A stretch of 64,000 nucleotides of DNA from assembly GCF_002571385.2 (NCBI RefSeq), contig NW_019217912.1, forward strand, positions 505,380 through 569,379. Reading direction: 5' to 3'. The position numbers and the translations under genes are program-made. Within the stretch, counting starts at the first letter, position 1, and each line of letters begins with the position of its first letter. The notes beneath the pieces are model-generated. The model was not told the origin of the DNA and did no database searches. It saw only the letters and a list, made by a program, of their open reading frames with translations. Of this stretch, positions 1 through 64,000 are shown in pieces. Origin of the DNA: Stylophora pistillata (lineage: Eukaryota).

Positions 1-2
1 TA

Positions 3-365
3 GAGGTTCCGCAGGCAGCGCCGCCGCAGGTGAATCCACTGCTTCTGACACCAAGGGTGTTACCAATTGGGCCCATACTTCCCATCGCATCACCTGCACC
101 TTTACCACCACCAGTGGAAGAGACTGAACCCACAGAAGTTCCACAGGCCCCTCCTCGCTTCGCACCCTTGCTTCCACCCATTTTTCCCCTGCCAGGTCCT
201 AGTATCGCACCGAATCCCGCCTTAACTGCCCCAGACAGTTTGCTACCTGAACCAGAAGATGATAAACCATCGGTGCATGTTAATGTGGAAACATCAAGAT
301 CGAGTGTTCCTGAAACGGGTCGCCACTCTAAACAGCACGCAAACAGCCCAGCCAAACGTGGCTAG
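3..365 (+). CDS. 3' end of a Pro-rich protein gene (5' part lies outside the window); probable member of the secreted-protein cluster
   Basis: Frame open from position 3 (EVPQAAPPQV...) to TAG at 365. Pro-rich; ends ...KPSVHVNVETSRSSVP...KRG*, with the RSxVP motif seen in the downstream genes. Donor GAG|GTATGA at 391 and acceptor TTCCCTCTTCAG ending 803 suggest a 3'UTR intron. Confidence 0.75.
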   Translation, partial: EVPQAAPPQVNPLLLTPRVLPIGPILPIASPAPLPPPVEETEPTEVPQAPPRFAPLLPPIFPLPGPSIAPNPALTAPDSLLPEPEDDKPSVHVNVETSRSSVPETGRHSKQHANSPAKRG

Positions 366-2164
366 GCTGAGAGAGAAAATATTGCTCGAGGTATGATCAG
401 CTGTTAAGCGATTGTCGAATAAATTAAACAAGATGGTGAATAACGTAGCCACCTTTAAGCCAATTTAACAATAGACGGGACAGTAAAGTAACGTTGTACA
501 GAACAGATATATTACGCAACTAACCTCATGTTGACTTACACAATCTTGTATTTAATCTTATAACGTTACTTCTGAAACTAACTTTATCAGGTGAGATCAT
601 GAGCTCCATTTCACAGCTCATTATCTTTCGCCAAAAATAAACAGACTTTTCTGATGTCTGCCGTTTGTAATCAAAGAGTAAAGTAACTGAGTAAATAGGA
701 ACAAAACTGTGTTAAAGTAATACAAGAACACATGGACGACTCGTTTTAATCTACGAAATAAATTCCCTTTGTTGTCCTAATTTGATTTCTATTCCCTCTT
801 CAGGGCTTAGTGTGGATGTACACAAAAAAATTCAAACAGAAGAATAAAGGAAGACAACGTCAAGGAGCTGTTATAAATGATACGAAAGCCTTAAAATCTG
901 TGGATACTTTCAACAACCTCAACATGATTCCTATCCCGTTGCAAAATTGTTCATCTTTTTTTTTTGAGAGAGAAGTGGCCGAAAATTGGACAAACATAGC
1001 TTAACAGACGTCTTAACAGACCAGGACTTGAACTTGAATGAAATAATTTGGAAATACATGTATGATTCGAAATTGTCCATGTTCAATGAGACAGCACGAA
1101 CAAATATAAGTCTGAGCCGTTATCAATAATGCTACCGGCATAAAATACTTGTTTTTCTGTTGCAACAACATTTAGTTGACAGTTAGATCTTATTTCAGTG
1201 ACAATGTTAGCGCATTCTTTCTAAGAAAGCATATTGATTTCGAAACGCCACACTGGTGTTGCTTTTCTGTTGTCACTGCTTATCGAGTTAAAATCGAGCA
1301 ACGACGTTTTTCTTGAAAGCCCTTTTGCATGAAACGGTCCGTTTGTTCTTGCGTAAAAATACCTGAAATGCCAGAACTAAAAGCAAACGCACACCAAAGA
1401 GGAAGTACTAACTGAAAGTAATATTGCAATGGTATTTTATGTATGAACAGAAAACATCAGTCTCGTGCAAGTTGGCTTTTCTATCAAAATATTAAGATTT
1501 GAACCAGAAATCTTTTAGCTATACCTAGGTTATGAAACATCATGTTATTCGCTTTGATATCCAGGGATTCAAAGCCACTTACTGCCGGACGTTACCTGCA
1601 ATATTGTTCAATTTACATGTGTGATAATAACATTGAATTTCTTTTCGTTAATGTGGCAAGCAAGTATCCCAGCGCATGGAATAAAACGAGTCATGGAGTA
1701 TCAGAAACATTTTCTATGAATAAACACGTCGATAAAGTTATGTCATTTTAGAGACAATTGTGACAATAAAACATTGAATTTTAATTAAATTGTATCAGGT
1801 TGGTCCACTTTATGCTGCAACGGAAACTATCTGACGTGTCTTTGCCGATTAATCAGATGGTAAATTCTTAACTTACTTTGACTGATTTTTCACTTCCTTG
1901 ATGGCAACATTTGCTCACCCTCTTTCTTGCAAACAGCACACGTCTATCGTAAAGTAATGATATCATATTTCTCATTTATTGAGAGGTAACTCCATTTATA
2001 GCACATACTGGTCTATCTCGTGACATGATTTAAAAAAGCGCAATGCCACAGACCTCAACATTTAGAGTCATGGAAGCAATCTAAATTATTTTACTGCTGT
2101 TATGCACAAAGAAGGAAGCCTGTCTTCTAAAGCTGACATGTCGAGTATTAACCATTTGTCAGAG

Positions 2165-2275
2165 CTCGAGCAATTTACTTTATCAACTCAGTTGATAAAA
2201 CCAAATTATCGTTTAATATTCCCCACCGAAGTAGCACCACAGTTTCTCTAGAATTCTACCCCTTTATTCATTTGT
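2165..2275 (+). repeat. Penelope-derived dispersed repeat (pLTR 3' fragment); related copies at ~5081-5190 and ~57540-57685
   Basis: Shared TATCAACTCAGTTGATAAAACCAAATT...CCCCACC-A-G-AGCACCACAGTTTCT motif. The 5081 copy keeps a decayed hammerhead-like core CTGAAGAAGGGCTAATGCTC-AAA-GTCAG. The 57540 copy abuts Penelope RT sequence. Confidence 0.55.
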
Positions 2276-5200
2276 CCCCTGTTATGTCGTGTACAGGACG
2301 CGCACAGTAGTCAAGATGTAACTGACTGTTACTCCCACCTCATTGAATGTTTAGATGATGCTTCATTAACAGGGAAAAAGTTCAAAATTGCTTAACATAA
2401 TATTTCTCAAAATCCACGAGTGGATTTTAAACGTTTTAATGTGAATACACACTCTTGTAGGCACACACTTACGGACCAATGAAAGCCCATGTAGTATCTA
2501 ATGTCATGTTTCCATCATCGATTCTGGCCAATGATCACGATACTTCACTGAATTTTCACTAGTTTATTTACAAATGACTTAATACCCGCAAGATTTTCGT
2601 ATAACTCCACGCTCATTACGCAGACAGCTCTTAGACAAGTAAAAGACAACAATGGCAAATACAATGGATTACCTTTGGGACTACGGCTTCGATTTAGAAT
2701 AGTATGCGGTTGCACGAAAATCATTCCAGATTCCTTTCAATAAAACTATTCGCCCGTTCAACTGCTTGAAACTGCTAACAAAGTATGTCTAGGTGTCCTA
2801 TGTTCAAACAGGACTGTCCGCCATGTTGGACTGGACATTGCGCGACAGTCAAGAAACATCATTAAAAGCCTTGAAAACTCATCATCCGTGATGATTCACA
2901 CCGTTTAACTATTTCTCACCTACCTAAATAGGAAAAAGAAGATTTAGTGCATCTTGACTTCAACAGCTTCCTAGAGATTTTAGCTAGAAAACACCTAAGA
3001 ATTCTTTTTCCCTGTCAAACTTCGTAACCTCGTTCCAGGTTATTTCGGCCACTTCTAGAACGCCTGACAATTATGATACCTGATCCAAGTGAGCCTCTCA
3101 ATGAGTTGTTGGTTCTGACTTTTTCAGTTAAAGAAAATCTTATCTGCTGCAACAAAGATAGCGGACAGTTATGTACGTGTGAGTACAGAACTTTGAAAAA
3201 TGTTTGTTTATGTGGGAATTCGGATTGTTATTCTGTTATTTTTCACTTTGTCACTCTGTAAAGTGAAGATTTTCCTTATTTTCGTCCATCGATTTTTCTT
3301 TGGATGAAATGTTATTGATTAAATTGTCTTTTTATGTATAGATAAATTACGATTTGATTTCTTAGGAAATAACTTGGGGTTGTATGTATGCCACTTTCTT
3401 TTCAATGATCAGGAAATATATGAAAAACGTTTAATTTCTGTGAGTCAGTCATGAATGTGACACTCCATCTACATTGTACATTGTGTTGGGTCAATGAATC
3501 AATCTTTGTTAATCTTTATCAATCTTTAAACTTTATTTAAGGAGGGACGCTCGTTAACCCAAGGAGTTATCTAACATGAGGCTCTCAGAAGCATATTATC
3601 AACAGAAGGTTATAGGCTTCTGGTTAATTGCAATAATTAGTCTTAAGTATTGAATATTTTGGGGACTTAAATACAGAACACTTATGTTTAGCATACTGGA
3701 ATCTTATTTCATTACATGATAATGATATCAATATAGCATTGCCAATGTTGGTTAAAATGCTGGCTCAAAATTACAGGTATTTATTTCAAGGAAAAGTGTT
3801 AATTAAATGCATGCAAGCAAAAAATCAGTCTTGGTATCATGTTTATTGTTTGCCTGACATCATAACATTTGACAGATTGCTTTTAATGATTGGCTGAAAC
3901 AAGTTTAATCATACAACTTAATTTGCTTGAAAAGCATCTTTTCAGAAATGAAACATGATCATTCTGACTTGCCTACATGCAGATGTCTCCTATTTCTTTT
4001 GTTGCTGATGAAAAAAAGATGTCTGTGTAACACTGTCACTACTAATGTGTCTCACTGGCAGGATATTCAATTTTGCATGAATTATGAAATAATATCCACT
4101 TTCCATCTCTTTGGGCAACTGTTTACTTTTTCTTGCTTAGCCACTGAACCTTCATTTGTAACAACAGTTTTGCTTTCATCTTGAGCTTGTTCACGTGTGA
4201 TTTCCTTAAGTCTAACTGGAGAAAGGTTGGGAATAAAGTCAAATGTGGGATTAATGTTTTTCATAGGTATTGAAGGAAGAATCAAGCCACAAATTTTCCA
4301 TGATTACTCTAAAAGAATTCTCTTCCAAGGAGAAACATACTCTTCTGCAGTTAAATCATGTGACTGTACAGCCTTTTTCCTGATAGAAAGCCCTGCCTTA
4401 TAGGCTTTGGAACTGTAGCTCTGCAAAATTTCTTTGCAGAGTTCTCATAAGTTGTGCGAAGTCCATGCCACTTTTGCAGTTTTCTCAGACACTGTTTACA
4501 AATTATGATGTGATGTATCATGCATAGTAAATTATAAAGAAATAATTTCCTTGTACACGTTAAAATTTTTCTGCGGCCTTGCACTTTCAATCGCTCTGTT
4601 TTTCAATTGATGAAAAACACAATTGCACAGTCATGTTTTTATTTATTTGTTTGGTTGAAAAACCCTGCTCACATGAATCAATGCATACATTATCAGACCA
4701 GATTTGATAACAACCACTTAGCATTTAGTCAAACAATTGGCACTATGTGTCAGCCTATCACAGCCTGTTCCCAAAATTAACCCAGCAGGATGTTGGAAAA
4801 CAATTAGCAACAGTGTTATGCAGACGTCCCATTTCCACGTACAACTGAGGAAATAGGAGATGTCTGCACGCAGGCAAAGTCCTGAAGTCACAAATTCTCA
4901 TGGAAGATTACCTAAGCTGGAAAATAATTATAAAAGTCAATATGAAATGTTAAGATCTGTTTTTGCTTCTGCAGAGCACAGTTTTCTATCTGTATTTTAT
5001 ACAGACCAAGTTTTTCCTTTACAGTATGTAATTTCCATTAGTTTCTGCATATAGACACATACAATCCGCAAGTCCTCCTTTCACTCTGAAGAAGGGCTAA
5101 TGCTCAAAAAGTCAGCTTAAAAACTTGAAACTCAGTAAATTAGCAACTCAGACCAAAATTACCTAAAACACCACAGCTCTACCCCCTTTTTCTTTTAAGT

Positions 5201-5479
5201 GAGTTGAGTGAAATTAAACCCAGCAGTCATTTTTCTGTAATGTTGTTTTCTATTATTATTATTGAAAAATAATCAGTCTCCTTGTAGGCTTTTCAAGTTT
5301 TGAATAGAGCAACTTGCACTGATGAAGGGTGTCATAACAAAACCAATCTTGCAATCACAACACATTGTACTGACTGTTGATAAAATGTGAGGCAACTGTC
5401 AACCAAAGCCCAGTAGGTGACCCTTATTACACTGTACATCACTGAAATGCTAACCATAGGCAATTAAATTGCAGTTTTG

Positions 5480-6209
5480 TTAAATCACAGGATGCCTAAG
5501 CGTACTGTGTGACTTTGGGGTGTAAAGTATATTGATGGTTAAATAACTAACATATTAAGATCAAATTTCAAGCATATGTGTGGGCTGTTAAAAAAAGGAC
5601 AAATTTTAAAAAAAAATTAAGAAAAAATTTAGAAGGATAATGAAAGCAAGGAATAAAACATGCAAAGTCTCCTTACCTTTTTTCCGTAGCTGCTTCGTTG
5701 CGAACGGTCGTTTTAACGCTGTTTTGGCGACTTGCTTTGTAACGCGTGCGGTGTCAACAGTCAACTGTAAGATAGGAAAAATTATAAAAAAAAATTACGA
5801 AAAAATTAAAAAGGAAAATAAAAGCGAGGAATATATCGTATGAAGTCTCCTTTCCTTTTTTCCGTAGCTTCTTTGTTGTTTACAGTCCATTTAACGCCAT
5901 TTTGGCGACCTTCTTTGCAACGCGTGTGGTGCTACCGGTCAACTGTGTATAAACAAGTCGACAAAACAACGTTAAAACGACCGTTGGCAACAAAGCGACT
6001 ATGGAAAAAAGGTATAAGGAGACTTTGCATGTTTTATTCCTTGCTTTTATTATCCTTCTAAATTTTTTCTTAATTTTTTTTTTAATTTGTCCTTTGTTAA
6101 CGGCCCACATGTATGCTTGAAATTTGATCTTAATAATTATGTTAGTTATTACCATCAACGTACTTTACACCCCAAAGTCACACAGTACACTTGGGCCACC
6201 TGTGGTTAA
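5480..6209. mobile_element. Non-autonomous DNA transposon (MITE) with ~250-bp inverted arms and TTAA flanks (piggyBac-like)
   Basis: 5480-~5735 is the reverse complement of ~5955-6209 (e.g. GTACTGTGTGACTTTGGGGTGTAAAGT / ACTTTACACCCCAAAGTCACACAGTAC). TTAA at 5480-5483 and 6206-6209. Confidence 0.8.
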
Positions 6210-8167
6210 ATGATCAATGGGCAAAATATTACCTATTCAATCACAGCAGTTCATCACCAATCCATATTGTTGAATATTCCCACTAGTAAAAATTAAATGA
6301 ACTTCATTGGTGATGCACTGGAGTGCAAACAAACTTTTTAACTTTTTACTTTTATCTTGAAATATATCTCTTTGTGGCTGATGCACTAGCCAATATATGC
6401 ATTTTGTTTGGATTGAGTTGTTATCATTCCTTGTCAAGAATTTAAAATGCCTTTATGATTGCACCTTTTGACAGGAAAATAACCAAATAAAACTTATTTC
6501 ATAAAAAAAAAATTGTAAAACAAACAGCTTACTTAAATGCAAATAACATTCTGATAAAGACTCCCTTAAGTTTTTAAAACTGTTGCACAATGATAAATTG
6601 TCATGCCTTGCAAGCTTTTATTTTTAATTTTTCTAAAGGTACCATAAAATTCTTCTAAGAAGCCCTGAAGGGGTGAAGGGGTTGTGACAAAGATAAAAAA
6701 AAAAAACATCTTTTGCAGTAATCTTAGCAGGTTGTATATAGCAGATTGAAATGCTTCTCTGATTTACTGTTTCTAAATCAAACATTCAAATATTAAGACT
6801 AAAGGAAGGCCTGATAAAGAGATTAATTATGAGACCCTGTGTCCCTACTCACACAGTTGCATAGAAAACCATAGTCTGAAAGCTGATGTGTGCAGGGGCA
6901 GAGCAAAAAACTATCTAGTTCTGCACCCACATTACTATATAATAGCTTTGTTGCAAGGAACAAAGAAAATATTTCAAAAGGTCGTATTTTTCAATGAATG
7001 GTGAGTTTCTTGTACTGTCTTGAAAATGAAAAAAAAATTAATTGTCAAATGTTTTGTGAGCACCTATTGCATCCTATACTTAGGTTGAAAAAGAATTTTC
7101 CAGGTTTCAACACATAATGGTGATATAAAATGTTTATGTTTATTGACTGAGTTTAGTCAGGCTAGATAGGAAAATATTTTACTCTTAGACATGATGTGCA
7201 AACCTCACTGCACTTGGTTTGTGCATCATGACCTTAATTGAGCCAAATATTTCACCATATGCCCCCTCCCACACAATTAATAAGTTCGTAGTAGTACATG
7301 TTGGTGTCAGGGACTCTCCCAGTGATACATACCACAGAATTTTTAAACACTGAAGGTGTGACCCTCACCACACAACATTTCTGGCACTGAAGCTGTGCTG
7401 TTTAGAAGGTGTCATCAATGTACGTAGTCAATTGATAATTTGAATGTGTGTCAGACATGACACTTTTTCTGACCTGGGGGACAGAAAAGTGTATGGAAGC
7501 ATCATGCATTCTCCCTCGGCAGGAAAACACAACAATATAATAAAATCACAGGCCATTTCAACCACAGGTTCTCCTTTGCAAATTACAGAACCCCCTGTTT
7601 GTTTTGCAAATTACAGATTTCTCAATTTGCAAACTGTTCATATGCAGCTTAGGCAAAATTCAGCTTATTGTTTATCCTTTGTCTTTGACGTATTTCGGCG
7701 ACATGGTTGCGGACTCAAGTTCTGTAAAATACCTCTAATTCGAAATGTTTTGGGAAACGAAAGAACAGATTGGTATTACGAGCAGTTAAAGTAAAGGGTT
7801 AAAGCAGGTTCTAAATGATTAAGTCTAAAATCAGCCTACAGCAAGTCGCCGTCACAGTATCTTTATAAAATTTAACGGAAGTTTACGAAGTACTATTCGA
7901 TAGTTTTCGCCGGGTCAGAAAAATGATTTGAATTACAAATAATTTTGAAACATTTTCATATTTGAGATCAGGCTTGCACGTGGAAAGACCTTACGAGCTC
8001 TAAGAAATGTAAGCGTGTTTTTCAGCTTCTCTGAGGCCAGGAAATACTTCATTTCAATCCAAATACCTTGGATATTGTCCGTTCTGTCAAGGCAGGAGAG
8101 TATTTCCTCGAGGTCGCTGAACCAAGGGGTTTGAATTCAACGACGAAGATGGACAGGTAGAATTGTC

Positions 8168-11100
8168 ATGATGTCACGACTTTTTCAAGGTAAATACGGC
8201 CTACGTATAGATATAGTTTTGATAGAAATACAGTGTTCGTGTTTCTCGTAGTTGCTCTAGTAAAATTAGAACTAAGAGTTAAACGTAAAAGAGAGGAGCA
8301 TGTTATACAGAGTGCAGTTTAAGACAAATCTCCAGTCGTGATAGCCATGTCAGTTCTTAATGAACCAAGTGATTTTCTGGGCAGCAGCGAAATGTAAACT
8401 GCGATGAGACACTACCCCAACTGATATTCGGTTTATGACTTATTTATTTTTATTCCCTCACTTATAATTATTCTGTACACATTTTTTTTTATGTAAGTAT
8501 TACCACGTTAAATTTGTTTTATCCCGCCTGATATTTCTCCTGCTCCAATCTCCGCCAGCGAAAGGAAAGTCGAGTCGCCTAAAATTTTCGACGTACAATC
8601 GGTGCTCTGGATCAATGAATGAATGAATCAATTTATTATTGACATGACGAGGGTGAGGTTGCCCTTAAATCTGAGCAAGAGGCTCATTTGTAAAACGTAT
8701 GACAACCCTGGTGGAATTATCAGATCTTGTGAACTTGGTGACGATAATTAACGCTTACAGTGGTTCTCTCCTCTCGGGTTCATTAAAAATTGTTACAAAT
8801 TGACTTGTCAGAGACAGTTGATAAAACGCTTAGGGGTAACTTGTTTTGAGCTAGCATCTCGTATATAAATGTTGAACATAAATGTATCTGACTGTATTAG
8901 GAGTTTTCAGTTCTCTGAAAACTATCTTCCTTCACTCGACACATACTGGGTAAGGGATAAAGGGACTCCTACCAACTTTTCCTTTTTCTTTCCAAACGTC
9001 ACTTGTTACTCCATTAAGCCATGAAGTGAAGATGTGTGTGTAAGTATTCTCATATATATCAGTGGCGTCCATTTGACGCGAAAATGTGCTTGGATAATTG
9101 TCCACGGACAAGAGGAAAACTGTGAGTTTCGAGAAAAGAAATTTCCTGTTGCCTTCGTTCAATCAGAGACTTTTAAATTTTCAATCGATAATGTGATGGC
9201 TCTAATTGACTCTTGCGATTCCGACATTGATCTTCATCACTCACAATAGCGAACGATCTAACGTGGAACGACCATGTAACTGAGATAACCAAAAAGGCTA
9301 ACAAGAGACTCAACTTCCTAACTCAGTTAAAGAGAGCGGGAGTTCCGAAACAAGATCTAGCACTAATCTACGTATCATACGTGAGATCTGTGATTGATTA
9401 TGCAGCACCTGTCTTTTTTAACGGTCTCCCCCAGAACTTAAAGAAAGAGCTGGTACGGCTCGGGTAAAGAGCAATATCAATAATAACCTCAGGAAAGTGC
9501 AACTCGGCAATAGAGGTGGGGTTAACACCCATTTTGGAGCATTGTTACGTACTATGTAGCAGGCTTTTTGATAGCCTTGTCAGTGATCCAAACCATAAAT
9601 TGAAGGCGCTCCTTCCACCAGACCATGTCAACTCACGCTATAACCTAAGAAAACAGCGCCTTTTTAATATGCCAAAGCTTTGCACGAACAGAACAAGTAT
9701 AACAGAACAAGTATATGCGATGTCGAAACAGTCCGGGCTGTAGTTTTATCCCATTTATATTCATGCTTTATATTTTAACGTATTTATATGAATATGTTGT
9801 ATAGAATTTTTTAATATTATCTTAAAAATCAGTTTTTGATATATTATCTAGGATTCATTTGTAATTTTCAAGTATTATAAAGTTTTTGTAAATAATTGCG
9901 TAATTCAGCCTTTGACTGCGATGCAGTTTTAATAAACTATCTATCTATCCATCGATATAAGTACGAACGTTTTTACAATACAATAAATGTTTCTTATTTC
10001 TCAGGACATGTGGACAGCGTCAGGAATAGGATGAGGTTATCACTAAATCAAGAAATTCAAGAGAAGAAAGGAAAACAAAACAACTTCCGGAAACGTGAGT
10101 TATTTACTTGTTTGTTTTTTATGAATTCGCTCTCTGTGACTGTGAGTCCGGTCGGCTGCATGGTCTGTAATGAACGCTTTAACCTGGATTTATCGAATGT
10201 CTGAAATTCAAAAGCACAATGATTCTGTTTTCTTTACTTTTTTTATTTCTGGCGAATCTCTCTTTGATCAAGATGATTTTCAGTCGTTTACAACACTGCT
10301 AGGTTGATGAATTTAAACTGCCTAGTTGTTTCTGTTGATGTTAAATCACTAGAGTGACAAAAAAACGTCTAGTCCTTGTTAAGCTCTTGACGTTAATACC
10401 AAATTCATTGTGTTTAAAAGTCGATAATTCTTAAACATGACCCAAGGGTTGTTTTAAGATCGCACCAAAAAATTGATGTTCGCATGATGATTTTTCAAAA
10501 TTAGATCTTGTGTATTTCTTTCAATAAGAACTTTGATGGTGTAAATGTCTAATACTCTAAAAATTGCTATTTCTCATTTCTTTTTTCGAATTCTATTTGT
10601 AAACCTCTGAGTTTCATTGTGTAGTATTTTTTGGACAAAATTAAGATTTTCTCACTTCATTCAATTTAATAAATCGACAGTGGTTTAGCGTAGTCTGTAC
10701 TACAATCGACAGCGATATTCGTCATCTCGGTGACCAAAATGTTGTGGACTCGCGAGGTGCAGGGGAAAACAATTCCCTGGATTATTATCATATGATCTGA
10801 AGTGGGTAAACAAAACATTTAAGTTACTGAAAGAGGTCTATAGTCAAGTATTCAGTCCTTAACGTCTAAAGCAAACTTAAACAACATGCTCCAAAAGTAG
10901 AGACGTCTTCGCAAATAGTTATTAACTGATTTAGATTTACTGAATCAAAATCCAAAAAGGTTTTGTAGGTTAACTTTTAATATCCCAGCTCTTGAGGCTG
11001 AAAACACAATTTCAAAGAGCTTGCTCTTAAAATAGATATTATTTTCTCGAATTTTATTCTTGAGTTTATCATCAAGCGATATAGAATTAGCCCATTTAGC

Positions 11101-11616
11101 CCATGATGCAAACACCAAATTAAAAGAATGTGCCCCAAGAATTAAACATTCTTGTTACGCCGCAAAATGTAATTATCGCCAAAAAATGTAATACTGACGC
11201 AAATTGCAAACTAAGGCAAAGTGTACGAAATAATATCGACGCAAAATATAATAACTTTTTAACGCGAGATGTAATAACTTCTTTAACGCATTGTGTGACA
11301 ACGCAAAATGTATTAGCTTTCGTATGACCTCTATTCTCTTAAGTTAATTGTGTTACCCATAGTAAGCAGGGTTCCCTCGCTTCTGAATTAATACCGAAGT
11401 ATCTTTCAATTCGGTTACTTTGAAGATTCTTTTAACGATTACAAGTTATTTCTCTTTTTCTGTTTAAAGAGAATGTTACGCAAATTTCGTTCTCCTGACA
11501 TCTGTAGAAAAATATACATTGTCACTTTTTACGACGCCAAACAGTAATCATTTAAGTGTAAACGTGGCCTATACTTAGAATTGTTTTCAGGCAAGCAGAA
11601 ACACTCCAGCACCTAG
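8168..11616 (+). CDS. Candidate 3-exon small ORF, 45 aa, basic (join 8168-8189,10005-10094,11591-11616); may instead be a lncRNA
   Basis: Canonical GT-AG sites with matching phase 1 give MMSRLFQGHVDSVRNRMRLSLNQEIQEKKGKQNNFRKRKQKHSST*. No homology recognised. Confidence 0.25.
9247..9950 (+). mobile_element. 5'-truncated non-LTR retrotransposon (L2/CR1 group), RT C-terminus plus 3'UTR
   Basis: Translates DLTWNDHVTEITKKANKRLNFLTQLKRAGV...RSVIDYAAPVFFNGLP...HKLKALLPP...RYNLR with an in-frame stop. Ends TTCAGCCTTTGACTGC...AATAAA(CTAT)n. Confidence 0.85.
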
Positions 11617-12628
11617 TAACAGTAATCAAGCAAGTGAGCACAGGCCAAAATGGTGAAAACCTACCAAACGTTTCGTCGTCATTCACATGGTCTCTTTGAA
11701 CCCTGACATCCTTGAGGCAGTTATATGACAAACGTTACGCCTGTATCCTTATATGCGTCTGCCCTTGAGAGATGTTTTCTAATGAACCCCCTCTCCTCCC
11801 CCTTCATTGATAAGCTAATTATGACGGTGCAAGAGAGAAAAATAAAGATGTATGAACTTTTTTAACTTTTTACAAGACAGTGAATAATAAGAACAATATG
11901 TGTCAAAGAGGGAAGGTTTTTTTTGTGCTTACACCTGGTAAGATTTTATCGTTTTTACAAGACTGAGAGTGGTAAAGGGGGGGTGGTCAAGATCACGTTT
12001 CACGGAAAATAAATTGGTCCTTTCACAATTCACGGGAAATAACATCACTGTCGAAACTACAACCAAAATCACGGTTCACGACGAATTAAATACTTCTTTC
12101 TCATTTCACGGAGATTTATTTTGGAAAATCACAATTCACGGCTACTAATGAAATCGCGTTTCACGGGGAAAAAATAGGCCATTCACGAATCACGAAAATA
12201 CCCTTTACCATCCTCAAGACTGTCCTTTTAATTTCTACGTTAGCTTAGTCCTTTTTTTCCGCCCTGGAACAAGCTGTGTAGTGATGCATAATATCTTCGT
12301 TAAAAAAATAAGCGAACTCGCTTTTAATCGGAGGAGCAACGTTGGTTAATCTTTACTTTATTATGAGGTATCCCTGGAAAGAAAACAGCAAGACCCTCCA
12401 TCCTCATAGAGAATCTGCTTGAATACACATGACTTTCGCATTTCGCCGCTGACCTTTGATATAGTATTTCAATTTCACTTACTTGTATCACATTTTGAGT
12501 TTTTCGATTATCCGTTAGAAAACTTATTACATTTTTCGTCGAGTAATTTATTACATTTTAAGTTGAAGTTATTACGTTTTGCGCTAGTACTACATTTTGG
12601 TGCGATTATTTCATCTTGCGGCGTAAAA
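11153..12628. mobile_element. Degenerate TIR element with subterminal ATGTAATAA-type repeats
   Basis: Left end TGTTACGCCGCAAAATGTAATTATCGC matches the reverse complement of right end GCGATTATTTCATCTTGCGGCGTAAAA. Internal TGTAATA/TATTACA arrays at both ends. Confidence 0.65.
11965..12215. mobile_element. Nested MITE with TTCACG repeats and a 6-bp target-site duplication
   Basis: TIRs GAGAGTGGTAAAGGG / CCCTTTACCATCCTC; AAGACT at 11959-11964 and 12216-12221. Confidence 0.75.
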
Positions 12629-14991
12629 ATTCTTAGACGATTTTAACATTGACGTCGTGACTAGAACAAAATAAAAACCAGTTGCTTCTTTAAAACTAAT
12701 TATCCTATTTCTATGCACGATTGGTATGTTTTTTCCGTGCCTTTCAATCTATTTTCTTGTGTTACATTGTAAAATTGCGTCCTGAATATCGTAGTCTTGG
12801 TAGGTACTAAACTGAAAGCCGCGAAGTTTATTGAATTTATAGTGTTGCCGAATTGGTTTTCATTGAAAAAACATTTTTGTGCTGTCACTGAAATCCATAG
12901 ACCCCTTTCAGGTCTCAAGGGAATTCCAGCTCTATATTTTGTACATCTGCGTGTGTATAAGGGAAGTTCTTTAGAGTATTATCACATGACCTGAATGGGT
13001 AAACAAATTAATGCAAATTACAGTAAATCACAGTAAATCATTTATTAAATATTATGAGACACTTGTTTTAAATTCCTCCGTCTCGCTTTTTTATCACTTC
13101 TTTCCATGGACGTTTTATCTCTTTAAATCGCCGAATAAAAGGATCAGTTATCGAATTAATTTGGTAACACGTTCAAAACAAATTGTTTAGTACGATTCGA
13201 TTTGCTTTTAGCGACTATTTGCCACAGCACAGAAACCTTAATCTGTAATCTGTCACCTGTCACCTGTCACCTTGGTCAGATTTCGGTATCTTGGTATTAC
13301 ATCGTGTTGTCAAGCAAAATTTTCGCTAAAAATTAAGTGTCGTTTAATTATCATGGAAATATTATATACAATTTTAAGGTGAAACGAAAAGCTTGCGAAA
13401 CTTATAACATTCTATGAAGATTATTATTATTATCTAAAATATGGACTGAGAAAAACACGGTTGTTGGTTGCTTGAAAGATTTATACAGACGAAACAAGCG
13501 ATAGGAAACATAAGAATTGAATTGTAGTTGAATCACCATTCATTCACTCATTATTATTCACATTCGGCATGATGGATCTCGGGAATTGCCAGCGAACGTT
13601 TAGATTTTTTGCTTGTTTGCTTGTTGTCCTTGCATGCAAAATGATGACCTGTTCACTCAGATATAAAGAACTCAATACCTTAACGCAAGTAGAAAAGGTG
13701 AGAATTTGATTCACGAGAACATTCAACGGCTTCCATATTGAATTTATCGATAAATCCAGGTTGTTCACGTTTACATGTACGGAGCAATTCAAGACTGTAC
13801 AATTTAAATACTGATTTGTTCTTATTTTACATCGCGTAATAGTTTTAACATTTGGGTTTGTAATACCAATCCACACTTAATTATTACGGCTTGATCAATT
13901 GTTAATAGATTGTTTCTTTTCATTTTCTTGCAGATCGACTGAAATACGAACGTAAAAGACAAGGTTCATTCAGAAGTCTAAAGCATATCTAGCGCATTTC
14001 TCTCAAGTATAGAGGTTTTGCATGGCAGCCATGTTGCATTGCAGGAACAATGAAAATATTTCAAACCAAGAGACGTCTATACACTAAAATCAACAACTTT
14101 AAGGCAAATGTTAGTTCACAATTTTGTTGGACTTTGAAAAATTTTTGTCGGCCTAATACTCATGGCATGCTCTGTTTAAACCCAAAATTTTCCCACGGAA
14201 AAACTTAGAAAAATACGGGTGCTTATACTACGCATGCGCCATTCTTTTATTTGAACTGCAAGTTACATCTGTTTAAATGTGGTGATTTTTCCCGCCAAAA
14301 GACGTGAAAAAATACGCATGCGCCAATATTTTTTTTTTCATGTTATCGTTTGCTATTAGTAAACAACAAAGTGTTCGATTTTCTCTGTTTATTGTCTTTC
14401 ATTTTTAATAAAGCATTTAATTAATTATTAAGTGATTTTCAATTGAACAATGAAAAGGGTGTCAAGAAAAAATTTTTCGTATATATACTAAGACTTTTGG
14501 CGGGAAAATTTGTACCAGTTTGCACAGAGTTTCCCCTGGCAACATTTTCGGCAAAAATTTTAACAGAGCATCCTTCAAAATTTCCCGCCAAAAAGTATAT
14601 GGACAGCATTTCGTGCAAAAAAGATGAAAGTAAACACCAATTTATCTTCTCCGATAAAAAAAATTACTCGACAAAGTTTTTCCCCTAACCGTTTTTGAAT
14701 TTCAATTGTTTGCACGAGATGATGTGTGGAAGTTCCCAACGAAAAAAAAATCACAGCAAGTTATAGCAAGTCCAATCGGAAGAGTTAAATTTGTAGTCAA
14801 ACTTTTGATTATTTACTACCTCACATTTTGCTTTTAGAATCAATTTCTTTTTAATTCTATAACTTGCCGCGATGTTTTTCCGAAGAAAATGATCTTTGCA
14901 GTAAATGGTTTGAACCCGGGGGTAACATGTGAAGGTGTAGTCTGATCGTCCGGGTGAGTGTAGTCCTGAGAAGGACTGTTGTCGGTGGCAG

Positions 14992-15036
14992 TGACTGACG
15001 TTTCGACAACCTGTGCGGAAGTCATCATCAGAGTCA
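14992..15036 (-). ncRNA. Minimal hammerhead ribozyme, inverted copy
   Basis: Exact reverse complement of 15539-15583. Confidence 0.8.
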
Positions 15037-15538
15037 AGTGAATGATTGTTGTCAGTAGAATGTTCTTATTCCAGTTCGTGTGAAATGATCGGTTGGTTTT
15101 GCCGTGATGTTATTGGCTGTAAGACTCAAGTGACGTAAGTCGTCACAGACGGGCGACGAGGAAAGGTGATGTCAGCAATCACATTGCTGAACACCATCGA
15201 CTTACCAACCACAACATTGACTGGGACTCTGCGCAATGCCTAACCTACAGCACTGACTATTTTCAACGACTGACTCTGGAAAGCTGGTTTACTAACTTAG
15301 AACAGACTCCCCTAAACAGATGTCAACAACTACCCGCCCCATACAAACGACTCATTCACGACATAAACATCACAAACGACCGAAAAAGAACAACCTAGCT
15401 TTACCGACAGACCGAAACAGACCAATCACGAACGACTTACGTCACTTGAGTCTTACAGCCAATAACATCACGGCAAAACCAACCGATCATTTCACACGAA
15501 CTGGAATAAGAACATTCTACTGACAACAATCATTCACT

Positions 15539-15583
15539 TGACTCTGATGATGACTTCCGCACAGGTTGTCGAAACGTCAGTCA
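15539..15583 (+). ncRNA. Minimal type I hammerhead ribozyme in the Penelope pLTR
   Basis: TGACT-CTGATGA-TGAC...GTC-GAAAC-GTC-AGTCA: stem I TGACT/AGTCA, core CUGAUGA and GAAA, GUC cleavage triplet, vestigial stem III. Confidence 0.8.
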
Positions 15584-16954
15584 CTGCCACCGACAACAGT
15601 CCTTCTCAGGACTACGCTCACCCGGACGATCAGACTACACCTTCACAAAACGATCTTTGGAGCCGAAAGTCTTCGAAAGTAACACAGGACAGGTCGATAA
15701 AGCACCGAAAAAAGATCAAAGGTGTTGAACTGAATTGGCAAGCCAATTTGAAAAATAAAATTGCATCATTGGTCGGAGCATACTCTTCATATTTGAATTT
15801 AGCTGCAGTGGTTCACACATTCTACAGTTAGGCTCCGCACATTTTAACGGCTTAATTCGCCCAGCAAAATGAAAAAAATATTGTTTCCGGTTTGGAGCAA
15901 ACTCTTAGAATTTGATTTTAGCCATGAAGGCTTGAACACTTAAACCAAATCAGAAGTAATTTCAGAAAGAAAATTTGTAAAAAACTGTCGATTTTAGCCA
16001 CAAGGGACAGATAGCAATGAGGCTCCACGTGTGTTACAATTGCAATGAATTCTTGCAGCAAATTGTTTGTTTTATTGTGATTAAAGACTGAATTTTTGCC
16101 AAGGTGCTTTCCAGTATTCCTGTGTTACACTGAGAGACTGCCGAGAAGATATTTATTCCACTTAAAATAAAGAGCAAATGAATTATCTACTTTACTATTT
16201 TAAAACCAAATGTCTGGCCTGAACAGCATCAGGTGATTTCTTTTTCGAGCGTGACTAGATTTAAAATGTAATTGGATTACTTGATAGTTCGTCTTGAAGA
16301 AACAACAGTATCTAAACAAGCAAAAAGTCAACCATACTGATAAAACACTTGAAAAGGTTCTAGCTCTTTTAGGCGAGAAAAAGTAAAACCGAGCCTTTGA
16401 TTTTGATACAACTGCTTTGCATTTTTAGTACGTACTTCGCCATGTTAAAATCAACGTGCTTTCTATGCAAATTTCAATCAATTGATATCAAAAAAAGAAA
16501 AAATACACGTACCTTACCAAAATTTCAAATCGCTATAAGGAAATAACAGTACAGTTTCTTCAATTTTCTTGTTCGTCCAATAATACTAAGAGACTATAAT
16601 ACTCCTTTATAACATCTAACATTGACAAGATTTACGAGTAACTTCGTATTTCGTATAGTCGAAACATCTGTTAATATTTAAGACCAAAATTCCTCAACTT
16701 CGTACTTCATTATGCATACAATTGATTAATAAAAAGAATTGCTGAAGCCTTTGGGAGCAATGTTTTGTTTGAAAAAGTGTGGTAACAGAAGCCTTCCCCT
16801 AACGTTTGCCATCGTTTTATGGGTCGCTTAATACTCAAAAGATTGGCCTTATTCGCGTAATTTTCGTGTTAACTATTTTTTTCAAATAGAAGTGAAGTAA
16901 TTTTTTATAGAATGTATTCTACTCGAAATGTCACAACCCTTATTTTTTTGGAGA

Positions 16955-18204
16955 ACTTATTCTGGTCGTTATTTCGATTTGATCGTGTCCGGAAGAAGCT
17001 CTTTGGCATTTCTATCGAATAAATTCCACACGAAACATGAAAACCTACATTTCTTCGTCATTTTTACTGGTCCGTATTTCGATTTGATTTGTGTATAGGA
17101 AAGGCTCTGCGGCACTTCTATCGATCGAATGATTCTAAAAAAAGGAAACTGAATTCTACATTCTTCAACGATCTATACTGGTCTACACAACGATATTTCT
17201 ACAGCTTTTCCATCGAATTCTACACGAAATATGGAAACCTATTGAGTTTTTCGGCGATTAACGCTGGTCTACATAAGGTAAATTTTGATTTGATCTGTCT
17301 CTAAAAACACCTCTACGGTATTTCTGTTGAATAAATTATTCTCAAAATTAGAAAACCTACATTCCTTCACCAATTTATTCTGGTCTACCATAAAAGTATA
17401 AAAAGATTCTTCGGAATTTCTATCGAATGAAAACAAATCGAAATAATTTTTTTCGACGATTTACTGGTATACATAACGATAAATTTCGATTGGATCCGTC
17501 TCTAAAAGCACCCCTACGGCATTTCTATAGAATAAATTATTCTCAAAATTAGAAAACCTATATTCCTTCACCCTTCACCAATTTATTCTGGTCTACCATA
17601 AAAGTAAATCTCAATTTGATCAGGTTCTGACAAACTCTACAAAGTTTCTAACGAATGAAAATCGTTATTTCTTCGTCAATTTCTACTGGTCGACCTAACA
17701 GTAAATTTCGATTCGATCTGTGTCTGGTAGAAGCCGCGCGGCATTTTTAAACAAATAAATTCTTCCTCCATTTCTTCTTCAATTTATACTGGTCTACGTA
17801 ACAGATTTCAATTTGTTCTGGGTCGAGGAATAGGTAATACAGCATTTCTATCGAATGAATTCTAGTCAAAATATGAAAACATACTAGAAAATTTTCCTAG
17901 GCAATTCTATTAAATGAGCTATAATTGAAATGTTAAAACGGTACCTTTTTTGGCTATTTACATACGGAAAATTTCAATTTGAGGAGTGTCTAAGGAAAAG
18001 TTCCACTCGAAATATTGAAACCTTCATTTCTTCTCCAATTTATATTATTCTACATAACGGTAAATTTCGATTTGATCTGTTTCTAGCAAAAGCTCCGCGG
18101 CATTTTCTACTGAGTGTTCAAACGAGGTCAAAATATGATTGTCTAAATGGCGGCAAATTTTGATTTAATCGGCTTCTAGAAAAAAGCTCTTGACCAGGCA
18201 TTTG
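16955..18204 (+). repeat. Degenerate tandem repeat, unit ~115-120 bp
   Basis: Recurring TTTA(T/C)-CTGGTCTAC...AATTTCGATTTGATCTG...GGCATTTCTATCGAAT...GAAAACCTACATT, about 9-10 units. Confidence 0.7.
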
Positions 18205-18205
18205 N

Positions 18206-19114
18206 AGTATTATCACATGACCTGAATGGGTAAACAAATTAATGCAAATTACAGTAAATCACAGTAAATCATTTATTAAATATTATGAGACACTTGTTTT
18301 AAATTCCTCCGTCTCGCTTTTTTATCACTTCTTTCCATGGACGTTTTATCTCTTTAAATCGCCGAATAAAAGGATCAGTTATCGAATTAATTTGGTAACA
18401 CGTTCAAAACAAATTGTTTAGTACGATTCGATTTGCTTTTAGCGACTATTTGCCACAGCACAGAAACCTTAATCTGTAATCTGTCACCTGTCACCTGTCA
18501 CCTTGGTCAGATTTCGGTATCTTGGTATTACATCGTGTTGTCAAGCAAAATTTTCGCTAAAAATTAAGTGTCGTTTAATTATCATGGAAATATTATATAC
18601 AATTTTAAGGTGAAACGAAAAGCTTGCGAAACTTATAACATTCTATGAAGATTATTATTATTATCTAAAATATGGACTGAGAAAAACACGGTTGTTGGTT
18701 GCTTGAAAGATTTATACAGAATTTGTTCTGGGTCAAGGAATAGGTAATACAGCATTTCTATCGAATGAATTCCAGTCAAAATATGAAAACATACTAGAAA
18801 ATTTTCTAAGGCAATTCTATTAAATGAGCTATAATTGAAATGTTAAAACGGTACCTTTTTTGGCTATTTACATAAGGAAAATTTCAATTTGAGGAGTGTC
18901 TAAGGAAAAGTTCCACTCGAAATATTGAAACCTTCATTTCTTCTCCAATTTATATTATTCTACATAACGGTAAATTTCGATTTGATCTGTTTCTAGCAAA
19001 AGCTCCGCGGCATTTTCTACTGAGTGTTCAAACGAGGTCAAAATATGGTTGTCTAAATGGCGGCAAATTTTGATTTAATCGGATTCTAGAAAAAAGCTCT
19101 TGACCAGGCATTTG
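18206..19114 (+). other. Re-assembled overlap after a single-N join (probable second haplotype)
   Basis: 18206-18720 is identical by eye to 12975-13489. 18721-19114 matches 17811-18204 with ~7 substitutions. Begins immediately after the N at 18205. Confidence 0.85.
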
Positions 19115-19193
19115 AGTTATAAATGTAACTTCTACATAAAGACTAACCTCCGTTGATAACACAAAGTAGTGGATATCAGTTTTAAGATGGCAC

Positions 19194-19897
19194 TGTAGCG
19201 TTTTTTTTTTTCATGCATGACGAACAAATGCTTCTTCTTCGAACGAGTGCAACTTTGAAGAAATAAATTTGGAAAGAGTACCATTTAACCCCATACATTA
19301 AATATGCATTCCACTTCTTTGTCTTTCACGATAAAACTTTAAAAACAAAGTCTTCTAGTCTGAATGCATAATTAATGTATGGGGTTATAATTATGGTACT
19401 TTTGCCATAGATTTAATTTCAGTTCAAATCGAGAATGAATTTTCAGTTGGATAGTATGTTTTGAGCTAACGTTTTCTGTAAGTAGAATTTTGTAGTTCTA
19501 CTGTAATCGTCTGCGTGAGTTTGAACCCTAAAAGGCCTGTTATTGAAATTAGTTGATTGGCCTGAGCGTATAGAGTCGTTTTGCAGTAAGGTGAATGGCT
19601 GTCAGACTAAATTGGATTTCGCCAGTAGATCAGTTGGTAAGGTTAGTTGATTCTGTTCTGTTAGGTCTGTCCAAAGCGGTCTTGTCTTAATTTGTCGCCA
19701 AGGTTTTCAAAGTCAGTTGGTTATAGTACTGTACGTAGGTGGAACATTGAGCACTTTACCAGTCAGTAGTGTGGTCTGAATATTGGTGCTGTTCACAAAT
19801 TTAAATTTTGAAAAGAATAAAACAGGAATTTTATTCAGTCTTTGTCCGAGGTCTTTTGTTAGAGTGCCACCTTAACTAATATCACCTTATTGCGACA
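19194..19897 (+). mobile_element. Putative solo LTR
   Basis: TGTAGC...GCGACA termini (TG..CA, 5/6 inverted), AATAAA near 19817, imperfect 4-bp flanks GCAC/TCAC. Confidence 0.4.
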
Positions 19898-22800
19898 TCA
19901 CCTGGGGTACAAGTGTGTTGCAAACTGTTTCAGCAAACATTATAAGGAGCGACTTAGACTTCGAAATAAACGATTTTAGTTGTAGCTTTCTGTGGCCAGG
20001 TTCAAATCAATTTCCAGATATTACTTTGATTATTTCTATGGAATGAACTCGTACGAGATAAACTGCACCGAATTACAACTTTTAGTTCGAATATATCATG
20101 CGGTCGCACAAGGCTTGCTTAACACTGAATTCGCATCATAACAAACTATTTCAAAAATGGTGGCTAACTGAGAACTATTCGCTTACCAGGAATCCAGTTG
20201 AGCCCACTCCAAGATTCTTCAGGAAAGAATTATGACCTCGTACTATAATAAGGCCTAAAGAGAGCCACATTTTTGCTATTGTTACTCGATGAATTCAAAA
20301 TTCTTATCTCTGCAGTATCCACAAACAATTCAGTCATTCCAGTTTATCCTCTTGACCAGAATCTTTGTCCCTCAACCCTTCTGACAACTTTGCTTCTTCT
20401 GAAAATAGAAATTATGAATGTGATTAGGGAATGCTTATACTGTCTCAGAACGAAGATGCACTATCTTTTCACCTTAAAAATTTAAGTTTTACATAATTTC
20501 TTCGCACTAGAGCCCAATCGTAGAAGAAAGGTAAGACACCAAAACGTTACGAAATATAAAAGTTCAGTAAAGCAAAGGGCAACGACTTATTGAATAAGAT
20601 TCGTCACATTTCACGTGAAAAGCTAAGAAAACAGCTAGGTGGACAGTTACGAAAACTCCTCTTGTTTCCTCATGTAGTTTTTCGTCTCCGGCATGAAGAA
20701 ATATATCCTCACAAGACAACCTTTCTTAGAGATGAGAATTAAATTTTTTTTCGCGTCCTAACCGCTTTTTTTAAATACAAAACATTCACACTCGCTATGA
20801 ATAATAATTTTTAGCGCAATCTATAGCTAATTACATATGAATAAAAGAGTGGTGCGTACTGCGAATAACGATCTAAACAATTATGGACTAATTGCGATAT
20901 GCAATGGGATATTGCAACACTTCCTTAAATTCTTTATTCAAGGATTTACAAGAAGATAGCCCTGAATTTCTCTTAGAAGATGTAGAATCATAGGTTCTGC
21001 TTTTCTCGAACCTAACACCTTGATTCAAACAAGCTTCGTGTTGGAGAGGCCCTCCGACAAAGCAACCGACTCGCGTTTTGTCATTTAATCGAGACATTAC
21101 GATAAGTTTAGCTCTCTGAAGAAATTTAAAACAATATTTTCTCGGAGAAATACTCACCTCGTTTTTTTATTAACACCAGCCTGAGACTGGCTCCTGTTAC
21201 TTTTCTGTAATGGTCGAACGTCTTCTTTCCAGAGCGCAACGTTATTTTCAGTACTTCAGAAGGTACGTCTTCACTCTTGGACAGGCAATGTGGTTTGCTG
21301 CAAATTCACAATTCCTAATGAATATGGATTAGCAGTTGCAGCCAATAATTGACTGATACGTCACTGGTGCGTGGTTTGCACACTTAGGAGCCAGTAGAGA
21401 ATCAAGGGGAAAGATAAACATTGTGTGAGATGAATAGGCATGTGAGAAGATAGAAATAATTAGCGTTAACTGCACTGCGACAAGAAAAAATCAAATTGGA
21501 AAATCTTTCAAAAAATTCATTTGAAGCGTTGTGAGGCTCAAAGTCTTAGAGCTTAATTCGCACGATATCTTTATAACCCCATAATTCATTATTCATTTCC
21601 TTTATTATTGTTTTTTTTTCAATCAAAGAAAGATCGCAAAATGATAGTTTATCTTTGGAAATGATGCTTTATTTTTCCAACACTTATTTTATCAAAAGAA
21701 TTTAATAAAATAAGAGTCGCAAATTCTAATGAAATAAAAGGAAACAAAGCCTTATGTTTTCGTGGCTTTTATGAATGAAGTAATGTAGGGTAGAGTTCTA
21801 AAGGGTGAGGGAAGGTATGGAGTGTGCGGGGTATCATCGCTCGACATTCTACTCTTAGTGTTCTTTCTTTCATGTCGACGAATCCTGGGGAAACCTGGAA
21901 AATCTGAAAATCTGTGGACGTTATTACGCGAAATTCAAAAAATTAAAAAGTGATAATAGACTGATGATTGATTGAGACTTTATGCCCATACTGACATCTA
22001 ATTTCTCCCTGCAATATCATCCCTGAATCACACATTCAGGTCACAAGAATAACCGGGAAATGATCTCCAACAAACGGATTCAAAGCTCTTGATTGTTGAA
22101 CAAATTCTCCTTGTCAGCAGCTTAGGAAATGTATGAATAACAGTATTGAGAATGTACATATTGAGGGTGAGATGTAAAGGGTTGATGCCAAGCGAAAGTT
22201 TTCGATTATGACTAAACAGAACACCGGATGTATCATATCTTGGCTCGTGGAAACGTTTTCCAGTTTTACAAATAGCTCTCATCTGGAGGATTGCACTTGT
22301 TTTAGCCTTGGTGGTATTTTAGCTGATGATGTGTATCAGGTGTACATCAGTAACGAAATCTGAACCATTCAGTATCAAAACACTCGGGCTCATACCTCAA
22401 GGTGAATATCCACTCCCTTCTATAGTCAGTGAAATTGAATTAAAATAGTGAAAACGTAGCCTGAATCTAATGCGCTTCCTCCTCAACACCATCAATAACA
22501 GAAGCTTTTGGGGAAGAATCCATAGTTTTTTCGTTTCAATCCATTTGATACCAGCCTCATGAGTTTTGGATATCTATGAATGTCTAGGTTTTAGAAGACA
22601 GAAAGATGATATTTTGGTAAGACATTGTTTGCTCCTCGCAAGATAATATATTTATTGCGGTAAAGTTAAGAACATCTTTCCATCTATCAGAGAATATTCG
22701 CAACAGCTGAAATATGATTTAGAAGTGGCAAAAAATACTTTATACACTTTAATTGCTCTATAGTATGGCTATACCCCGATCTTATGCCTCTGAAATTCCA

Positions 22801-23709
22801 AGTTTACTCAACTCTGCACTTTTGAATCCCTCTCCAGCAATTACTTTTGTCTATCCCACTCACGTTTTAGCCTTTTATGATTGTTAATATGTTATGAATA
22901 AATTCTCTTTTTTGTTCCTTTTGGAAAATAATGTTTCTTCTATGTGTATGTGTTTTCAACAGTATCACTTTGTAAGTAGCGTAAGTACCAATAGATATAA
23001 GTATTGTAATGCAATCTAGGCTGTATGTAGAGAACTTCTGTGTAAGTATCTTTAATGTAGTTAATGTAAGTATTGTAAGTAGTGTACTTTGGTTATAGTA
23101 AAAATTGAAGAAAAAAAATCAACGAAAGAAGCGGGTATTTTGATTTTTTTTATTCATTTTTCCGTTTACCTCACAATAATCATATTTAAACCTCAGTTAA
23201 AAACACATACGAGGGACTTAGTGAATTTTTTGCTATCGGAGAAACATTTATAAATATTTTCAGTATAAGAACATGAAGAAAAAAAACCTAGTATTTTCAA
23301 AACAAAACTTCCTCGTATAGCTTTAAAAGTGAACCAAATGATCTCCTAAGTTCAATGAATTTCCCCGACGAGAAACTAAAGTTATCAATATCATTACTTC
23401 CAATATAAATGCCAAAGTCAACACTTTATTAAAAGTTCTCTTGTTTTTGACAATATTATTCAATTCGACCAGACGTCGCACGCGCAGCACGCTGTTTAGT
23501 TATGCCAAAGAAACGCCCCACGAAGAATGGCTGATAAATCTGCCAGGAAATCTACATGAAAGACTCAGTCTCTGAACTTGATTTGTTGCTCTTCACCAGT
23601 ACAAAACAAACCTGTTTACCACAGGATATCAGTGGCAAGATTTAACAGCTGTTTAAATTTAGCGTCAACTCATAGAAAATCAATAGATAGCGGAACTATG
23701 CAACTCGAC

Positions 23710-24479
23710 GCTGTTTTCCAATGATAAAACCCAGGCACATTTGGAAGGAAGCTTGTTGTTAGTTATAGAAGGGAAATTAACTATCATGCCAACCTTTTCG
23801 CTGGCGGGTGCCCAACAAATTTTCCACCATAACCCAACATTGTTACTTTAGTGTATTCAGTAAAAACTGATGCTTTGAGGGTCAGCTCATCTGTAGGATC
23901 CGAGACCAAGTAGAGGACAATTGCACACACGGTCCCATGTTTGGACGTATATCTAGCGATAACGAAAAAAAAAAAAAGTCATTCAACTTGATATTTTAAA
24001 CGAGAACTTTAATGGGCACGAAAAAATTTTAAAAGACACAACTTGTACCATCTTCAGTTTAGCGAAAATTAACATATAATAAACCGTATGACCAAAAAAA
24101 AGCTAACATTTTTATAAAACCCAAGTTGGCACACATCAAGCCGACAAAAAAAAAAAGACTTCAAACGGTTGTCTTCGAAACTCTAAGTGTGCTTCTAAAA
24201 AGAACACGGAAGTATTAGAGCGTAAGACCAGAAGCGTACTCGAACATTACAACTGACGAGTGTTTCTTTATTTCTCAGCGGCGTCGCTCACCTTTAGTTT
24301 AAGCCTACCAAACATCCATGTCAACTGTGTTCTTCTGAGCTCTCCAAGTTTGCTGCTTTAAAAAGCTTCCCCATTTACAGACAGCCAATTCTCCCATCTG
24401 AAGCAATCTCTCCTCAATAGCCGGTATATTGCGATTGTCTGCCGTTGGGCCAACATTCAACAACATGTTCACTCCACAG
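23710..24479 (-). pseudogene. FUCA: Alpha-L-fucosidase (GH29) pseudogene, last two exons (24479-24309 and 23952-~23710)
   Basis: SCGVNMLLNVGPTAD...IEERLLQMGE(WLSVNGEA)...WRAQKNTVDMDVW|GT, then AG|YTSKHGTVCAIVL...VTMLGYGG...GMIVNFPSITNNKLPSKCAWVLSLEN. Matches the FUCA1/2 C-terminus; frameshifts and stops present, intron retained. Confidence 0.85.
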
Positions 24480-26060
24480 CTGAAGCGAAAGGATGAGAGA
24501 AGATTAACATCCTGATTAGAGTCAACATGTTGCAAATTTTAAGGGAGCGATTTCCTACTATGACCAGAAAAAAGAACTTAGTTGTTGAGTATCCATCTAT
24601 GTCCACACTTAGGGAAAATCACAAAACTTTGCCTTTCCTGAATCAAACGATAAATTACCGACGGTTAAACTACACGATATGTTTCATTACGATCACTATT
24701 GTCAGTATCCTCCTGTTCACCCCAAAAAAAGCCGCCCTAAGTGTCCTGCTGTTATAAAGCACTAAAAATCCTAAAGGATGAGTTCTTGCTGTCAATAATT
24801 ATTTGACTTTGAGATTCAGCGGAAGAAATTTAGTGTTCTCAGAGCAAAATATAAAATTTATAGGGTTGGTACCTGTTACTCAGTCTCTGACAGATGCTAA
24901 TATCTTTTGTTTTGCATTTATCGCGCCTCAACTTTACTTTTACCATCATAATGAATCCAATTAAAAAGCAATTTTTGGACAATTTGTTTTATGACTTTGT
25001 CCTGCCGATTTGTGAAGAAGCATGTCAGTATGTTGGTGTACCCGTAATCCCATGAAGTTAACTTAATCGTCTTTTGAAAATAAGAAAAAGGTTTGCTTTG
25101 AAAACAAATCAGATTACCTGCTTCTTTTCTCTTCATAAGATTGTCACTACAAAGCGTTTTCTATCCTCATTGTCGATTAGTGTTGTGATTCTAGGTTCGT
25201 TTTTCTAGCTTTTTTCGTTGAAATAATAAAAGCTACCTGAGGTTACCTGTAAACACTGTAAGAAAACTTCGCTTCAGTAGTCACGACTACTGCAGGAAGA
25301 ATCGTCAAAACATGAAAATTGGTTGTTTAGTCTGCAATTGTTTGGACGTAATGAGCCGTGTGAAGAATCTACTGATGTTTTGAAAGCGACTTTGTCTGGC
25401 TAAAGTTGTGCAAACAGTAGCATCTCACGCCAAATTTCTTCCTTTTATTTTTTTTACCAATGTATTTAAACGAACCTAGAAGGAAAGGTTTAAGGTGACC
25501 TTCAGATAATTTCGGGTTCATTGCAGGAAAGCTGCTGCCTTAAAACCTGTCACTATAACTTTGGTTAAATTATACTACGCATAAAACAAGGAAAATATGT
25601 CCAAGACGATAAAATCAGGAAAGGAAAGTATCGGTCCATATATTCAGTGTACTGGATGCCAAAAATAAAAAAGATTTAACACTGTAATTACATGGTAGTC
25701 ACAATGATTAAAACTACGCGTGAAAAATTTATTGAACTTTTATTTGTTCACTGATTAGCGTGACCACCATCCTTCCAGTTAGAAGAAGACTTTCGTAAGT
25801 ATACCTGCTGTTTGAGAAACAAACGCTGGTGGTTCTATTCAATTATGTGACACTGTCATAAACTCCTATTCTTCCGTGAAAAACTAATTGCCACGTGCGA
25901 TGAGATGATAAAAGATTAAATCATGGCAAGAATTCCCTCGGAGTGAAGTAATCTCCGTTTGACCACTAAGACCATCGACAGATCACTTGTGTTTTGGTTT
26001 ATTGTTCTTAAACAGAATCTAGAGGGGCCGTATTTGTTTACAAGTTTACTTTTCCCCGAC

Positions 26061-28067
26061 ATGGTGGCCTCTCGGGGATTATGGCTTTGTCTACTAGGGA
26101 TGTTATTATTTAGTTTTTCCTCTGGCGTGTTTTCAAGAGGAGTTAAAAGTAAACGAAGCCCACGCAAGAATTCCGTTCGTTACACTGTCCACGAAAAACC
26201 GCCAGAGCTGGTTGTAAATGCTGACCCCGAAGGAGTAAAAGTTCAAGCTAAGCCTTCAAAACTTCAAGTAATTGCTTACCCTCACCTACAGGGATTTCAT
26301 CCATACGAGCATACGGCAGTATTAGGTCCACATAGTCCACCAGTGAATATTGGACCAAATGCACCTCCGGTTCACATTGGACCTCATGTACCAGCTGTTC
26401 ATCTTAGTCCCAGGGTTCCAAGTCTTCACTACGGAACAAACGCTCCTCTTCTTCACGTCAGGCCTCATGTGCCTTTTGTTCATATGACGCCCCCAGTCCA
26501 CGGCATAAACGCTCTTACCGGTCCTCCAGTGCACGTTATGTCACCATCTACAGTATATCATCAACCACCGATTGTTTTTCATCAGCCACACTTTCAATAT
26601 CCTGGATACGGTGGTTTTGGTGGATTTCCAGGCTATGGAGGCTTTGGGTATGGTGGCTATGGTTGCTATGGTGGTGGACCTGGTTTCTATGGGCGCTCCA
26701 CTATACCTGAAAATGATGAAGAGGACGACGACGATGATAATAATGTTGATAACAATAACGATGGCAACGACTCTAAGAACGACGAGGGCGAAGCTCATGA
26801 ACATCGCAAGCACAAGGGAAAATCGAAGCGCGAAGTTGTTTCACAGAAAGTCAAGCGCCAGTGGTTTGGGTGGCATCCGTTCCCACATACAGTTAATGTA
26901 GGACCTCACACTCCACCCATTCACGTTGGACCTCATTATCCCCCGGTTCATATCGGGCCTCACGTCCCTGCAGTTCATATAGGACCTCATGTTCCAGTCA
27001 TAAACGTCCCATCCCATGTCCCAGCGATTCATGTACGTCCCCATGTTCCTGCTGTGCATTTAGGACCGCCTGTTCCTATCATTAATGCCGGAAACCACTT
27101 CCCAGCGGTGCATGTCACTTCTCCACCCACGATCTACCACCGTCCTCCTATTGTCATTCACCAACCTCATATCGTCCATCCTTATGGCGGATGGAAGAAA
27201 CGCTCAAAGATCGCCCAAGCTGTTAAATCTAAAAAGGAGAGTTCTACGAAGGAAGTTAAAGCAGAGGAGCAAAGCAGTGGTGATGAAGACCCAAAACAGG
27301 AAGAAGAAAAGCCACAGGAAACCCCCGCCTCCGAGCAATTCAGTGGTGAACCAGAACAAAGTAGTGGACAACCACCACATGCAGACGAGGAAAAGCAAGT
27401 CAACGTAAAATCTACCCATGAAAGAACAAGGCGACAGATGTTTTCTAATGCCAACTCCGGACCAAATGGCGACTCAGTGATATTTGTCCATCCAAATGAA
27501 CACAATGCGGCAAGTCCTGCAGGATTGGGTGACCTGGCAGGTGGCCATGGTAACCCTTTGGAAGGCGGTAACCCAGCAGAAGGGTTTGGGGATCTTTCCT
27601 CGAAGGCCTTCGGAGATGGATTTAACCCTAGTTCGTTAGCAGAGGGTGGACAAGGAGGAGAGTTGGGCGCTGGTGGTGATAGCCTTGCTGGACTCGCAGG
27701 AGCAAGCCTCGGTGGAGCAGCAGGCCTGGCTGGAAACGAAGCTCCCCCTATGGGGGCCAATAGCTTCTCTGACGCTGGAGGGCTGGGAGGTCTCGGCGGA
27801 CAAGGAGGTCTTGGTGGACAGGGAGGTCTTGGAGGACAGGGTGCTCCAGAAGAGCTTCCTGGTGGTCTTGCAGGTCTAGGTGGGGCCATGGGATCGCCAA
27901 TGGGTGGGGGTCTTGGCGGAGAAGAAGCTAGGTCGGCGGTTCCTCGCTCTAGTATCCCTGGAAGACTAAGAAAGATAACCAGAGGGTACCTCACACGAAA
28001 CCCTCTTGACAATGGAGCAAATGCTCCCATTGTCAAGAAAACGTACATTCCACGACCAGGACAATAA
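26061..28067 (+). CDS. Secreted 668-aa modular His/Pro/Gly-rich precursor (single coding exon)
   Basis: Long ORF. MVASRGLWLCLLGMLLFSFSSG is signal-peptide-like. Two 9-mer His/Pro repeat blocks, YGG/FGG and GGLGGQ tracts, acidic spacers and dibasic sites. Acceptor ending 26015 upstream; donor at 28090 downstream. Confidence 0.9.
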   Translation: MVASRGLWLCLLGMLLFSFSSGVFSRGVKSKRSPRKNSVRYTVHEKPPELVVNADPEGVKVQAKPSKLQVIAYPHLQGFHPYEHTAVLGPHSPPVNIGPNAPPVHIGPHVPAVHLSPRVPSLHYGTNAPLLHVRPHVPFVHMTPPVHGINALTGPPVHVMSPSTVYHQPPIVFHQPHFQYPGYGGFGGFPGYGGFGYGGYGCYGGGPGFYGRSTIPENDEEDDDDDNNVDNNNDGNDSKNDEGEAHEHRKHKGKSKREVVSQKVKRQWFGWHPFPHTVNVGPHTPPIHVGPHYPPVHIGPHVPAVHIGPHVPVINVPSHVPAIHVRPHVPAVHLGPPVPIINAGNHFPAVHVTSPPTIYHRPPIVIHQPHIVHPYGGWKKRSKIAQAVKSKKESSTKEVKAEEQSSGDEDPKQEEEKPQETPASEQFSGEPEQSSGQPPHADEEKQVNVKSTHERTRRQMFSNANSGPNGDSVIFVHPNEHNAASPAGLGDLAGGHGNPLEGGNPAEGFGDLSSKAFGDGFNPSSLAEGGQGGELGAGGDSLAGLAGASLGGAAGLAGNEAPPMGANSFSDAGGLGGLGGQGGLGGQGGLGGQGAPEELPGGLAGLGGAMGSPMGGGLGGEEARSAVPRSSIPGRLRKITRGYLTRNPLDNGANAPIVKKTYIPRPGQ

Positions 28068-31000
28068 CAATTCGACGCTGAATAAACAGGTAAGTGAAAG
28101 ATGTTAGCTTCAAGCAGAGCTATTCCTTGCCTATCTGTTAAAAAAGATAACAGGTCCTGGTTGCGGTTGTTGAATTTAAAAAGCTACGATTAATTTTTAC
28201 TTCTACTGTGGTTTTATTCAGCTTCCATTTCGAGTACCATCTTATGTGAATGGGTGATAAAACATTCTTATGTATCCTACTATTTTCTGCGTGATTTTTT
28301 ACTACATTCTTATCTGAAACATTTCCTTAATAATACTGCTGATGTTAGAGAAAACGATCTGAAGTAAGACTGAAACAATTGCTCTCAACAGTTGAAGAGT
28401 AACACAGCTTTTTTTTTTAAAAAAAAAAAAACCGCGCAACCGAATCCTGAAGACTAAACCAGACCATTAATGCGTGCTTTAGGACCTGTTGCACAAATTA
28501 CCGCCTATGAACTTCGATGGCAGCCTTTTCCTCTTTAAGTTAAACATTTATCAAGAAGGCGAGAATCGCTCTTTTTATGACTTTTAACAGGACTTCTCAA
28601 AGAAAATTGTTAAACCCTTTCTTAGAATTCCTCGAACGCTGTGTTGTACACGCAAACATTTGAAAATAATTTGATTAAAGGAAATAAAGAGTGGTCAGGA
28701 GGATGCAGATTTTTTGGGAGGCGGGGTAGATCTCGTCGATATGAATATGTTCTGTAAAGTGAAGCGACGAAATCACTTCACTTCAAACAAACTTGGGTAC
28801 TTTGAGTACCTTAATTATTCATCAAAAGAATTGTTCGCAATACAAAAGAAACGATGGCACTACCAAGTGAGTTGGTGCTCGATAGTACAATAGTTTCAGT
28901 TTGTTGTGCATTTATTTTTTGTTCAACTTTAACTCGCCAGCCCCATTCAGCAACGTTCTTTAATCTTTTTGTACGCTATAACGGGATTTGAATTATTTAA
29001 TCAGTTTGTAAGACCTCGTTAATTTTCGGTAGAGAACAGTCTTTGAGGATAGACCTTTTTGGAGATCTACTTTTACTGCTTCTCGATTGTAGCTTTAAAT
29101 TAGTGACCAATAACTTCATTTTGTTTGTATTTACAGAAATTGCACCATGGAAGTGCAAGCACCAGTGACCATATTTAAAGATGCTCTACGATCAAAGGAA
29201 TGATTTTATGCGATTCCAAAAGACTAAAAAAGGAATTTCCTTTCAATCCCAGCGGAATTGACTGCTGACAACTTGAATGCGAAAAGCGTCCTCGTTTGAT
29301 ATGTTCCGTATGTAGGTAGCAGGCCGTGTTGTGTCCATGAGTATGGGCAGACTACATTAGTTGGTTACTTTTCCAATGATCTCTATCCTCAAACGAAGTT
29401 ATTCATTTTGTTTTAAGCGATTGTGAAAATAAAATTGAAGATTTGTTGAGATAATTGCTTCCATTATGTGGATTACATCTGCCTGACTTGCAGACTCGTA
29501 TTCACACTTCGAGTTCCAAAAGTGATTGACTCTTACAATGTGGTTAAAACTCAATATCAAGATGACTATACGTGTATATAAAAGAAAAAGGAATTTTATG
29601 CAAAGAGGCAAAATTGCTATGAAACAAAATAAAATTCATGGAACTAAAATACATGGAAATGGAAAGTGTTCATGGGGAATTGGCAGTCAGATCCCGGGTA
29701 TTAGCGAGATGGTAATGAGAAGATCTGCCTTTTTTCTTGACTTGAGAAAAATAAAAAAAATGTATAAATAAAGGAATTGAATCATAGAAAGAGTTTTGAT
29801 TCTAATGTTAATTAATGATGGGATAACTTGGTTTCAACTGAGTTGATATTGTGGATCGGCCACATTTCGACAAAATGTTCGAACGTATCCCTTCTTTAAG
29901 ACGAACTTTGAAAATTAAACCCCTAATTGATGATAAGCCTGCCTTGAATTAGTCTTTCACTTTTGCTCACTTAAATTACACTGAGTGCCTGCACACTGGT
30001 CCCGTCAATTAATTTCTTTCAAATTTTTAGCAAAGTAGTTGGGTTTATTATGGACAAAGGGATAACAAATCAATTCTGTAGGACTACACTTGTCTGGGGC
30101 GTCGTTTACGTTTTTCACTTTACTTTGGTTACGTTCTCCTTCAGGTTGTTACATTTATGACCACTTTGAAAACTGTTTCACAACACTTGTCTGTAAAGAG
30201 TTCAGTTTCCCCTGGTTTTATGGGTGGTGTTCATCCTATACAACGGATATCCGGGCTTACGGCCGCTATCAACTGGGCGAATTTGAAAAAGGGAGGGCTG
30301 GATGTCGCAATACACCCTGAATGTATAATTGTTTTTTAACTATCTTTATCCCTTTTTGGTTGACAGTCTATCATTAATATTGGTTGTTAGTTGCTATTGT
30401 TTATTTTGTTTATTTTTGTTTTTTATGAAACGAAGACCTCGGGATAAAAGTACATTTCAATTATAATTTGGCTTATCTTCATTTAATTGTCAGTTTTTTC
30501 CCCGTACATCATGTTTGTTTACTTTGTCTTTCTCACCAGTTGGATTGTTTCGATATAGAATTCGTTGTTTGCTTTTCCACCGGTTATCTACCAAGTTAAA
30601 CACTAAGGCATTTTGTAGCATGACAGGGAAAATACTGTACAAGTAGCCAAAACAAGCAACTTAGAGCATGTTTCTATTTGAGGGGCTGCTAGTTGCATGG
30701 CACAGGAAACAAACGATAACCTACTCGAGATTGCGAAAGGCAACTTCATAAGGACATTTGCAAAGTAATCACCGAAGTTTCAAGGTAGTATGTCTCTTTG
30801 AGCTGAAGCCGTGCTAGATGTTCACTATTTTTTTCCATTTGTGTTTCTAGACCGAGTTAGAAGTTCAATTAACTTCTATTTTCATTGCATCTCATCAGCT
30901 CAGCAATCCAAGGTCTTCAATAAATCCACAATCGCAAGTTGATTTGTATAGTGTGGATGCCTCGCCCTCTTTCCGCTCCCGGTCAATTTTAAACTTTTCT

Positions 31001-31455
31001 GATTAAAGCAAGTTGTCAAAGATCTCGCTTCCCCTTTTAGCCTATTTTTGATTGACTAGGTCTGACGTTTTTTGTGCGTGAAATTCAATATTCATTTATT
31101 TCGTTTTCTTTTCTTATTGACCATATTTTGTCTCAAGTTCATAAGCGCCCCGCGTCTCGGTTTTATATGCTTATTTATATGCTTATAGGAAAGTAACGAT
31201 TGCCGTCTAAATAAATTGACATATATAACAATGATGACTGAAAAAGTGATCTGTAAAGAATTAGGCCACTTGTTGCCATTGGGGCTAAAGGCCATTTATT
31301 ATTTACCATTGACATGATCTCACCCTTGGATATCCAACGAAATATTGAAAATTAGAATTTTCTTGGTTTCGGAGTTGACATTCCCGAGAAAAATAGATAT
31401 GTTATCTTTCCTGAGGCAAGAAAACTAACAGAATTTTTCTTGCTTGTGTACAAGC

Positions 31456-34103
31456 ATGAAATGGTTTTGTTCTGCCGACGGGTTTCGTGCAACGTTATGT
31501 CTTATTTGTTTGTTGGCTTTTAATGGGAGCGTTAAACCAAAACCATTACCTGAAGGTGGAGGAACAGTGACTCAAACTGGTGAGCCGTCACATTTTCAAG
31601 TTGATGACAAAGCCGCTGAAATTGAAGTCAATGCCAACCCTGCTGGAGTAAAAGTCAACGCTAAGCCAGCCTCTCTTCAAGTTGTAGCAAAGCCGGGTGT
31701 CCCAGCTGTACCAATATTTCATCCAGCGATACATCTTGCCCAACACTATGCGCCTCCACCAGTTATTCATCACAGTGCGGCCATGTTTTATCATGACGGA
31801 TTTCACTATCCCTTCGGTCACGACTGGTTTTACAATGGAATAAAACGACATAAGTTTCCTAGACCACGGAAAGATCAAATACAAGTTCGAACGCACAAGT
31901 CTGATATTCCTCGGTCAAAACATCACAAGAAGGCCTCTCAATCTCACAAGAGACAATTTATCTCTGCGGTTCCGCAGTTTGCGCAACCATCATCCCTCGC
32001 TGCCTTTAGAGGTCTCGGTGCGCTCGGAACTTACGGATATGGAGCCTCACCTCAGTACGGTTCTCTTGTCGGTGCACCACTGGGAGTTTACGGCTTACGT
32101 CAAAATCCTCAAACAGGATTACTTTCCTCATCTCCCCAACTCACTCCTCAGCAAGGTCTACAAGAGTCGGGGATGTCAAGAGGTCTTTTGCCCTCGGAAA
32201 GTACTTCAACAGGCACAGATACAACTGACATACTGCGGAGATATCAGAGGCTTTACGGTGAACTTAATGCCCTTGCTAACATGTACAACTCGCTTGTAAG
32301 GCAAAGAAGTTTGCATTCCCTAACAGACATGGGATATGCTGGGGGAATGGGCGTTGGAGGCGCTCTCCGCATGAATACGGATGGTAGTGACCCTCGGCTC
32401 GGACAATTAGGTTTGGGAGCTCCGCGAGGCCCAGTGATGGGTTACACAAGAACTTACATCCCCTCCCCACTGGTGAAGCTTTATGGCACTCAGGCGTCAC
32501 TTCCCCAGACCAATAGCTTTCTTGGTGTACCTGGTATGTTTGCTAAAAATAGCCGTTACTGAATTACTGTTGCTTCTTGAAGCATTATATTTTGTTTTTG
32601 GATGATGAAGAATGATTTTAATATTTTGTTTTTGGATGATAAAGAATAATTTTGATATATCTAAGTCAATATTTGCAATTAAAAAATTGTCTAAAGGTTA
32701 TAAAGAGAGTTTTTGTAGGCTGAAGATTACTTTTGACTCACTGTTTCTTTTCCCAAATTTTTCCCTGTACTTGAATGCATTTATCTTATTCTTATCACAG
32801 TGGCATTAAACAAATGTGGAATGTTTTTTCGGATAGTCATAGTATATTTTCAGCCCTTTTGGTGTCATTTGCTGTTTGTGTGTGTGTGTGTGTGTGTGTG
32901 TTATTGTTGTTGTTTGTTTCCGTTGTTTCTATTTTTATGTTGGTTTTAACTAATCATTATGATCGGCGAAACCGTAAAAATTGCGTGAATAACATATTTC
33001 TCCTTTACTTTTCTGCAGGGGCGTCGTTAGTTGGGCAACCACCCATGGCCCGATATCTCGACCTTTCTTCTCTGCTGCAGGGCTCACCTGCAATGGTGAG
33101 CAGATCCAAGGTCCCTGCAGCCCCAGATAAAAAAGACAAGAAACATGATCATCAGGATGACACAATGAAAAAAGCAAAAGTGAAACGACAAGCGCTAGTT
33201 GAACCGATTTTAACCACCGAGGATCCCGACAGCATGGACGATTTATTCCAAGGTGACTATGACCAGGACTACAAGCGGCAGATGATATTAACGCCTGCCC
33301 TGGAGACGCTACAGCAACTTCAGCCACTGCAACCATTATATACTCGACAGGCCATACAGCCACAATCGTTACAGCTACGTCAACTACAGCTTCAGCCACA
33401 GATACTACCTGAGCAACCGTTAACCCGTCAGTCGCTTGCTTTGCAGGGCACCGGTATGCAACCAACGGGTATGCAGCAGCAGATTGGAATACCAGGGACT
33501 CAGCAGCTTGGTCTCCTTCCCTTGACCTCCACACCACTGCGCTACATGACGCCATCTTTGGTGACACCACTTGAATCAATGGGTTCCAGCTTTGATGGAA
33601 GATCATCAGCAGCTGGAGCAGCTTTACCGCAATCGTTCGCCTCTCAGAGTTTAGTGTCACCGTTAATTTCGGGTACGTTCACCCGTCCTAGAAGTGATTA
33701 CGGCTCTTTGCAAGATCTTTCATCCAGTAGTCTCTTTCAAGACAGGTCACAATTTCGCCGTCCCTTGAGACTTGGTTTCCCAGGCAATCCAAGACGTCTC
33801 TTCCACAGACCTCAATACCGAAGGCGATTACATAACTTTAGAGAGGAAGAAAACTTGGATGGAATGCAACCAGAAGTGTTAGGTCGTGAGAGAATCTCGC
33901 AAGAGGGATCATATTCCACTGAAGTAGTCCCAAGTTCTCAAGGAGAGACACTCATAAACTCGCCAGTGGGGTTCGGACCAATCACGGTGGAGGCTAAGAC
34001 AGCAGAAGGGGCACGGAGAGCTGCGATGGCTGGAGAAGATAAGAGACATCGCATCCACAGACCAGTTGAAAGAACGTCTAAGGGCAAGAGGAACCATCAG
34101 TAA
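31456..34103 (+). CDS. Secreted 720-aa low-complexity precursor, paralogue of 26061-28067 (join 31456-32533,33019-34103)
   Basis: Signal-peptide-like MKWFCSADGFRATLCLICLLAFNGSV. Donor CTG|GTATGT and acceptor TTTTCTGCAG| are both phase 1 and join the two ORFs in frame. 17/26 identity to the upstream gene in EIEVNANPAGVKVNAKPASLQVVAKP. Confidence 0.88.
32877..32900 (+). repeat. (TG)n microsatellite in the intron
   Basis: About 12 TG units. Confidence 0.9.
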
Positions 34104-35794
34104 GACCTTTCAAAAAGAGCGCGCAGGAAAGTTCCTCAATTTCGTACCTGTCAAAAGTCAGATTAGAAATCAACACAATCAAATCAAAATTGGCGACGAT
34201 TGAAAATGTCTAGAAAACTCTTCCAAACAAAGGGACAATTAATTTATTTTCAACAAAATAGGATTCGTTTCGTAGAGCGAAGAGTAATTTGTAAATACGC
34301 TTGGTAAAACCGTAACATTATGATGCAGCTACAGCTGCAGACCCTTAACAGGGATAGGATATGCATGGGTGCATATAAACAAAATTTCAATCATCTAGGT
34401 CCGGCTGATCAAAAGGTGGGTGATGCCATCAATCAGATAACACTCTAGCCACTAAACATCTCCTTTTGCTTTGTGAACACTAATAAACTAAATGGCGCTA
34501 TTTTCCGGTGGAAACGCATTAATCACCCATCCCCTAAAGAACTTTTTTTTTTTATTTAATGCAGTACGCTGGGTCTCATGTTTACCTTGACCTCACTAAT
34601 GCACTATTTTAATTCATAATGCATGGTTGTTTGTTTGTTTTTTTTTTTTTTCGTGTTTTGCTGTTTTCGACCTTGTTTCCCGTCTGTTCCCGAATAAATC
34701 AATAGTACAATTTTTCATGCTAGGTGCACCTCATATCGGCTGTAACTTGTTGTTAGAGTGAGCCTATGTGGGTATGATTTACCAAAGAAGTCAATATGAT
34801 CGAAAAATGACGCCCAGTTTATCATGAAATGTTTTATTTTGACGTGTTGCATCCTATTCATCGTATGTACAGCCGAGTAAACTCGTAATTTGCATCTGCC
34901 ATAAACCTAGATTAAATAATAGATGTCTTGTTGAATGTCTGAGAGTATGTTTGGTTATATATGCAAGAGTTGTATTCGTATCCGGACACTTGTAATTGGT
35001 TTGTTAGTCCCACTTTGATCTGTTACTAAGTTATAACCTACAATGAGGCAAGACTTTAAAGATTACCCATGCCTTGCCAAATTAAAATGGCACAAATTAC
35101 CTATGAGGTAGAAAGAATAGATTCTTTAGTATATTCCTGGTTTCTGTCTGGTAACTGAAGGAAGAGTAGTTGTTTAAATGACTTTTCCGGGGAGTTTTCT
35201 CATTGGTTTAGACTACTAGTTAAGAAAATTTTCCACTGACGAAGAAAGCGAACAAACCACGCTCTATCTCTTACAGCGGCTGGCAAAGCAAACACCGGTA
35301 ATATCTATTTTTCAATGAATCGAGTCAACCTTTTGTATATTAACTTTTAGCTAACAGAATCATAATAACATAAATTTTCTAAGGAGGGTTGTCAAAAATG
35401 ATTCCTGGGTCACGTATGGTTAAGTTGACTTCAAACGATCTCTGTCGAGCATAAGTGCAATCACTATAGATCTTAATGTGATGTGTAGTAATAATAGGAT
35501 TGAGAAATGAATCTATGTCTAAAATCCAACATGGATGAGACGTGTAGCTCGAATCTTACGGCTTTCGTGTTAAGGGTAAAAAAATTATGCCTATTAAACC
35601 TTGAAAAAAATATTTGCATGCTTCTATCTCAGATCAAACATCCTGTTTGCATACTTTTCAAAGGTCTCATTAATTGCAATTACACAATTAATCAAATACG
35701 GCAGTCTCAAGAGACGCCCTCACAAAGGGTGCTAATCCCAAAGCTATCACTGAGATTGAGTTGGGGATAAAGCGTTTTATTAAAGGGGTTCAAT

Positions 35795-35808
35795 GTTAGC
35801 CTAGCAAC
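35795..35808. promoter_or_regulatory. X-box (RFX)-like site upstream of the LRRC74-like gene; second weaker site at 35984-35998
   Basis: GTTAGCCTAGCAAC and ATTGCTTAGGGAAAC resemble GTNRCC-N-RGYAAC. Consistent with a ciliary gene, but motif match only. Confidence 0.35.
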
Positions 35809-36409
35809 CAGGTTCTTATGCTACTTTTACTCTTCTAATGTTTAAACCAATCGCCCGAAAATCTCACCAGATATCTAAGGCACAAGAAGATATAAAGTTA
35901 ACATCTGGCACTATAAAACCGAGCAGCGAGAATCTCCGACAGAGAGTAAGTCCGCTACAATACTTTTGGATCTTTTCTAGGTTATTGCTTAGGGAAACGA
36001 ATAATCCCTTTACCTACAACGACTGAAGTTCATTTTTGATAAACGTTCGTAAGATATCAAACACGGAGGAGAATTTATTTGTGTCGCACGTCTTCTATAG
36101 GCAACGTTCTCTTAAGACTATTATTGTATGTGCGTGCAAATGATTTTGCGCACCTGGAATAAGCATATTGTTTACACAAGTGTTTCGAGAAGAGTGTTTG
36201 ATAAACAAAGGTAGAGCACCGCGAGGTGTTTCGTTAAAACTAATAAGAATCAAGATGGAAAACGAGTTTAAAAAAAAAGTGTGAACATTTTGCAATCATC
36301 TTACCCTCCTTGATTAACAGTTTGCTTATTACCTTCTTTTGCCGCTTTATTGCATCGAAGAGTGATGTTCAAAATAAAATTAATTGACAGGTTATTAGAG
36401 GAAGCCAAC

Positions 36410-37879
36410 ATGCCACGAGGACACTCAGTGGGAGATGCTCACTCCAACAACAGAGCGCGGAGTTTACGATCGGCCTGTTCTAGAGCCTCTAGTACAATAA
36501 AGCAAGTAGATTCTACCCTTGCCCTTGTGCGGTCAGACGAAAGGGTCCTCGAGGAAGATGAAACGCAGTCCTTCACTAGCTCTCACTGGGATACAGACCT
36601 CGAGGACGATGATTTCTCTGATAGCGAAGGAGATGAAGTTACTCCCGATAAGGAAACATACCTGAACTTGTGTGACTCGTTGGGAGTCATTCCCGTGACT
36701 CGATTTGGGAACGAGATCGGCCACGAGGAGATCAAGATTAACCATCGCTTTTTGAGGGAAATGGGGACAAAGGCCATTGCCTCCGTCCTGTTAGGTAACA
36801 AAACAACCTCCAAGCTACACATTGCGTCTAACGAGCTCAATATCAAAGGAGGAATTTATATGGGACAACTTCTGTCAAAGAACAGAGCTCTTACTGAGCT
36901 GAACTTGGCCGACAACAACATCAGGCGAGAAGCTATTGCCGCCATAGCAGAAGCTTTGCCGAGTAACACGGTTATTAGAAAGTTAGATTTGTCTGGAAAC
37001 GGTCTTGGGGACAAAGACGCTGAATTATTGGCCGAGGGAATTGAAAACAATAGGTCTCTTCATTGTTTGAAGCTTAGCTACAACAAGTTTTCTGAAGAGT
37101 CTGGTGTTTCTCTTGGAACTGCACTTACATATAACAATTCGCTTCTCGAGCTTAACTTAAGCTGGAATCATATTCGAAGAAGAGGAGCTGAGGCTATTTC
37201 GAAGAGTCTGAGGTATAACAACTCGCTGGAAAAGCTTGATCTCTCTTGGAATGGATTTGATGACAATGGAACTGCGGAACTTGGGGAGTCCTTAAAACGA
37301 AACTCGGCGCTCAGAGAACTCAACCTAAGCCACAATCGAATCTCGGACGAGGGAATAAAAAACATTGCGAAAGGTCTTGAGGGGAGTGAGAGCCTGGAAG
37401 TGCTAATACTCAATCATAATTTGATCTTCAATGCTTGTCAGGGAATTAATAAGCTGTTGGAAATGCTGTATAAGAATGGCGCCCCTGCGCTGAAAATCCT
37501 GGCGATTTTAGACGTAAAGCTCGATCATGATTGTGAAACTCTGCTAGCAAAAGTTTTAGAAAATCGATCAGGGCTGACTGTACATCATGGATGTAAAAAG
37601 TCCGACTGTTTCGTATCCAAAAAGAGAGAGACTAATCCATTTGACTTCCTGAAAATATATTTGGACAAAAACAAGATTCACGCGTCTGATTTGTTTAAAC
37701 GCTTGGATCCCGACTGCCAATTTCGCGATAGCTTGTCTCGAGTGGAGTTCGTCGATGGAATGAAGCGTTTGAAGGTAATGAGTGACTTCTACCTTGATAA
37801 ACTTGTGGAACTTCTTGACGAGGATGGAGATGGCGAGATCGATTACAGCGAATTTGTCAAGATGCCTCAGTCTATGTAA
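36410..37879 (+). CDS. LRRC74: LRRC74-like protein, 489 aa: RI-type 28-aa LRRs plus C-terminal EF-hand pair; intronless CDS
   Basis: WDTDLE and YLNLCDSLGVIP N-terminal motifs, ~9 LxxLxLSxN repeats at 28-aa spacing, canonical EF loop DEDGDGEIDYSE. Confidence 0.85.
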   Translation: MPRGHSVGDAHSNNRARSLRSACSRASSTIKQVDSTLALVRSDERVLEEDETQSFTSSHWDTDLEDDDFSDSEGDEVTPDKETYLNLCDSLGVIPVTRFGNEIGHEEIKINHRFLREMGTKAIASVLLGNKTTSKLHIASNELNIKGGIYMGQLLSKNRALTELNLADNNIRREAIAAIAEALPSNTVIRKLDLSGNGLGDKDAELLAEGIENNRSLHCLKLSYNKFSEESGVSLGTALTYNNSLLELNLSWNHIRRRGAEAISKSLRYNNSLEKLDLSWNGFDDNGTAELGESLKRNSALRELNLSHNRISDEGIKNIAKGLEGSESLEVLILNHNLIFNACQGINKLLEMLYKNGAPALKILAILDVKLDHDCETLLAKVLENRSGLTVHHGCKKSDCFVSKKRETNPFDFLKIYLDKNKIHASDLFKRLDPDCQFRDSLSRVEFVDGMKRLKVMSDFYLDKLVELLDEDGDGEIDYSEFVKMPQSM

Positions 37880-38946
37880 TCCATTAAAAACATCACGAGG
37901 AGCCGGACGGCTGCTTAAGCGTATCACATAATTTCAGCCAGTTCCCATCCAAACGCTTGCATTGCGAGTTTCTAAGTATCTAGGTTTGTAAAGAAACTAA
38001 GAAAAAAAAACGATTCAACTATTTTAAACACTGATGTATATAGACATATTTGGTAATTAAACTGTATATAGGAACAATAAAATGTATGCATCTTGTTAAG
38101 TGAAAACGACTTTTATACTTTTGATAAAGAAAAGGCGAAAACGCATGATTCATCACTTGATTTAAATTCCTGAGATTGTTGTTTCTTAAAAACTAAACAC
38201 ATTCCATGGTGTGATATTTCCAAGTTTTTACTGAGAAACAGAAAGGAGGAACGCAAAAGGCCTTAAAATCAAGAAACCAAAAAAAAAGCTTCAGATGTTG
38301 GTTAGAAGTCAGTGATGCTCTTGTGGTTTGAAAGTTTAATTAATGAAAGGATACAAAGAAGCTTTAAAGTCAGAAATGTCACAATTTTTTCAGTATACCA
38401 CACAGTATTAAAGATAGAAAGAAAAAATTATAGGTAACATGTTATTGTAATTTATGAGGTGTTGGGCTAGGCAACGGCGATGTATCACCAAATTTGAATC
38501 TTACGCACTCCAGATCATTTAACGGTTACATGGACATAATAAAACTAATAATGCAACTCACTGTTCACATGAGCGACTCTAGCTTCTCGAGTGCTTAGCA
38601 AAAAACCTCCCAAGTGCATCCATAACTCAATAGTGTACGCTGTGGTGTTTACCATTTGTTTTATAACATAACATTGATACATTGTAGCTAAAGAGTTCCC
38701 TTTTATTTAACAAATCTTACGTGACCAGAAAAACAATCGCGCGCGGAAAAATAGTCTTTGCATTTGCTTACGTCAGCAGCGTGCACCCATGGGCAAATGG
38801 GGGACGCTAAATTGACCAATCAGAGCGCGCGCTTTACTTTGGTTATGTTATAAATCTAATTCAGTGTCTTTCTACAAACTATTTTCATTACAGGAATACA
38901 ACATCATATTGGACGACCAAAGACAATTTCTCGAGGTAATTTAAAC

Positions 38947-41900
38947 TCAGACTACTTTTCCATTCATGGCATCTTGAACACTAAAAGATGTTTTTTCCTC
39001 GTCAGTGTTTTTCGAAGCTATGTGTTTTTTTCTTCGCTCCATAAGGAGCTGAACAAACTGGCTAGGAATAGTAATAATTCCGTCATTGTTTCGTAGGTCC
39101 ACCCACAATAGATTGGGAAAGTAATTTGGATCTTTTAACAAAGTGAAAAACTTTAACACAGCCTTCATATCAATTTGATTGCCACGTAAACCTGCGAAGA
39201 AGTAGAAATCAGAAGCAATCAAGAGGGACTTAAAGATTCCATGATGACCACTTCATTTTCTAAAATTGAAACGGTGAGCAGTTGAATGTTAGTATCATTA
39301 TGGAGAAAAAACACAATATTATTATAGCTATCGTCAATAGACAATTTCCGAATTACTTTTGGCCTCTTTTTGAAAACGAGGCCTGGTACTCAACCATTCT
39401 TCTGAAAATGAGTTTAATTTGTATGTGAATGAAAACTTATAATCATATGAAAGGATGAGCACCAGGACTCGTTTTGAAAATGAGGCCAATGGTAATTCGG
39501 AAATGGGCTATTTAGCACGGGTTTCCAAGGAAACCAGTATGGTAGCATGGCTGGCAGAAACATTTACCTATTAGAGATATTGCAATTCAAAGAAAAGTTT
39601 TTGGAAAAAATGAGAACAAACAACACATTCAACCCACAAGTGAGGTCAGACCGGAATTTGATTTCAGGTCAAATTGATGAAAGGCGACCATCTTCTCCAT
39701 TGTGTCTCCATGCACCCGAGTAAACTCTTTTAAATATTTTTTTGATAAGGAAAGAGCTCGATTACCTTTTCTCATAAAAAGTACGATGAAGCTTTCTAAT
39801 CTCAGTTTGGTTGTAATAAGTCTCTTTATAGAATGTCAATTTTTCTAAATATTCAAATATCGCAGAACGGGATTTCTGGGGGTAAGGAATAAGGGGGAAG
39901 GGCACTGTTATGCGATGACCCTTGCATATTTAGTCAGTTATCAACTCGGCAAATTTCAACAGTCTGAGCCGAAAAGGAACTAAAAAAAATTAAAACTGCG
40001 ATTAGTATCGTCTCAGACTCCAGTCCCATTTTCGGTCAATAATCTTCGTCAAAGTTTAGGCCCCTGTATAGTTTTGGTTTTGATTCGATTGTATTTGAGT
40101 GTTTCATGTTTACTATTGTCTATGTTTCCCAGGAAATTCGTTCACCTACCGATGAAATAGAGAGATTTCAGTGTCATAGTCACGTCGATCAGCTTAAAAG
40201 CATTAACATTGTCTAGCGAGCAGAATACCAGCTCTATCTTCTTAATCTTAGGACATCTGCACAAAAGTTCCGTGAGCTTCTTCATGTTTTTCCTCTTTGA
40301 CAAGTCCAAGCCATATATGCTGATGACGGACAAGTCTGATTTCGATAATGTTTCTTTGTTGGCCTTTTCAAGGTCATCCATGACGTCACTTGTTGGGTCA
40401 AAGTCAAAATGTTTGAGGAGCAGTTTGCATAACTGGCCGATTTGGCGCTCATTTCTATAGCGAAGTGCCTCCTGAAGTCTAAAAAAAAAATTTGGAAGCA
40501 AGAATTGTGTTAAAAAATTCACTTTAATAGAGTTCAACGTATATTTTTTAGGGTCAACAAGATGATAAAAAGAGATTGATGTCAAATTTACGCGTGTTAA
40601 TACTTCTTTTAGTGTTTCATCAGTACAGTGAAAAAAGGCCTAAAATTCTGCAAGTGTCTCTTTTGCGTAAAACTAAAGAAAATGAGGATGGAAAAGAATT
40701 GACGTGAAAAGGGTGAAGGAAACTCGCCCATAATTAAATAGTAAACTCTAAGACAGCAATTCGTTGTTTTCGATGGAGAATTTCACTCAACCCCTCCGTC
40801 TCGGGAAAATTCAGGACTCGCGGGAAAATAAGAGTGTTTCCCTCGGGACCATACATTAAGTGTACAAAGTTAATTGGTGAAAGTTTGTAGTTTTGGTGCA
40901 GATTGAACACCTTGTTAAATGGGAATGCGCAGACCTTACATAGTAAATGGTTTGAACGGGGGTGGGGGGGACATGTGATACTATAGTCTGATCGTTTGGA
41001 TGGGTGTAGTCCTGAGAAGGACAGTTGTCGGTAGTGGTGGCTGACGTTTCGACCACCTGAGCGACAACCCTATCACACAGTAGACCTTATGCAGGTGGCG
41101 CTGTTTTTCATGTTTGTTTCTCCATTTTTCGAGAGTAAAATGAAGCTCGTCCAGAATGCTCCTTTCAAAAATAAAAACTTGCACACACCAGATTCAGTGA
41201 AGTCGTAAGGTCAAAAACGTTTGTAATGTTATGAACGAAGTTACCGTACATTTGGTGATGGGTGATAACGATATTTTTAATGGTCTTAACGTGCACATGC
41301 AAGCACAGCAGAACTTGGACAGAAACCTATCGAGGGGATTTCAAAAGAGAATCACACCTTTTAAGCTTATGAAATTTTGTAACTGTAGACTTACCTTTGT
41401 AAGTACCGATGTGCGTCTCGATCAACAAGGAATTCATTAGCACTCAGGAGATCCGAGACGGCCAGATTACAGAGCCTTTTAGTCTTTGAACTTACCCCGA
41501 TATTTTTTGAAATCTAGAAGCAGGTGAAAAAGTTCTCTTTGACAAAAAAGCGCTTAACATTCGAATAATTAAGCAAAAAGGTCACAGATTATGAGATTTT
41601 ATCTCCCATAGAACCCTTTTGCTTGACTATAGACCACTTTCATAAATGGCTGCCGGATTAATATTTTTTTGTTTAAATTTAAATTAGCCCTACTGGCCTC
41701 GTTCTCCATTACAAAACTCAAAAGAATACATTATTCTCAAGCGAGGCCAGAAGGGCTAAAATTTAAATTTAAACAAAAGAATATTTATACGGCAGGCATT
41801 TATGAAAGTGGTCTATCGTAAAACTAAAACCAAATTACTCACAACCGCCAATGGAAATCTAGGAATGCATCATTAGCAGCCAATCAGAACTCAAGGCAAG

Positions 41901-42652
41901 AACAGGTTAACTGCCCGAGGTGCGAGAAAATGCAAGCGACCAAGTTGCAGTTAGTTTTACTTTTGAAACTGATTGCCAGTTGAGAAAGTGTCGCGATATT
42001 CCAAATAGATTGTAAGATCTAATCTATTAGCTTGATTCTCTAATGAACAATGACGGTAGCGAGCAGATTGTAATCTGCTGGCTACTGTTTAAAAAACGTC
42101 GAGAAATTTCCTAACGAATTAATTTTGGCCGTCTGCAACGGTCACGGATATCATCTTACGAAGATATCACCTCTTTGCTACGTTTTTATTTAGACATTTA
42201 ACATCAAAAACAAAATATGTTGTTTTTACCATTGCACTAACGAATGCCGATCAGCATTTGATCAGCGTAATCATGTTTTCAAAGCGCACTGTTGTTCATA
42301 TAAACTATTAAAGGAATGATTTTATTGCATTGCAGTGTCTGATTCATTTGTTCGCAAAGTTGGCGAAAGAATTAAATGCGGGTTGATATGATAAAAAGTA
42401 ACCGTTTAACAGGTCAAACCTGAATATTTTAACTTTCTTTTGCGCGACAGCTTCTATAGCAGTATGCGGTTACTGTTTATTCGCGATGAACAAATCTAAG
42501 CTTACCTCTTTAAATACATTTATCGCTTGTCCAAATATTCCTTTTTGAGAGAGCCGAGCAATTTGTCTTACGTAGAGAGCGCGCAGCTGGTAAGGCTGGA
42601 GTTTATCATGAGCTGAGTTCGATGAGCAGCAAAACATTGTGGAAATTTTCAT
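38947..42652 (-). CDS. LRRC75: LRRC75 (FAM211)-like protein, 279 aa (exons 42652-42506, 41513-41395, 40478-40150, 39191-38947)
   Basis: All introns GT-AG with compatible phases (0,2,1). QPYQLRALYVRQIARLSQKG and LKDPNYFPNLLWVDLRNNDGIITIPSQFVQLLMER resemble the LRRC75A motifs as I recall them (PPYHRRV...; LKDPSKFPNVTWIDLGNN). Confidence 0.88.
39336..39512. mobile_element. Palindromic MITE (intronic)
   Basis: AATAGACAATTTCCGAATTAC...GTAATTCGGAAATGGGCTATT inverted ends; inner GGCCTC/GAGGCC arms. Confidence 0.75.
40940..41063 (-). mobile_element. Diverged Penelope pLTR fragment, same family as 14899-15647
   Basis: GTAAATGGTTTGAAC...GTAGTCCTGAGAAGGAC...CTGACGTTTCGAC; truncated before the CUGANGA core. 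Confidence 0.8.
41629..41816. mobile_element. Palindromic MITE (intronic)
   Basis: ATAGACCACTTTCATAAATG / CATTTATGAAAGTGGTCTAT with ~70-bp arms. Confidence 0.8.
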
Positions 42653-43719
42653 ATCTGATATTCCATTTCTACTGAAAATCGTTTTTCTAGAGCAGCGCAA
42701 GGCGAACTTTCGTCACAATGTTCAAATATGCGCGCGTGGACTTGGCAAGGTTTAAGCGCGCGCAAAGGTATTGGTGAGTTATCTTGATATATGATAAGCC
42801 GAAGGCCTGTCAGAGTCCAGCAAGACCCTGAAAATAATCGCAAATATTTCGATTGGAAAACAAGCTGACATGCAAGTATCGATTAGTAGAATAACATGTT
42901 GGTGTCGTCCATTTTTTTTTTGGGGGGGGGGGGGTTTAATGCACGCTATTTCAATATAGCAGGTGCGAGTTGAAGAGAAGGCCAGCGCGCGCGGTGCATA
43001 GTTCAAAACTCTCTTAGCATTAAATACCGGAACCGACCTGAATGAAGTTATTGCTTTTAATGTTTACACAAAGCAAAGTATCGAATACCGAAGCCGACTT
43101 GAATGGTACCAAAACATGTCGCTCATGGAAAACTTATGCACATTTAAGAGCAACGGTGAATTGGTGTCTTCGAGAATTCTCGATTGCAGAAGAGGGGCCA
43201 TTTCAGGCTCGAGTTAACTGATTCACATGGTACATACCATACCACCAAAAGTTGATGTGTATCAGATTCGAAAGCCGCGGAGTTTGTCGGACAAATTTTG
43301 AGGTTTTCCGCAAAGTTCTAATAACTAAAGTTCTCGATAAGCAATTAAGAATAAAAACCATCGATATTAAAGAATGACGTTTCGACGGCTCGATGCCATC
43401 ATTCTCAAATTCAAATAAATACATTTGTAAGTTCTTTATATAGAAAAAGTACGTGTGAAGGTCTCCGCAAAGTTCAATTTTAATTCCGCCTCTCCCTATG
43501 CATGAAAAGGACTATTATGAGCTGATGCGAGTTATCAGAGTTCTTTCCAGTCCTGCTCTAACTCATCTGTTTGAAAAACAGTGGCATGGAATGGTTTCAT
43601 TGGATGATCTGAAATTTCCGGGAGAGTTTCTGAACTTTGTGCAGATTTTGTGCATGTTGCAGAGTTCAGATCTGGCTGGGGGAAAGTTGGAAACGAATGG
43701 CAAACTTTAAGACTTGGCT

Positions 43720-46700
43720 TTAAGAAGAAACCTCGTCATCTTCTGTAAAGGGAATAAAAATAAATAGGTATATAAGAATGATTGAATGACATCAAAGTGT
43801 ACTATAACTAATAATCTGTTCATTTTAAGCGAAAAACAAAGTTAACTTGCTTTGAATGGTTGTCTCTCTTAAAGATCTGAATTCTGCCACAGTTTGACGT
43901 TTCTGCAGCTGCTTTGTTTTTTTTCTTTTTCCTTGTATTCTCGCCCCGGCCCGATCTTCGAAAGGATCCAGGTCCTCTATCTGAAAGCAAGAGAGCAATC
44001 AAGATGAAAATTATCCAGAGATTATAAACATAATCTCTTGTACAACTACATCTACTACTGAACCGAAGTCACACTCAGCTTATGTGCGTTTGTGTCCCTT
44101 TTTCAAGGCTAATGATGAAAAACATGATAATTCAAATTTGGACGAAAATTTTGCCTTAGATCAGGCTAAGTAGGTTATCCATTCACTTGCCAAGGTATCA
44201 TGACTCTAAACATCTATAGATCATTCAAGCTGTGCTGTAGCGATGGTCAATGGTCATGAATACCTGTTTTGGTTTGTGCAGATTAATGAAGAACTGCATA
44301 TCTCCAGCTCCGTGTACTGACACCTTACCAATAAAATCAGGAAGCTTTGTAGGATCACTGAGCCTAAATTTCAAATAGAAATCAACAAACGTCGTTTTTC
44401 CCGTGAAAATGACAATTCGCTCATCGGTACGGTCGGCGGCATCCATGTCAGGTACAAAGCTCCCGCGCACAAGGAATCGAGTATTACCAAGAGGTAAGGT
44501 CAGCGGCTGCGAGCAGACCTCAGAAATGAAGCAATTGTCGGGATTTCTTGGTTGAGCATTGTCAAAGAGTGCCACTCTCAAAACAAACTGTTTCCCAGGC
44601 TCTGCAATCTCGGTCATAAGGCCTCGAAGCGATGTAGTAACGAAGTTGTTGTTGTCGTTGTCGGAGTAATGGAGTTCTCTTGAAATACAGCCTGCAATTT
44701 GCTCAACGTAGCGTGGGTTGTTGTTAGGTATTCGTCGAACAAGCTTATAAAGTCCTCCTCTTGTGATTAGAAATGAAGCAATCTTCAAACCGTTTGCAGC
44801 AGTTTTAATCTTGAGTAAAGTTTAAAATGAATTAAATTAGCTTTATGTGTATCAACAATCATAATGATAAATGGAACCGTTAATAATTCGTTACTAGTCT
44901 TAAACATAATGAAACATAACATAGTCAGGCTATCATGGCGAAGCTTTTTTACATTACAGTGGCTAGAAGTAAGACGATGCACTCAAACCAAAAAGAAAAA
45001 ATACTTAATAACCTCTCGAACCACATAAGAGATGAAAAGAGACGAGTCTTACCTCGGGTGTGCTGTAATGGTGCTTCCATAAAACCAAATCCTCATCTAA
45101 AACTTTGCTCTGCAAAACAGCTACCCTAGCGTTCTCCCTGGAAAAGAAATCTTCAAACCCATCTCCCAACAAGGGTAGGGTTAGTTGAATAGGCTTCGTG
45201 AAACGAAACTTTGACGGGCGAATGAGAACAACCGGGCTGGATGTAACATCCACCAAATTGCTTTCGTCATGATGCCTTGGATCACAGTTCTGAGGGAGAA
45301 TCCACGTGCTGTGTGACTTAGAGGAAGTTGGGGCCGGAGCTGATAGACTGTACAACTCATCTGTGCAAACTGTCTCTAATGTTACAGGAGTCTTACGGGA
45401 CACACAGCCAGCGGGGAACTTGATCTGAATTCCTGGATATTCCGTTAGCTCCACCTCACAGTCAGTGTACGGATCCAGATTTTTCGTTGACTGGGGATGC
45501 TGAGTCATTTTTATCGTAAACAATCCGCTTTTCCTGCATATGATTCTTGCCTCAGTTCTTGCTGCATTAACATGAAAGCAAAATGAGTCAATGGGTTTCC
45601 ATTTGAGATGCTTCACACCATGTCTCGCCCAGACATTGCTGCAATAAAGGCAGACCAGTTGTCCACAAGATTTTGGAGCCACACAGTTCGGCAGCCTTAA
45701 TATAAGTTCGGCAGAAGGTTCGAACACAAACTCCTTTGGATAAATTTGAATTATATCTGATACTCTCCGCTCGTTTTCTTCCAAAAATGGCTCATATTGA
45801 AGTTTGTTGATAATTCTGAACTTCACACTTGTTGTCTTTGAACTATGTACTGAAATGACAGAAGTCTTTAGTTTTACACCAAGAAAATCGTGTGATGCCT
45901 CTGCAAATCCATTCTTTCCAATTCTTATTCTGACCCAGTCACTAGAAACGGTGCTGAAAGTGAAAGTGTCAATCAATAAATCATTATCAGTTATCTTGAG
46001 AAAGAGACTTTGTTCATAACGTCATCTCTTTCTTCCCTTCACTGAGACAAAGCGATTTATTTCATTCAAGTATAACTAAAACAGTACGAGAAAAGTGATC
46101 CAGACGCGAAATATCGTTCAATTCTGAAAGAATGTGAGGAAATTGATGACAAATGAAAACATTCATACGAGGACGGTCTCTCATTATCGCGGCGCGCAAT
46201 GTAAATAAGTTGTTCTGTTTGAATTTCTATGAGCTTTTGAATGAAGAGCAGTAACCCTTAGCTCTGGACATAAACATTTCGCATTTTCTTTCATATATTC
46301 GTTGTTTAATCGTATTTATTATTTTTTTTTTAAGTATTTAGTTTTTTTCGTCAAAAAATCACATGATAACGCGAACTCTAGTCATGTTGCCAAATGTGCG
46401 ATTTAAATTCAAATTTCTGTCTGTTGTATCTGACACCTGCCAAGGCTTCCGGAGTATCTCTTGATTTTAGACTTGTCTCCTCGCGGTTAAACCGAACGCC
46501 ACTTTGCCAAAACGAAATACATTGACACAAAATTGGATCATTTATAACGCATTGCTCAAAAAATGATTTTCACATTTGTACTGATTAAAATTTTCGTCGC
46601 CAGCGAAACGAAACGAAGTGCCTCACTTCGTTTACCGGAACTGTTTTTTCAACCTCCTTTTCTTCATTGTTGCATTTAGGTTAGTTTCATATGAAAATTA

Positions 46701-47470
46701 CACTCTTCAGCATGGTGAAGGGGTCGACGGTTTAGTTGCATTAACGCTGCTTCAGTTGAATCGATTCTAAAATCGAAAGCTAACATATTTTACCGAAATT
46801 AACCAAGCACGATGAATTTCTCTTTTCTCATGGTCGATAAGTTTTATTTGCGGAAAAGTGCCCTTTGTATGTGCATGTTGCCAGTGTTCATATAGTTTTG
46901 AAAATAGTTCGTGTAAACTTTGATCATTGGACCAAAGACAATTTGATGTTGCCTTCTTTTGAAAAGCATGCAGCATATTCAGTGCTGATAGCGAAGAAAA
47001 CCGAATATGAATTATCAAGTCCTCGCTAAACAGGCTGCAGGCCGACTTCCACGAGGTCATGTTTTGCTATTTATTATTAGTTATGACTGAGTGGGTCTTC
47101 AAAAGATTCGAATAAACTCAACTAGGTACAAAAAATCGTCAATGTACTGAGAAAACTTCGCCCCTTGGTAACGAACTCAGTTGTTCACTCCGGGAAAAAA
47201 GGTTTCACTGCCACAAGTGAACGATGACCGAATTAAATACACATGTTTCGGTGCGTCGAATTCCTTTTTGGAAATGAATTCAAAAAATCACCCCAGGAAA
47301 AAAAGAAAGGGTGATATTTTTTGCGAAATACAAGGACGAATTAACGTTCACATGTCAACTCAAGCTATTCAAACAACAGCAAGGTACCTGAATGTGGGCT
47401 TCATGGAGCTGTTATCTCCATCCAATATCAATTTACTTATGATTTGTTTTGACTTGTTCCTCCACTCCAT
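43720..47470 (-). CDS. ZU5-ZU5-UPA-like protein, ~560 aa (exons 47470-47388, 45953-45053, 44809-44264, 43980-43851, 43742-43720); DTHD1/PIDD/ankyrin-type module
   Basis: ENERRVSDIIQIYP...F...LRLP and PGIQIKFPAGCV...SSPVVLIRPSKFRFTKPIQLTLPL are ZU5 signatures. First three junctions are phase-compatible GT-AG. The last intron needs a GC donor, and the start exon is uncertain. Confidence 0.75.
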
Positions 47471-48555
47471 AACAACCACATCAATCAAGGTGTTGTTTGC
47501 TAAAGATGTTTCGCTTCTCGATGCGTTAATTGTGTGCAATTGGAGGAGAAGGTGATTCATCAAATGTCAACTTTAAAAAATGGAAATTGAACTTTGGTTT
47601 CAGCTTCCGCTGGGAATTAGACGTATTGTGAGAGCAGGATTAGTAAAAGTGCTTCGCTCACATGGAAAACTTATTGCTTTCATTGTTTAATCAAAGGTGC
47701 CTTTAATACACAAAGCAGCATATTTGGGTTGTTCATATAATTTATAAGGGAGAAAAGGCATAAAGATTGCTTTTTTTCCGATGAACTAAGGTTGCCTCTC
47801 GATAACCAAACAGCCATATTTGTTGAGTTGTTGGCTTTCATCACTGATAGAACACGAAAAAGGATGACAACTATTTATTATTTTTCTCACAACCGATCGA
47901 AATGTTATTAAGATCTTTGCAGAGAAACTTCATCGGCATCTACAAAGGTTTCCAATTTCACATGTGTTTGTCACTTTTGAATAGCTACAATAAAAAAAGT
48001 ATTGCTCACGCTTGCTTCGATAATGCATTGCTCAAACAGTTTGAATATTTCAAAGTATACATGGGAACGCTACTTGTTTAAAAATGCTTAACATGTAAAA
48101 AGCTGGTTGAAGTAATAGCTAAGCCTTCTTTCACGAATATGCACGCTACTTTCATGCAAGAAATAGAATCAAAGAGTAGTCAATTCTTAAAGAGGGGAGA
48201 TAGCTAAAAGTCAAGCATAGCTGTTTCGACAGCGATTACTGTGCCTCAGTGTTCCCTCTGGTCTCGTTTTCCCCGCGAAGTACTGGAAGAGGGTCAAAAT
48301 GCGGTTTTACGGCTAACAGTTGAAACTTGACTATTTACGACTATCGATTAATTTCGTTCCTTAGTTGTTAAAAGAGAAATTTTGCTGTAAAATTTTTCTT
48401 ACCACCAAAGTTTAAAATTCGTCAATCTTTACGCCTAACGGCTTATTTTTTTACGCTGTTCTATGATAAACGATAAACCCCATTGATACCCTCGATCCAC
48501 CCTGGAGGGATGGGCGCGGCGAATTTTTGAAAAATTCCAACCAGCAATACACACA

Positions 48556-49440
48556 CAGCGGCCTCAAAAATAAACGTAGTTTACATCGCCAACTCAAGTC
48601 TGTCTAGTGAGTTGAATTCGTGTAAGTTTTCCCATGATAGTACGATTGAGAATAATCTAGAAAAAAAACTTCGACCTCATCGACCAAAATACGTACAGCC
48701 GCAGAAAGTTGACTCTCAGCTCTGTGCGACCTAATGTTTTGTTTATCAATCGGTCAAAGAGAATAGGGAAAGAAGCCACTAGAAGTCAAGATTTCTGAAT
48801 AATGATTGAATTCAAATGTTCAAATACGAACTGTTCTTATTCATAGTAATTAAAGTGAAATCCTTTTCAGTGGATACATGTAGAAGTGACGTGTAATCAA
48901 TATATTTGACGACGTGAACTAATTTATTCAAAGTATCTTTCTTCTGTGGTGATAAACCACAGGTTTTGATGGTTACTTTCGCAGATCAGAAATGCTGAAA
49001 GTGCAACGTAACAATGGATATCTAATAAAAATATTCAGTGCACGTTTCGATGTGATTTTCTATGCGAAAACACTGCACGCTGACCTTACCTAACAAGATG
49101 GCACAATAAAATGTAACATGTAGCAAAACAGATGGACATAATTACCAAGCTAATGAAATATCTCGTAAGTTATTTCTTTCCTAAAAGTAATACTTCAAAC
49201 GGTCTTCATAAGTGGCAAACACGCGAAAATTTAACAGTCTTAATTCAGTCGTTCATTGAGGGAACTTTTGAAGTTATTTTTCTCAAAGCGTTTATGAAAT
49301 CTGTCTTTAATTCTCCAATTTAAGTTGTAGGATCAAATGTAATGAAATCAAGATATAAATAAAAATGTTCAACAAATACGAGCTTTTTAGTGTAGATACA
49401 CAAACACACAAACTATAAAGTTTAGAGGGACATTAGTGAA
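48556..49440 (+). mobile_element. ~880-bp dispersed repeat, copy 1 (probable non-autonomous DNA transposon)
   Basis: Collinear, roughly 85-90% identical by eye to 58486-59372. Termini CAGCGG...GGACA(C/T)T(G/A); no TSD seen. Confidence 0.8.
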
Positions 49441-50172
49441 CCAATTTCCAAATGATCCGCAGTTATTCCGGCGCAGTAGAAAAGTTGATAGCGAAAACAC
49501 TGACAGTCAGCATCAATTTATGGCTTCGTTATATTAGCTGTTGAGAGACGATTTAATTAAAAAACAATTATACCAACGGGTAGGCGGGCAGCAAGACAGA
49601 AACCAAAGCTCAGTGAGACTAAACCTCCATATATTATAGTTAGCTATTATTTATTGCCTTTGAGGGGGTGGAGGGCTCAGAGGATTTTGAGGTGNGAGGT
49701 TTGGATGTTCGTAACACTTAAACCCGTTGCAGAATTTGTGTCAAGTGCTCGTAAAATTAAATTATATTCGGCGCATGATTCATTCTATACAATCTGCAAA
49801 GGTTTAAAGTACTTGCGGTCAATTCAAATTTCCGTTACTCAAAACATACTCAAGCATTTATTTATTGAAAAAAGTGTGTAAAATACCTACAGTTTTTTGG
49901 CAAAAATGTAAGGAAAAACCAAACACTAAGAAAAAACGAAACACTAAAACAACATTGCTCATACGGATATTTTCGTGTTCTACGGGGTAAATCTTTTCGA
50001 ATCTAATGAGGCCTGGCGGATGCTCCAGATCCTAAAATTCATTTCCAAGATATGAGTCTCACAAATATAATTATATCATTGTACCACGAGCAACCAAGGA
50101 GCTACATATTAACATGTAATCTGATATTTTTATGAACAATATGAGATTATCAAAAAACTCGCCACAACAGGC

Positions 50173-52592
50173 TTAAGAAACAGAATCATGCCCTAGCTTT
50201 TTGCAGAGTTTAGGAACTGACGACAAATTATCTGTTATCGTGAACGATCTATCACCCCTCATGAAAAAGCCTCCTCCGAGACGCGACGGTTTTTGCTTGC
50301 CTAAATTTCTCCCCATCTCTTTAATCATGGATATAAGATCCAATCTCTGCCATCTTTTGTTTATGACGTCATCGATCAACACAATAAAATGACCACTCGA
50401 ACAGTCATATCTTACTTGAAAAAGTTCCGGAATCTGCTCGAAGCGATCCCACTTTTCGGATCCAATCACAAATTTCGTTTTGCTTGATATCAGTTTGAGC
50501 TTCTCTGTCAAACAATTCTCGACCATTTCACGGATCTCTGTGCGGAACATATAAAGATCGCTGCTTTCCATCACAACAAAAAAGGTGAACCGATCTGAAA
50601 AAACAAACTGCAACACAAGTTCAGCGAACGCAAGACGAAACAAAACACCTCCATCAATTGAATAAAGTTGCTAAATCGTCCAATATCAACCAAACATAGT
50701 TAGATTGGTCAGGGAAATGGTTAAATACTCAGTTTGCCAACCTTCTCGCTGTACGAAAATGAGCCCCCATACACTAGTAAGATTAGTGGTAGAGGCCTCC
50801 TCACGTGGGGCGCACGGAAATTCGCAATTGTGACCACTCCTTTGAAAAATCCTAGCAACTTCTTGATCTTACTCCTAAGTGCTATTATAATATATCACAA
50901 GTCATTATCAGCCATTCACTTACTACTAAGTGCGATGTATCACAAGTCATTATCAGCCATTATTTCAAGAGTATTTCAACGTTGACTTATACAAAATTAC
51001 AAGAAATCTGTGAGATTGATGTACTGATGTACCGAGAGTATTCACGGTTTTCTACTTCATCACCCGCTTACTCGTTACCAGTCTACGGGCTAAGTATGTT
51101 GGGTCGCAATGAAGGAGGATACTAGCTGTCGGACCCACACCACGCTCAGAGAAAGGCACCAAGGACTCTCGACCTGTCTTTTACTATTATTCTTCAATCT
51201 CTCGGTTCTCTAATACACAAATCTACTTATATCCAATTTTACTTCATTCCGTCTAAATATTTGTTTAATCTCTTAGACTCTCACACCTGGATTGTCACTG
51301 ATTACTTCTCATTGAACAATTCTCTCTGACTTGTACTTCTAAACGCCCACTTCAACTACTGAATTCTGTCTACCAAATAAGCTCAAAAGTATATGTTTAT
51401 ATATTCGCTATCGGAAGGCATGGGTTGGGAGATTAAAAATTTGTCGTTAGAACACTAACACAGACACTTTTACACGATTCTCACAAATTAACAAAATGCA
51501 CTGCTAAGTGCGCTAAAATGCTTCCGATTGACCGAAACAATCTCTGACTGCGTAAGCCAAGACAAGAATATTCGAGTTGGTCCAAAGCAAGGTCAATAGA
51601 CAGACTAAGCACGTCCCGCACTTGGAAGTAAGAAACGACAGCCACAATTTGGAAACTCATCCCGATAGCTTAAAGCCGGCTAACTATCTCGAACTTCGAA
51701 TTCATGTCATTACTAAACGCTACTTATAAACGAATGACTAAATCACTTTTTGACCCGAATAATTACCCACTTTTCAGATCCAAGGCCTCTTTTTCTTACA
51801 TACCTTGATTGTGTATCCAACCATCCATAATTGTTGAAATGGCTTCTATCACATTTTTTCAGTTCATCGTTCACCAGCTTTTCCATTTTCTTTATCTCCT
51901 CTGGTAGGAAGACCTTAATACCTTGAAATCACTGGTGGTCCCTGTAATCTGATTGGCTCTAATTGGTGCGAGTTATTCACGAATCGCACCATCTTTTGCT
52001 CAAAATCTTATCATTTTACGCTTGACTGCTCTCTTCAAACGCCTTCTTCTCCGCCTCCAGATTCTGCATGCGCCGATTCCATTGCTTCTGAACTTGCTTC
52101 CTTTCATCAGTTCGTCGATCTTCGCCAACCCTTTATGTAGACTTTCCAAAGACACTACATCAGTTTTAGTATCGGAGCTTAAATCCTTGAAAAACGATTT
52201 AATGTTATTTAAGCTGGCGTTCTCATTAGCTTTGTCGATGATCAAAAGTGCCACCTGACTATGAAACACCGTAGGACGATCGCTATATTGGCGTAGGTTT
52301 TTAATTTTTTTCAGGGTAAGAGTAGAACGAAGAGAACGCAGTTTCTACTTTTCCAACAACTCTACCAAATCATATAACTGCAATGCGTCAAAGACTTCCT
52401 TTAGCGACTTGACTGGAGTATCCGGGAATAATTCGAAAATGTTCATCCTCGAATCTCTCACATTAGGGCTGAATTGGAGACCAAAAGCTTGGAGGACAAT
52501 TTTTTTTATATCCTGGTAATTTTCGAGAACCATTGTCAATTCGGAGGTGACATCGTAACTGAGGTCTTTGAGGCAAATTTTTTATCTTATAT
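50173..52592 (-). pseudogene. Death-fold-like + caspase-like gene, disrupted (exons 52592-51804, 50594-50173)
   Basis: ICLKDLSYDVTSEL...FPDTPVKSLKEVFDALQLYDLVELLEK*...DRPTVFHSQVALLIID...GWIHNQ|DRFTFFVVM...KTKFVIG...NKRWQRLDLISMIKEM. Phase-1 GT-AG intron; several in-frame stops and frameshifts. Confidence 0.7.
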
Positions 52593-53149
52593 CTAACAAA
52601 GAATAAAACAAAACTTGTTAACATAATTACACAACTGCCACAGTTAAGATATATCAAGAATTAAGTGACGATCTCTGTAAGAGCGGTCCGGGGCGTTTTG
52701 CTTCGGAACAAAGTTTTCCCTCAAACTTTACCAATTAAACTATCTTTGGTAGTAAGTAAATAAAACCGCATTGGTTTTCGGAAACATGTTAAAAAAGAGC
52801 TCTCAACAATCACAGCTGCAAAAAACCCTTTTTTGACCTCTTGCGACATCGAAAGTTTCCAAAGTTGACAAGCTCGCTCCTCGTAACAAACTGCATGCAG
52901 CAAAATATCGTTTGTACCACTAAGCTATGTGATATTCAATGGGGTTTGAAACGCATTTCAATTTTGACATGTGTTTATTTAGAGGTTCACAATAATTTAA
53001 TTACAAACTTTCCTTAGACAGCTTTCTGAAATTGGTCAAAAGTACTCTTCTTTCTCGGTTGATATTTCTCAAGTCCACCCCAGACCATTAAAACCTCTGA
53101 TTGACTTTTTCTAATAAGATGTTCGAAGGCACAGAAATATAAAAACATC

Positions 53150-54330
53150 TTGCACTTATTAATTTCCCTCGCCGTAGTTGGCTCAATTATTGTTGTTTCT
53201 CTGAAATTTTGACTTGATTCTACTATATCTATTTTTAATTGCATCAAGTCAGAAATGGCTTGTATAACAATGTTATCAGCCCACGTACCTTGGTGTGACA
53301 TATTACACAGATATTGATTCCATGAAGAGCCTAATATACTTTCCATGAACCGATAAGGATTATCAGATAAGAATCTCACAGCTGTTGATCTAATTTCAGC
53401 ATGATGGTTTGAATCACCGTATAACTGATACGATATTGATTTAAATAAACAGTCACCTTCACCACCTACATCGAATGGCTGTAATTCATGTCTAAGCATT
53501 CTATATCGTAATACAAAATTTTTGTTGGTAAAGGAAATGGTTTCAAAAGTATTGCCAAACATAGGACCAGGATTTCATTCAACATCACCTGATAATGACA
53601 TTGCGTTTAGCCACAGAATATCTTTCTCCCTTAACTTTAAATGCATCAAAATGTGAAGTATAGAAACTATTTTCTTTGCGAATACACTTCGTTTTCCAAT
53701 GCTTGAAAAATTTTTCAACTTTTTACAAAATAGAAGAAACAGGTACATATTTCAACTCCATTTTCTTGAATTTGGCACGCGACTTTTTCTTTTTTTAAGA
53801 AAATTAATAGAAGTTTTCATCTTGATCTGAGACGGCTCTCTTTCTCTCATCCTGCATTTAGCATGTTTTACACATAGTCGAGAGCGTCTGTTTTTCATTA
53901 CATGGCTTACATTTATTTGATAACTCATTAGAACAAGGCTCAACTTTGATTGTTGCTTTCAAAGAAGTTGGGTCATTGTTCTCTTTTGATGAATTTATGA
54001 CTCCCCGAAGGGATTTTGTTTGGCACTCCCAAGGAAGTTTAGTTATGGCTCCCCGAAGGGACATTTGGCACTCCCGAGGGAGGTTAGTTATAGCTCCCCG
54101 AAGGAACGTTTGGCACTCCCGAGGGAGTTTATAGCACTCGCCACCGAGCGTAGTAGGATCGTCGTGGTACACCTTTTCGCTCTTTATCATAAGATTTACT
54201 ACTTTTGCATGGAAATTCCATCTTCTGTAGAAGTTACTGATCGCTAAACAAGGCATATAACGAGAGGATTCGGCAGGAAACGCTCGTCCACGGCCACTGA
54301 TCGAGGGAAGAATCATCAACATTTTCTTCA
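53150..54330 (-). mobile_element. Decayed OTU-protease-encoding element (Helitron/Helentron-type N-terminal region) with a 2A-like motif
   Basis: DVGGEGDCLFKSISYQLYGD...H.EIR...Y...MS..GTWADNIVIQA is an OTU domain (truncated), preceded by LSGDVE*NPGP. Intronless with stops; no Rep/helicase seen, so the class is inferred. Confidence 0.65.
53996..54135 (-). repeat. Three in-frame 45-48-bp tandem repeats encoding (K/N)LP(R/W)ECQxxLRG(A/V)I
   Basis: CTCCCCGAAGG...TTTGGCACTCCC occurs three times. Confidence 0.9.
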
Positions 54331-54531
54331 GTTTCTTTACCTATAAAGCAAGAAAACTCTTGAAAAAGCCCTTCGTGTTGCTTTTAAGATCGAATTCTTT
54401 GAAAATCCATCGAAAGTTGAGCTTGGCTCAAAAAGGAAAGTAACATAAATTTATCTTAACCATAGAAAACTTACCAACATCGTTGAACAAACGCGCAATA
54501 ATGTGAGCACATGGAGCGATCATAGCAAAAA

Positions 54532-54681
54532 GTTGCCATCTACGTTATGTCTTCTCGGGATACGAAAATTAAACGAACATTGCTCGAAAGTGGTCTCGGG
54601 TTGTTGGTTGCCATCTACGTCATGTCTTCTCGGATACGGAAACCAAACGAACATTGCTCGAAAGTGGTCTTGTGTTGTTGG
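54532..54681 (+). repeat. Two-copy ~75-bp tandem repeat
   Basis: GTTGCCATCTACGT...CGAACATTGCTCGAAAGTGGTCT occurs twice. Confidence 0.85.
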
Positions 54682-55008
54682 CGAAAGAATAAAAGAAAAA
54701 CACGAGTTACTGAGACACACGTGTGCACTTGGACTCTACGAGTACCAGGCACAAAAACTGGGCACAAGTTAGGTGTACCATAGAGCATAAGAACTATGAC
54801 GAGCTCTCCAAAAGTTTCATAAAAGTGTTAACGATACTATTTCACGAATTAATAGAAAATGGAGACAGAGTTGGAATGAAGTGAAGAGTACTTCTGAAAG
54901 CTTGGACATATTTCATTTGGTTGTCCCATACTCTATTTCGATAGAGCAATTCCAATATTTTTGAACCAGTTGAGCTAAGTTTAGGTCAGGCTGAAAGCCA
55001 ATGAGAAC

Positions 55009-55240
55009 CTGGGCCCAGTTTTTCAAAGGCCGATTACCACTAACCCAGGGTTAAAGTTTAATCCCGTTCTCTAGATTCCTTTGTTCATGAGCCATTTGCT
55101 GATAATTTTCTCAATTCTTATTGTAAGATCCAACTACCAAATTGTAGATTTTGAATTTTCTTTTAAGCCCTTCAGATCTGAGATCAGATTTCACACTTGC
55201 CCAGGCTTGTCTTAACCCTACTTTGGACAAACCGGTCCAG
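55009..55240. mobile_element. MITE (PIF/Harbinger-like ends)
   Basis: CTGGGCCCAGTTTTTCAAAG / CTTTGGACAAACCGGTCCAG imperfect TIRs with TAACCC motifs. Confidence 0.6.
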
Positions 55241-56213
55241 AGTAATAACCAGTTAGACACACACAGAGCCAGTCTCGAACAAAAGGAAAAAAGCCTGATG
55301 CCAACTCGGCATGTAACTGGTGAAGTAGGTTGCGCAGATTTATAAACCAATGAAAAAGCTTACACTTAATAAAAATACAAACCCACAACAATTCCAAATT
55401 CTTCTTGTCTCTCAATCGTAAACCGCTTGGTATAACGTAAAACTCATTTCATCCAATCACAGCGTTTAGGGTATCAGGGTCTTTACAAACGGGCTTAATC
55501 CGCCACTGAGTTCAAATATAATGCGGGTTTTATTAAAATATCATAACTCTTGATTACAGGGACATTTAAATGGATTCCCTTCGATCAAGAAACCGGGTCA
55601 AGGGGAACACAATGCTTCTTGAGGTGACGCGTTTTCAGCCGAAGTCACCAGCTGAAGATGTCTAGCATTACATAGACGAAAAGTCGCGATCCACATCGAT
55701 AGAGACTTGACCATGAGACAAACAATAGAAATTTTATTATTACTTCAATCAACGAAGATAAATGACCACAAAATCTACCTAGCACACGTTTAATATTCCA
55801 GGTCACGGAGTAAAATTTTACACATAGCAGTTAAAGAGTAAAAGTAACGGCTTAATTTCGCGATGGGTCGTACTCAGAAAATCACCCATTTTCCGTACTA
55901 AAGCGTACTAAGCAGGACAGCGTTTTAAAAAATATTAATTTTACAACGGAATGTCTGAGAAGCGGCCTCTTTTTTCAGTGCCATTCATTTAAAACTGAGT
56001 AAAATCTAAGTCAGCCTTGATGGTTTACCTCGCTTTCTTCAGTAACATCACTCATTAGTCGGCTCTTCATACATTACGGACCTTATAAGACACGACAAAT
56101 TCTCCTCTGTAAAAGAAATACTGGGACTTTCCTTCTTCTTCCTCGAATGCGCATGTCTCTCCTTTTCAATTGCCTACCTGCTAAAGGCCTCTTTAACTCA
56201 CGCATCATTGATA

Positions 56214-57540
56214 TCAGGTCCATCGTTTGGTAGAAATCTCCAGCACTGAAGTTAGAAAATCATCATCTCCAATATAAACACGCAACTCAACAACCTCTTT
56301 GTGCAGCTTTTTCAGAGGTTGAACCCCAGTGCACCACAGAGGACGGATGACCAATTTCACTTTTGTGGGGAACGCGGTGACCAAAATCCCCATAATATCA
56401 TCACATTGTGACTTCGCTGGGAGAGTACCAATCAGTGAGACCATCGTGGATGAAAAATACAGCAAATAACGAAAATTTATCAGAGGATAAATTTTAAAAC
56501 GATCGCAAAATGTAAGCCTCTTCGTTACAAAATTACAATTAAGAACTAAATTTAACAAATAAAGATTTGGTAACAGACATTTGACTATAAGGTAATGGGA
56601 ATTATGCCTCAGTATTTATCATGACCGCTTGCTCAATAAAAAGCGCCTCGACTCGTTTTTACCAAGGTCAATGGCATAAAATTAAACCGAATCAAGCAAA
56701 GATTTTTTTTTTAATCACGAGCGACATAAATGAGGTAATTACTTTTTCCTTCGCCTGAAGAAGAGGCGTTATTCTTGAATATTTTCTAAATTAAGCGAGC
56801 AGAGGGAAACACAAGGTGAAAACGAGGAGAGCGCGAGGGTAGTGTCTTCCATTTCGTGCTCGTCTTACGCATGACTTCGCTTGCTTGGATACGCTGAAAA
56901 GACTTCTGTTCTGCATGCTGAATGTTTCCTTGTTCCAGGTGATTTAAATCGATCCCAATCTTCTAAGAAAGTTGTCAGCTTTTGGACGAGGATCTCATGG
57001 TGCAAAATGCAACCATAACTCGTCTACGCTGATGGCCCCATCAGTCAAAATTGGTGTTTATGCCCTTATGCGCTATAAATTATCAGTAAATTATGCACCT
57101 ACCATAAAACCCTTTATGAAGACCACGCAGGTCTAGCACTGGCTTAACTTTTAATTTGTTGTCAGTTTCGTGTTATGCAGACATATCACGACGAGCGCGA
57201 TTTTTTTGGTAAATATTCGTTTATATTTTTTTACCAACCTTGATTAAACATCCAACCCTGTATAACTTCTGAAGAAGTCGATCTCATTTGTCCACCTCTT
57301 TCTCTAAGGCCTCCTTCGAATACTGCATTCCCAGCGGAAAAGTGCGCTCCTATCGCATTCCAAAACTTTTCCGCCGCTCATCACAGTTTCCTCGCTCCTC
57401 AATGGTGTTCAGACCTTTAAAAACCTTTTTAATCTCCTCGGTGTCGCTAGTCCCCTTAAAGTCAATAATCAGCACAGCAACCCTGCTGTCAGTGATAACA
57501 TACGGGACGATCACCAAGATTCCTCAATTTCTCTATTTCC
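56214..57540 (-). pseudogene. Second, more decayed paralogue of the caspase-like gene (exons ~57540-57239, 56480-56214)
   Basis: EIEKLRNLGDRPVCYH...RVAVLIIDF...GWMFNQ|GT, then DKFSLFAVFFIHDG...TKVKLVI...LEISTKRW. Same intron position as the first copy; acceptor mutated AG>TG; frameshifts. Confidence 0.65.
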
Positions 57541-57634
57541 TGTTTCGAGCGTTAGCAACGTCAGCTTTTTAACTCTTTACGGTGGCCAATTTACAATTTC
57601 AACATAGCTGATATTACCAAATTACCCTGTTATC

Positions 57635-57679
<45 letters not shown>

Positions 57680-57699
57680 ATTTCCAGCTATTCATAGAC

Positions 57700-58480
57700 A
57701 AAATTATGGCTCCCATCGTCAAAACTTTACCATCATATGTCAAAGCCAGCCAACACGGTCTTAAAATTTTTCGTGACTTTAATTTTCCTTGGTCAAGACA
57801 AAATTCTTTTCACTACAAACATTACATCTCTTTATGCTGTCGTTCCTAATGGCGAAGGTCTCCTGGCCCTCAAACATTTTTTTGATCAACGCACTGTTAA
57901 GAAACCTAAACCTGAAACACTACTTCGCTTAGCTGAACTAGAGCTCACATTCAATTGTTTTTCATTCGGGACAACTTTTCAAACAAACCCATGACGTAGC
58001 CATCACTGGGTTTGTTCCCGGTTGCCCCTGGTTCAACTCCTCGGCTGCCCTCTGTAAATAGCCCACTGGTCTGCCTCCTGCCAGCAGGGATTTTTAAGCA
58101 CTTAGTTAGCTTACATTGTGGCTGAAAAGCCCCTAAGGGGCAGCTTCAATTTACGTATTTATTTATTTATTTATTCATTTTTTTATTTGTAGGTTTTGTC
58201 GAACACCAATTTTTCAGTTAATACAACGGCCCCAAAACTGAAGTCTACGGTCGCTACATCGACGACTGTATCGGCACTACCCTCTCAACCAGAGAGGAGC
58301 TAACTCAATTCATAACCGCAGTCAAGTCCTTTCACCCGCTCTAATATATACCTGGGAAATTTCTGACAATTCTTTATCCTTTTTAGTCATCAAAGTTTCA
58401 ATTGAAGGCAACGGTTTATGCACTAGTGTGTATTCCAAAAATCAGAGTTAATGTGCCAGTTTTTCGAAAAACGTGGTTAC
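57700..58480 (+). mobile_element. Penelope-like RT fragments, interrupted by a SINE-like insert (~58006-58185)
   Basis: ITSLYAVVPNGEGLLALKHFFDQR...LLRLAELELTFNCFSF and YGRYIDDCIG...YTWEISDNSLSFL; frameshifted. The insert has GGTTCAACTCC (B-box-like) and a (TATT)n tail. Confidence 0.8.
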
Positions 58481-58485
58481 CCTGT

Positions 58486-59372
58486 CAGCGGTCTCAAAAA
58501 TAAACGTGATTTACACCGCCAACTCAGGTCTGACAAGTGAGTTGAATTCATTTAAGTTTTCCCATGACTGATAAAACGATTGAATATAATCTAGCAAAAA
58601 AACTTCGACCTCATCTATCAAATACAGCCGCTGAAAGTTTACTCAGTTCTGTGCGACCTAATGTTTTGTTTTATCAATCGGTCAAAGAGAATAGGGAAAG
58701 AAGCAACTAGTAGTCAAGATTTCTGCGTAATGGTTGAATTCAAATGTTAAAATACGAACTGCTCTTACTCATAGTACTTTTAAAAAGTGAAGTCCTTTCC
58801 AGTTGATACATGTAGACTTGACGAAAAAATCAATACATTTGACGACGTGAACTAATTTCTTCAAAGTATCTTTCTTCTGTCGTAATAAACCATAGGTTTT
58901 GATGGTTACTTTGGCAGATCAGAAAATGCTGAAAGTGCAACTTAATAACAATGGACATCCAAGAAAAATTTTCAGTCCACGTTTTGATGTGATTTTCTAA
59001 GCGAAAACACAGAACGCGGACCTCAGCTATCAAGATTGCACAATAAAATGTACCATGTCGCAAAACAAATGGATATAATTACCAAGCTAACGAAATATCT
59101 CGTGAGTTATTTCTTTCCTAAAAGTAATACTTCACACGGTCTTAATAAGTGGCAAACACGCCAAAATTAAACAGTTTAATTCAGTCGTTCATTGTGGCGA
59201 CTTTTGAAGTTATTTTTCTCAAAGTGTTTATTAAATATCTTCAATTCTCCGATTTAAGTTGTAGGATCAAATGTAACGAAAAGAAGATATAAATAAAATT
59301 TTTCAACAAATACGAGCTTTGTATTAGATACACAAACACACAAACTATAAAGTTTAGAGGGACACTGGTGAA
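58486..59372 (+). mobile_element. ~880-bp dispersed repeat, copy 2; truncates the DIRS RT
   Basis: Matches 48556-49440; DIRS RT similarity stops at its right edge. Confidence 0.8.
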
Positions 59373-60640
59373 ATCCGAGTTCGTTTAAGAGTTTACTCAG
59401 TTCTTCGTACGCTTGTTGACACTCGACCTTAGTATCGGCAATATTGAGGAAGTCGTCAAGATAAGCCAAAACCATAAATCCCCGCCGCTCTATCATTCGC
59501 GTGACTGCTTGTGCTAATCTATAAATTATATCGGGGCTTTTTGCGGCCACAAATGGAAGCTTACAGTCGTACAGATATGTGAGAGAATTATCACCACGAA
59601 ACTGCCAGGCTAGTCCTGTCGCAGTGTAGTTGGACGGATGAATGGACACATGTCGATAAGCACTCTTAAGGTCAATTTTTGCCAGGTATGCGTTATACTT
59701 GATGAGTGACACTGCCTTGTTGACCGTCACGCATGAATAGTGGTGTTGTGTGTCAGTGTATGAATTAACATTGCGGTTTTGTGGTCGGCTGCAATCATGG
59801 ATAAGGCGGACCTTGTCGCTGTCCGGTTTTGGTATCGCCCCCAACGCGCTTACTATGGTCGGTTTTTCAGTTGTTATTATGTAGTTTCCGTGCTGTATTT
59901 CATGTCCCGAATATCATGTCCCGTTGCCGATTTGTAACTGGTCATTTCTGCGTGTCATAGTTCAGAGTCAGGCGATATGATACGAAAGCCGTCCGTTAGT
60001 CCTTTCAGCAGATAGTCACGGTCAATATCATTAGTCAAATGTTCTGTCCAGGCGTCAATGTTATTGTTTAACGAAGATGGGTGTAAGCATGGGGTTCGAG
60101 TCATGTGCGTTGATTGGACATCATGGGTGGATGTTCGTGTTGAGGGTGGGGCTGAGAGCAATTTGCCACGAGGCAGACGTGTTGAAAGCGGCATTGAGGT
60201 CAATTGCAGCCCGACAAGGAGTTAAATTGGCAGCAGATTGGCCTGACAAATTGTGGCTGGCGGTCGGAATTGGAGCGCGAGTCGGCATAAGGCATAGCCA
60301 GAGCTTGGTTGGATTGAGTCAGTGCGCGACGTTTGACAAGTGTTGTGGGGGTTTTACCACTCGCTTGGCGAATTGAAAAGAGGTACTGAGACTCTGTAAT
60401 TTTCTTCTTTATTCTCCCATACTGCTGCTTCTACCACAGCTAATTTTCTCTCTCTTTCTCCACTGCTAATTTCTACTACTTTCAGCAAGGAGTGCCCCAG
60501 TATTAAATACAAAAATCACAGACATGTTTGGGTTAGCTGACCGTGGGAATTTCCAAAACAGGATATTCAGTGTGGGTAAAACTCAAGGTCAGTTTTACCA
60601 ACCCAAACATGACCACGTAGCAAACTAGTTATCCTCAACC
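59368..60640 (-). mobile_element. DIRS/Ngaro tyrosine-recombinase retrotransposon remnant (gag zinc finger + RT)
   Basis: GAIPKPDSDKVRLIHDCSRP...AKIDLKSAYRHV.IHP...LPF....SP...AYLDDFL. Upstream ICCQFNSLSGCN*PQCRFQHVCLVANCSQPHP Cys/His motif. Left boundary is sharp; right boundary approximate. Confidence 0.85.
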
Positions 60641-61669
60641 ATAATAAGGAATTAAAATGTCAAGCACGGCGAGAACTGAGCCAAGTTCAAGCACACGCTA
60701 AAAATAAATGATCAAAACTATAGATTCGTCAAAATAGCACGTAGGGGCGAAAAGGCGAGACTTAATAAAACAAAAGGTAAACCTAAAAATACTGGAAATA
60801 TCAATCCTTGAAAACGCTCTACAACACAAGGAACCGCGTATGAAGATGCTGCGAATCGCTGCCCCAGCGAAATCCGTACGGATGTCGCCATACAAACACT
60901 TAATGACGCAATTGAAAAGATCATTCCGTGTTTGACTGTAAACGTAGAGGACTCACTCGAACGCGTTCTGGTCAGACTTTAAAGGCAAAGAAAATATCAA
61001 AATGAGATCACTCAAAACATGAGACCTGATTGGCATTCTGCCGAGTGCCAAAATAATTTTTGCCCTTTGACAATCGCACGCCGTTTTAAAACACTTTGAT
61101 GTATTTTCGACAAGCCGGGAAAAAGAAAATCTTAATTTGTGCGTTTTTTTTTTAAATTCGCTATTTTCCAGCAAGAAAGTGAAGAACTTATGCTTCGAGA
61201 TGAAGCTTAGTTTCAAAGCGCAAAAAATTCTGGATGTCTTCTTTTAGTTAAAAACGGATTAAACTGACAATGACAAAGTTCCGTTTTGTTATTTTTCTCC
61301 TGGAGCAGGTGACTTGTCAGCAATTAGCAGATGAGATGTCACCGGAGAAAAGTATAAGTTTTCTAACCTTTTAAGCCGGGTTTCTTCTCACTCATTTAAA
61401 GTTGTTTTTAAAAGAAATTTCCATTAAGAACATTGGTAAAGCTACCATTAATTTGTGTCTATCGTTGCTTTCAATAACTACGATGCCATAAACTTTTAAA
61501 CTGTAACGCGCTGACAATGGTTCTCAATTTGCAGAATCTCTACCTTCTCTTGCATGGTGATATATTGTTTTTTCGTTGCTAACAGCATCTCCCGACAAAT
61601 TTATCCAATAATGTACGAGAAGTGAATTATGTGAAAAAAAAAACCGAGAAGAGAGTCGTAATAAAGTAT

Positions 61670-61960
61670 AAATTCATTCCTTCCTTTCTTCATTCGTTTG
61701 TTTGTTTTTTGATTTTCTGTTGGTTCGTTTGTTCATTTGTATGTTCTTTCGTTCGTGGGTACTTTTGGTCGCTCTTTCGTTTGTTAATTGGTGGTTACGA
61801 TGTTTTTTTCTTTCGTTCATTGGTTCTTCGTTCTTTCTTTCCTTCATTAGAGCGTTTTAGGACGATCAGGACGATTAGGACGATCAGACTACACCTTCAC
61901 ATTAGAGCGTTTGTTCGTTCGTTTTTTCGTTCTCTTGTTCGTTCATTTATTCATTCGGAA
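61670..61960 (+). repeat. Degenerate (TTCG/TTCA)n tract containing a 42-bp Penelope micro-insertion at 61858-61899
   Basis: GGACGATCAGACTACACCTTCACA is identical to the PLE 3' end at 15624-15647; 13-bp duplication CATTAGAGCGTTT on both sides. Confidence 0.8.
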
Positions 61961-62499
61961 TCATGATATGCAAGACTGCGATCCTTTGAAGTAAAGAGAG
62001 GTTTTCATAACACTAGACCCTGTTAGAGACTTTGGGTCATGAGGTCGTGATATAGCTTTCCACAGAATTTCATTCTTTACAGTCAGCGAAGGTTTAAACT
62101 ACTTATTATAAATTTACATTTTATCACTAAAAACATACTCAAGCATTAGTTTAAACAACGGGTTTCTTTCCTGGAAAAAAAAATTATAGTGTATACACTT
62201 GAAATCACTCCCCGTTTGTTTAATTATTACGTGAGAGATTGGTCATAAGTATTTTCATGAAGTTTTATCACTTTTAAAATGGGAAAGAGACGACGGAAAA
62301 TGTAAGTAATTTGAAGGTCTAGATAGAACTAAATAGCTAAATCAATTGCTGGTCAATAAACAGGAAGTCTTTTACAAAAGATGTGAAAATCAATTGAGGG
62401 TCTCCATGGGGAGAAGACTTTTACGGCCAACAGCTGAAATTTTTGCCATTTTATGGTTAATGCGAAATTTCTTTCCGTTGCGGCTGAAAGAGGCTGCCA

Positions 62500-64000
62500 A
62501 AGTCCAATCCCCTTGTCCTTGTCGCGGTAGCCGGAAACAGGTATGTAGGGGAATGCTGTGCAGGGCGAAGTATGATGGGGGGCCTGTTCCCCCTGGGCCT
62601 CTTCGGTAGTCATGAAGGCCTGCTCAGAACCCTGAAACGCCTGGCCAACGGGGCTCTGGTGAAGCTGACGGGCTAATCACCCACTAAGTGGATGAAACTG
62701 ATTACAGAAACCATATTTGTCTTGGGTCAGGAGAACGTCTCCTCGGAGACTAGTATGACGCATCGTGGTAAAAGCTGAAAGAAAGCTACGAGGTCGACTC
62801 CCCTCCTTAACCCCAAGACAACAACATTGTTCGGTACCTGGGATGTCAGGACTATGTACGAGGCTGGAAAGGCTGTACAAATTGCTAATGAAATGACCAT
62901 TTACAAGCTGGCGATATTAGGCCTTTGTGAGACCAGGTGGACTAAGTCGGGCTGCAAAAGGCTGTCAACAGGACAGATTGTACTTTACTCTGGCCACAAT
63001 CATGCTAATGCTCCGCACACAAAGGGGGTTGGCTTTGTGTTGACCATGCAAGCAGCCAAGGCACTCGTAGGCTGGAACCCGGTGTCATCCAGGATCATCA
63101 CGGACAGTTTCCACACCAAGATTAGCCTGCAGTGCCGGCGTATTTTGGGCGCACGAGTGCACATTTTCGTATTAGGCTGCCATCTTAGATTTGGTAACTG
63201 TGGAGGATTGGGGCGAGGAAATCTTTGCCGAGGGAGTAGGTGTTAAGTGGAAAAATGGGCAACGGGGGAGAGGGAGGGGAAAGTATTTTTTCCTTCCCCG
63301 TTGCCCATTTTTCCACTTAACACCTACTCCCTCGGCAAAGATTTCCTCGCCCCAATCCTTCACAGTTACCAAATCTAAGATGGCGGCCTAATACGAAAAT
63401 GTGCACTCGTGCGCCCAAAATACGCCGGCACTACAGGCTATACCAAGATTGGTAAAGTCACGTTCATCCAGTGCTACGCACCTATACAAAAATTAAGCTG
63501 ATGACGATGCAAAGGCTGACTTCTATGAAAGGCTACAAGGTGTCATAGATGGCGTAGCCAATAAAGATCTGATACTGTTGCTGGGAGATCTCAACGCAAA
63601 GGTGGGGAGCGATAACACAAGTTTTGAGACAGTTATGGGAACGTATGATGTTTGGAAAATGAAAGAAAACGGAGAGCTGTTTGCTGACTTCTGTTCCTTT
63701 AACAAGCTAGTGATCGGGGGCGGTGTTTACATAAAGAGGAACATAAGGCGACTTGGGTTTCTCCTGATAACAAGACCGCGAACTAGATTGACAAGCTGAA
63801 AAACCATCACACTAGCTCACAGAGGACAAGCCACAAGTATAACATCGAGTTGTTGAAAGAGGTAGAAACTAAAAACAGGTTCAAGCTCACGTTGCGCAAT
63901 AATTTCCAAGCACTAGCAAGTCTACAGGAGAATGAGTAGCAACCAGGGGTAGAAGAGAGCCAAACGGTAGTCAACAAGGTATGGCAGAGGATAAAAGATA
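62500..64000 (+). mobile_element. RTE-clade non-LTR retrotransposon, 5'UTR + AP endonuclease, decayed, runs off the window
   Basis: FGTWDVRTMY...ILGLCETRW...LYSG...GVGF...VSSRII...IQCYAP...FYERLQ...LLGDLNAKVG...ENGELFADFC; frameshifts. 5' boundary approximate. Confidence 0.9.
63123..63440. mobile_element. Young 318-bp hairpin MITE with TAG...CTA termini and a 9-bp TSD (Academ/AcademH-like)
   Basis: Near-perfect ~150-bp arms. CACCAAGAT at 63114-63122 and TACCAAGAT at 63441-63449. Removing it restores the RTE frame SFHTKI-GKVTFIQCYAP. Confidence 0.9.

Follow-up and report, generated by a model that had tools for sequence, protein, structure and literature searches.

The window analyzed here, a 64,000-nucleotide stretch of contig NW_019217912.1 (505,380 to 569,379) of the coral Stylophora pistillata, holds on its plus strand a gene (gene A) that encodes two His-rich repeat blocks, with the end of a giant reading frame upstream and a paralog, gene B, downstream (Table 1). 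Stranded coral RNA reads show that gene A is transcribed from the plus strand and that its sole intron lies behind the stop codon; the evidence of expression is from bulk RNA. Both blocks, first noticed in a preliminary description of the DNA, are present (26310–26591 and 26886–27170) and lie in frame within one ORF (26061–28067). That description did not include the precursor-like architecture of the protein, its range among cnidarians, the link to nematocysts, or the cluster around the gene.

Table 1. Gene A, its predicted parts, and its neighbors, in window coordinates
Feature	Position	Strand	Basis and remarks
3′ end of upstream giant reading frame (G000:C129:486659-505744)	1..365	+	ORF, cassette comparison
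Exon 1 of gene A, carrying the entire coding sequence; 5′ end approximate	25966..28089	+	Stranded RNA reads, RNA contigs
Gene A coding sequence, 668 aa; predicted multi-cassette secreted precursor	26061..28067	+	ORF, RNA, orthologs
Signal-peptide-like hydrophobic N terminus, approximate	26061..26135	+	Sequence, hydrophobicity heuristic, hydrophobic N termini of orthologs
KSKR, putative furin-type site behind the signal region	26145..26156	+	Sequence
N-terminal module, 34 aa, conserved; also in gene B and the upstream giant gene	26181..26282	+	Sequence comparison
Block 1, His/Pro/Val nonamers with terminal heptad	26310..26591	+	Sequence, self-alignment; missing in Nematostella isoform X2
Gly/Tyr/Phe tract at the end of cassette 1	26592..26693	+	Sequence; far longer and Gly/His-rich in the second group
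RSxIP motif (RSTIP), then acidic/basic spacer 1 with KSKR and KVKR	26694..26858	+	8–15/54 conserved
Predicted mature peptide 2, 112 aa, Gln-started; 19 His, 2 Arg, no Asp/Glu	26859..27194	+	Sequence
Block 2, near-invariant His/Pro/Val nonamers	26886..27170	+	Sequence, ortholog comparison; both Arg precede Pro
KKR site, charged spacer 2, RTRR site	27195..27434	+	Spacer 7–18/77 conserved
Predicted peptide 3: conserved Gln-started head (GDSVIFVHP) and Gly-rich tail	27435..27929	+	Sequence comparison
GT-AG intron inside the 3′ UTR	28090..29136	+	Joint in 4/4 RNA runs
Exon 2, solely 3′ UTR	29137..29759	+	Stranded RNA
Gene B, gene A paralog, 720 aa, same N-terminal module; coding exons 31456-32533 and 33019-34103	31456..34103	+	Sequence, RNA

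Blocks 1 and 2 (94 and 95 aa, respectively) are identical at 58 of 95 positions; their alignment scores 339, whereas 1,000 shuffles averaged 41 and never exceeded 103. Each block has a regular period of nine residues (consensus, GPHVPAVHI; autocorrelation z at lag 9 of 6.3 for block 1 and 9.4 for block 2, and at lag 18 of 4.7 and 7.5), but the clean register covers ~7 units of the first block and 8 of the second rather than the roughly ten per block originally counted. The block ending previously given as P.T.YH.PPIV.HQPH is likewise found, but the last ~20 residues belong to a different unit and are not nonamers: this unit is a heptad, YH[QR]PPIVxHQPH, which is also the repeat unit of the neighboring giant gene. 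Among the first seven nonamers of each block, His occurs at position 3 in 9/14 and at position 8 in 10/14, with Asn in place of His at position 8 in 4/14, and the blocks as a whole consist of 24% Pro, 17% His, and 8% Gly. At the DNA level, the blocks agree at 167/282 nucleotides, use the same codon at 16 of their 58 identical residues, and differ at 28 of 39 fourfold sites (i.e., silent sites are saturated); TRF detects only one 2-copy 27-bp repeat in the region. No third block was found in the 398-Mb genome (2 matches among 25 candidates scored). The saturated silent sites between the blocks, together with low dN/dS across orthologs, bear out the earlier suggestion that selection keeps the period at the protein level while the DNA diverges. 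The repeat module of gene A is real and strongly selected, and it is apparently so far undescribed.

Named homologs occur in Actinostola, Nematostella (LOC5512467), and the scyphozoan Rhopilema. In corals and anemones, block 2 is identical at 92 to 95 of 95 residues and keeps all 17 of its His; the figure is 83 to 84 of 95 in a second group, to which a jellyfish belongs. The preliminary description had made its case depend on conservation of the His positions, and 17/17 are retained in 7/7 anthozoan-type orthologs and 16/17 in 2/2 proteins of the second group; it had also called for dN/dS across orthologs, for which dN is 0.005 to 0.096 against a dS of 0.55 to saturation. A metagenome scan recovers 21 loci, one of which has an incomplete block 2, and dN/dS is far below 1 in the 20 loci with the full block: block 2 is 95/95 identical in five loci (dS, 0.55 to 0.89), 93/95 and 91/95 in two (dS, 2.4 to 2.8), and 83 to 84/95 in 13 (dS, 1.7 to saturation). 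Pro, Val, and Gly match His in invariance, and within anthozoan orthologs His is conserved no better than Pro; since conservation spans almost every residue and not His selectively, it does not on its own demonstrate metal binding.

The block 1 tree (20 rows) separates an anthozoan-type group from the second group with support of 100/99. Locus L031 joins Rhopilema (98/95) on a long branch, and this pair also shares a motif behind the block. With Rhopilema as its one named member, the second group may be medusozoan. The Rhopilema record contains block-1-type sequence only, identical to block 2 at 52/95 residues overall but at 15/17 of the His. A tree of both blocks (support 91/91, not starred, with one partial row omitted) suggests that the block duplication is older than the split between the two groups. 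Homologs were found in Cnidaria and nowhere else among our searches, the largest of which covered 1.84 billion (1.84e9) representatives and returned 42 matches, 10 with family motifs and 32 without any; these 32 low-identity matches were rejected as family members, and the six inspected are simple tandem repeats. A further search, confined to proteins of 824 to 2,350 aa, yielded no additional members. A distribution limited to Cnidaria and spanning both anthozoans and medusozoans is that of a nematocyst structural protein.

The remainder of the gene A product resembles a precursor. Read against the furin consensus, its KSKR- and RTRR-type sites, along with other dibasic or R-x-K/R-R sites, bound the conserved modules and leave variable spacers between them, as in proteins processed by proprotein convertases, and cleavage is predicted at these positions. 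In seven orthologs, block 2 is conserved at 84 to 95 of 95 positions and the N-terminal module at 29 to 33 of 34 (17/34 in a Nematostella isoform missing part of the module), versus 8 to 15 of 54 and 7 to 18 of 77 in the two spacers, as expected if the spacers are removed from a precursor and lost. Judged by sequence, then, the protein would be cut at dibasic sites into His/Pro/Val peptides; the predicted products are 112 to 171 aa long, of low complexity, and almost Cys-free (there are 2 Cys in the entire 668 aa). N-terminal Gln, with which predicted peptides 2 and 3 begin, is subject to pyroglutamate formation. Of the 16 listed proteins with two blocks, 15 have KR or RR shortly upstream of block 2 (in L031 it stands farther upstream), and Pro follows each of the two Arg of block 2 in 16/16 sequences listed; L030, outside this Arg-Pro pattern, has one additional, cleavable Arg in the block. 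No Pfam family, including the chitin-binding and extensin families, matched above its curated cutoff in any of the 3 + 18 + 6 proteins searched.

Gene A forms one end of a ~135-kb cluster whose members are likewise built as secreted precursors of low complexity. Gene B adjoins gene A also in L026, L028, and a fused Actinostola model, and a third copy of the N-terminal module is situated 17 kb upstream of the window, within the giant frame. This frame spans ~6,200 codons (4,313 codons, one TAG in a spacer, and then 2,047 codons) and contains cassettes, 18 in all, that consist of His-[RQ]-Pro-Pro-hydrophobic heptads; a KK, RK, or KR pair opens every cassette, and most end with (F/Y)GKSxV/I. The heptad and the block end match with an hhalign probability of 94% over 27 columns, both being low-complexity sequences. 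Of four weak heptad-cassette-like matches on other contigs, the best is a short Pro-rich tandem repeat. Farther upstream, the cluster continues to about C129:407 kb with no fewer than 15 additional ORFs or exons, whose Gly/Tyr/Trp, Gly/Cys, Cys/His, or Gly/Ala cassettes come after KR sites; many of them have signal-like starts. The motif [KR]Sx[IV], which was picked after the sequences had been viewed, exceeds expectation in four cases (6 observed versus 0.2 expected, 4 versus 0.1, 4 versus 0.4 in gene A, and 19 versus 6.6) and is missing from two Cys/His ORFs of the cluster.

A connection to the stinging capsule comes from the box jellyfish Chironex. The nematocyst OFFGEL table for this species contains LQVIEYPQASPR, a single unique peptide backed by 4 spectra with a probability of 0.966, and assigns it to a 103-aa fragment that is annotated nb035-sv3-like (ACM79865.1) with an E value of 2.8e-4 (PMC4445812). 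The match is among the single-peptide identifications that the authors left unreported, and the DTT extract is described as containing structural proteins plus ribosomal and other proteins (PMC4445812). The counterpart of the peptide in gene A is the end of the N-terminal module, not the His block: wherever a second-group protein has the module, it closes with LQVIEYP after a Lys, eight residues are identical in L031, and the module ends differently in gene B and in the giant gene. In Hydra, nb035 is described as confined in its expression to differentiating nematocytes, of every type, and as having two exons, with a 2,347-bp ORF in exon 1 and an exon 2 that is mainly 3′ UTR (PMC2687796). Gene A has the same layout: a large ORF wholly in exon 1 (2,004 bp, and ~2,500 to 2,600 bp in the second group) and an exon 2 of 3′ UTR. 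The description of nb035 also includes a Pro-rich “extensin-related” domain that is changed in one splice form (PMC2687796). The gene A blocks contain 24% Pro, and Nematostella isoform X2 lacks block 1, but no joint skipping a block occurs in four coral RNA runs and no Pfam extensin family is matched. As compared by its description, nb035 differs in that no function, processing, or His repeat is mentioned for it (PMC2687796).

A weak third-party annotation and the gene layout together make it likely that gene A is the nb035 ortholog, or at least that it has a cnidocyte role. Homolog searches returned no Hydra protein, but the same searches missed 7/7 other known full-length orthologs, so the gap in Hydra says little. 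The gene found no match in the supplements of PMC12945647, PMC12549020, and PMC13003132, a likely uninformative result given that the files consulted may hold no sequences; nor did the Nematostella gene in the expression supplements available, where a control term was likewise without a match. LOC5512467 and six family motifs went unmentioned in the full-text literature searched. In the sources available to us, the closest known entity is nb035, uncharacterized and described as putatively Hydra-restricted, although later nb035 work may exist.

The preliminary description envisaged either a beta-roll or a polyproline II (PPII) ladder that aligns His for metal binding or a pH switch. The beta-roll finds no support: for peptide 2, AlphaFold returns a pLDDT of 39.6 and a pTM of 0.12 without secondary structure (from a near-invariant 12-row alignment), and the 24% Pro, present at two or three of nine positions, disfavors a classical beta-roll. 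Confidence is low for the giant-gene cassette as well (pLDDT of 48.1, 16/18 cassettes), and a PDB sequence search gave no match below an E value of 0.14. A PPII ladder is a possible structure, although, reasoning from periodicity, nine residues would make three PPII turns, with G/V/V on one face and the His split between two stripes rather than aligned in a single ladder; by similar reasoning, the neighboring heptad would fall off the PPII periodicity. The analogy with secreted His-rich materials fares better. Peptide 2 (9 Gly, 26 Pro, and 19 His among ~112 to 113 aa) contains no acidic residue and just 2 Arg, so His is almost its sole titratable group; computation gives it a charge of +17 at pH 5.5 and +2 at pH 8.1.

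Overall, we favor, with a probability of about 60%, the reading that the blocks are cassettes of a structural precursor of the cnidarian stinging capsule, probably the nb035 ortholog, that is cut at dibasic sites into His/Pro/Val peptides assembling upon His deprotonation or metal binding; its cleavage, location in the coral, fold, and metal binding we infer. The signal peptide would send the precursor to the post-Golgi capsule vesicle, where the charged spacers may hold the protonated blocks in solution until furin-type convertases excise the spacers and release Gln-started peptides. Deprotonation of His, or binding of Zn or Cu, would then allow the hydrophobic V/I-x-V/I segments to pack in exact register, yielding an insoluble thread component, whether in the spines, barbs, shaft, or tubule lining. 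Near-total invariance points to such register-specific self- or co-assembly rather than to a loose coacervate. The capsule matrix contains poly-glutamate, and Zn and Cu have been reported in anemone capsules.

The same capsule precursor could also operate without any switch, with His contributing to packing and hydrogen bonding within a rigid scaffold or template. The invariance of Pro, Val, and Gly alongside His would suit this alternative, as would the replacement of His by Asn in 4 of 14 nonamers; we nevertheless consider it unlikely because His is nearly the only titratable group of peptide 2, with the computed loss of charge that this entails, and because at depth, in the Rhopilema block, His is better kept than the rest of the sequence. 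Somewhat less likely again is a chitin-associated protein of a cuticle, periderm, or adhesive matrix made by the epidermis, akin to squid-beak histidine-rich proteins (HBPs) or insect cuticle proteins. In soft cnidarians, both chitin and its synthase are described as widespread (PMC10216261), Hydractinia carries tandemly clustered genes for secreted Gly-rich proteins of its chitin-making stolon cells (PMC11876637), and the Atlas leads are arthropod cuticle-like clusters (scores of 0.77 to 0.80). Scores below 0.9 (the best are 0.80 and 0.79) are leads only, however, and the Hydractinia alignment rows available (part 1 of 391) show short Arg/Tyr-rich proteins of a different build, on which ground the shematrin-like genes of that species were rejected as homologs. 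The proteins carry no Pfam domain, chitin-binding ones included, and the only located peptide, as reported in the Chironex table, is from nematocysts, both of which speak against a cuticle protein.

Cnidarian proteins with a signal peptide, an acidic spacer, KR, and Gln are usually precursors of bioactive peptides. Gene A follows this grammar, and one family peptide is listed for a venom extract, so that an antimicrobial, neuropeptide-like, or venom product has to be considered; it is improbable given the length, low complexity, and near absence of Cys of the predicted products, the structural-type Gly/Tyr/Cys repeats of the neighboring genes, and a near-invariance across the phylum that, to our knowledge, is not typical of toxins or antimicrobial peptides. 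A role in the skeletal organic matrix, conceivable for a secreted coral repeat protein with Asp-rich stretches, is very improbable and largely excluded by distribution, as conservation is equal in anemones, a jellyfish has a member, and the acidic stretches are unconserved spacers.

Returning to the capsule precursor, its general build is familiar: minicollagens and cnidarian toxin precursors consist of a signal peptide, an acidic propart ending in KR, and a mature peptide. Gene A resembles them in its signal-like N terminus, charged propart, KR, and predicted mature peptide, but it differs from minicollagens by lacking Gly-X-Y and a cysteine-rich domain and by carrying several cassettes per chain. 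By hypothesis, it would work in the manner of His-rich structural proteins. Among these, Nereis Nvjp-1, Glycera MTP, and the squid beak HBPs, the last of which are described as having a His switch comparable to that proposed for gene A, share His as nearly the sole titratable residue among hydrophobic repeats (PMC9999432), a property that makes a pH switch or metal cross-links plausible. Their repeats are of the Gly/His type (GGH and GHGLY), with 27 to 40% His in the jaw proteins (PMC9999432), whereas the gene A block has no GGH or GHGXY motif and no detectable homology to them: it is a near-invariant Pro/Val nonamer with 17% His set in a multi-cassette precursor.

Within nematocysts, the nearest parallel is spinalin (nb054) of Hydra spines, which is also secreted, His-rich, and of low complexity and whose precursors are reported to reside in the capsule matrix before spines form (PMC5363355), as proposed here for gene A. 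Spinalin is described as Gly/His-based and encoded by a many-exon locus, and the sources available report no anthozoan ortholog (PMC2687796, PMC9205923, PMC5363355); the gene A blocks are built of Pro/Val/His in one coding exon. Peptide 2 lacks a Gly/His-dominated mature region of the spinalin kind; the resemblance is confined to the second-group orthologs, whose long flanking Gly/His/Tyr tracts (Gly, 35 to 58%; His, 6 to 16%) tend toward spinalin's composition. Nematostella v1g243188, a “spinalin-like” thread or barb component, is another low-complexity structural protein of nematocytes, and a reviewer calls it long and Cys-rich, like several neighbors in the cluster; primers and description indicate that it is a gene distinct from gene A (PMC9205923). 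When we sought its ortholog within the cluster, a short start motif gave one match that looks like chance.

The stinging capsule defines the phylum, yet anthozoans are reported to have no known spinalin ortholog (PMC9205923, PMC5363355). For the material of their spines and barbs, gene A supplies a single-copy, near-invariant candidate, whose Nematostella ortholog, LOC5512467, is open to knockdown; if it is the nb035 ortholog, it would extend a putatively Hydra-specific gene to the whole phylum. Block 2 contains no trypsin sites, and shotgun proteomes would have missed it for that reason. On a larger scale, the ~135-kb locus might conceivably be to cnidarians what the epidermal differentiation complex is to vertebrates: a tandem series of polyproteins sharing a two-site code (KR/KK opening and RSxI closing) and yielding His-, Gly/Tyr-, and Cys-rich thread peptides, among which the His/Pro/Val nonamer and heptad peptides would represent a new class of pH- or metal-set polymers, nearly unchanged since the cnidarian ancestor, and the missing anthozoan spine material, overlooked for want of a trypsin site in the block. 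We regard this extension as doubtful. A 95-residue low-complexity repeat maintained at 88 to 100% identity is unusual in any case and implies exact assembly, and its Pro/Val/His design departs from the Gly/His designs of bio-inspired materials.

The motif (F/Y/G)[KR]Sx[IV](P/E) recurs throughout the cluster as a cassette end, in many genes as well as in distant orthologues; possible roles are a sorting signal or a further, so far undescribed, site of proteolytic cleavage. The giant secreted-type reading frame upstream of gene A contains 18 His/Pro heptad cassettes, followed by numerous Gln-started cassettes that close with a repeated 'V.V.V(E/Q)T.(K/R)S' motif. This frame is split by a single TAG, located within a spacer, which may represent a genuine stop, a polymorphism, or an assembly error. 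The tandem ORFs farther upstream, many of which have signal-like starts, carry cassettes of several types (Gly/Tyr/Trp, Gly/Cys, poly-Cys, Cys/His, and fibroin-like Gly/Ala) and bring to mind clusters of keratin-associated proteins or chorion proteins. Exons in the upstream flank of the cluster belong to what we take to be an M28/PSMA-like glutamate carboxypeptidase.

Features of the cluster and its surroundings (G000:C129, Stylophora contig NW_019217912.1; L numbers denote genomic stretches)
Feature	Location	Strand	Remarks
Carboxypeptidase exons	G000:C129:383520-389629 (L022-L023)		presumed identity
Tandem ORF cluster	G000:C129:about 407000-484000 (L006, L007, L011-L016)		cassettes after KR sites
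Giant reading frame	G000:C129:486659-505744 (L008-L009)		4313 + 2047 codons; 3' end at window 365
Opposite-strand transcript	window 23872-24734	-	intron about 23953-24291
Cassette-closing motif, example	window 26694-26708		in gene A
Gene B	window 31456-34103		720 aa; shares N-module with gene A
LRR/EF-hand-like ORF	window 36314-37879	+	521 codons
ZU5/UPA- and LRR-like exons	window 40142-46021	-	
OTU-protease-like ORF and retroelement fragments	window 53014-53574, 59254-59913, 62779-63246, 14751-15831		

Isoform X2 of the Nematostella orthologue of gene A (P0008) is missing block 1 and part of the conserved N-terminal module (N-module), which suggests splicing inside the large coding exon. Within one study (RNA runs X14, X21, and X22), gene A was present in one run, whereas its sequence words were almost absent from two runs of another sample, a contrast that may hint at expression limited by tissue or stage. 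In two runs, RNA coverage of gene B was about tenfold below that of gene A, and loose reads suggest an additional 5' exon of gene B. Upstream of gene A, a low-level, spliced transcript lies on the opposite strand.

Just downstream of the cluster is an intronless-looking ORF, labelled by eye as leucine-rich repeats with an EF-hand-like C-terminal end. Labels by eye also apply to the minus-strand exons beyond it, possibly a PIDD-like gene, and to an OTU-protease-like ORF and retroelement fragments (reverse transcriptase, endonuclease, and GIY-YIG-like).

What the first reader, a model, noticed from the sequence alone, without database searches (positions are those of the whole stretch)
26061..34103. 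Tandem cluster of orphan secreted polyprotein genes: candidate undescribed structural-material system
Seen: two adjacent same-strand genes (668 and 720 aa) have signal-like N-termini, no recognisable globular domain, almost no Cys in the mature part, and compositionally distinct modules (His/Pro, Tyr/Gly, Gly/Leu/Gln, Gln/Leu) separated by charged spacers. A third Pro-rich gene ending at 365 has the same orientation, terminal motif and 3'UTR intron. Known: cnidocyst structural proteins (minicollagens, spinalin, cnidoin) are lineage-restricted, low-complexity secreted proteins, and minicollagen propeptides are cut at KR. Inference: a co-regulated family of precursors cut into several building blocks of a secreted material (cnidocyst/spirocyst tubule, adhesive or matrix). 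I do not recognise them as a named family.
Basis: partly seen in the sequence, partly recalled or inferred. Interest (0 to 1): 0.85.

Follow-up and report, generated by a model that had tools for sequence, protein, structure and literature searches.

The report
Conserved cnidarian secreted repeat-protein gene cluster
Two neighbouring coral genes, together with a giant gene upstream of them, encode an unnamed cnidarian family of secreted, almost cysteine-free modular proteins that look built to be cut into several self-assembling pieces; one histidine/proline piece has stayed about 95% unchanged between corals and sea anemones, but where the material ends up is still unknown.

Summary
Gene 1 (26061-28067, one coding exon, 668 aa) and gene 2 (31456-32533 + 33019-34103, 720 aa) are real, separately transcribed + strand genes. 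RNA confirms the gene 2 intron and a 3'UTR intron in gene 1. Both have hydrophobic signal-like N-termini, 1 and 0 Cys after them, and the modules described.

They are paralogues, and also paralogues of the gene ending at 365. That gene is a ~6,240-codon reading frame with 18 His/Pro domains. Shared features:
- an N-terminal motif that AlphaFold2 models confidently as four 7-residue beta-strands;
- a 9-residue repeat register that runs from this motif into the His/Pro domain;
- module starts [KR]R-Gln and module ends [KR]-S/T-x-[IV]-P, both far above chance and invariant in orthologues.

His/Pro domain 2 is 106/112 identical between this genome and an anemone, while fourfold-degenerate sites are saturated. 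Relatives are cnidarian only (corals, anemones, one scyphozoan), all "uncharacterized". There is no Pfam or PDB match.

Most likely these are convertase-processed precursors of a non-covalent structural material. A cnidocyst location is plausible but untested. First-stage notes of this scan cover this same stretch and its upstream neighbour on the same contig; no note concerns other DNA.

The parts
1..365 (+). Last 121 codons and stop of the giant upstream paralogue. The frame runs from window -18720 to 365, with one in-frame TAG at -5781..-5779. It holds an N-motif, 18 heptad His/Pro domains, then about 17 KR-Gln modules.
   Evidence: Orthologue fragments are P0048 and P0083/P0105. A GT donor lies 25 nt after the stop; no reads were laid here.
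26061..28067 (+). Gene 1 coding sequence, single exon, 668 aa plus stop
   Evidence: An RNA contig covers about 26040 onward. Eight orthologues align end to end.
26061..26135 (+). Gene 1 signal-like leader (aa 1-25)
   Evidence: Hydrophobic core with small residues at -3/-1. The same leader type is found in all orthologues. Not run through SignalP.
26184..26285 (+). Gene 1 N-terminal family motif (aa 42-75). These are the first units of the 9-residue register.
   Evidence: Invariant V43 H44 E45 P47 P48 E49 L50. The register is shown. It is homologous to the gene 2 motif folded.
26286..26708 (+). Gene 1 His/Pro domain 1, then a Gly/Tyr/Phe block, ending in the closer YGRSTIP (aa 76-216)
   Evidence: R212, S213 and I215 are invariant. 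It is 52% identical to a scyphozoan protein.
26709..26858 (+). Acidic/basic spacer 1, ending ..KVKR before Gln267
   Evidence: pI 4.5. Hypervariable in length among orthologues, while R266 and Q267 are invariant.
26859..27194 (+). Gene 1 His/Pro domain 2 (aa 267-378): about 8 nonamers and then heptads, flanked by KR-Gln on one side and W-KKR on the other
   Evidence: Near-invariant in 8 orthologues. 106/112 aa are identical to Actinostola while 46/62 fourfold sites differ. Period-9 autocorrelation is 0.36-0.45. AF2 monomer pLDDT is 39.
27195..27434 (+). Acidic spacer 2, ending ..RTRR before Gln459
27435..27929 (+). Gene 1 module 3 (aa 459-623): a conserved head (..GDSVIFVHP) followed by a Gly/Ala/Leu/Gln silk-like region
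   Evidence: R458, Q459 and G470-P478 are invariant. Composition G53 A22 L18, pI 4.1. An 18-nt tandem repeat lies at 27776-27841.
27930..28067 (+). Gene 1 basic tail with three [KR]-S/T-x-[IV]-P motifs, and the stop
28090..29136 (+). Gene 1 3'UTR intron (1047 nt, GT..AG), beginning 22 nt after the stop
   Evidence: contigs of X1 and X2; 224+8 raw reads in X23; 20 in X24. Sequence.
29137..29760 (+). Gene 1 terminal 3'UTR exon. RNA ends lie at about 29700-29760.
   Evidence: depth, contig ends at 29729 and 29759, read starts at 29697-29729. Poly(A) signals at 29628 and 29750.
31420..32533 (+). Gene 2 exon 1: 5'UTR from about 31420, ATG at 31456, coding aa 1-359 plus one base
31576..31698 (+). 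Gene 2 N-terminal family motif (aa 41-81), predicted to form four 7-residue beta-strands with 2-residue turns
   Evidence: AF2 core pLDDT 89-96. Residues 41-68 and 70-81 are identical in coral and anemone orthologues; residue 69 is Asn or Ile. It matches 4 places in the own genome.
32534..33018 (+). Gene 2 intron (485 nt, GT..AG, phase 1)
   Evidence: (X1 contig and 3 raw reads)
33019..34103 (+). Gene 2 exon 2: KR-Gln module starts (KVKRQ, DYKRQ), a Gln/Leu/Pro region, an Arg-rich region, and the conserved terminal motif ..GFGPITVEAKTAEGAR..

Best explanation
The stretch holds two members of a conserved gene cluster (giant gene, then gene 1, then gene 2; at least one more paralogue lies on another contig). 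The cluster belongs to an unnamed, cnidarian-restricted family of secreted, nearly cysteine-free modular precursor proteins.

Each protein enters the secretory pathway through an N-terminal signal peptide. It carries a short beta-meander motif whose 9-residue repeat register continues into a histidine/proline repeat domain. It is divided into modules that start at [KR]R followed by Gln and end at [KR]-S/T-x-[IV]-P followed by a charged spacer.

The most likely mechanism has three inferred steps:
1. Furin/PC-type convertases cut after the dibasic pairs.
2. The new N-terminal Gln may cyclise to pyroglutamate, and the charged spacers are discarded or act as solubilising pro-pieces.
3. The released polypeptides assemble without disulfides into a proteinaceous material, much as beta-module plus Gly/Tyr-module proteins such as suckerins or silks do. 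The pieces are: His/Pro beta-type blocks of about 110-140 aa, with or without a Gly/Tyr tail; a Gly/Ala/Leu/Gln silk-like block; and Gln/Leu/Pro blocks.

Shown: the genes, their transcription and splicing, paralogy, synteny, motif grammar, extreme purifying selection, and the cnidarian range. Inferred: secretion, cleavage, assembly. The site of use is unknown. Within this reading I put about 0.3-0.4 on the cnidocyst (spines, shaft or tubule, or matrix). The rest falls on another secreted layer such as mucus, cuticle, adhesive or mesoglea.
For: Real, separately transcribed genes with confirmed splicing.

Paralogy:
- the N-motif is found at 4 places in the own genome, three of them in this cluster;
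- gene 2 exon 1 and the giant's N-terminal part hit the same stretch of the Actinostola gene 2 locus by tblastn, 53% identity over 151 aa and 45% over 100 aa;
- the His/Pro profile also hits proteins of the giant gene's orthologue family (P0083, 30 stretches; L016 gene).

Synteny: gene 1 and gene 2 are tandem in the anemone Actinostola. The giant orthologue and gene 1 are 2.9 kb apart on one strand in another hexacoral.

Motif grammar:
- [KR]RQ occurs 23 times among 102 dibasic sites, about 6 expected, and 0 of 2000 shuffles reach it for the giant;
- R266-Q267 and R458-Q459 are invariant in 8 orthologues, while spacer 1 ranges from a few residues to about 50;
- the gene 2 KRQ sites and its HKSDIPR closer are conserved in Montipora-cluster and other orthologues;
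- closers are enriched: 4 observed against 0.08 expected in gene 1, 9 against 1.5 in the giant.

Assembly-type constraint: domain 2 keeps 106/112 residues against Actinostola while 46/62 fourfold sites differ.

Fold: the N-motif is modelled as four beta-strands with core pLDDT 89-96, and the same 9-residue register runs through at least 11 further units.

No disulfide capacity: 1 and 0 Cys after the leader.

Range: every convincing relative is cnidarian, including a scyphozoan protein with signal peptide, KRRQ, a Gly/His block and a His/Pro domain.

A Lys-Arg propeptide end is stated to be conserved in diverse nematocyst proteins (PMC4321713).
Against: No experiment or proteomic datum shows cleavage, secretion or assembly.

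The AF2 monomer model of the His/Pro domain has low confidence (pLDDT 39). The homo-oligomer job on the N-motif gave no answer.

Cell type is unknown. I could not map any orthologue to a single-cell atlas or to a cnidocyst, mesoglea or skeleton proteome.

Known capsule-wall proteins (minicollagens, cnidoin, NOWA) are joined by cysteine-rich domains (PMC4321713). This family lacks such domains in anthozoans, which argues against a wall component, though not against spines, tubule contents or matrix.

About 95% conservation over more than 100 residues would also fit a ligand or a partner-binding domain.

Many [KR]R sites are not followed by Gln, so not every dibasic pair need be cut.
Confidence: 0.5

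Rival explanations
1. Same proteins, specific place: they are structural parts of cnidocysts (spines, shaft or tubule, or intracapsular matrix). They would be delivered into the growing post-Golgi capsule and cut at Lys-Arg like other nematocyst proteins. The His-rich beta modules would play the hardening role that Gly/His-rich spinalin is thought to play in Hydra spines. This is a sub-case of the best explanation, listed apart because it is the first reader's leading idea.
For: The family is restricted to Cnidaria and spans Anthozoa and Scyphozoa. The scyphozoan and P0007-type members carry Gly/His-rich blocks next to the His/Pro domain. KR-ended pro-pieces are typical of nematocyst proteins (PMC4321713). 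Gene 1 module 3 is Gly/Gln/Leu silk-like, as cnidoin is in composition. Hard protein structures shared by corals, anemones and jellyfish are few; that last point rests on my own knowledge.
Against: There is no expression or proteome link. The family has no minicollagen-type cysteine-rich domain and almost no Cys. The published Nematostella 'spinalin-like' gene v1g243188 could not be tied to the orthologue: no reading frame of its primer and shRNA sequences gives a peptide found in P0006. A spirocyst-only role does not fit the scyphozoan member.
Confidence: 0.3
2. They are components of another secreted layer, such as mucus, a surface coat, cuticle, pedal or larval adhesive, mesoglea, or in corals the organic sheet under the calicoblast. 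Epithelial or gland cells would make them.
For: Gene 1 is abundant in adult poly(A) RNA (contig word depth 142 and 572; raw depth 100-280 in X23). The cysteine-free, His/Tyr/Gly/Gln-rich modular design resembles adhesive and cuticular proteins (my own knowledge). Domain-based matrisome surveys would have missed a family without a known domain (PMC12549020).
Against: There is no localisation datum. A calcification-specific role is unlikely, because anemones and a jellyfish have the family.
Confidence: 0.25
3. They are precursors of diffusible bioactive polypeptides (histidine/proline-rich antimicrobial peptides or hormone-like ligands), released at KR sites with a pyroGlu N-terminus.
For: The dibasic-Gln grammar and the acidic spacers next to basic modules resemble prohormone and antimicrobial-peptide precursors. 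The strong conservation of domain 2 could reflect binding to a receptor.
Against: The modules are 50-165 aa long, not short peptides. No Gly precedes a dibasic site as an amidation signal: domain 2 ends in W-KKR. To my knowledge antimicrobial peptides usually evolve fast, while this domain is about 95% fixed. The Gly/Ala/Leu and Gln/Leu blocks are typical of materials. Eighteen near-copies in a 6,240-codon gene suggest bulk production.
Confidence: 0.1
4. They are secreted but not processed. The KRQ and closer motifs would serve another role, such as glycosylation, sorting or cross-link sites, and the full-length multi-module protein would be the functional unit.
For: No cleavage product has been observed. 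Ser with Pro at +3 is a good mucin-type O-glycosylation context (my own knowledge). Many [KR]R sites lack the Gln.
Against: Invariant R-Q lies exactly at the boundaries between conserved modules and hypervariable spacers. That pattern is expected for excised spacers.
Confidence: 0.15

Closest known systems
Spinalin (Hydra nematocyst spine protein)
   Same: Cnidarian, secreted and histidine-rich. The scyphozoan and P0007-type relatives carry Gly/His-rich blocks, and P0001 has GGFHGG repeats in its Gly block.
   Different: Spinalin is described as a ~24 kDa Gly/His protein, and direct orthologues were not found in Nematostella (PMC9205923; the rest is my own knowledge). Nothing in its description mentions a His/Pro nonamer domain, an N-motif or a multi-module precursor. 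I had no spinalin sequence to align.
Cnidoin (Hydra nematocyst elastomer)
   Same: Signal peptide, a pro-piece ending in Lys-Arg, a silk-like Gly/Gln-rich repetitive region, and spontaneous self-assembly (PMC4321713).
   Different: Cnidoin's repeat is QMQGCGQQXP and it is flanked by minicollagen cysteine-rich domains. Gene 1 has GGLGGQG-type repeats, no Met/Cys richness and no CRD.
Minicollagens
   Same: Lineage-restricted secreted cnidarian structural proteins with a KR-ended propeptide and proline-rich stretches.
   Different: This family has no Gly-X-Y collagen run and no N- or C-terminal cysteine-rich domain.
Suckerins and silk-type modular structural proteins
   Same: They work alike on paper: cysteine-free proteins that alternate a beta-forming, His-containing, Pro-flanked module with a Gly/Tyr-rich module, and that assemble without covalent cross-links (my own knowledge).
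   Different: Analogy only. No sequence relation was found. Those proteins are not cut from polyproteins.
RTX nonapeptide beta-roll
   Same: A strict 9-residue repeat with a Gly-containing turn and a short hydrophobic strand.
   Different: The consensus GGxGxDxUx and its calcium-binding Asp are absent; His and Pro take their place. The only confident model, for the N-motif, is an antiparallel meander and not a roll.
Multi-copy prohormone and antimicrobial-peptide polyproteins
   Same: Signal peptide, repeated units bounded by dibasic sites, Gln at the new N-terminus, and charged spacers.
   Different: The units are 50-165 aa long, low in complexity, carry no amidation signal, and are far more conserved than such peptides usually are.

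Membership tests
Minicollagen | Central Gly-X-Y collagen triple-helix run | tested here: not met
   Neither translation has a Gly-X-Y run. The Gly-rich parts are GGF/GYG and GGLGGQ.
Minicollagen | N- and C-terminal cysteine-rich domains | tested here: not met
   Gene 1 has one Cys after the leader and gene 2 has none.
Cnidoin | Gly/Gln-rich repeat with the GXGQQ motif (QMQGCGQQXP), flanked by minicollagen CRDs (PMC4321713) | tested here: not met
   No GXGQQ motif, no Met/Cys richness and no CRD.
Cnidoin / nematocyst proteins in general | Signal peptide followed by a pro-piece ending in Lys-Arg | tested here: inconclusive
   Gene 1 has ..SKR at aa 30-32 after the leader, but this is not conserved in position among orthologues. 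KR/RR-Gln sites inside the protein are conserved. Cleavage was not shown.
Spinalin | Small (~24 kDa) Gly- and His-rich protein found in spines | tested here: inconclusive
   The Gly block of gene 1 has no His. Relatives P0001, P0007 and P0054 have Gly/His blocks. No spinalin sequence was available, and localisation cannot be tested here.
Classical cnidarian neuropeptide precursor | Many short peptide copies, each followed by Gly plus basic residues for amidation | tested here: not met
   The modules are 50-165 aa long. No Gly-[KR][KR] stands at a module end; domain 2 ends in W-KKR.
RTX beta-roll repeat | Nonapeptide GGxGxDxUx with a calcium-binding Asp | tested here: not met
   Period 9 is met, but the consensus here is G-P-H-x-P-x-V-H-I with no Asp. 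There is no Pfam hit.
Any Pfam-A family or solved structure | A significant profile match | tested here: not met
   Pfam gave nothing above noise. The PDB profile searches hit only a Pro-rich repeat of Spt5 and His-tags. Foldseek's best E-value was 1.0. The protein atlas gave no usable hit.
This unnamed family (working definition) | Signal-like leader plus the N-motif (h-x-V-[DEH]-[DE]-K .. [LI]-x-[VI]-N-A .. G-V-K-V-x-A-K-P-x-x-L-Q-V-[VI]) | tested here: met
   Present in gene 1, gene 2, the giant gene and the contig-35 paralogue, and in orthologues from corals and anemones.
This unnamed family (working definition) | Modules that open with [KR]R-Gln-hydrophobic and close with [KR]-S/T-x-[IV]-P | tested here: met
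   Enrichment against shuffles and invariance in orthologues.

The most novel reading that the evidence does not exclude
The histidine/proline nonamer array, continuous in register with the N-terminal beta-meander, is a new kind of self-assembling beta-repeat fold. Stacked His ladders would bind metal ions or switch with pH, making it a histidine counterpart of the calcium-binding nonapeptide beta-roll. After excision from polyproteins it would form the hard or adhesive protein phase of a cnidarian-specific structure such as cnidocyst spines or tubule. That would explain why about 95% of its residues have been frozen since corals and anemones split.
Probability: 0.12. Interest if true: 0.85.

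Novelty: new variant of a known kind. Interest (0 to 1): 0.64.

Why it matters
The molecular make-up of cnidarian secreted structures is only partly known beyond minicollagens, NOWA, cnidoin, spinalin and nematogalectins. Domain-based surveys cannot see a family like this one.

This is an abundant, pan-cnidarian, clustered gene family. One repeat domain in it is conserved at a level usually seen in histones or cytoskeletal proteins, yet it has no known fold, no cysteines and no annotation.

If the pieces form a material, the family offers new sequence designs for cysteine-free, histidine-based protein materials, and a missing component of cnidocysts or of another cnidarian surface structure. 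If they do not, the extreme constraint on a 'low-complexity' secreted domain still needs explaining.

The question is directly testable in Nematostella (LOC5512467) with existing knock-down, reporter and atlas resources.

Tried and rejected
- Pfam on gene 1, both gene 2 exons and the end of the giant gene: nothing.
- Protein atlas, twice: only a 0.77 chance-level hit, then none.
- PDB sequence profiles: the hits were artefacts, an Spt5 Pro-rich repeat and His-tags matching the poly-His part of alignment A3.
- Foldseek on the N-motif model: no match with E<=0.001.
- AlphaFold2 on His/Pro domain 2 with 6 sequences: pLDDT 39, not usable.
- Complex prediction, three copies of the N-motif: 'no answer' (score 0.01). 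This counts neither for nor against binding.
- Hits of the His/Pro profile in a fluke, a fish, a frog, a sea urchin and others (P0055-P0061 and beyond). Two that I read, P0058 and P0061, are unrelated simple repeats. I treat the others in this band as chance low-complexity matches, but I did not read them all.
- Link to the published Nematostella 'spinalin-like/fibroin-like' gene v1g243188 (knock-down disturbs barbs, PMC9205923). No reading frame of its primer and shRNA sequences gives a peptide present in orthologue P0006. The Nematostella locus could not be fetched, so no link is shown and a UTR location is not excluded.
- Literature searches found nothing that names the family: LOC5512467; six family peptide words; spirocyte/histidine-rich; matrisome; coral skeletal matrix/histidine-rich.
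- The Rhopilema single-cell paper has no supplements held, so gene5305 could not be looked up.
- The last homologue search, with scyphozoan P0054, found only itself.
- Shared promoter words among the three genes: none.
- The 30 extra letters at the 5' end of the gene 2 RNA contig are not a spliced leader. They belong to a dispersed repeat with 3 genomic copies and no GT donor after them.
- SxIP microtubule-tip motif: the closers fit it formally, but I rejected it because the proteins carry signal peptides.
- Coral-skeleton-specific role: rejected because anemones and a jellyfish have the family.
- The antisense ORFs 27182-28048 and 32950-33660 are mirror images of the biased coding strand. Stranded reads support the + strand only.

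The spliced gene 2 protein was never sent joined to any search or fold tool. Its exons were used by reference, and an orthologue region was used for the homologue search. The joined frame was only used for counting inside scripts.

Full report
**What is there**

Between 26061 and 34103 lie two + strand genes.

Gene 1 is a single open frame from ATG 26061 to stop 28065-28067, 668 aa.

Gene 2 has two coding exons, 31456-32533 and 33019-34103, joined in phase 1 to give 720 codons.

RNA evidence:
- Public poly(A) RNA-seq contigs hold about 0.9 of gene 1's sampled words.
- On 28000-33999, contigs and raw reads show a 1047-nt GT..AG intron in the 3'UTR of gene 1. It spans 28090-29136 and starts 22 nt after the stop (224+8 reads in one run).
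- A terminal UTR exon ends near 29700-29760.
- The 485-nt gene 2 intron is confirmed, and nothing joins the two genes.
- First mates lie almost only on the - strand, so the RNA is + strand. The long antisense ORFs are mirror artefacts.
- Gene 1 is about 10-30 times deeper than gene 2 in three runs.

Both N-termini have a hydrophobic core followed by small residues. After the leader, gene 1 keeps one Cys (C202) and gene 2 none.

Gene 1 reads, in order:
1. leader;
2. a 34-residue conserved motif;
3. His/Pro domain 1 running into a Gly/Tyr/Phe block that ends YGRSTIP;
4. an acidic spacer (pI 4.5);
5. KVKR-Gln and His/Pro domain 2 (112 aa; P26 H19 V18; no acidic residue), ending W-KKR;
6. an acidic spacer;
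7. RTRR-Gln, a conserved head (GDSVIFVHP) and a Gly/Ala/Leu/Gln silk-like block (pI 4.1);
8. a basic tail with three R/K-S/T-x-I/V-P motifs.

Gene 2 has the same N-terminal motif, then a short His/Pro/aromatic stretch and three KR-Gln starts. Gly/Tyr/Ser, Gln/Leu/Pro and Arg-rich blocks follow, and it ends in a conserved ..GFGPITVEAKTAEGAR.. motif.

Pfam finds nothing.

**The third gene is a giant**

Bases 1-365 are the end of a frame that starts 18.7 kb before the window. It has 6,360 codons, about 6,244 from the likely start Met, with one in-frame TAG. An orthologue fragment, P0048, starts at that same Met with the same leader.

The giant contains the N-motif and 18 His/Pro domains with a strict 7-residue period (His autocorrelation 0.83). 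About 17 modules follow, each opening KR-Gln-hydrophobic, and many closing with a ..P-R-V-S-V-N-V-E-T-A-K-S-S-I-P.. type strand.

A fourth, small paralogue (283 aa) sits on contig 35.

**One family, one cluster**

The N-motif finds exactly these four places in the genome.

In the anemone Actinostola, gene 1 and gene 2 orthologues are tandem and each has its own leader. The NCBI model KAK3703953 wrongly fuses them.

In another hexacoral metagenome contig, the giant's orthologue ends 2.9 kb before the gene 1 orthologue on the same strand. GT donors lie 3 and 22 nt after the two stops there, so the after-stop intron may be a family trait.

**Motif grammar**

- Of 102 [KR]R pairs in the three proteins, 23 are followed by Gln, against about 6 expected. 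Shuffles reach the observed count 5/2000, 15/2000 and 0/2000 times.
- In an alignment of 8 gene 1 orthologues, R266-Q267 and R458-Q459 are invariant. The spacers before them vary from a few residues to about 50 and share no sequence.
- The closer [KR]-[ST]-x-[IV]-P is also enriched: 4 against 0.08 in gene 1, 9 against 1.5 in the giant. It is invariant at YGRSxIP in gene 1 and at HKSDIPR in gene 2.

This is the pattern expected if conserved modules are excised and spacers discarded. Cleavage itself is inferred.

**An unexpectedly constrained repeat**

Against Actinostola, His/Pro domain 2 keeps 106 of 112 residues while 46 of 62 fourfold-degenerate sites differ, which is close to saturation. 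Against a more distant relative (L011) it keeps 93 of 105. Nematostella differs at four of the 112 positions, by my reading of the alignment.

So this 'low-complexity' domain is under purifying selection of a strength usually seen in assembly proteins.

Its units are nonamers (G-P-H-x-P-x-V-H-I), with period-9 autocorrelation 0.36-0.45 for His, Pro and Val/Ile/Leu. The same register starts in the N-motif and runs without a shift through at least 11 further units of gene 1.

AlphaFold2, with 22 family sequences, models the gene 2 N-motif as four 7-residue strands joined by 2-residue turns, with core pLDDT 89-96. The His/Pro domain alone, with 6 sequences, is not modelled with any confidence (pLDDT 39).

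Neither model nor profile matches a solved structure. A three-copy complex job gave no answer.

**Range**

A profile of the His/Pro domain against 1.84 billion representatives finds 47 proteins. The convincing ones are gene-1-type proteins from corals and anemones, plus a 266-aa protein of the scyphozoan Rhopilema esculentum. That protein has a leader, KRRQ, a Gly/His-rich block and a His/Pro domain 52% identical to domain 1 here (E 8e-26).

A divergent full-length gene-1 type comes from Tara reef metagenomes (P0007, P0008, P0053). It also carries Gly/His blocks and some Cys. Its domain 1 is closer to the jellyfish protein (66%) than to this coral's, and I could not determine its taxon.

Gene 2 orthologues include 'uncharacterized protein' of Montipora.

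Two lower hits that I read (P0058, P0061) are unrelated simple repeats. I treat the similar hits in a fluke, a fish, a frog and an urchin the same way, without having read them.

Every named relative is 'uncharacterized' or 'hypothetical'.

**Organism**

Earlier notes of this scan call the genome Stylophora pistillata. The run labels ('coral metagenome') and the assembly size fit a stony coral. I did not verify the species.

**How it most likely works**

The best reading is the three-step mechanism given under the best explanation: convertase cuts after the dibasic pairs, possible pyroGlu formation, and disulfide-free assembly of the released blocks.

The evidence for the material part is indirect. 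It rests on bulk-type repetition (18 domains in one gene), cysteine-free beta-plus-Gly/Tyr modular design, silk-like blocks, extreme conservation and high expression.

The place of use is open.
- For a cnidocyst role: the cnidarian-wide range, Gly/His blocks in some members, and KR-ended pro-pieces, which are said to be typical of nematocyst proteins (PMC4321713).
- Against a capsule-wall role: the lack of cysteine-rich domains.
- A spirocyst-only role does not fit the jellyfish member, and a skeleton-specific role does not fit anemones and jellyfish.

The published Nematostella gene v1g243188 is called spinalin-like or fibroin-like, and its knock-down disturbs barbs (PMC9205923). I could not tie it to this family.

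**Compared with what is known**

This family is not a minicollagen, cnidoin or classical neuropeptide precursor; the defining features were tested and not met. It cannot be called spinalin. On paper it works most like suckerin- or silk-type modular materials delivered as a convertase-cut polyprotein. As a protein family it is new and unnamed, although the kind of system is known.

**Limits**

- SignalP was not available.
- No atlas or proteome could be queried by sequence.
- Only one read-laying run was allowed, so the UTR introns of the giant gene and gene 2 and the giant's TAG remain unchecked.
- One N in the 365-26061 gap was left alone.
- The joined gene 2 protein was not sent to any search or fold tool.

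Noticed in passing
window -18720..365 (L004-L006 plus window 1-365): The upstream paralogue is one reading frame of 6,360 codons with a single in-frame TAG at window -5781..-5779, inside a charged spacer between two His/Pro domains. It could be a tiny intron, an assembly error, a polymorphism or a true stop that splits the gene in two.
   Followed up: partly
G000 contig 35: 825582-825701 (-); L015 ORF 877..1728 (-): A fourth family member outside the cluster. It is a 283-aa protein with a leader, the N-motif (45% identical to that of gene 2), what looks by eye like a second degenerate copy, and an RKSEV-type end.
   Followed up: partly
L010 (Actinostola JAUJYZ010001473) 20882-22570 and 25323-28346: The NCBI model KAK3703953 (962 aa) fuses the gene 1 and gene 2 orthologues and skips gene 2's own signal peptide. 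The DNA shows two separate genes, each with a leader.
   Followed up: yes
window about 31420; G000 C94:19333-19362, C130:649676-649705, C546:8943-8972: The X1 RNA contig of gene 2 carries 30 extra 5' letters that are absent from the window. They belong to a dispersed repeat with three genomic copies and no splice donor after them, so this is probably a chimeric contig and not a spliced leader.
   Followed up: yes
L016 7141-7170 and 11774-11785: In another hexacoral, both the giant orthologue and the gene 1 orthologue have a GT donor 22 and 3 nt after the stop. An intron just after the stop, too close to trigger nonsense-mediated decay, may be a conserved family trait.
   Followed up: partly
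window 36350-37879 (+): A 509-aa single-frame ORF that appears, from reading the translation, to hold leucine-rich (RNI-type) repeats and a C-terminal EF-hand-like end. It looks unrelated to the cluster.
   Followed up: no
window 44225-45976 (-), 53014-53562 (-), 59254-59844 (-), 62827-63246 (+): Further ORFs downstream: a possible ZU5/death-type exon pair, an OTU-like protease ORF, and reverse-transcriptase-like and endonuclease-like fragments of mobile elements. I judged these from the translations only.
   Followed up: no
window 32579-32658 and 32873-32901: The gene 2 intron holds a 34-bp tandem repeat (2.1 copies) and a (TG)14 microsatellite.
   Followed up: no
window 29472, 29685, 29712 and others: Several single-base differences from the window appear in the gene 1 3'UTR and in gene 2 across runs, for example A>G and A>T at 29472. 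They look like allelic or strain variation and not like editing.
   Followed up: no

What the first reader, a model, noticed from the sequence alone, without database searches (positions are those of the whole stretch)
26694..34065. Shared processing grammar: modules open with [KR]R|Q and close with [RK]-[STH]-x-[IVF]-P
Seen, openers: VKR|QWFG, TRR|QMFS, HKR|QFIS, VKR|QALV, YKR|QMIL, plus TR|QAIQ and TR|QSLA. Seen, closers: GRSTIP, KRSKIA, ARSAVP, PRSSIP, KKTYIP, KRHKFP, HKSDIP, TRTYIP, SRSKVP, KRHRIH, and SRSSVP in the gene ending at 365. Many closers sit where a low-complexity module gives way to a charged spacer. Known: dibasic cleavage followed by Gln yields pyroglutamate N-termini; SxIP is the cytosolic EB1-binding motif, which should be inaccessible in a secreted protein. 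Inference: the closer is a second, unrecognised protease or sorting signal that releases each module.
Basis: partly seen in the sequence, partly recalled or inferred. Interest (0 to 1): 0.75.

Follow-up and report, generated by a model that had tools for sequence, protein, structure and literature searches.

The report
Conserved unit-boundary motifs in coral secreted proteins
Three neighbouring coral genes encode secreted, mostly unstructured proteins built from units that start after Lys/Arg-Arg with a glutamine and end with a short Lys/Arg-Ser-x-Ile/Val motif; corals and sea anemones both keep these marks, which look like cutting sites, though no cutting has been shown.

Summary
The motifs are real, far above chance and conserved, but the definition needs revising and the function is untested.

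- **Enrichment in genes A and B:** the closer occurs 8 times against 0.29 expected, and [KR]RQ 5 times against 0.59 (0 of 5000 shuffles reach either).
- **Conservation:** orthologues from Porites, Montipora, Oculina, Nematostella and Actinostola keep the sites while the spacers drift.
- **Not supported:** the two TR|Q openers are at chance level and kept in 0 of 4 orthologue positions.
- **Revised closer:** the core is [KR]-S-x-[IV]. The last residue is P, E or A.
- **Either/or rule:** in the giant gene the closer follows an 11-residue strand-like tag. There it alternates with a second basic residue (188 of 189 tags).
- **Best reading (about 0.45):** cleavage just after the basic residue, not after Pro.

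RNA reads confirm both gene models. No Pfam family matched and my literature searches found no description. The scan had already noted this cluster on the same DNA (s1-787312, s1-786235).

The parts
1..365 (+). 3' end of the giant His/Pro-rich gene. Its ORF runs G000:C129 486659-499597, one TAG, then 499601-505741.
   Evidence: own-genome protein P0093 (6136 aa)
267..311 (+). Last strand-like tag PSVHVNVETS followed by the closer RSSVP
   Evidence: closer kept in 5 of 5 orthologues
26061..28067 (+). Gene A coding sequence: 668 aa, one coding exon, signal peptide, two His/Pro repeat units and one Gly-rich unit
   Evidence: present in polyA RNA contigs; stop lies before the 3'UTR intron
26205..26282 (+). 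Gene A N-terminal module ELVVNADPEGVKVQAKPSKLQVIAYP, predicted beta hairpin
   Evidence: strands 50-55 and 58-63; pLDDT block means 77 for residues 51-60 and 57 for 61-70
26694..26708 (+). Closer 1, RSTIP, preceded by FYG
   Evidence: R212, S213 and I215 invariant in 9 of 9, P in 8 of 9; kept in 7 of 8
26853..26861 (+). Opener 1, KR|Q(WFGWHPFP)
   Evidence: R266 and Q267 invariant; 8 of 8
27198..27215 (+). Closer 2, KRSKIA (no Pro)
   Evidence: KR-x-x-I kept in 6 of 8; Nematostella has KRAMIP; same type as GKRSKIE in the giant gene
27429..27437 (+). Opener 2, RR|Q(MFSNANSGP)
   Evidence: R458 and Q459 invariant; 8 of 8
27930..27959 (+). Closers 3a and 3b, RSAVP-RSSIP
   Evidence: kept in 2 of 4 and 4 of 7; lost in P0007 and P0008
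28038..28052 (+). C-terminal KTYIP(RPGQ*)
   Evidence: orthologues have KTSIPRPGQ, HKDVIPRPE, HKDAIPRPY
28090..29136 (+). Intron in the 3'UTR of gene A (GT..AG); non-coding exon follows to about 29730
   Evidence: contigs in X1 and X2; 231 reads in X23, 20 in X24
31456..32533 (+). Gene B exon 1 (signal peptide, N-terminal module at 31618-31695, first units)
   Evidence: splice joint confirmed by an X1 contig and 3 reads of X23
31846..31860 (+). RHKFP
   Evidence: orthologues have REKFP, RGKFP, RSNVP: second position not conserved
31897..31911 (+). Closer KSDIP
   Evidence: kept in 2 of 3
31948..31956 (+). Opener KR|Q(FISAVPQ)
   Evidence: kept in 2 of 3
32449..32463 (+). RTYIP
   Evidence: orthologues have KAYIP and KLYLP: a [KR]-x-Y-[IL]-P-S element, not the S-x-I core
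33019..34103 (+). Gene B exon 2
   Evidence: continuous in orthologues P0010 and P0011
33102..33116 (+). Closer RSKVP
   Evidence: kept in 2 of 2
33183..33191 (+). Opener KR|Q(ALVEPIL)
   Evidence: kept in 3 of 3
33273..33281 (+). Opener KR|Q(MILTPALE)
   Evidence: kept in 2 of 3; Actinostola has KR|E
33342..33350 (+).
   Evidence: kept in 0 of 2; motif class not enriched
33423..33431 (+).
   Evidence: kept in 0 of 2
34041..34058 (+). KRHRIH, preceded by GPITVEAKTAEG
   Evidence: KR-x-x-I kept in 3 of 3, no Pro

Best explanation
The tail of the giant gene, gene A and gene B encode signal-peptide-bearing, largely disordered, low-complexity proteins laid out like polyproteins. Units alternate with fast-evolving charged spacers.

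Two short linear motifs mark the unit boundaries:
- (1) [KR]R followed by Gln plus a hydrophobic residue.
- (2) [KR]-S-x-[IV]-(P/E/A). After the strand-like tag of the giant gene, a second basic residue can stand in its place.

I read both as endoproteolytic sites in the secretory pathway, cut on the carboxyl side of the basic residue.
- At (1) a kexin/prohormone-convertase-type enzyme exposes Gln, which cyclises to pyroglutamate.
- At (2) the same or another basic-residue-specific protease cuts before Ser. Ser-x-Ile/Val at P1'-P3' does the work that a second basic residue does elsewhere.
- Carboxypeptidase trimming then removes the basic residue. Where aromatic-Gly precedes it, amidation is possible.
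- Where the motif ends in Pro, the released spacer would start S-x-[IV]-P and, after loss of one or two residues, carry the X-X-Pro or X-Pro N-terminus known to stop aminopeptidases in cnidarians.

Shown: the presence, enrichment, position and conservation of the motifs, the either/or rule, K/R interchange, transcription, and the gene models.
Inferred: every proteolytic step, the enzymes, and the fate of units and spacers.
For: - Enrichment and controls.
- In gene A, between H177 and R266 the only invariant columns are G182, G191, R212, S213 and I215. The spacer that follows varies in length and sequence.
- Giant-gene tags: of 53 tags in 6 sequences, the tag's K/R is followed by S.[IV]P in 21, S.[IV]x in 7, [KR]..[IVF]P in 4, another [KR] in 20, and neither in 1. 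In 17 full-length orthologues the counts are 82/12/13/81/1 of 189. A basic residue is thus always followed by a second basic residue or by S-x-[IV].
- K and R interchange at orthologous closers. That fits recognition of charge, not lysine chemistry.
- Several orthologues carry KR directly before the motif: GKRSFIP, MKRSFIP, MKRSSIP, GKRSNIP.
- In the His/Pro region, 11 of 11 [FYW]G[KR]S are followed by x[IV] (11 observed against 0.34 expected for G[KR]S.[IV], 0 of 1000 shuffles). In 17 orthologues the count is 145 of 153. Aromatic-Gly-Lys/Arg is the GK/GR amidation and cleavage signal used for cnidarian peptides (PMC6756747, Methods passage).
- Published mass spectrometry shows Nematostella peptides cut after KR/RR/KK, often before Q (PMC11087051, section 5 passages).
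- Q, X-P and X-P-P are proposed N-terminal protecting groups (PMC7523074, Background passage).
- The motifs lie in regions predicted unstructured: 614 of 668 residues have pLDDT below 50.
Against: - There is no proteomic or biochemical evidence of cleavage at either motif in these proteins.
- By my reading of the 70 sites printed, most monobasic closers lack the upstream basic residue at P4/P6 that convertase monobasic sites usually have (rule recalled, not from a call; no script tallied this).
- S-x-[IV] on the prime side is not a determinant I know for any convertase.
- An 11-residue conserved tag upstream of many closers suggests more than a cleavage site.
- Some spacers are only about 10 residues long (KSSIPLRKRGKR|Q). 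Two cuts there seem redundant.
- Gly before the basic residue may simply reflect Gly-rich surroundings.
- The orthologue rows are related, so the counts are not independent events.
Confidence: 0.45

Rival explanations
1. The closer is not cut. It is a docking or assembly motif, for example the end-cap of a short beta strand through which units stack, or a binding site for a chaperone, cross-linking enzyme or sorting receptor. The proteins stay long, and only the KR|Q sites, if any, are cleaved.
For: - In the giant gene the motif is the tail of an 11-residue tag with alternating hydrophobic residues, P-[RHK]-V-x-[IV]-x-V-[EQ]-[TAS]-[AS]-[KR].
- A related element at the N-terminus of genes A and B is predicted as a beta hairpin, with pLDDT block means of 77 (residues 51-60) and 57 (61-70).
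- A low-confidence model places strands on 4 tags of P0013.
- Very short spacers make a second cut look unnecessary.
Against: - The either/or alternation with a plain dibasic pair and the free K/R interchange are what a basic-residue protease site predicts. A structural cap does not obviously predict them.
- In genes A and B the motif stands without any tag.
- The second model has mean pLDDT 33.8, and 5 other tags of P0013 are not modelled as strands.
Confidence: 0.3
2. One reading: the whole pentapeptide ending in Pro is the signal, and a so far unrecognised protease cuts at or after the Pro (or a sorting receptor reads it), so that the unit ends in ...-[IV]-P.
For: Pro is present in 70 of 70 regex-selected sites by construction, and it is kept at most orthologous positions in the giant-gene tail (20 of 25). 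Pro at a C-terminus would resist many carboxypeptidases (recalled, not from a call).
Against: - Pro is dispensable. After [FYW]G[KR]S.[IV] the next residue is E 76, P 43, A 21, Q 3, F 1, L 1.
- One tag class keeps KS.IS in 4 of 6 aligned sequences, with KSSIS, KSTIS or KSQIS; P0017 there has KSDIG.
- KRSKIA and KRHRIH have no Pro in any orthologue except one.
Confidence: 0.1
3. The closer is mainly the start signal of the next product. After a cut at the basic residue, aminopeptidases trim to an X-Pro or X-X-Pro N-terminus, so the charged 'spacers' are themselves stable peptides.
For: Cnidarian peptide N-termini with Pro at position 2 or 3 are documented by mass spectrometry (PMC11087051 section 5; PMC6756747 sections 8 and 15, passages). 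They are interpreted as aminopeptidase stops (PMC7523074, Background passage). Gene A spacer 1 also keeps an internal [KR]R|[DE] site in 8 of 9 sequences.
Against: - This does not explain why Ser and Ile/Val are conserved.
- It does not explain why Glu or Ala replace Pro at most His/Pro-domain ends.
- Spacer sequences are poorly conserved.
Confidence: 0.1
4. Chance or composition: a loosely defined pentapeptide picked out after the fact in low-complexity sequence.
For: The motif was defined on the same proteins. It allows 2x3x20x3 variants.
Against: - 0 of 5000 shuffles reach the observed counts in A+B or in the independent giant-gene tail.
- The background is 2 in 25,949 aa.
- The core residues are invariant in otherwise variable stretches.
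- Density is the same, 3.8-3.9 per 1000 aa, in all three orthologue families.
Confidence: 0.03

Closest known systems
Cnidarian neuropeptide preprohormones (multi-copy precursors cut at basic sites, with pGlu or X-Pro N-termini and Gly-Lys/Arg amidation signals)
   Same: Signal peptide, repeated units separated by less constrained spacers, KR/RR directly before Gln, Gly-Lys/Arg at some unit ends, Pro near some predicted new N-termini (rules from PMC11087051, PMC7523074 and PMC6756747, passages).
   Different: Units here are 50-300 residues of low-complexity His/Pro, Gly or Gln/Pro-rich sequence, not 3-20-residue peptides. The units are not copies of one peptide. The proteins reach about 6000 aa. 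The S-x-[IV] prime-side motif and the strand-like tag are not part of the published rules I read.
Polyprotein precursors of structural or secreted materials, such as yeast alpha-factor (KR + spacer dipeptides), nematode polyprotein allergens and diatom silaffins with RXL sites (all recalled, not from a call)
   Same: One secreted precursor carries many units delimited by a short recurrent processing motif plus a discarded spacer.
   Different: No sequence relationship, and different motifs. Processing is demonstrated for those proteins and not for these.
EB1-binding SxIP motif of microtubule plus-end tracking proteins
   Same: The letters S-x-I-P in a basic, Ser/Pro-rich, disordered context.
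   Different: These proteins carry signal peptides, so they are topologically separated from EB1. Pro is often replaced by Glu or Ala, and Ile by Val. The resemblance is to the string only.
SKI-1/S1P sites, [RK]-x-hydrophobic-[LTKF] then cut (consensus recalled)
   Same: A basic residue four positions before a hydrophobic residue in a secretory protein.
   Different: The position before the Ile/Val would have to be hydrophobic. Here it is most often S, D, K, T, A or N, and Pro would follow the cut.

Membership tests
Convertase-type dibasic processing site followed by Gln (pGlu-forming), as in cnidarian peptide precursors | Protein enters the secretory pathway (signal peptide) | tested here: met
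   Hydrophobic N-termini of A and B read directly; the AF2 model gives helix 2-25 in A. No dedicated signal-peptide predictor was available.
Convertase-type dibasic processing site followed by Gln (pGlu-forming), as in cnidarian peptide precursors | Recurrent [KR][KR] directly before Gln at unit starts, above chance and conserved | tested here: met
   5 against 0.59 (A+B) and 16 against 1.41 (giant-gene tail), 0 of 5000 shuffles. Kept in 16 of 16, 7 of 9 and 51 of 57.
Convertase-type dibasic processing site followed by Gln (pGlu-forming), as in cnidarian peptide precursors | Cleavage and pyroglutamate actually formed | not testable with these tools
   Needs peptidomics.
Cnidarian GK/GR amidation and cleavage signal | Gly directly before the basic residue at the unit's C-terminal end | tested here: inconclusive
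   Met at gene A closer 1 in 9 of 9 sequences and at 11 His/Pro-domain ends of the giant gene. Not met at the tag-type closers (ETAK|S) or at most gene B sites. The surroundings are Gly-rich.
Cnidarian X-Pro / X-X-Pro N-terminal protection rule | Pro at position 2 or 3 of the new N-terminus | tested here: inconclusive
   Pro lies 4 residues after the basic residue, so one or two residues would have to be trimmed first. Pro is replaced by E or A in 97 of 145 His/Pro-domain ends.
EB1-binding SxIP motif | Cytosolic protein with access to microtubule plus ends | tested here: not met
   Signal peptides are present, and the repeat composition is that of secreted low-complexity proteins.
SKI-1/S1P cleavage site | Hydrophobic residue at P2 | tested here: not met
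   The variable position is S 10, D 9, K 8, T 7, A 7, N 6 ... among 70 sites.
Furin site R-x-[KR]-R | Arg at P4 as well as P1 | tested here: not met
   By my reading of the sites printed (no script tallied this), most openers are plain x-x-K-R (PLTKR, HMTKR, PITKR ...) and only a few are R-x-K-R. Closers are mostly monobasic.
Any Pfam family | Match above the gathering threshold | tested here: not met
   No family for A, either B exon, the giant-gene tail or 3113 aa of its His/Pro region, other than one sub-threshold chance hit.

The most novel reading that the evidence does not exclude
[KR]-S-x-[IV] is the recognition site of a so far uncharacterised basic-residue-specific processing protease (or sorting receptor) of cnidarians. 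Together with KR|Q it dismantles a family of giant orphan secreted proteins into dozens of pGlu-capped, partly amidated low-complexity units, the building blocks of an undescribed cnidarian extracellular material.
Probability: 0.3. Interest if true: 0.75.

Novelty: new variant of a known kind. Interest (0 to 1): 0.58.

Why it matters
If the closers are cut, these genes would be among the largest polyprotein precursors known in animals, with about 18 His/Pro domains plus about 16 Gln-started units in one roughly 6000-aa protein. They would also define a new prime-side determinant for monobasic processing in an early-branching phylum.

The prediction is directly testable. It names exact peptide termini that existing Nematostella peptidomics data could be searched for.

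It would also show how an abundant orphan protein family, invisible to domain-based matrisome surveys, is matured. Gene A reaches depths of 100-280 in one RNA run.

If the closers are not cut, the motif is still a well-conserved short linear motif in extracellular disordered proteins, a class for which few motifs are known.

Tried and rejected
- **Pfam:** scans of all pieces gave nothing.
- **ESM Atlas:** only a sub-threshold low-complexity look-alike, score 0.77.
- **Paralogues:** own-genome searches with gene A and with the giant-gene tail found only the loci themselves, so there are no further paralogues at this sensitivity.
- **Literature:** six searches found no paper describing these proteins or an extracellular [KR]SxIP signal. 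These included 'LOC5512467' with 0 papers, nematocyst plus histidine-/proline-rich, SxIP plus secreted, and matrisome plus Nematostella. The Hydractinia nematocyst proteome paper (PMC12945647) and the Nematostella matrisome paper (PMC12549020) were read as passages only and do not mention such a family. WHPFP and FSNANSGP do not occur in the main text of PMC6756747.
- **Lysine chemistry:** a lysine-directed modification (lysyl oxidase, transglutaminase) was considered and rejected because K and R interchange at orthologous sites.
- **O-glycosylation:** mucin-type O-glycosylation (Pro at +3; rule recalled) was considered unlikely, because Ser, not Thr, is strongly preferred (61 S against 4 T of 70) and Pro is dispensable.
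- **SKI-1/S1P and furin:** their consensus sites do not fit.
- **Structure models:** both are low confidence (mean pLDDT 41.2 and 33.8). I use them only to say the regions look unstructured. No fold search was run on them.
- **Gene B handling:** it was handled exon by exon throughout. I did not make or search a joined coding sequence.
- **Giant ORF handling:** it was translated as two pieces on either side of its TAG and never read through.
- **Organism:** I did not verify its name. Here I only saw runs labelled as coral, and named orthologues from Porites, Montipora, Oculina, Nematostella and Actinostola.

Full report
**What is there.** The window is G000:C129:505380-569379. The finding's span holds two genes on the + strand.

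- Gene A is one coding exon, 26061-28067 (668 aa). It begins with a hydrophobic signal-like N-terminus.
- Gene B has two coding exons, 31456-32533 and 33019-34103. I derived this from a GTATGT donor and a CAG acceptor in matching phase.

RNA supports both models.
- Gene A is held at about 0.9 of its sampled words in contigs of 6 runs recorded as polyA RNA, from 3 studies.
- Laid reads and contigs confirm the gene B joint (one 2754-nt contig of X1 and 3 reads of X23).
- They also reveal an intron in gene A's 3'UTR, 28090-29136 (GT..AG), with contigs in X1 and X2, 231 reads in X23 and 20 in X24. It lies after the stop codon, so the coding sequence is unaffected.

I treated gene B exon by exon in all searches and alignments.

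The ORF that ends at window 365 is the end of a giant gene upstream. Its reading frame runs C129 486659-499597 (4313 codons, 'G1'), one TAG, then 499601-505741 (2047 codons, 'G2'). I translated the two pieces apart.

Composition-preserving shuffles give the following.
- [KR]RQ: 5 observed against 0.59 expected.
- None of 5000 shuffles reaches either count.

The motif was defined on these same proteins, so I looked for independent tests.
It has 16 [KR]RQ (15 followed by a hydrophobic residue) against 1.41 expected, and 6 closers against 0.66 expected.
- *Background.* Other open frames of the window (25,949 aa) hold 2 closers and 1 opener. Five other long ORFs hold none.
- *Orthologues.* Gene A has 8 relatives, including Nematostella LOC5512467 and an Actinostola model. 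In their alignment the openers R266-Q267 and R458-Q459 are invariant.
- *Closer 1 in that alignment.* R212, S213 and I215 are, with G182 and G191, the only invariant columns between H177 and R266. The spacer that follows ranges from a few to about 50 residues and is not alignable.
- *Gene B.* It has two full-length relatives (one in a cluster with a Montipora protein) plus the B-part of the Actinostola model. KSDIP, RSKVP and the three KR|Q sites are kept.
- *G2 relatives.* There are five relatives from the representative search and 17 full-length proteins of 4548-6329 aa from a later search. These include an Oculina protein and this genome's own model, P0093.

Retention at aligned positions:

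| Motif | Gene A | Gene B | G2 |
|---|---|---|---|
| Dibasic openers | 16 of 16 | 7 of 9 | 51 of 57 |
| Regex-fitting closers | 17 of 23 | 5 of 10 | 20 of 25 |

Across the three families there are 70 closers in 18,189 aa, or 3.8-3.9 per 1000 aa in each family.

**What does not hold.**
- Monobasic xRQ is at chance (5 against 4.68).
- KRSKIA and KRHRIH do not fit the stated regex. Orthologues keep KR-x-x-I only (6 of 8 and 3 of 3).
- RHKFP and RTYIP have a non-conserved second residue. RTYIP belongs to a different small element, [KR]-x-Y-[IL]-P-S.

**A sharper description.**

In G2 every unit starts KR|Q-[LFIVY]. Most units end in an 11-residue tag with alternating hydrophobic residues, P-[RHK]-V-x-[IV]-x-V-[EQ]-[TAS]-[AS]-[KR]. 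What follows the tag's basic residue is strikingly two-valued:

| Set | S.[IV]P | S.[IV] without P | [KR]..[IVF]P | other [KR] | neither |
|---|---|---|---|---|---|
| 53 tags, six sequences | 21 | 7 | 4 | 20 | 1 |
| 189 tags, 17 full-length orthologues | 82 | 12 | 13 | 81 | 1 |

The single 'neither' case is R-DVIP. The rows are related sequences, so these are not independent events. Still, each orthologous unit keeps its own type across species while the x position varies (S/S/A/H; A/T/R/N; H/Q/K/K/D; S/D/H/N/N/K).

In G1 the ends of the His/Pro domains read aromatic-G-[KR]-S-x-[IV].
- 11 of 11 [FYW]G[KR]S are followed by x[IV].
- G[KR]S.[IV] occurs 11 times against 0.34 expected, 0 of 1000 shuffles.
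- In the His/Pro parts of the 17 orthologues the count is 145 of 153. The next residue is E 76, P 43, A 21, Q 3, F 1, L 1.

So the conserved core is [KR]-S-x-[IV]. Pro is one of three common last residues. Gene A's Pro-less KRSKIA is the same kind of site as GKRSKIE in G1.

Among the 70 regex-selected sites Ser dominates the second position (61 S, 5 H, 4 T), and Ile/Val the fourth (42 I, 24 V, 4 F). K and R interchange freely at orthologous sites.

**Context.**
- AlphaFold2 with the 9-sequence alignment gives mean pLDDT 41.2 for gene A. It models only the signal helix (residues 2-25) and a hairpin at residues 50-63, with pLDDT block means of 77 for 51-60 and 57 for 61-70. 614 of 668 residues are below 50.
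- That hairpin is the N-terminal module shared with gene B. It resembles the G2 tag and gene B's C-terminal GPITVEAKTAEG.
- A model of the Porites-type tail P0013 is poorer (mean pLDDT 33.8). It puts strands on 4 of its tags and not on 5 others. I draw nothing firm from it.
- The charged fraction rises from 0.17 before to 0.35 after the window's closers (n=11, p=0.033).
- No Pfam family matches. There are no paralogues elsewhere in this genome.

**How it most likely works.** Published mass spectrometry on Nematostella peptides shows N-termini generated after KR, RR or KK, 'often followed by a Q residue'. C-termini are generated at dibasic sites or at GR/GK with amidation. N-termini with Pro at position 2 or 3 are also seen (PMC11087051, passages of section 5; PMC6756747, passages of sections 8 and 15). 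Q, X-P and X-P-P are interpreted as groups that stop aminopeptidases (PMC7523074, Background passage).

The openers are therefore an ordinary, known grammar applied to unusually large units.

For the closers, four facts point to a cut directly after the basic residue, with S-x-[IV] on the prime side:
- the either/or alternation with a second basic residue;
- the K/R interchange;
- the frequent KR directly before the motif in orthologues (GKRSFIP, MKRSFIP, GKRSNIP);
- the aromatic-Gly in front of the basic residue at His/Pro-domain ends.

I put this at about 0.45.

It remains inference, for these reasons:
- No termini have been observed.
- The usual upstream basic residue of monobasic convertase sites is mostly missing (my reading; the rule is recalled).
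- The long tag suggests an additional or alternative role in assembly.
- Some spacers are only about 10 residues long.

The main rival is an uncut docking, assembly or strand-capping motif (about 0.3). A role mainly as the protected start of spacer peptides is also about 0.1. Chance is excluded for practical purposes.

**Comparison with what is known.** The system works like a prohormone or polyprotein precursor.
- It is not a member of any described family. Six literature searches found no description.
- The EB1 SxIP motif shares only letters.
- SKI-1/S1P and furin consensus sites are not met.

I therefore class it as a new variant of a known kind: a known processing logic with a new, conserved boundary motif in an orphan family of corals and sea anemones. 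Several orthologues come from unnamed samples, which I did not try to identify.

**Relation to earlier notes of this scan.** The scan had already noted this cluster and the KR-Gln units with a strand-like tag on the same DNA (s1-787312, s1-786235, s1-786220, s1-787406). I used s1-786220 as the lead to fetch the upstream gene, and I tested the tag and the module claims myself.

**Verdict.** Interest is moderate to high, because the exact predicted termini make it directly testable.

Noticed in passing
window 28090-29136 and 29137-~29730: Gene A has an intron in its 3'UTR and a non-coding last exon. The joint is supported by contigs in two RNA runs and by 231 and 20 reads in two raw-read runs.
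   Followed up: yes
P0003 (Actinostola QZH41_003850, 962 aa): This public gene model joins the gene A orthologue (up to its Gly-rich unit) to the gene B orthologue (after its signal peptide). It is probably a run-on model of two neighbouring genes. No joint from gene A's last stretch or 3'UTR exon into gene B was listed; only 28001-34000 was laid, so a donor further upstream in gene A would not have been seen.
   Followed up: partly
window 26205-26282 and 31618-31695; also 33960-33995: The N-terminal module shared by A and B (ELVVNADPEGVKVQAK...) is predicted as a beta hairpin. It resembles both the V-x-V-[EQ]-T-A-K tag of the giant gene and gene B's C-terminal GPITVEAKTAEG. This hints that all three genes share one ancestral element.
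   Followed up: partly
window 26709-26852 (gene A spacer 1): Inside the otherwise unalignable spacer a further dibasic site followed by an acidic residue ([KR]R|[DE]: SKRE, MKRD, SRRD, YRRD) is kept in 8 of 9 aligned sequences.
   Followed up: partly
G000:C129:499598-499600 (upstream of the window): A single in-frame TAG splits the giant reading frame into 4313 and 2047 codons. This genome's own protein model P0093 is 6136 aa, shorter than the 6360 codons of the two frames together, so it does not cover both in full. I did not examine how it treats the TAG.
   Followed up: no
orthologues P0079, P0080, P0082-P0086, P0088: Eight of the listed giant-gene orthologues carry a precomputed Pfam hit to PF05387. 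The window genome's own sequence gave no Pfam hit at E <= 0.1, so this is probably a weak low-complexity match.
   Followed up: partly
window 36350-37879 (+): A 509-aa single-exon ORF whose sequence looks like leucine-rich repeats of the ribonuclease-inhibitor type with an EF-hand-like C-terminus. It is unrelated to the finding and was used only as a negative control for the motifs.
   Followed up: no
window 59254-59844 (-) and 62827-63246 (+): ORFs that look like reverse-transcriptase and endonuclease fragments of retroelements.
   Followed up: no
another contig of this genome (note s1-777866): An earlier first-reader note reports an ER-retained serpin with a KR-S bait loop, a candidate convertase inhibitor. 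The bait has the same K/R-then-Ser junction as the closers. I did not check it.
   Followed up: no
window 32873-32901: A (TG)14 microsatellite inside the gene B intron. The window also holds 2 N.
   Followed up: no
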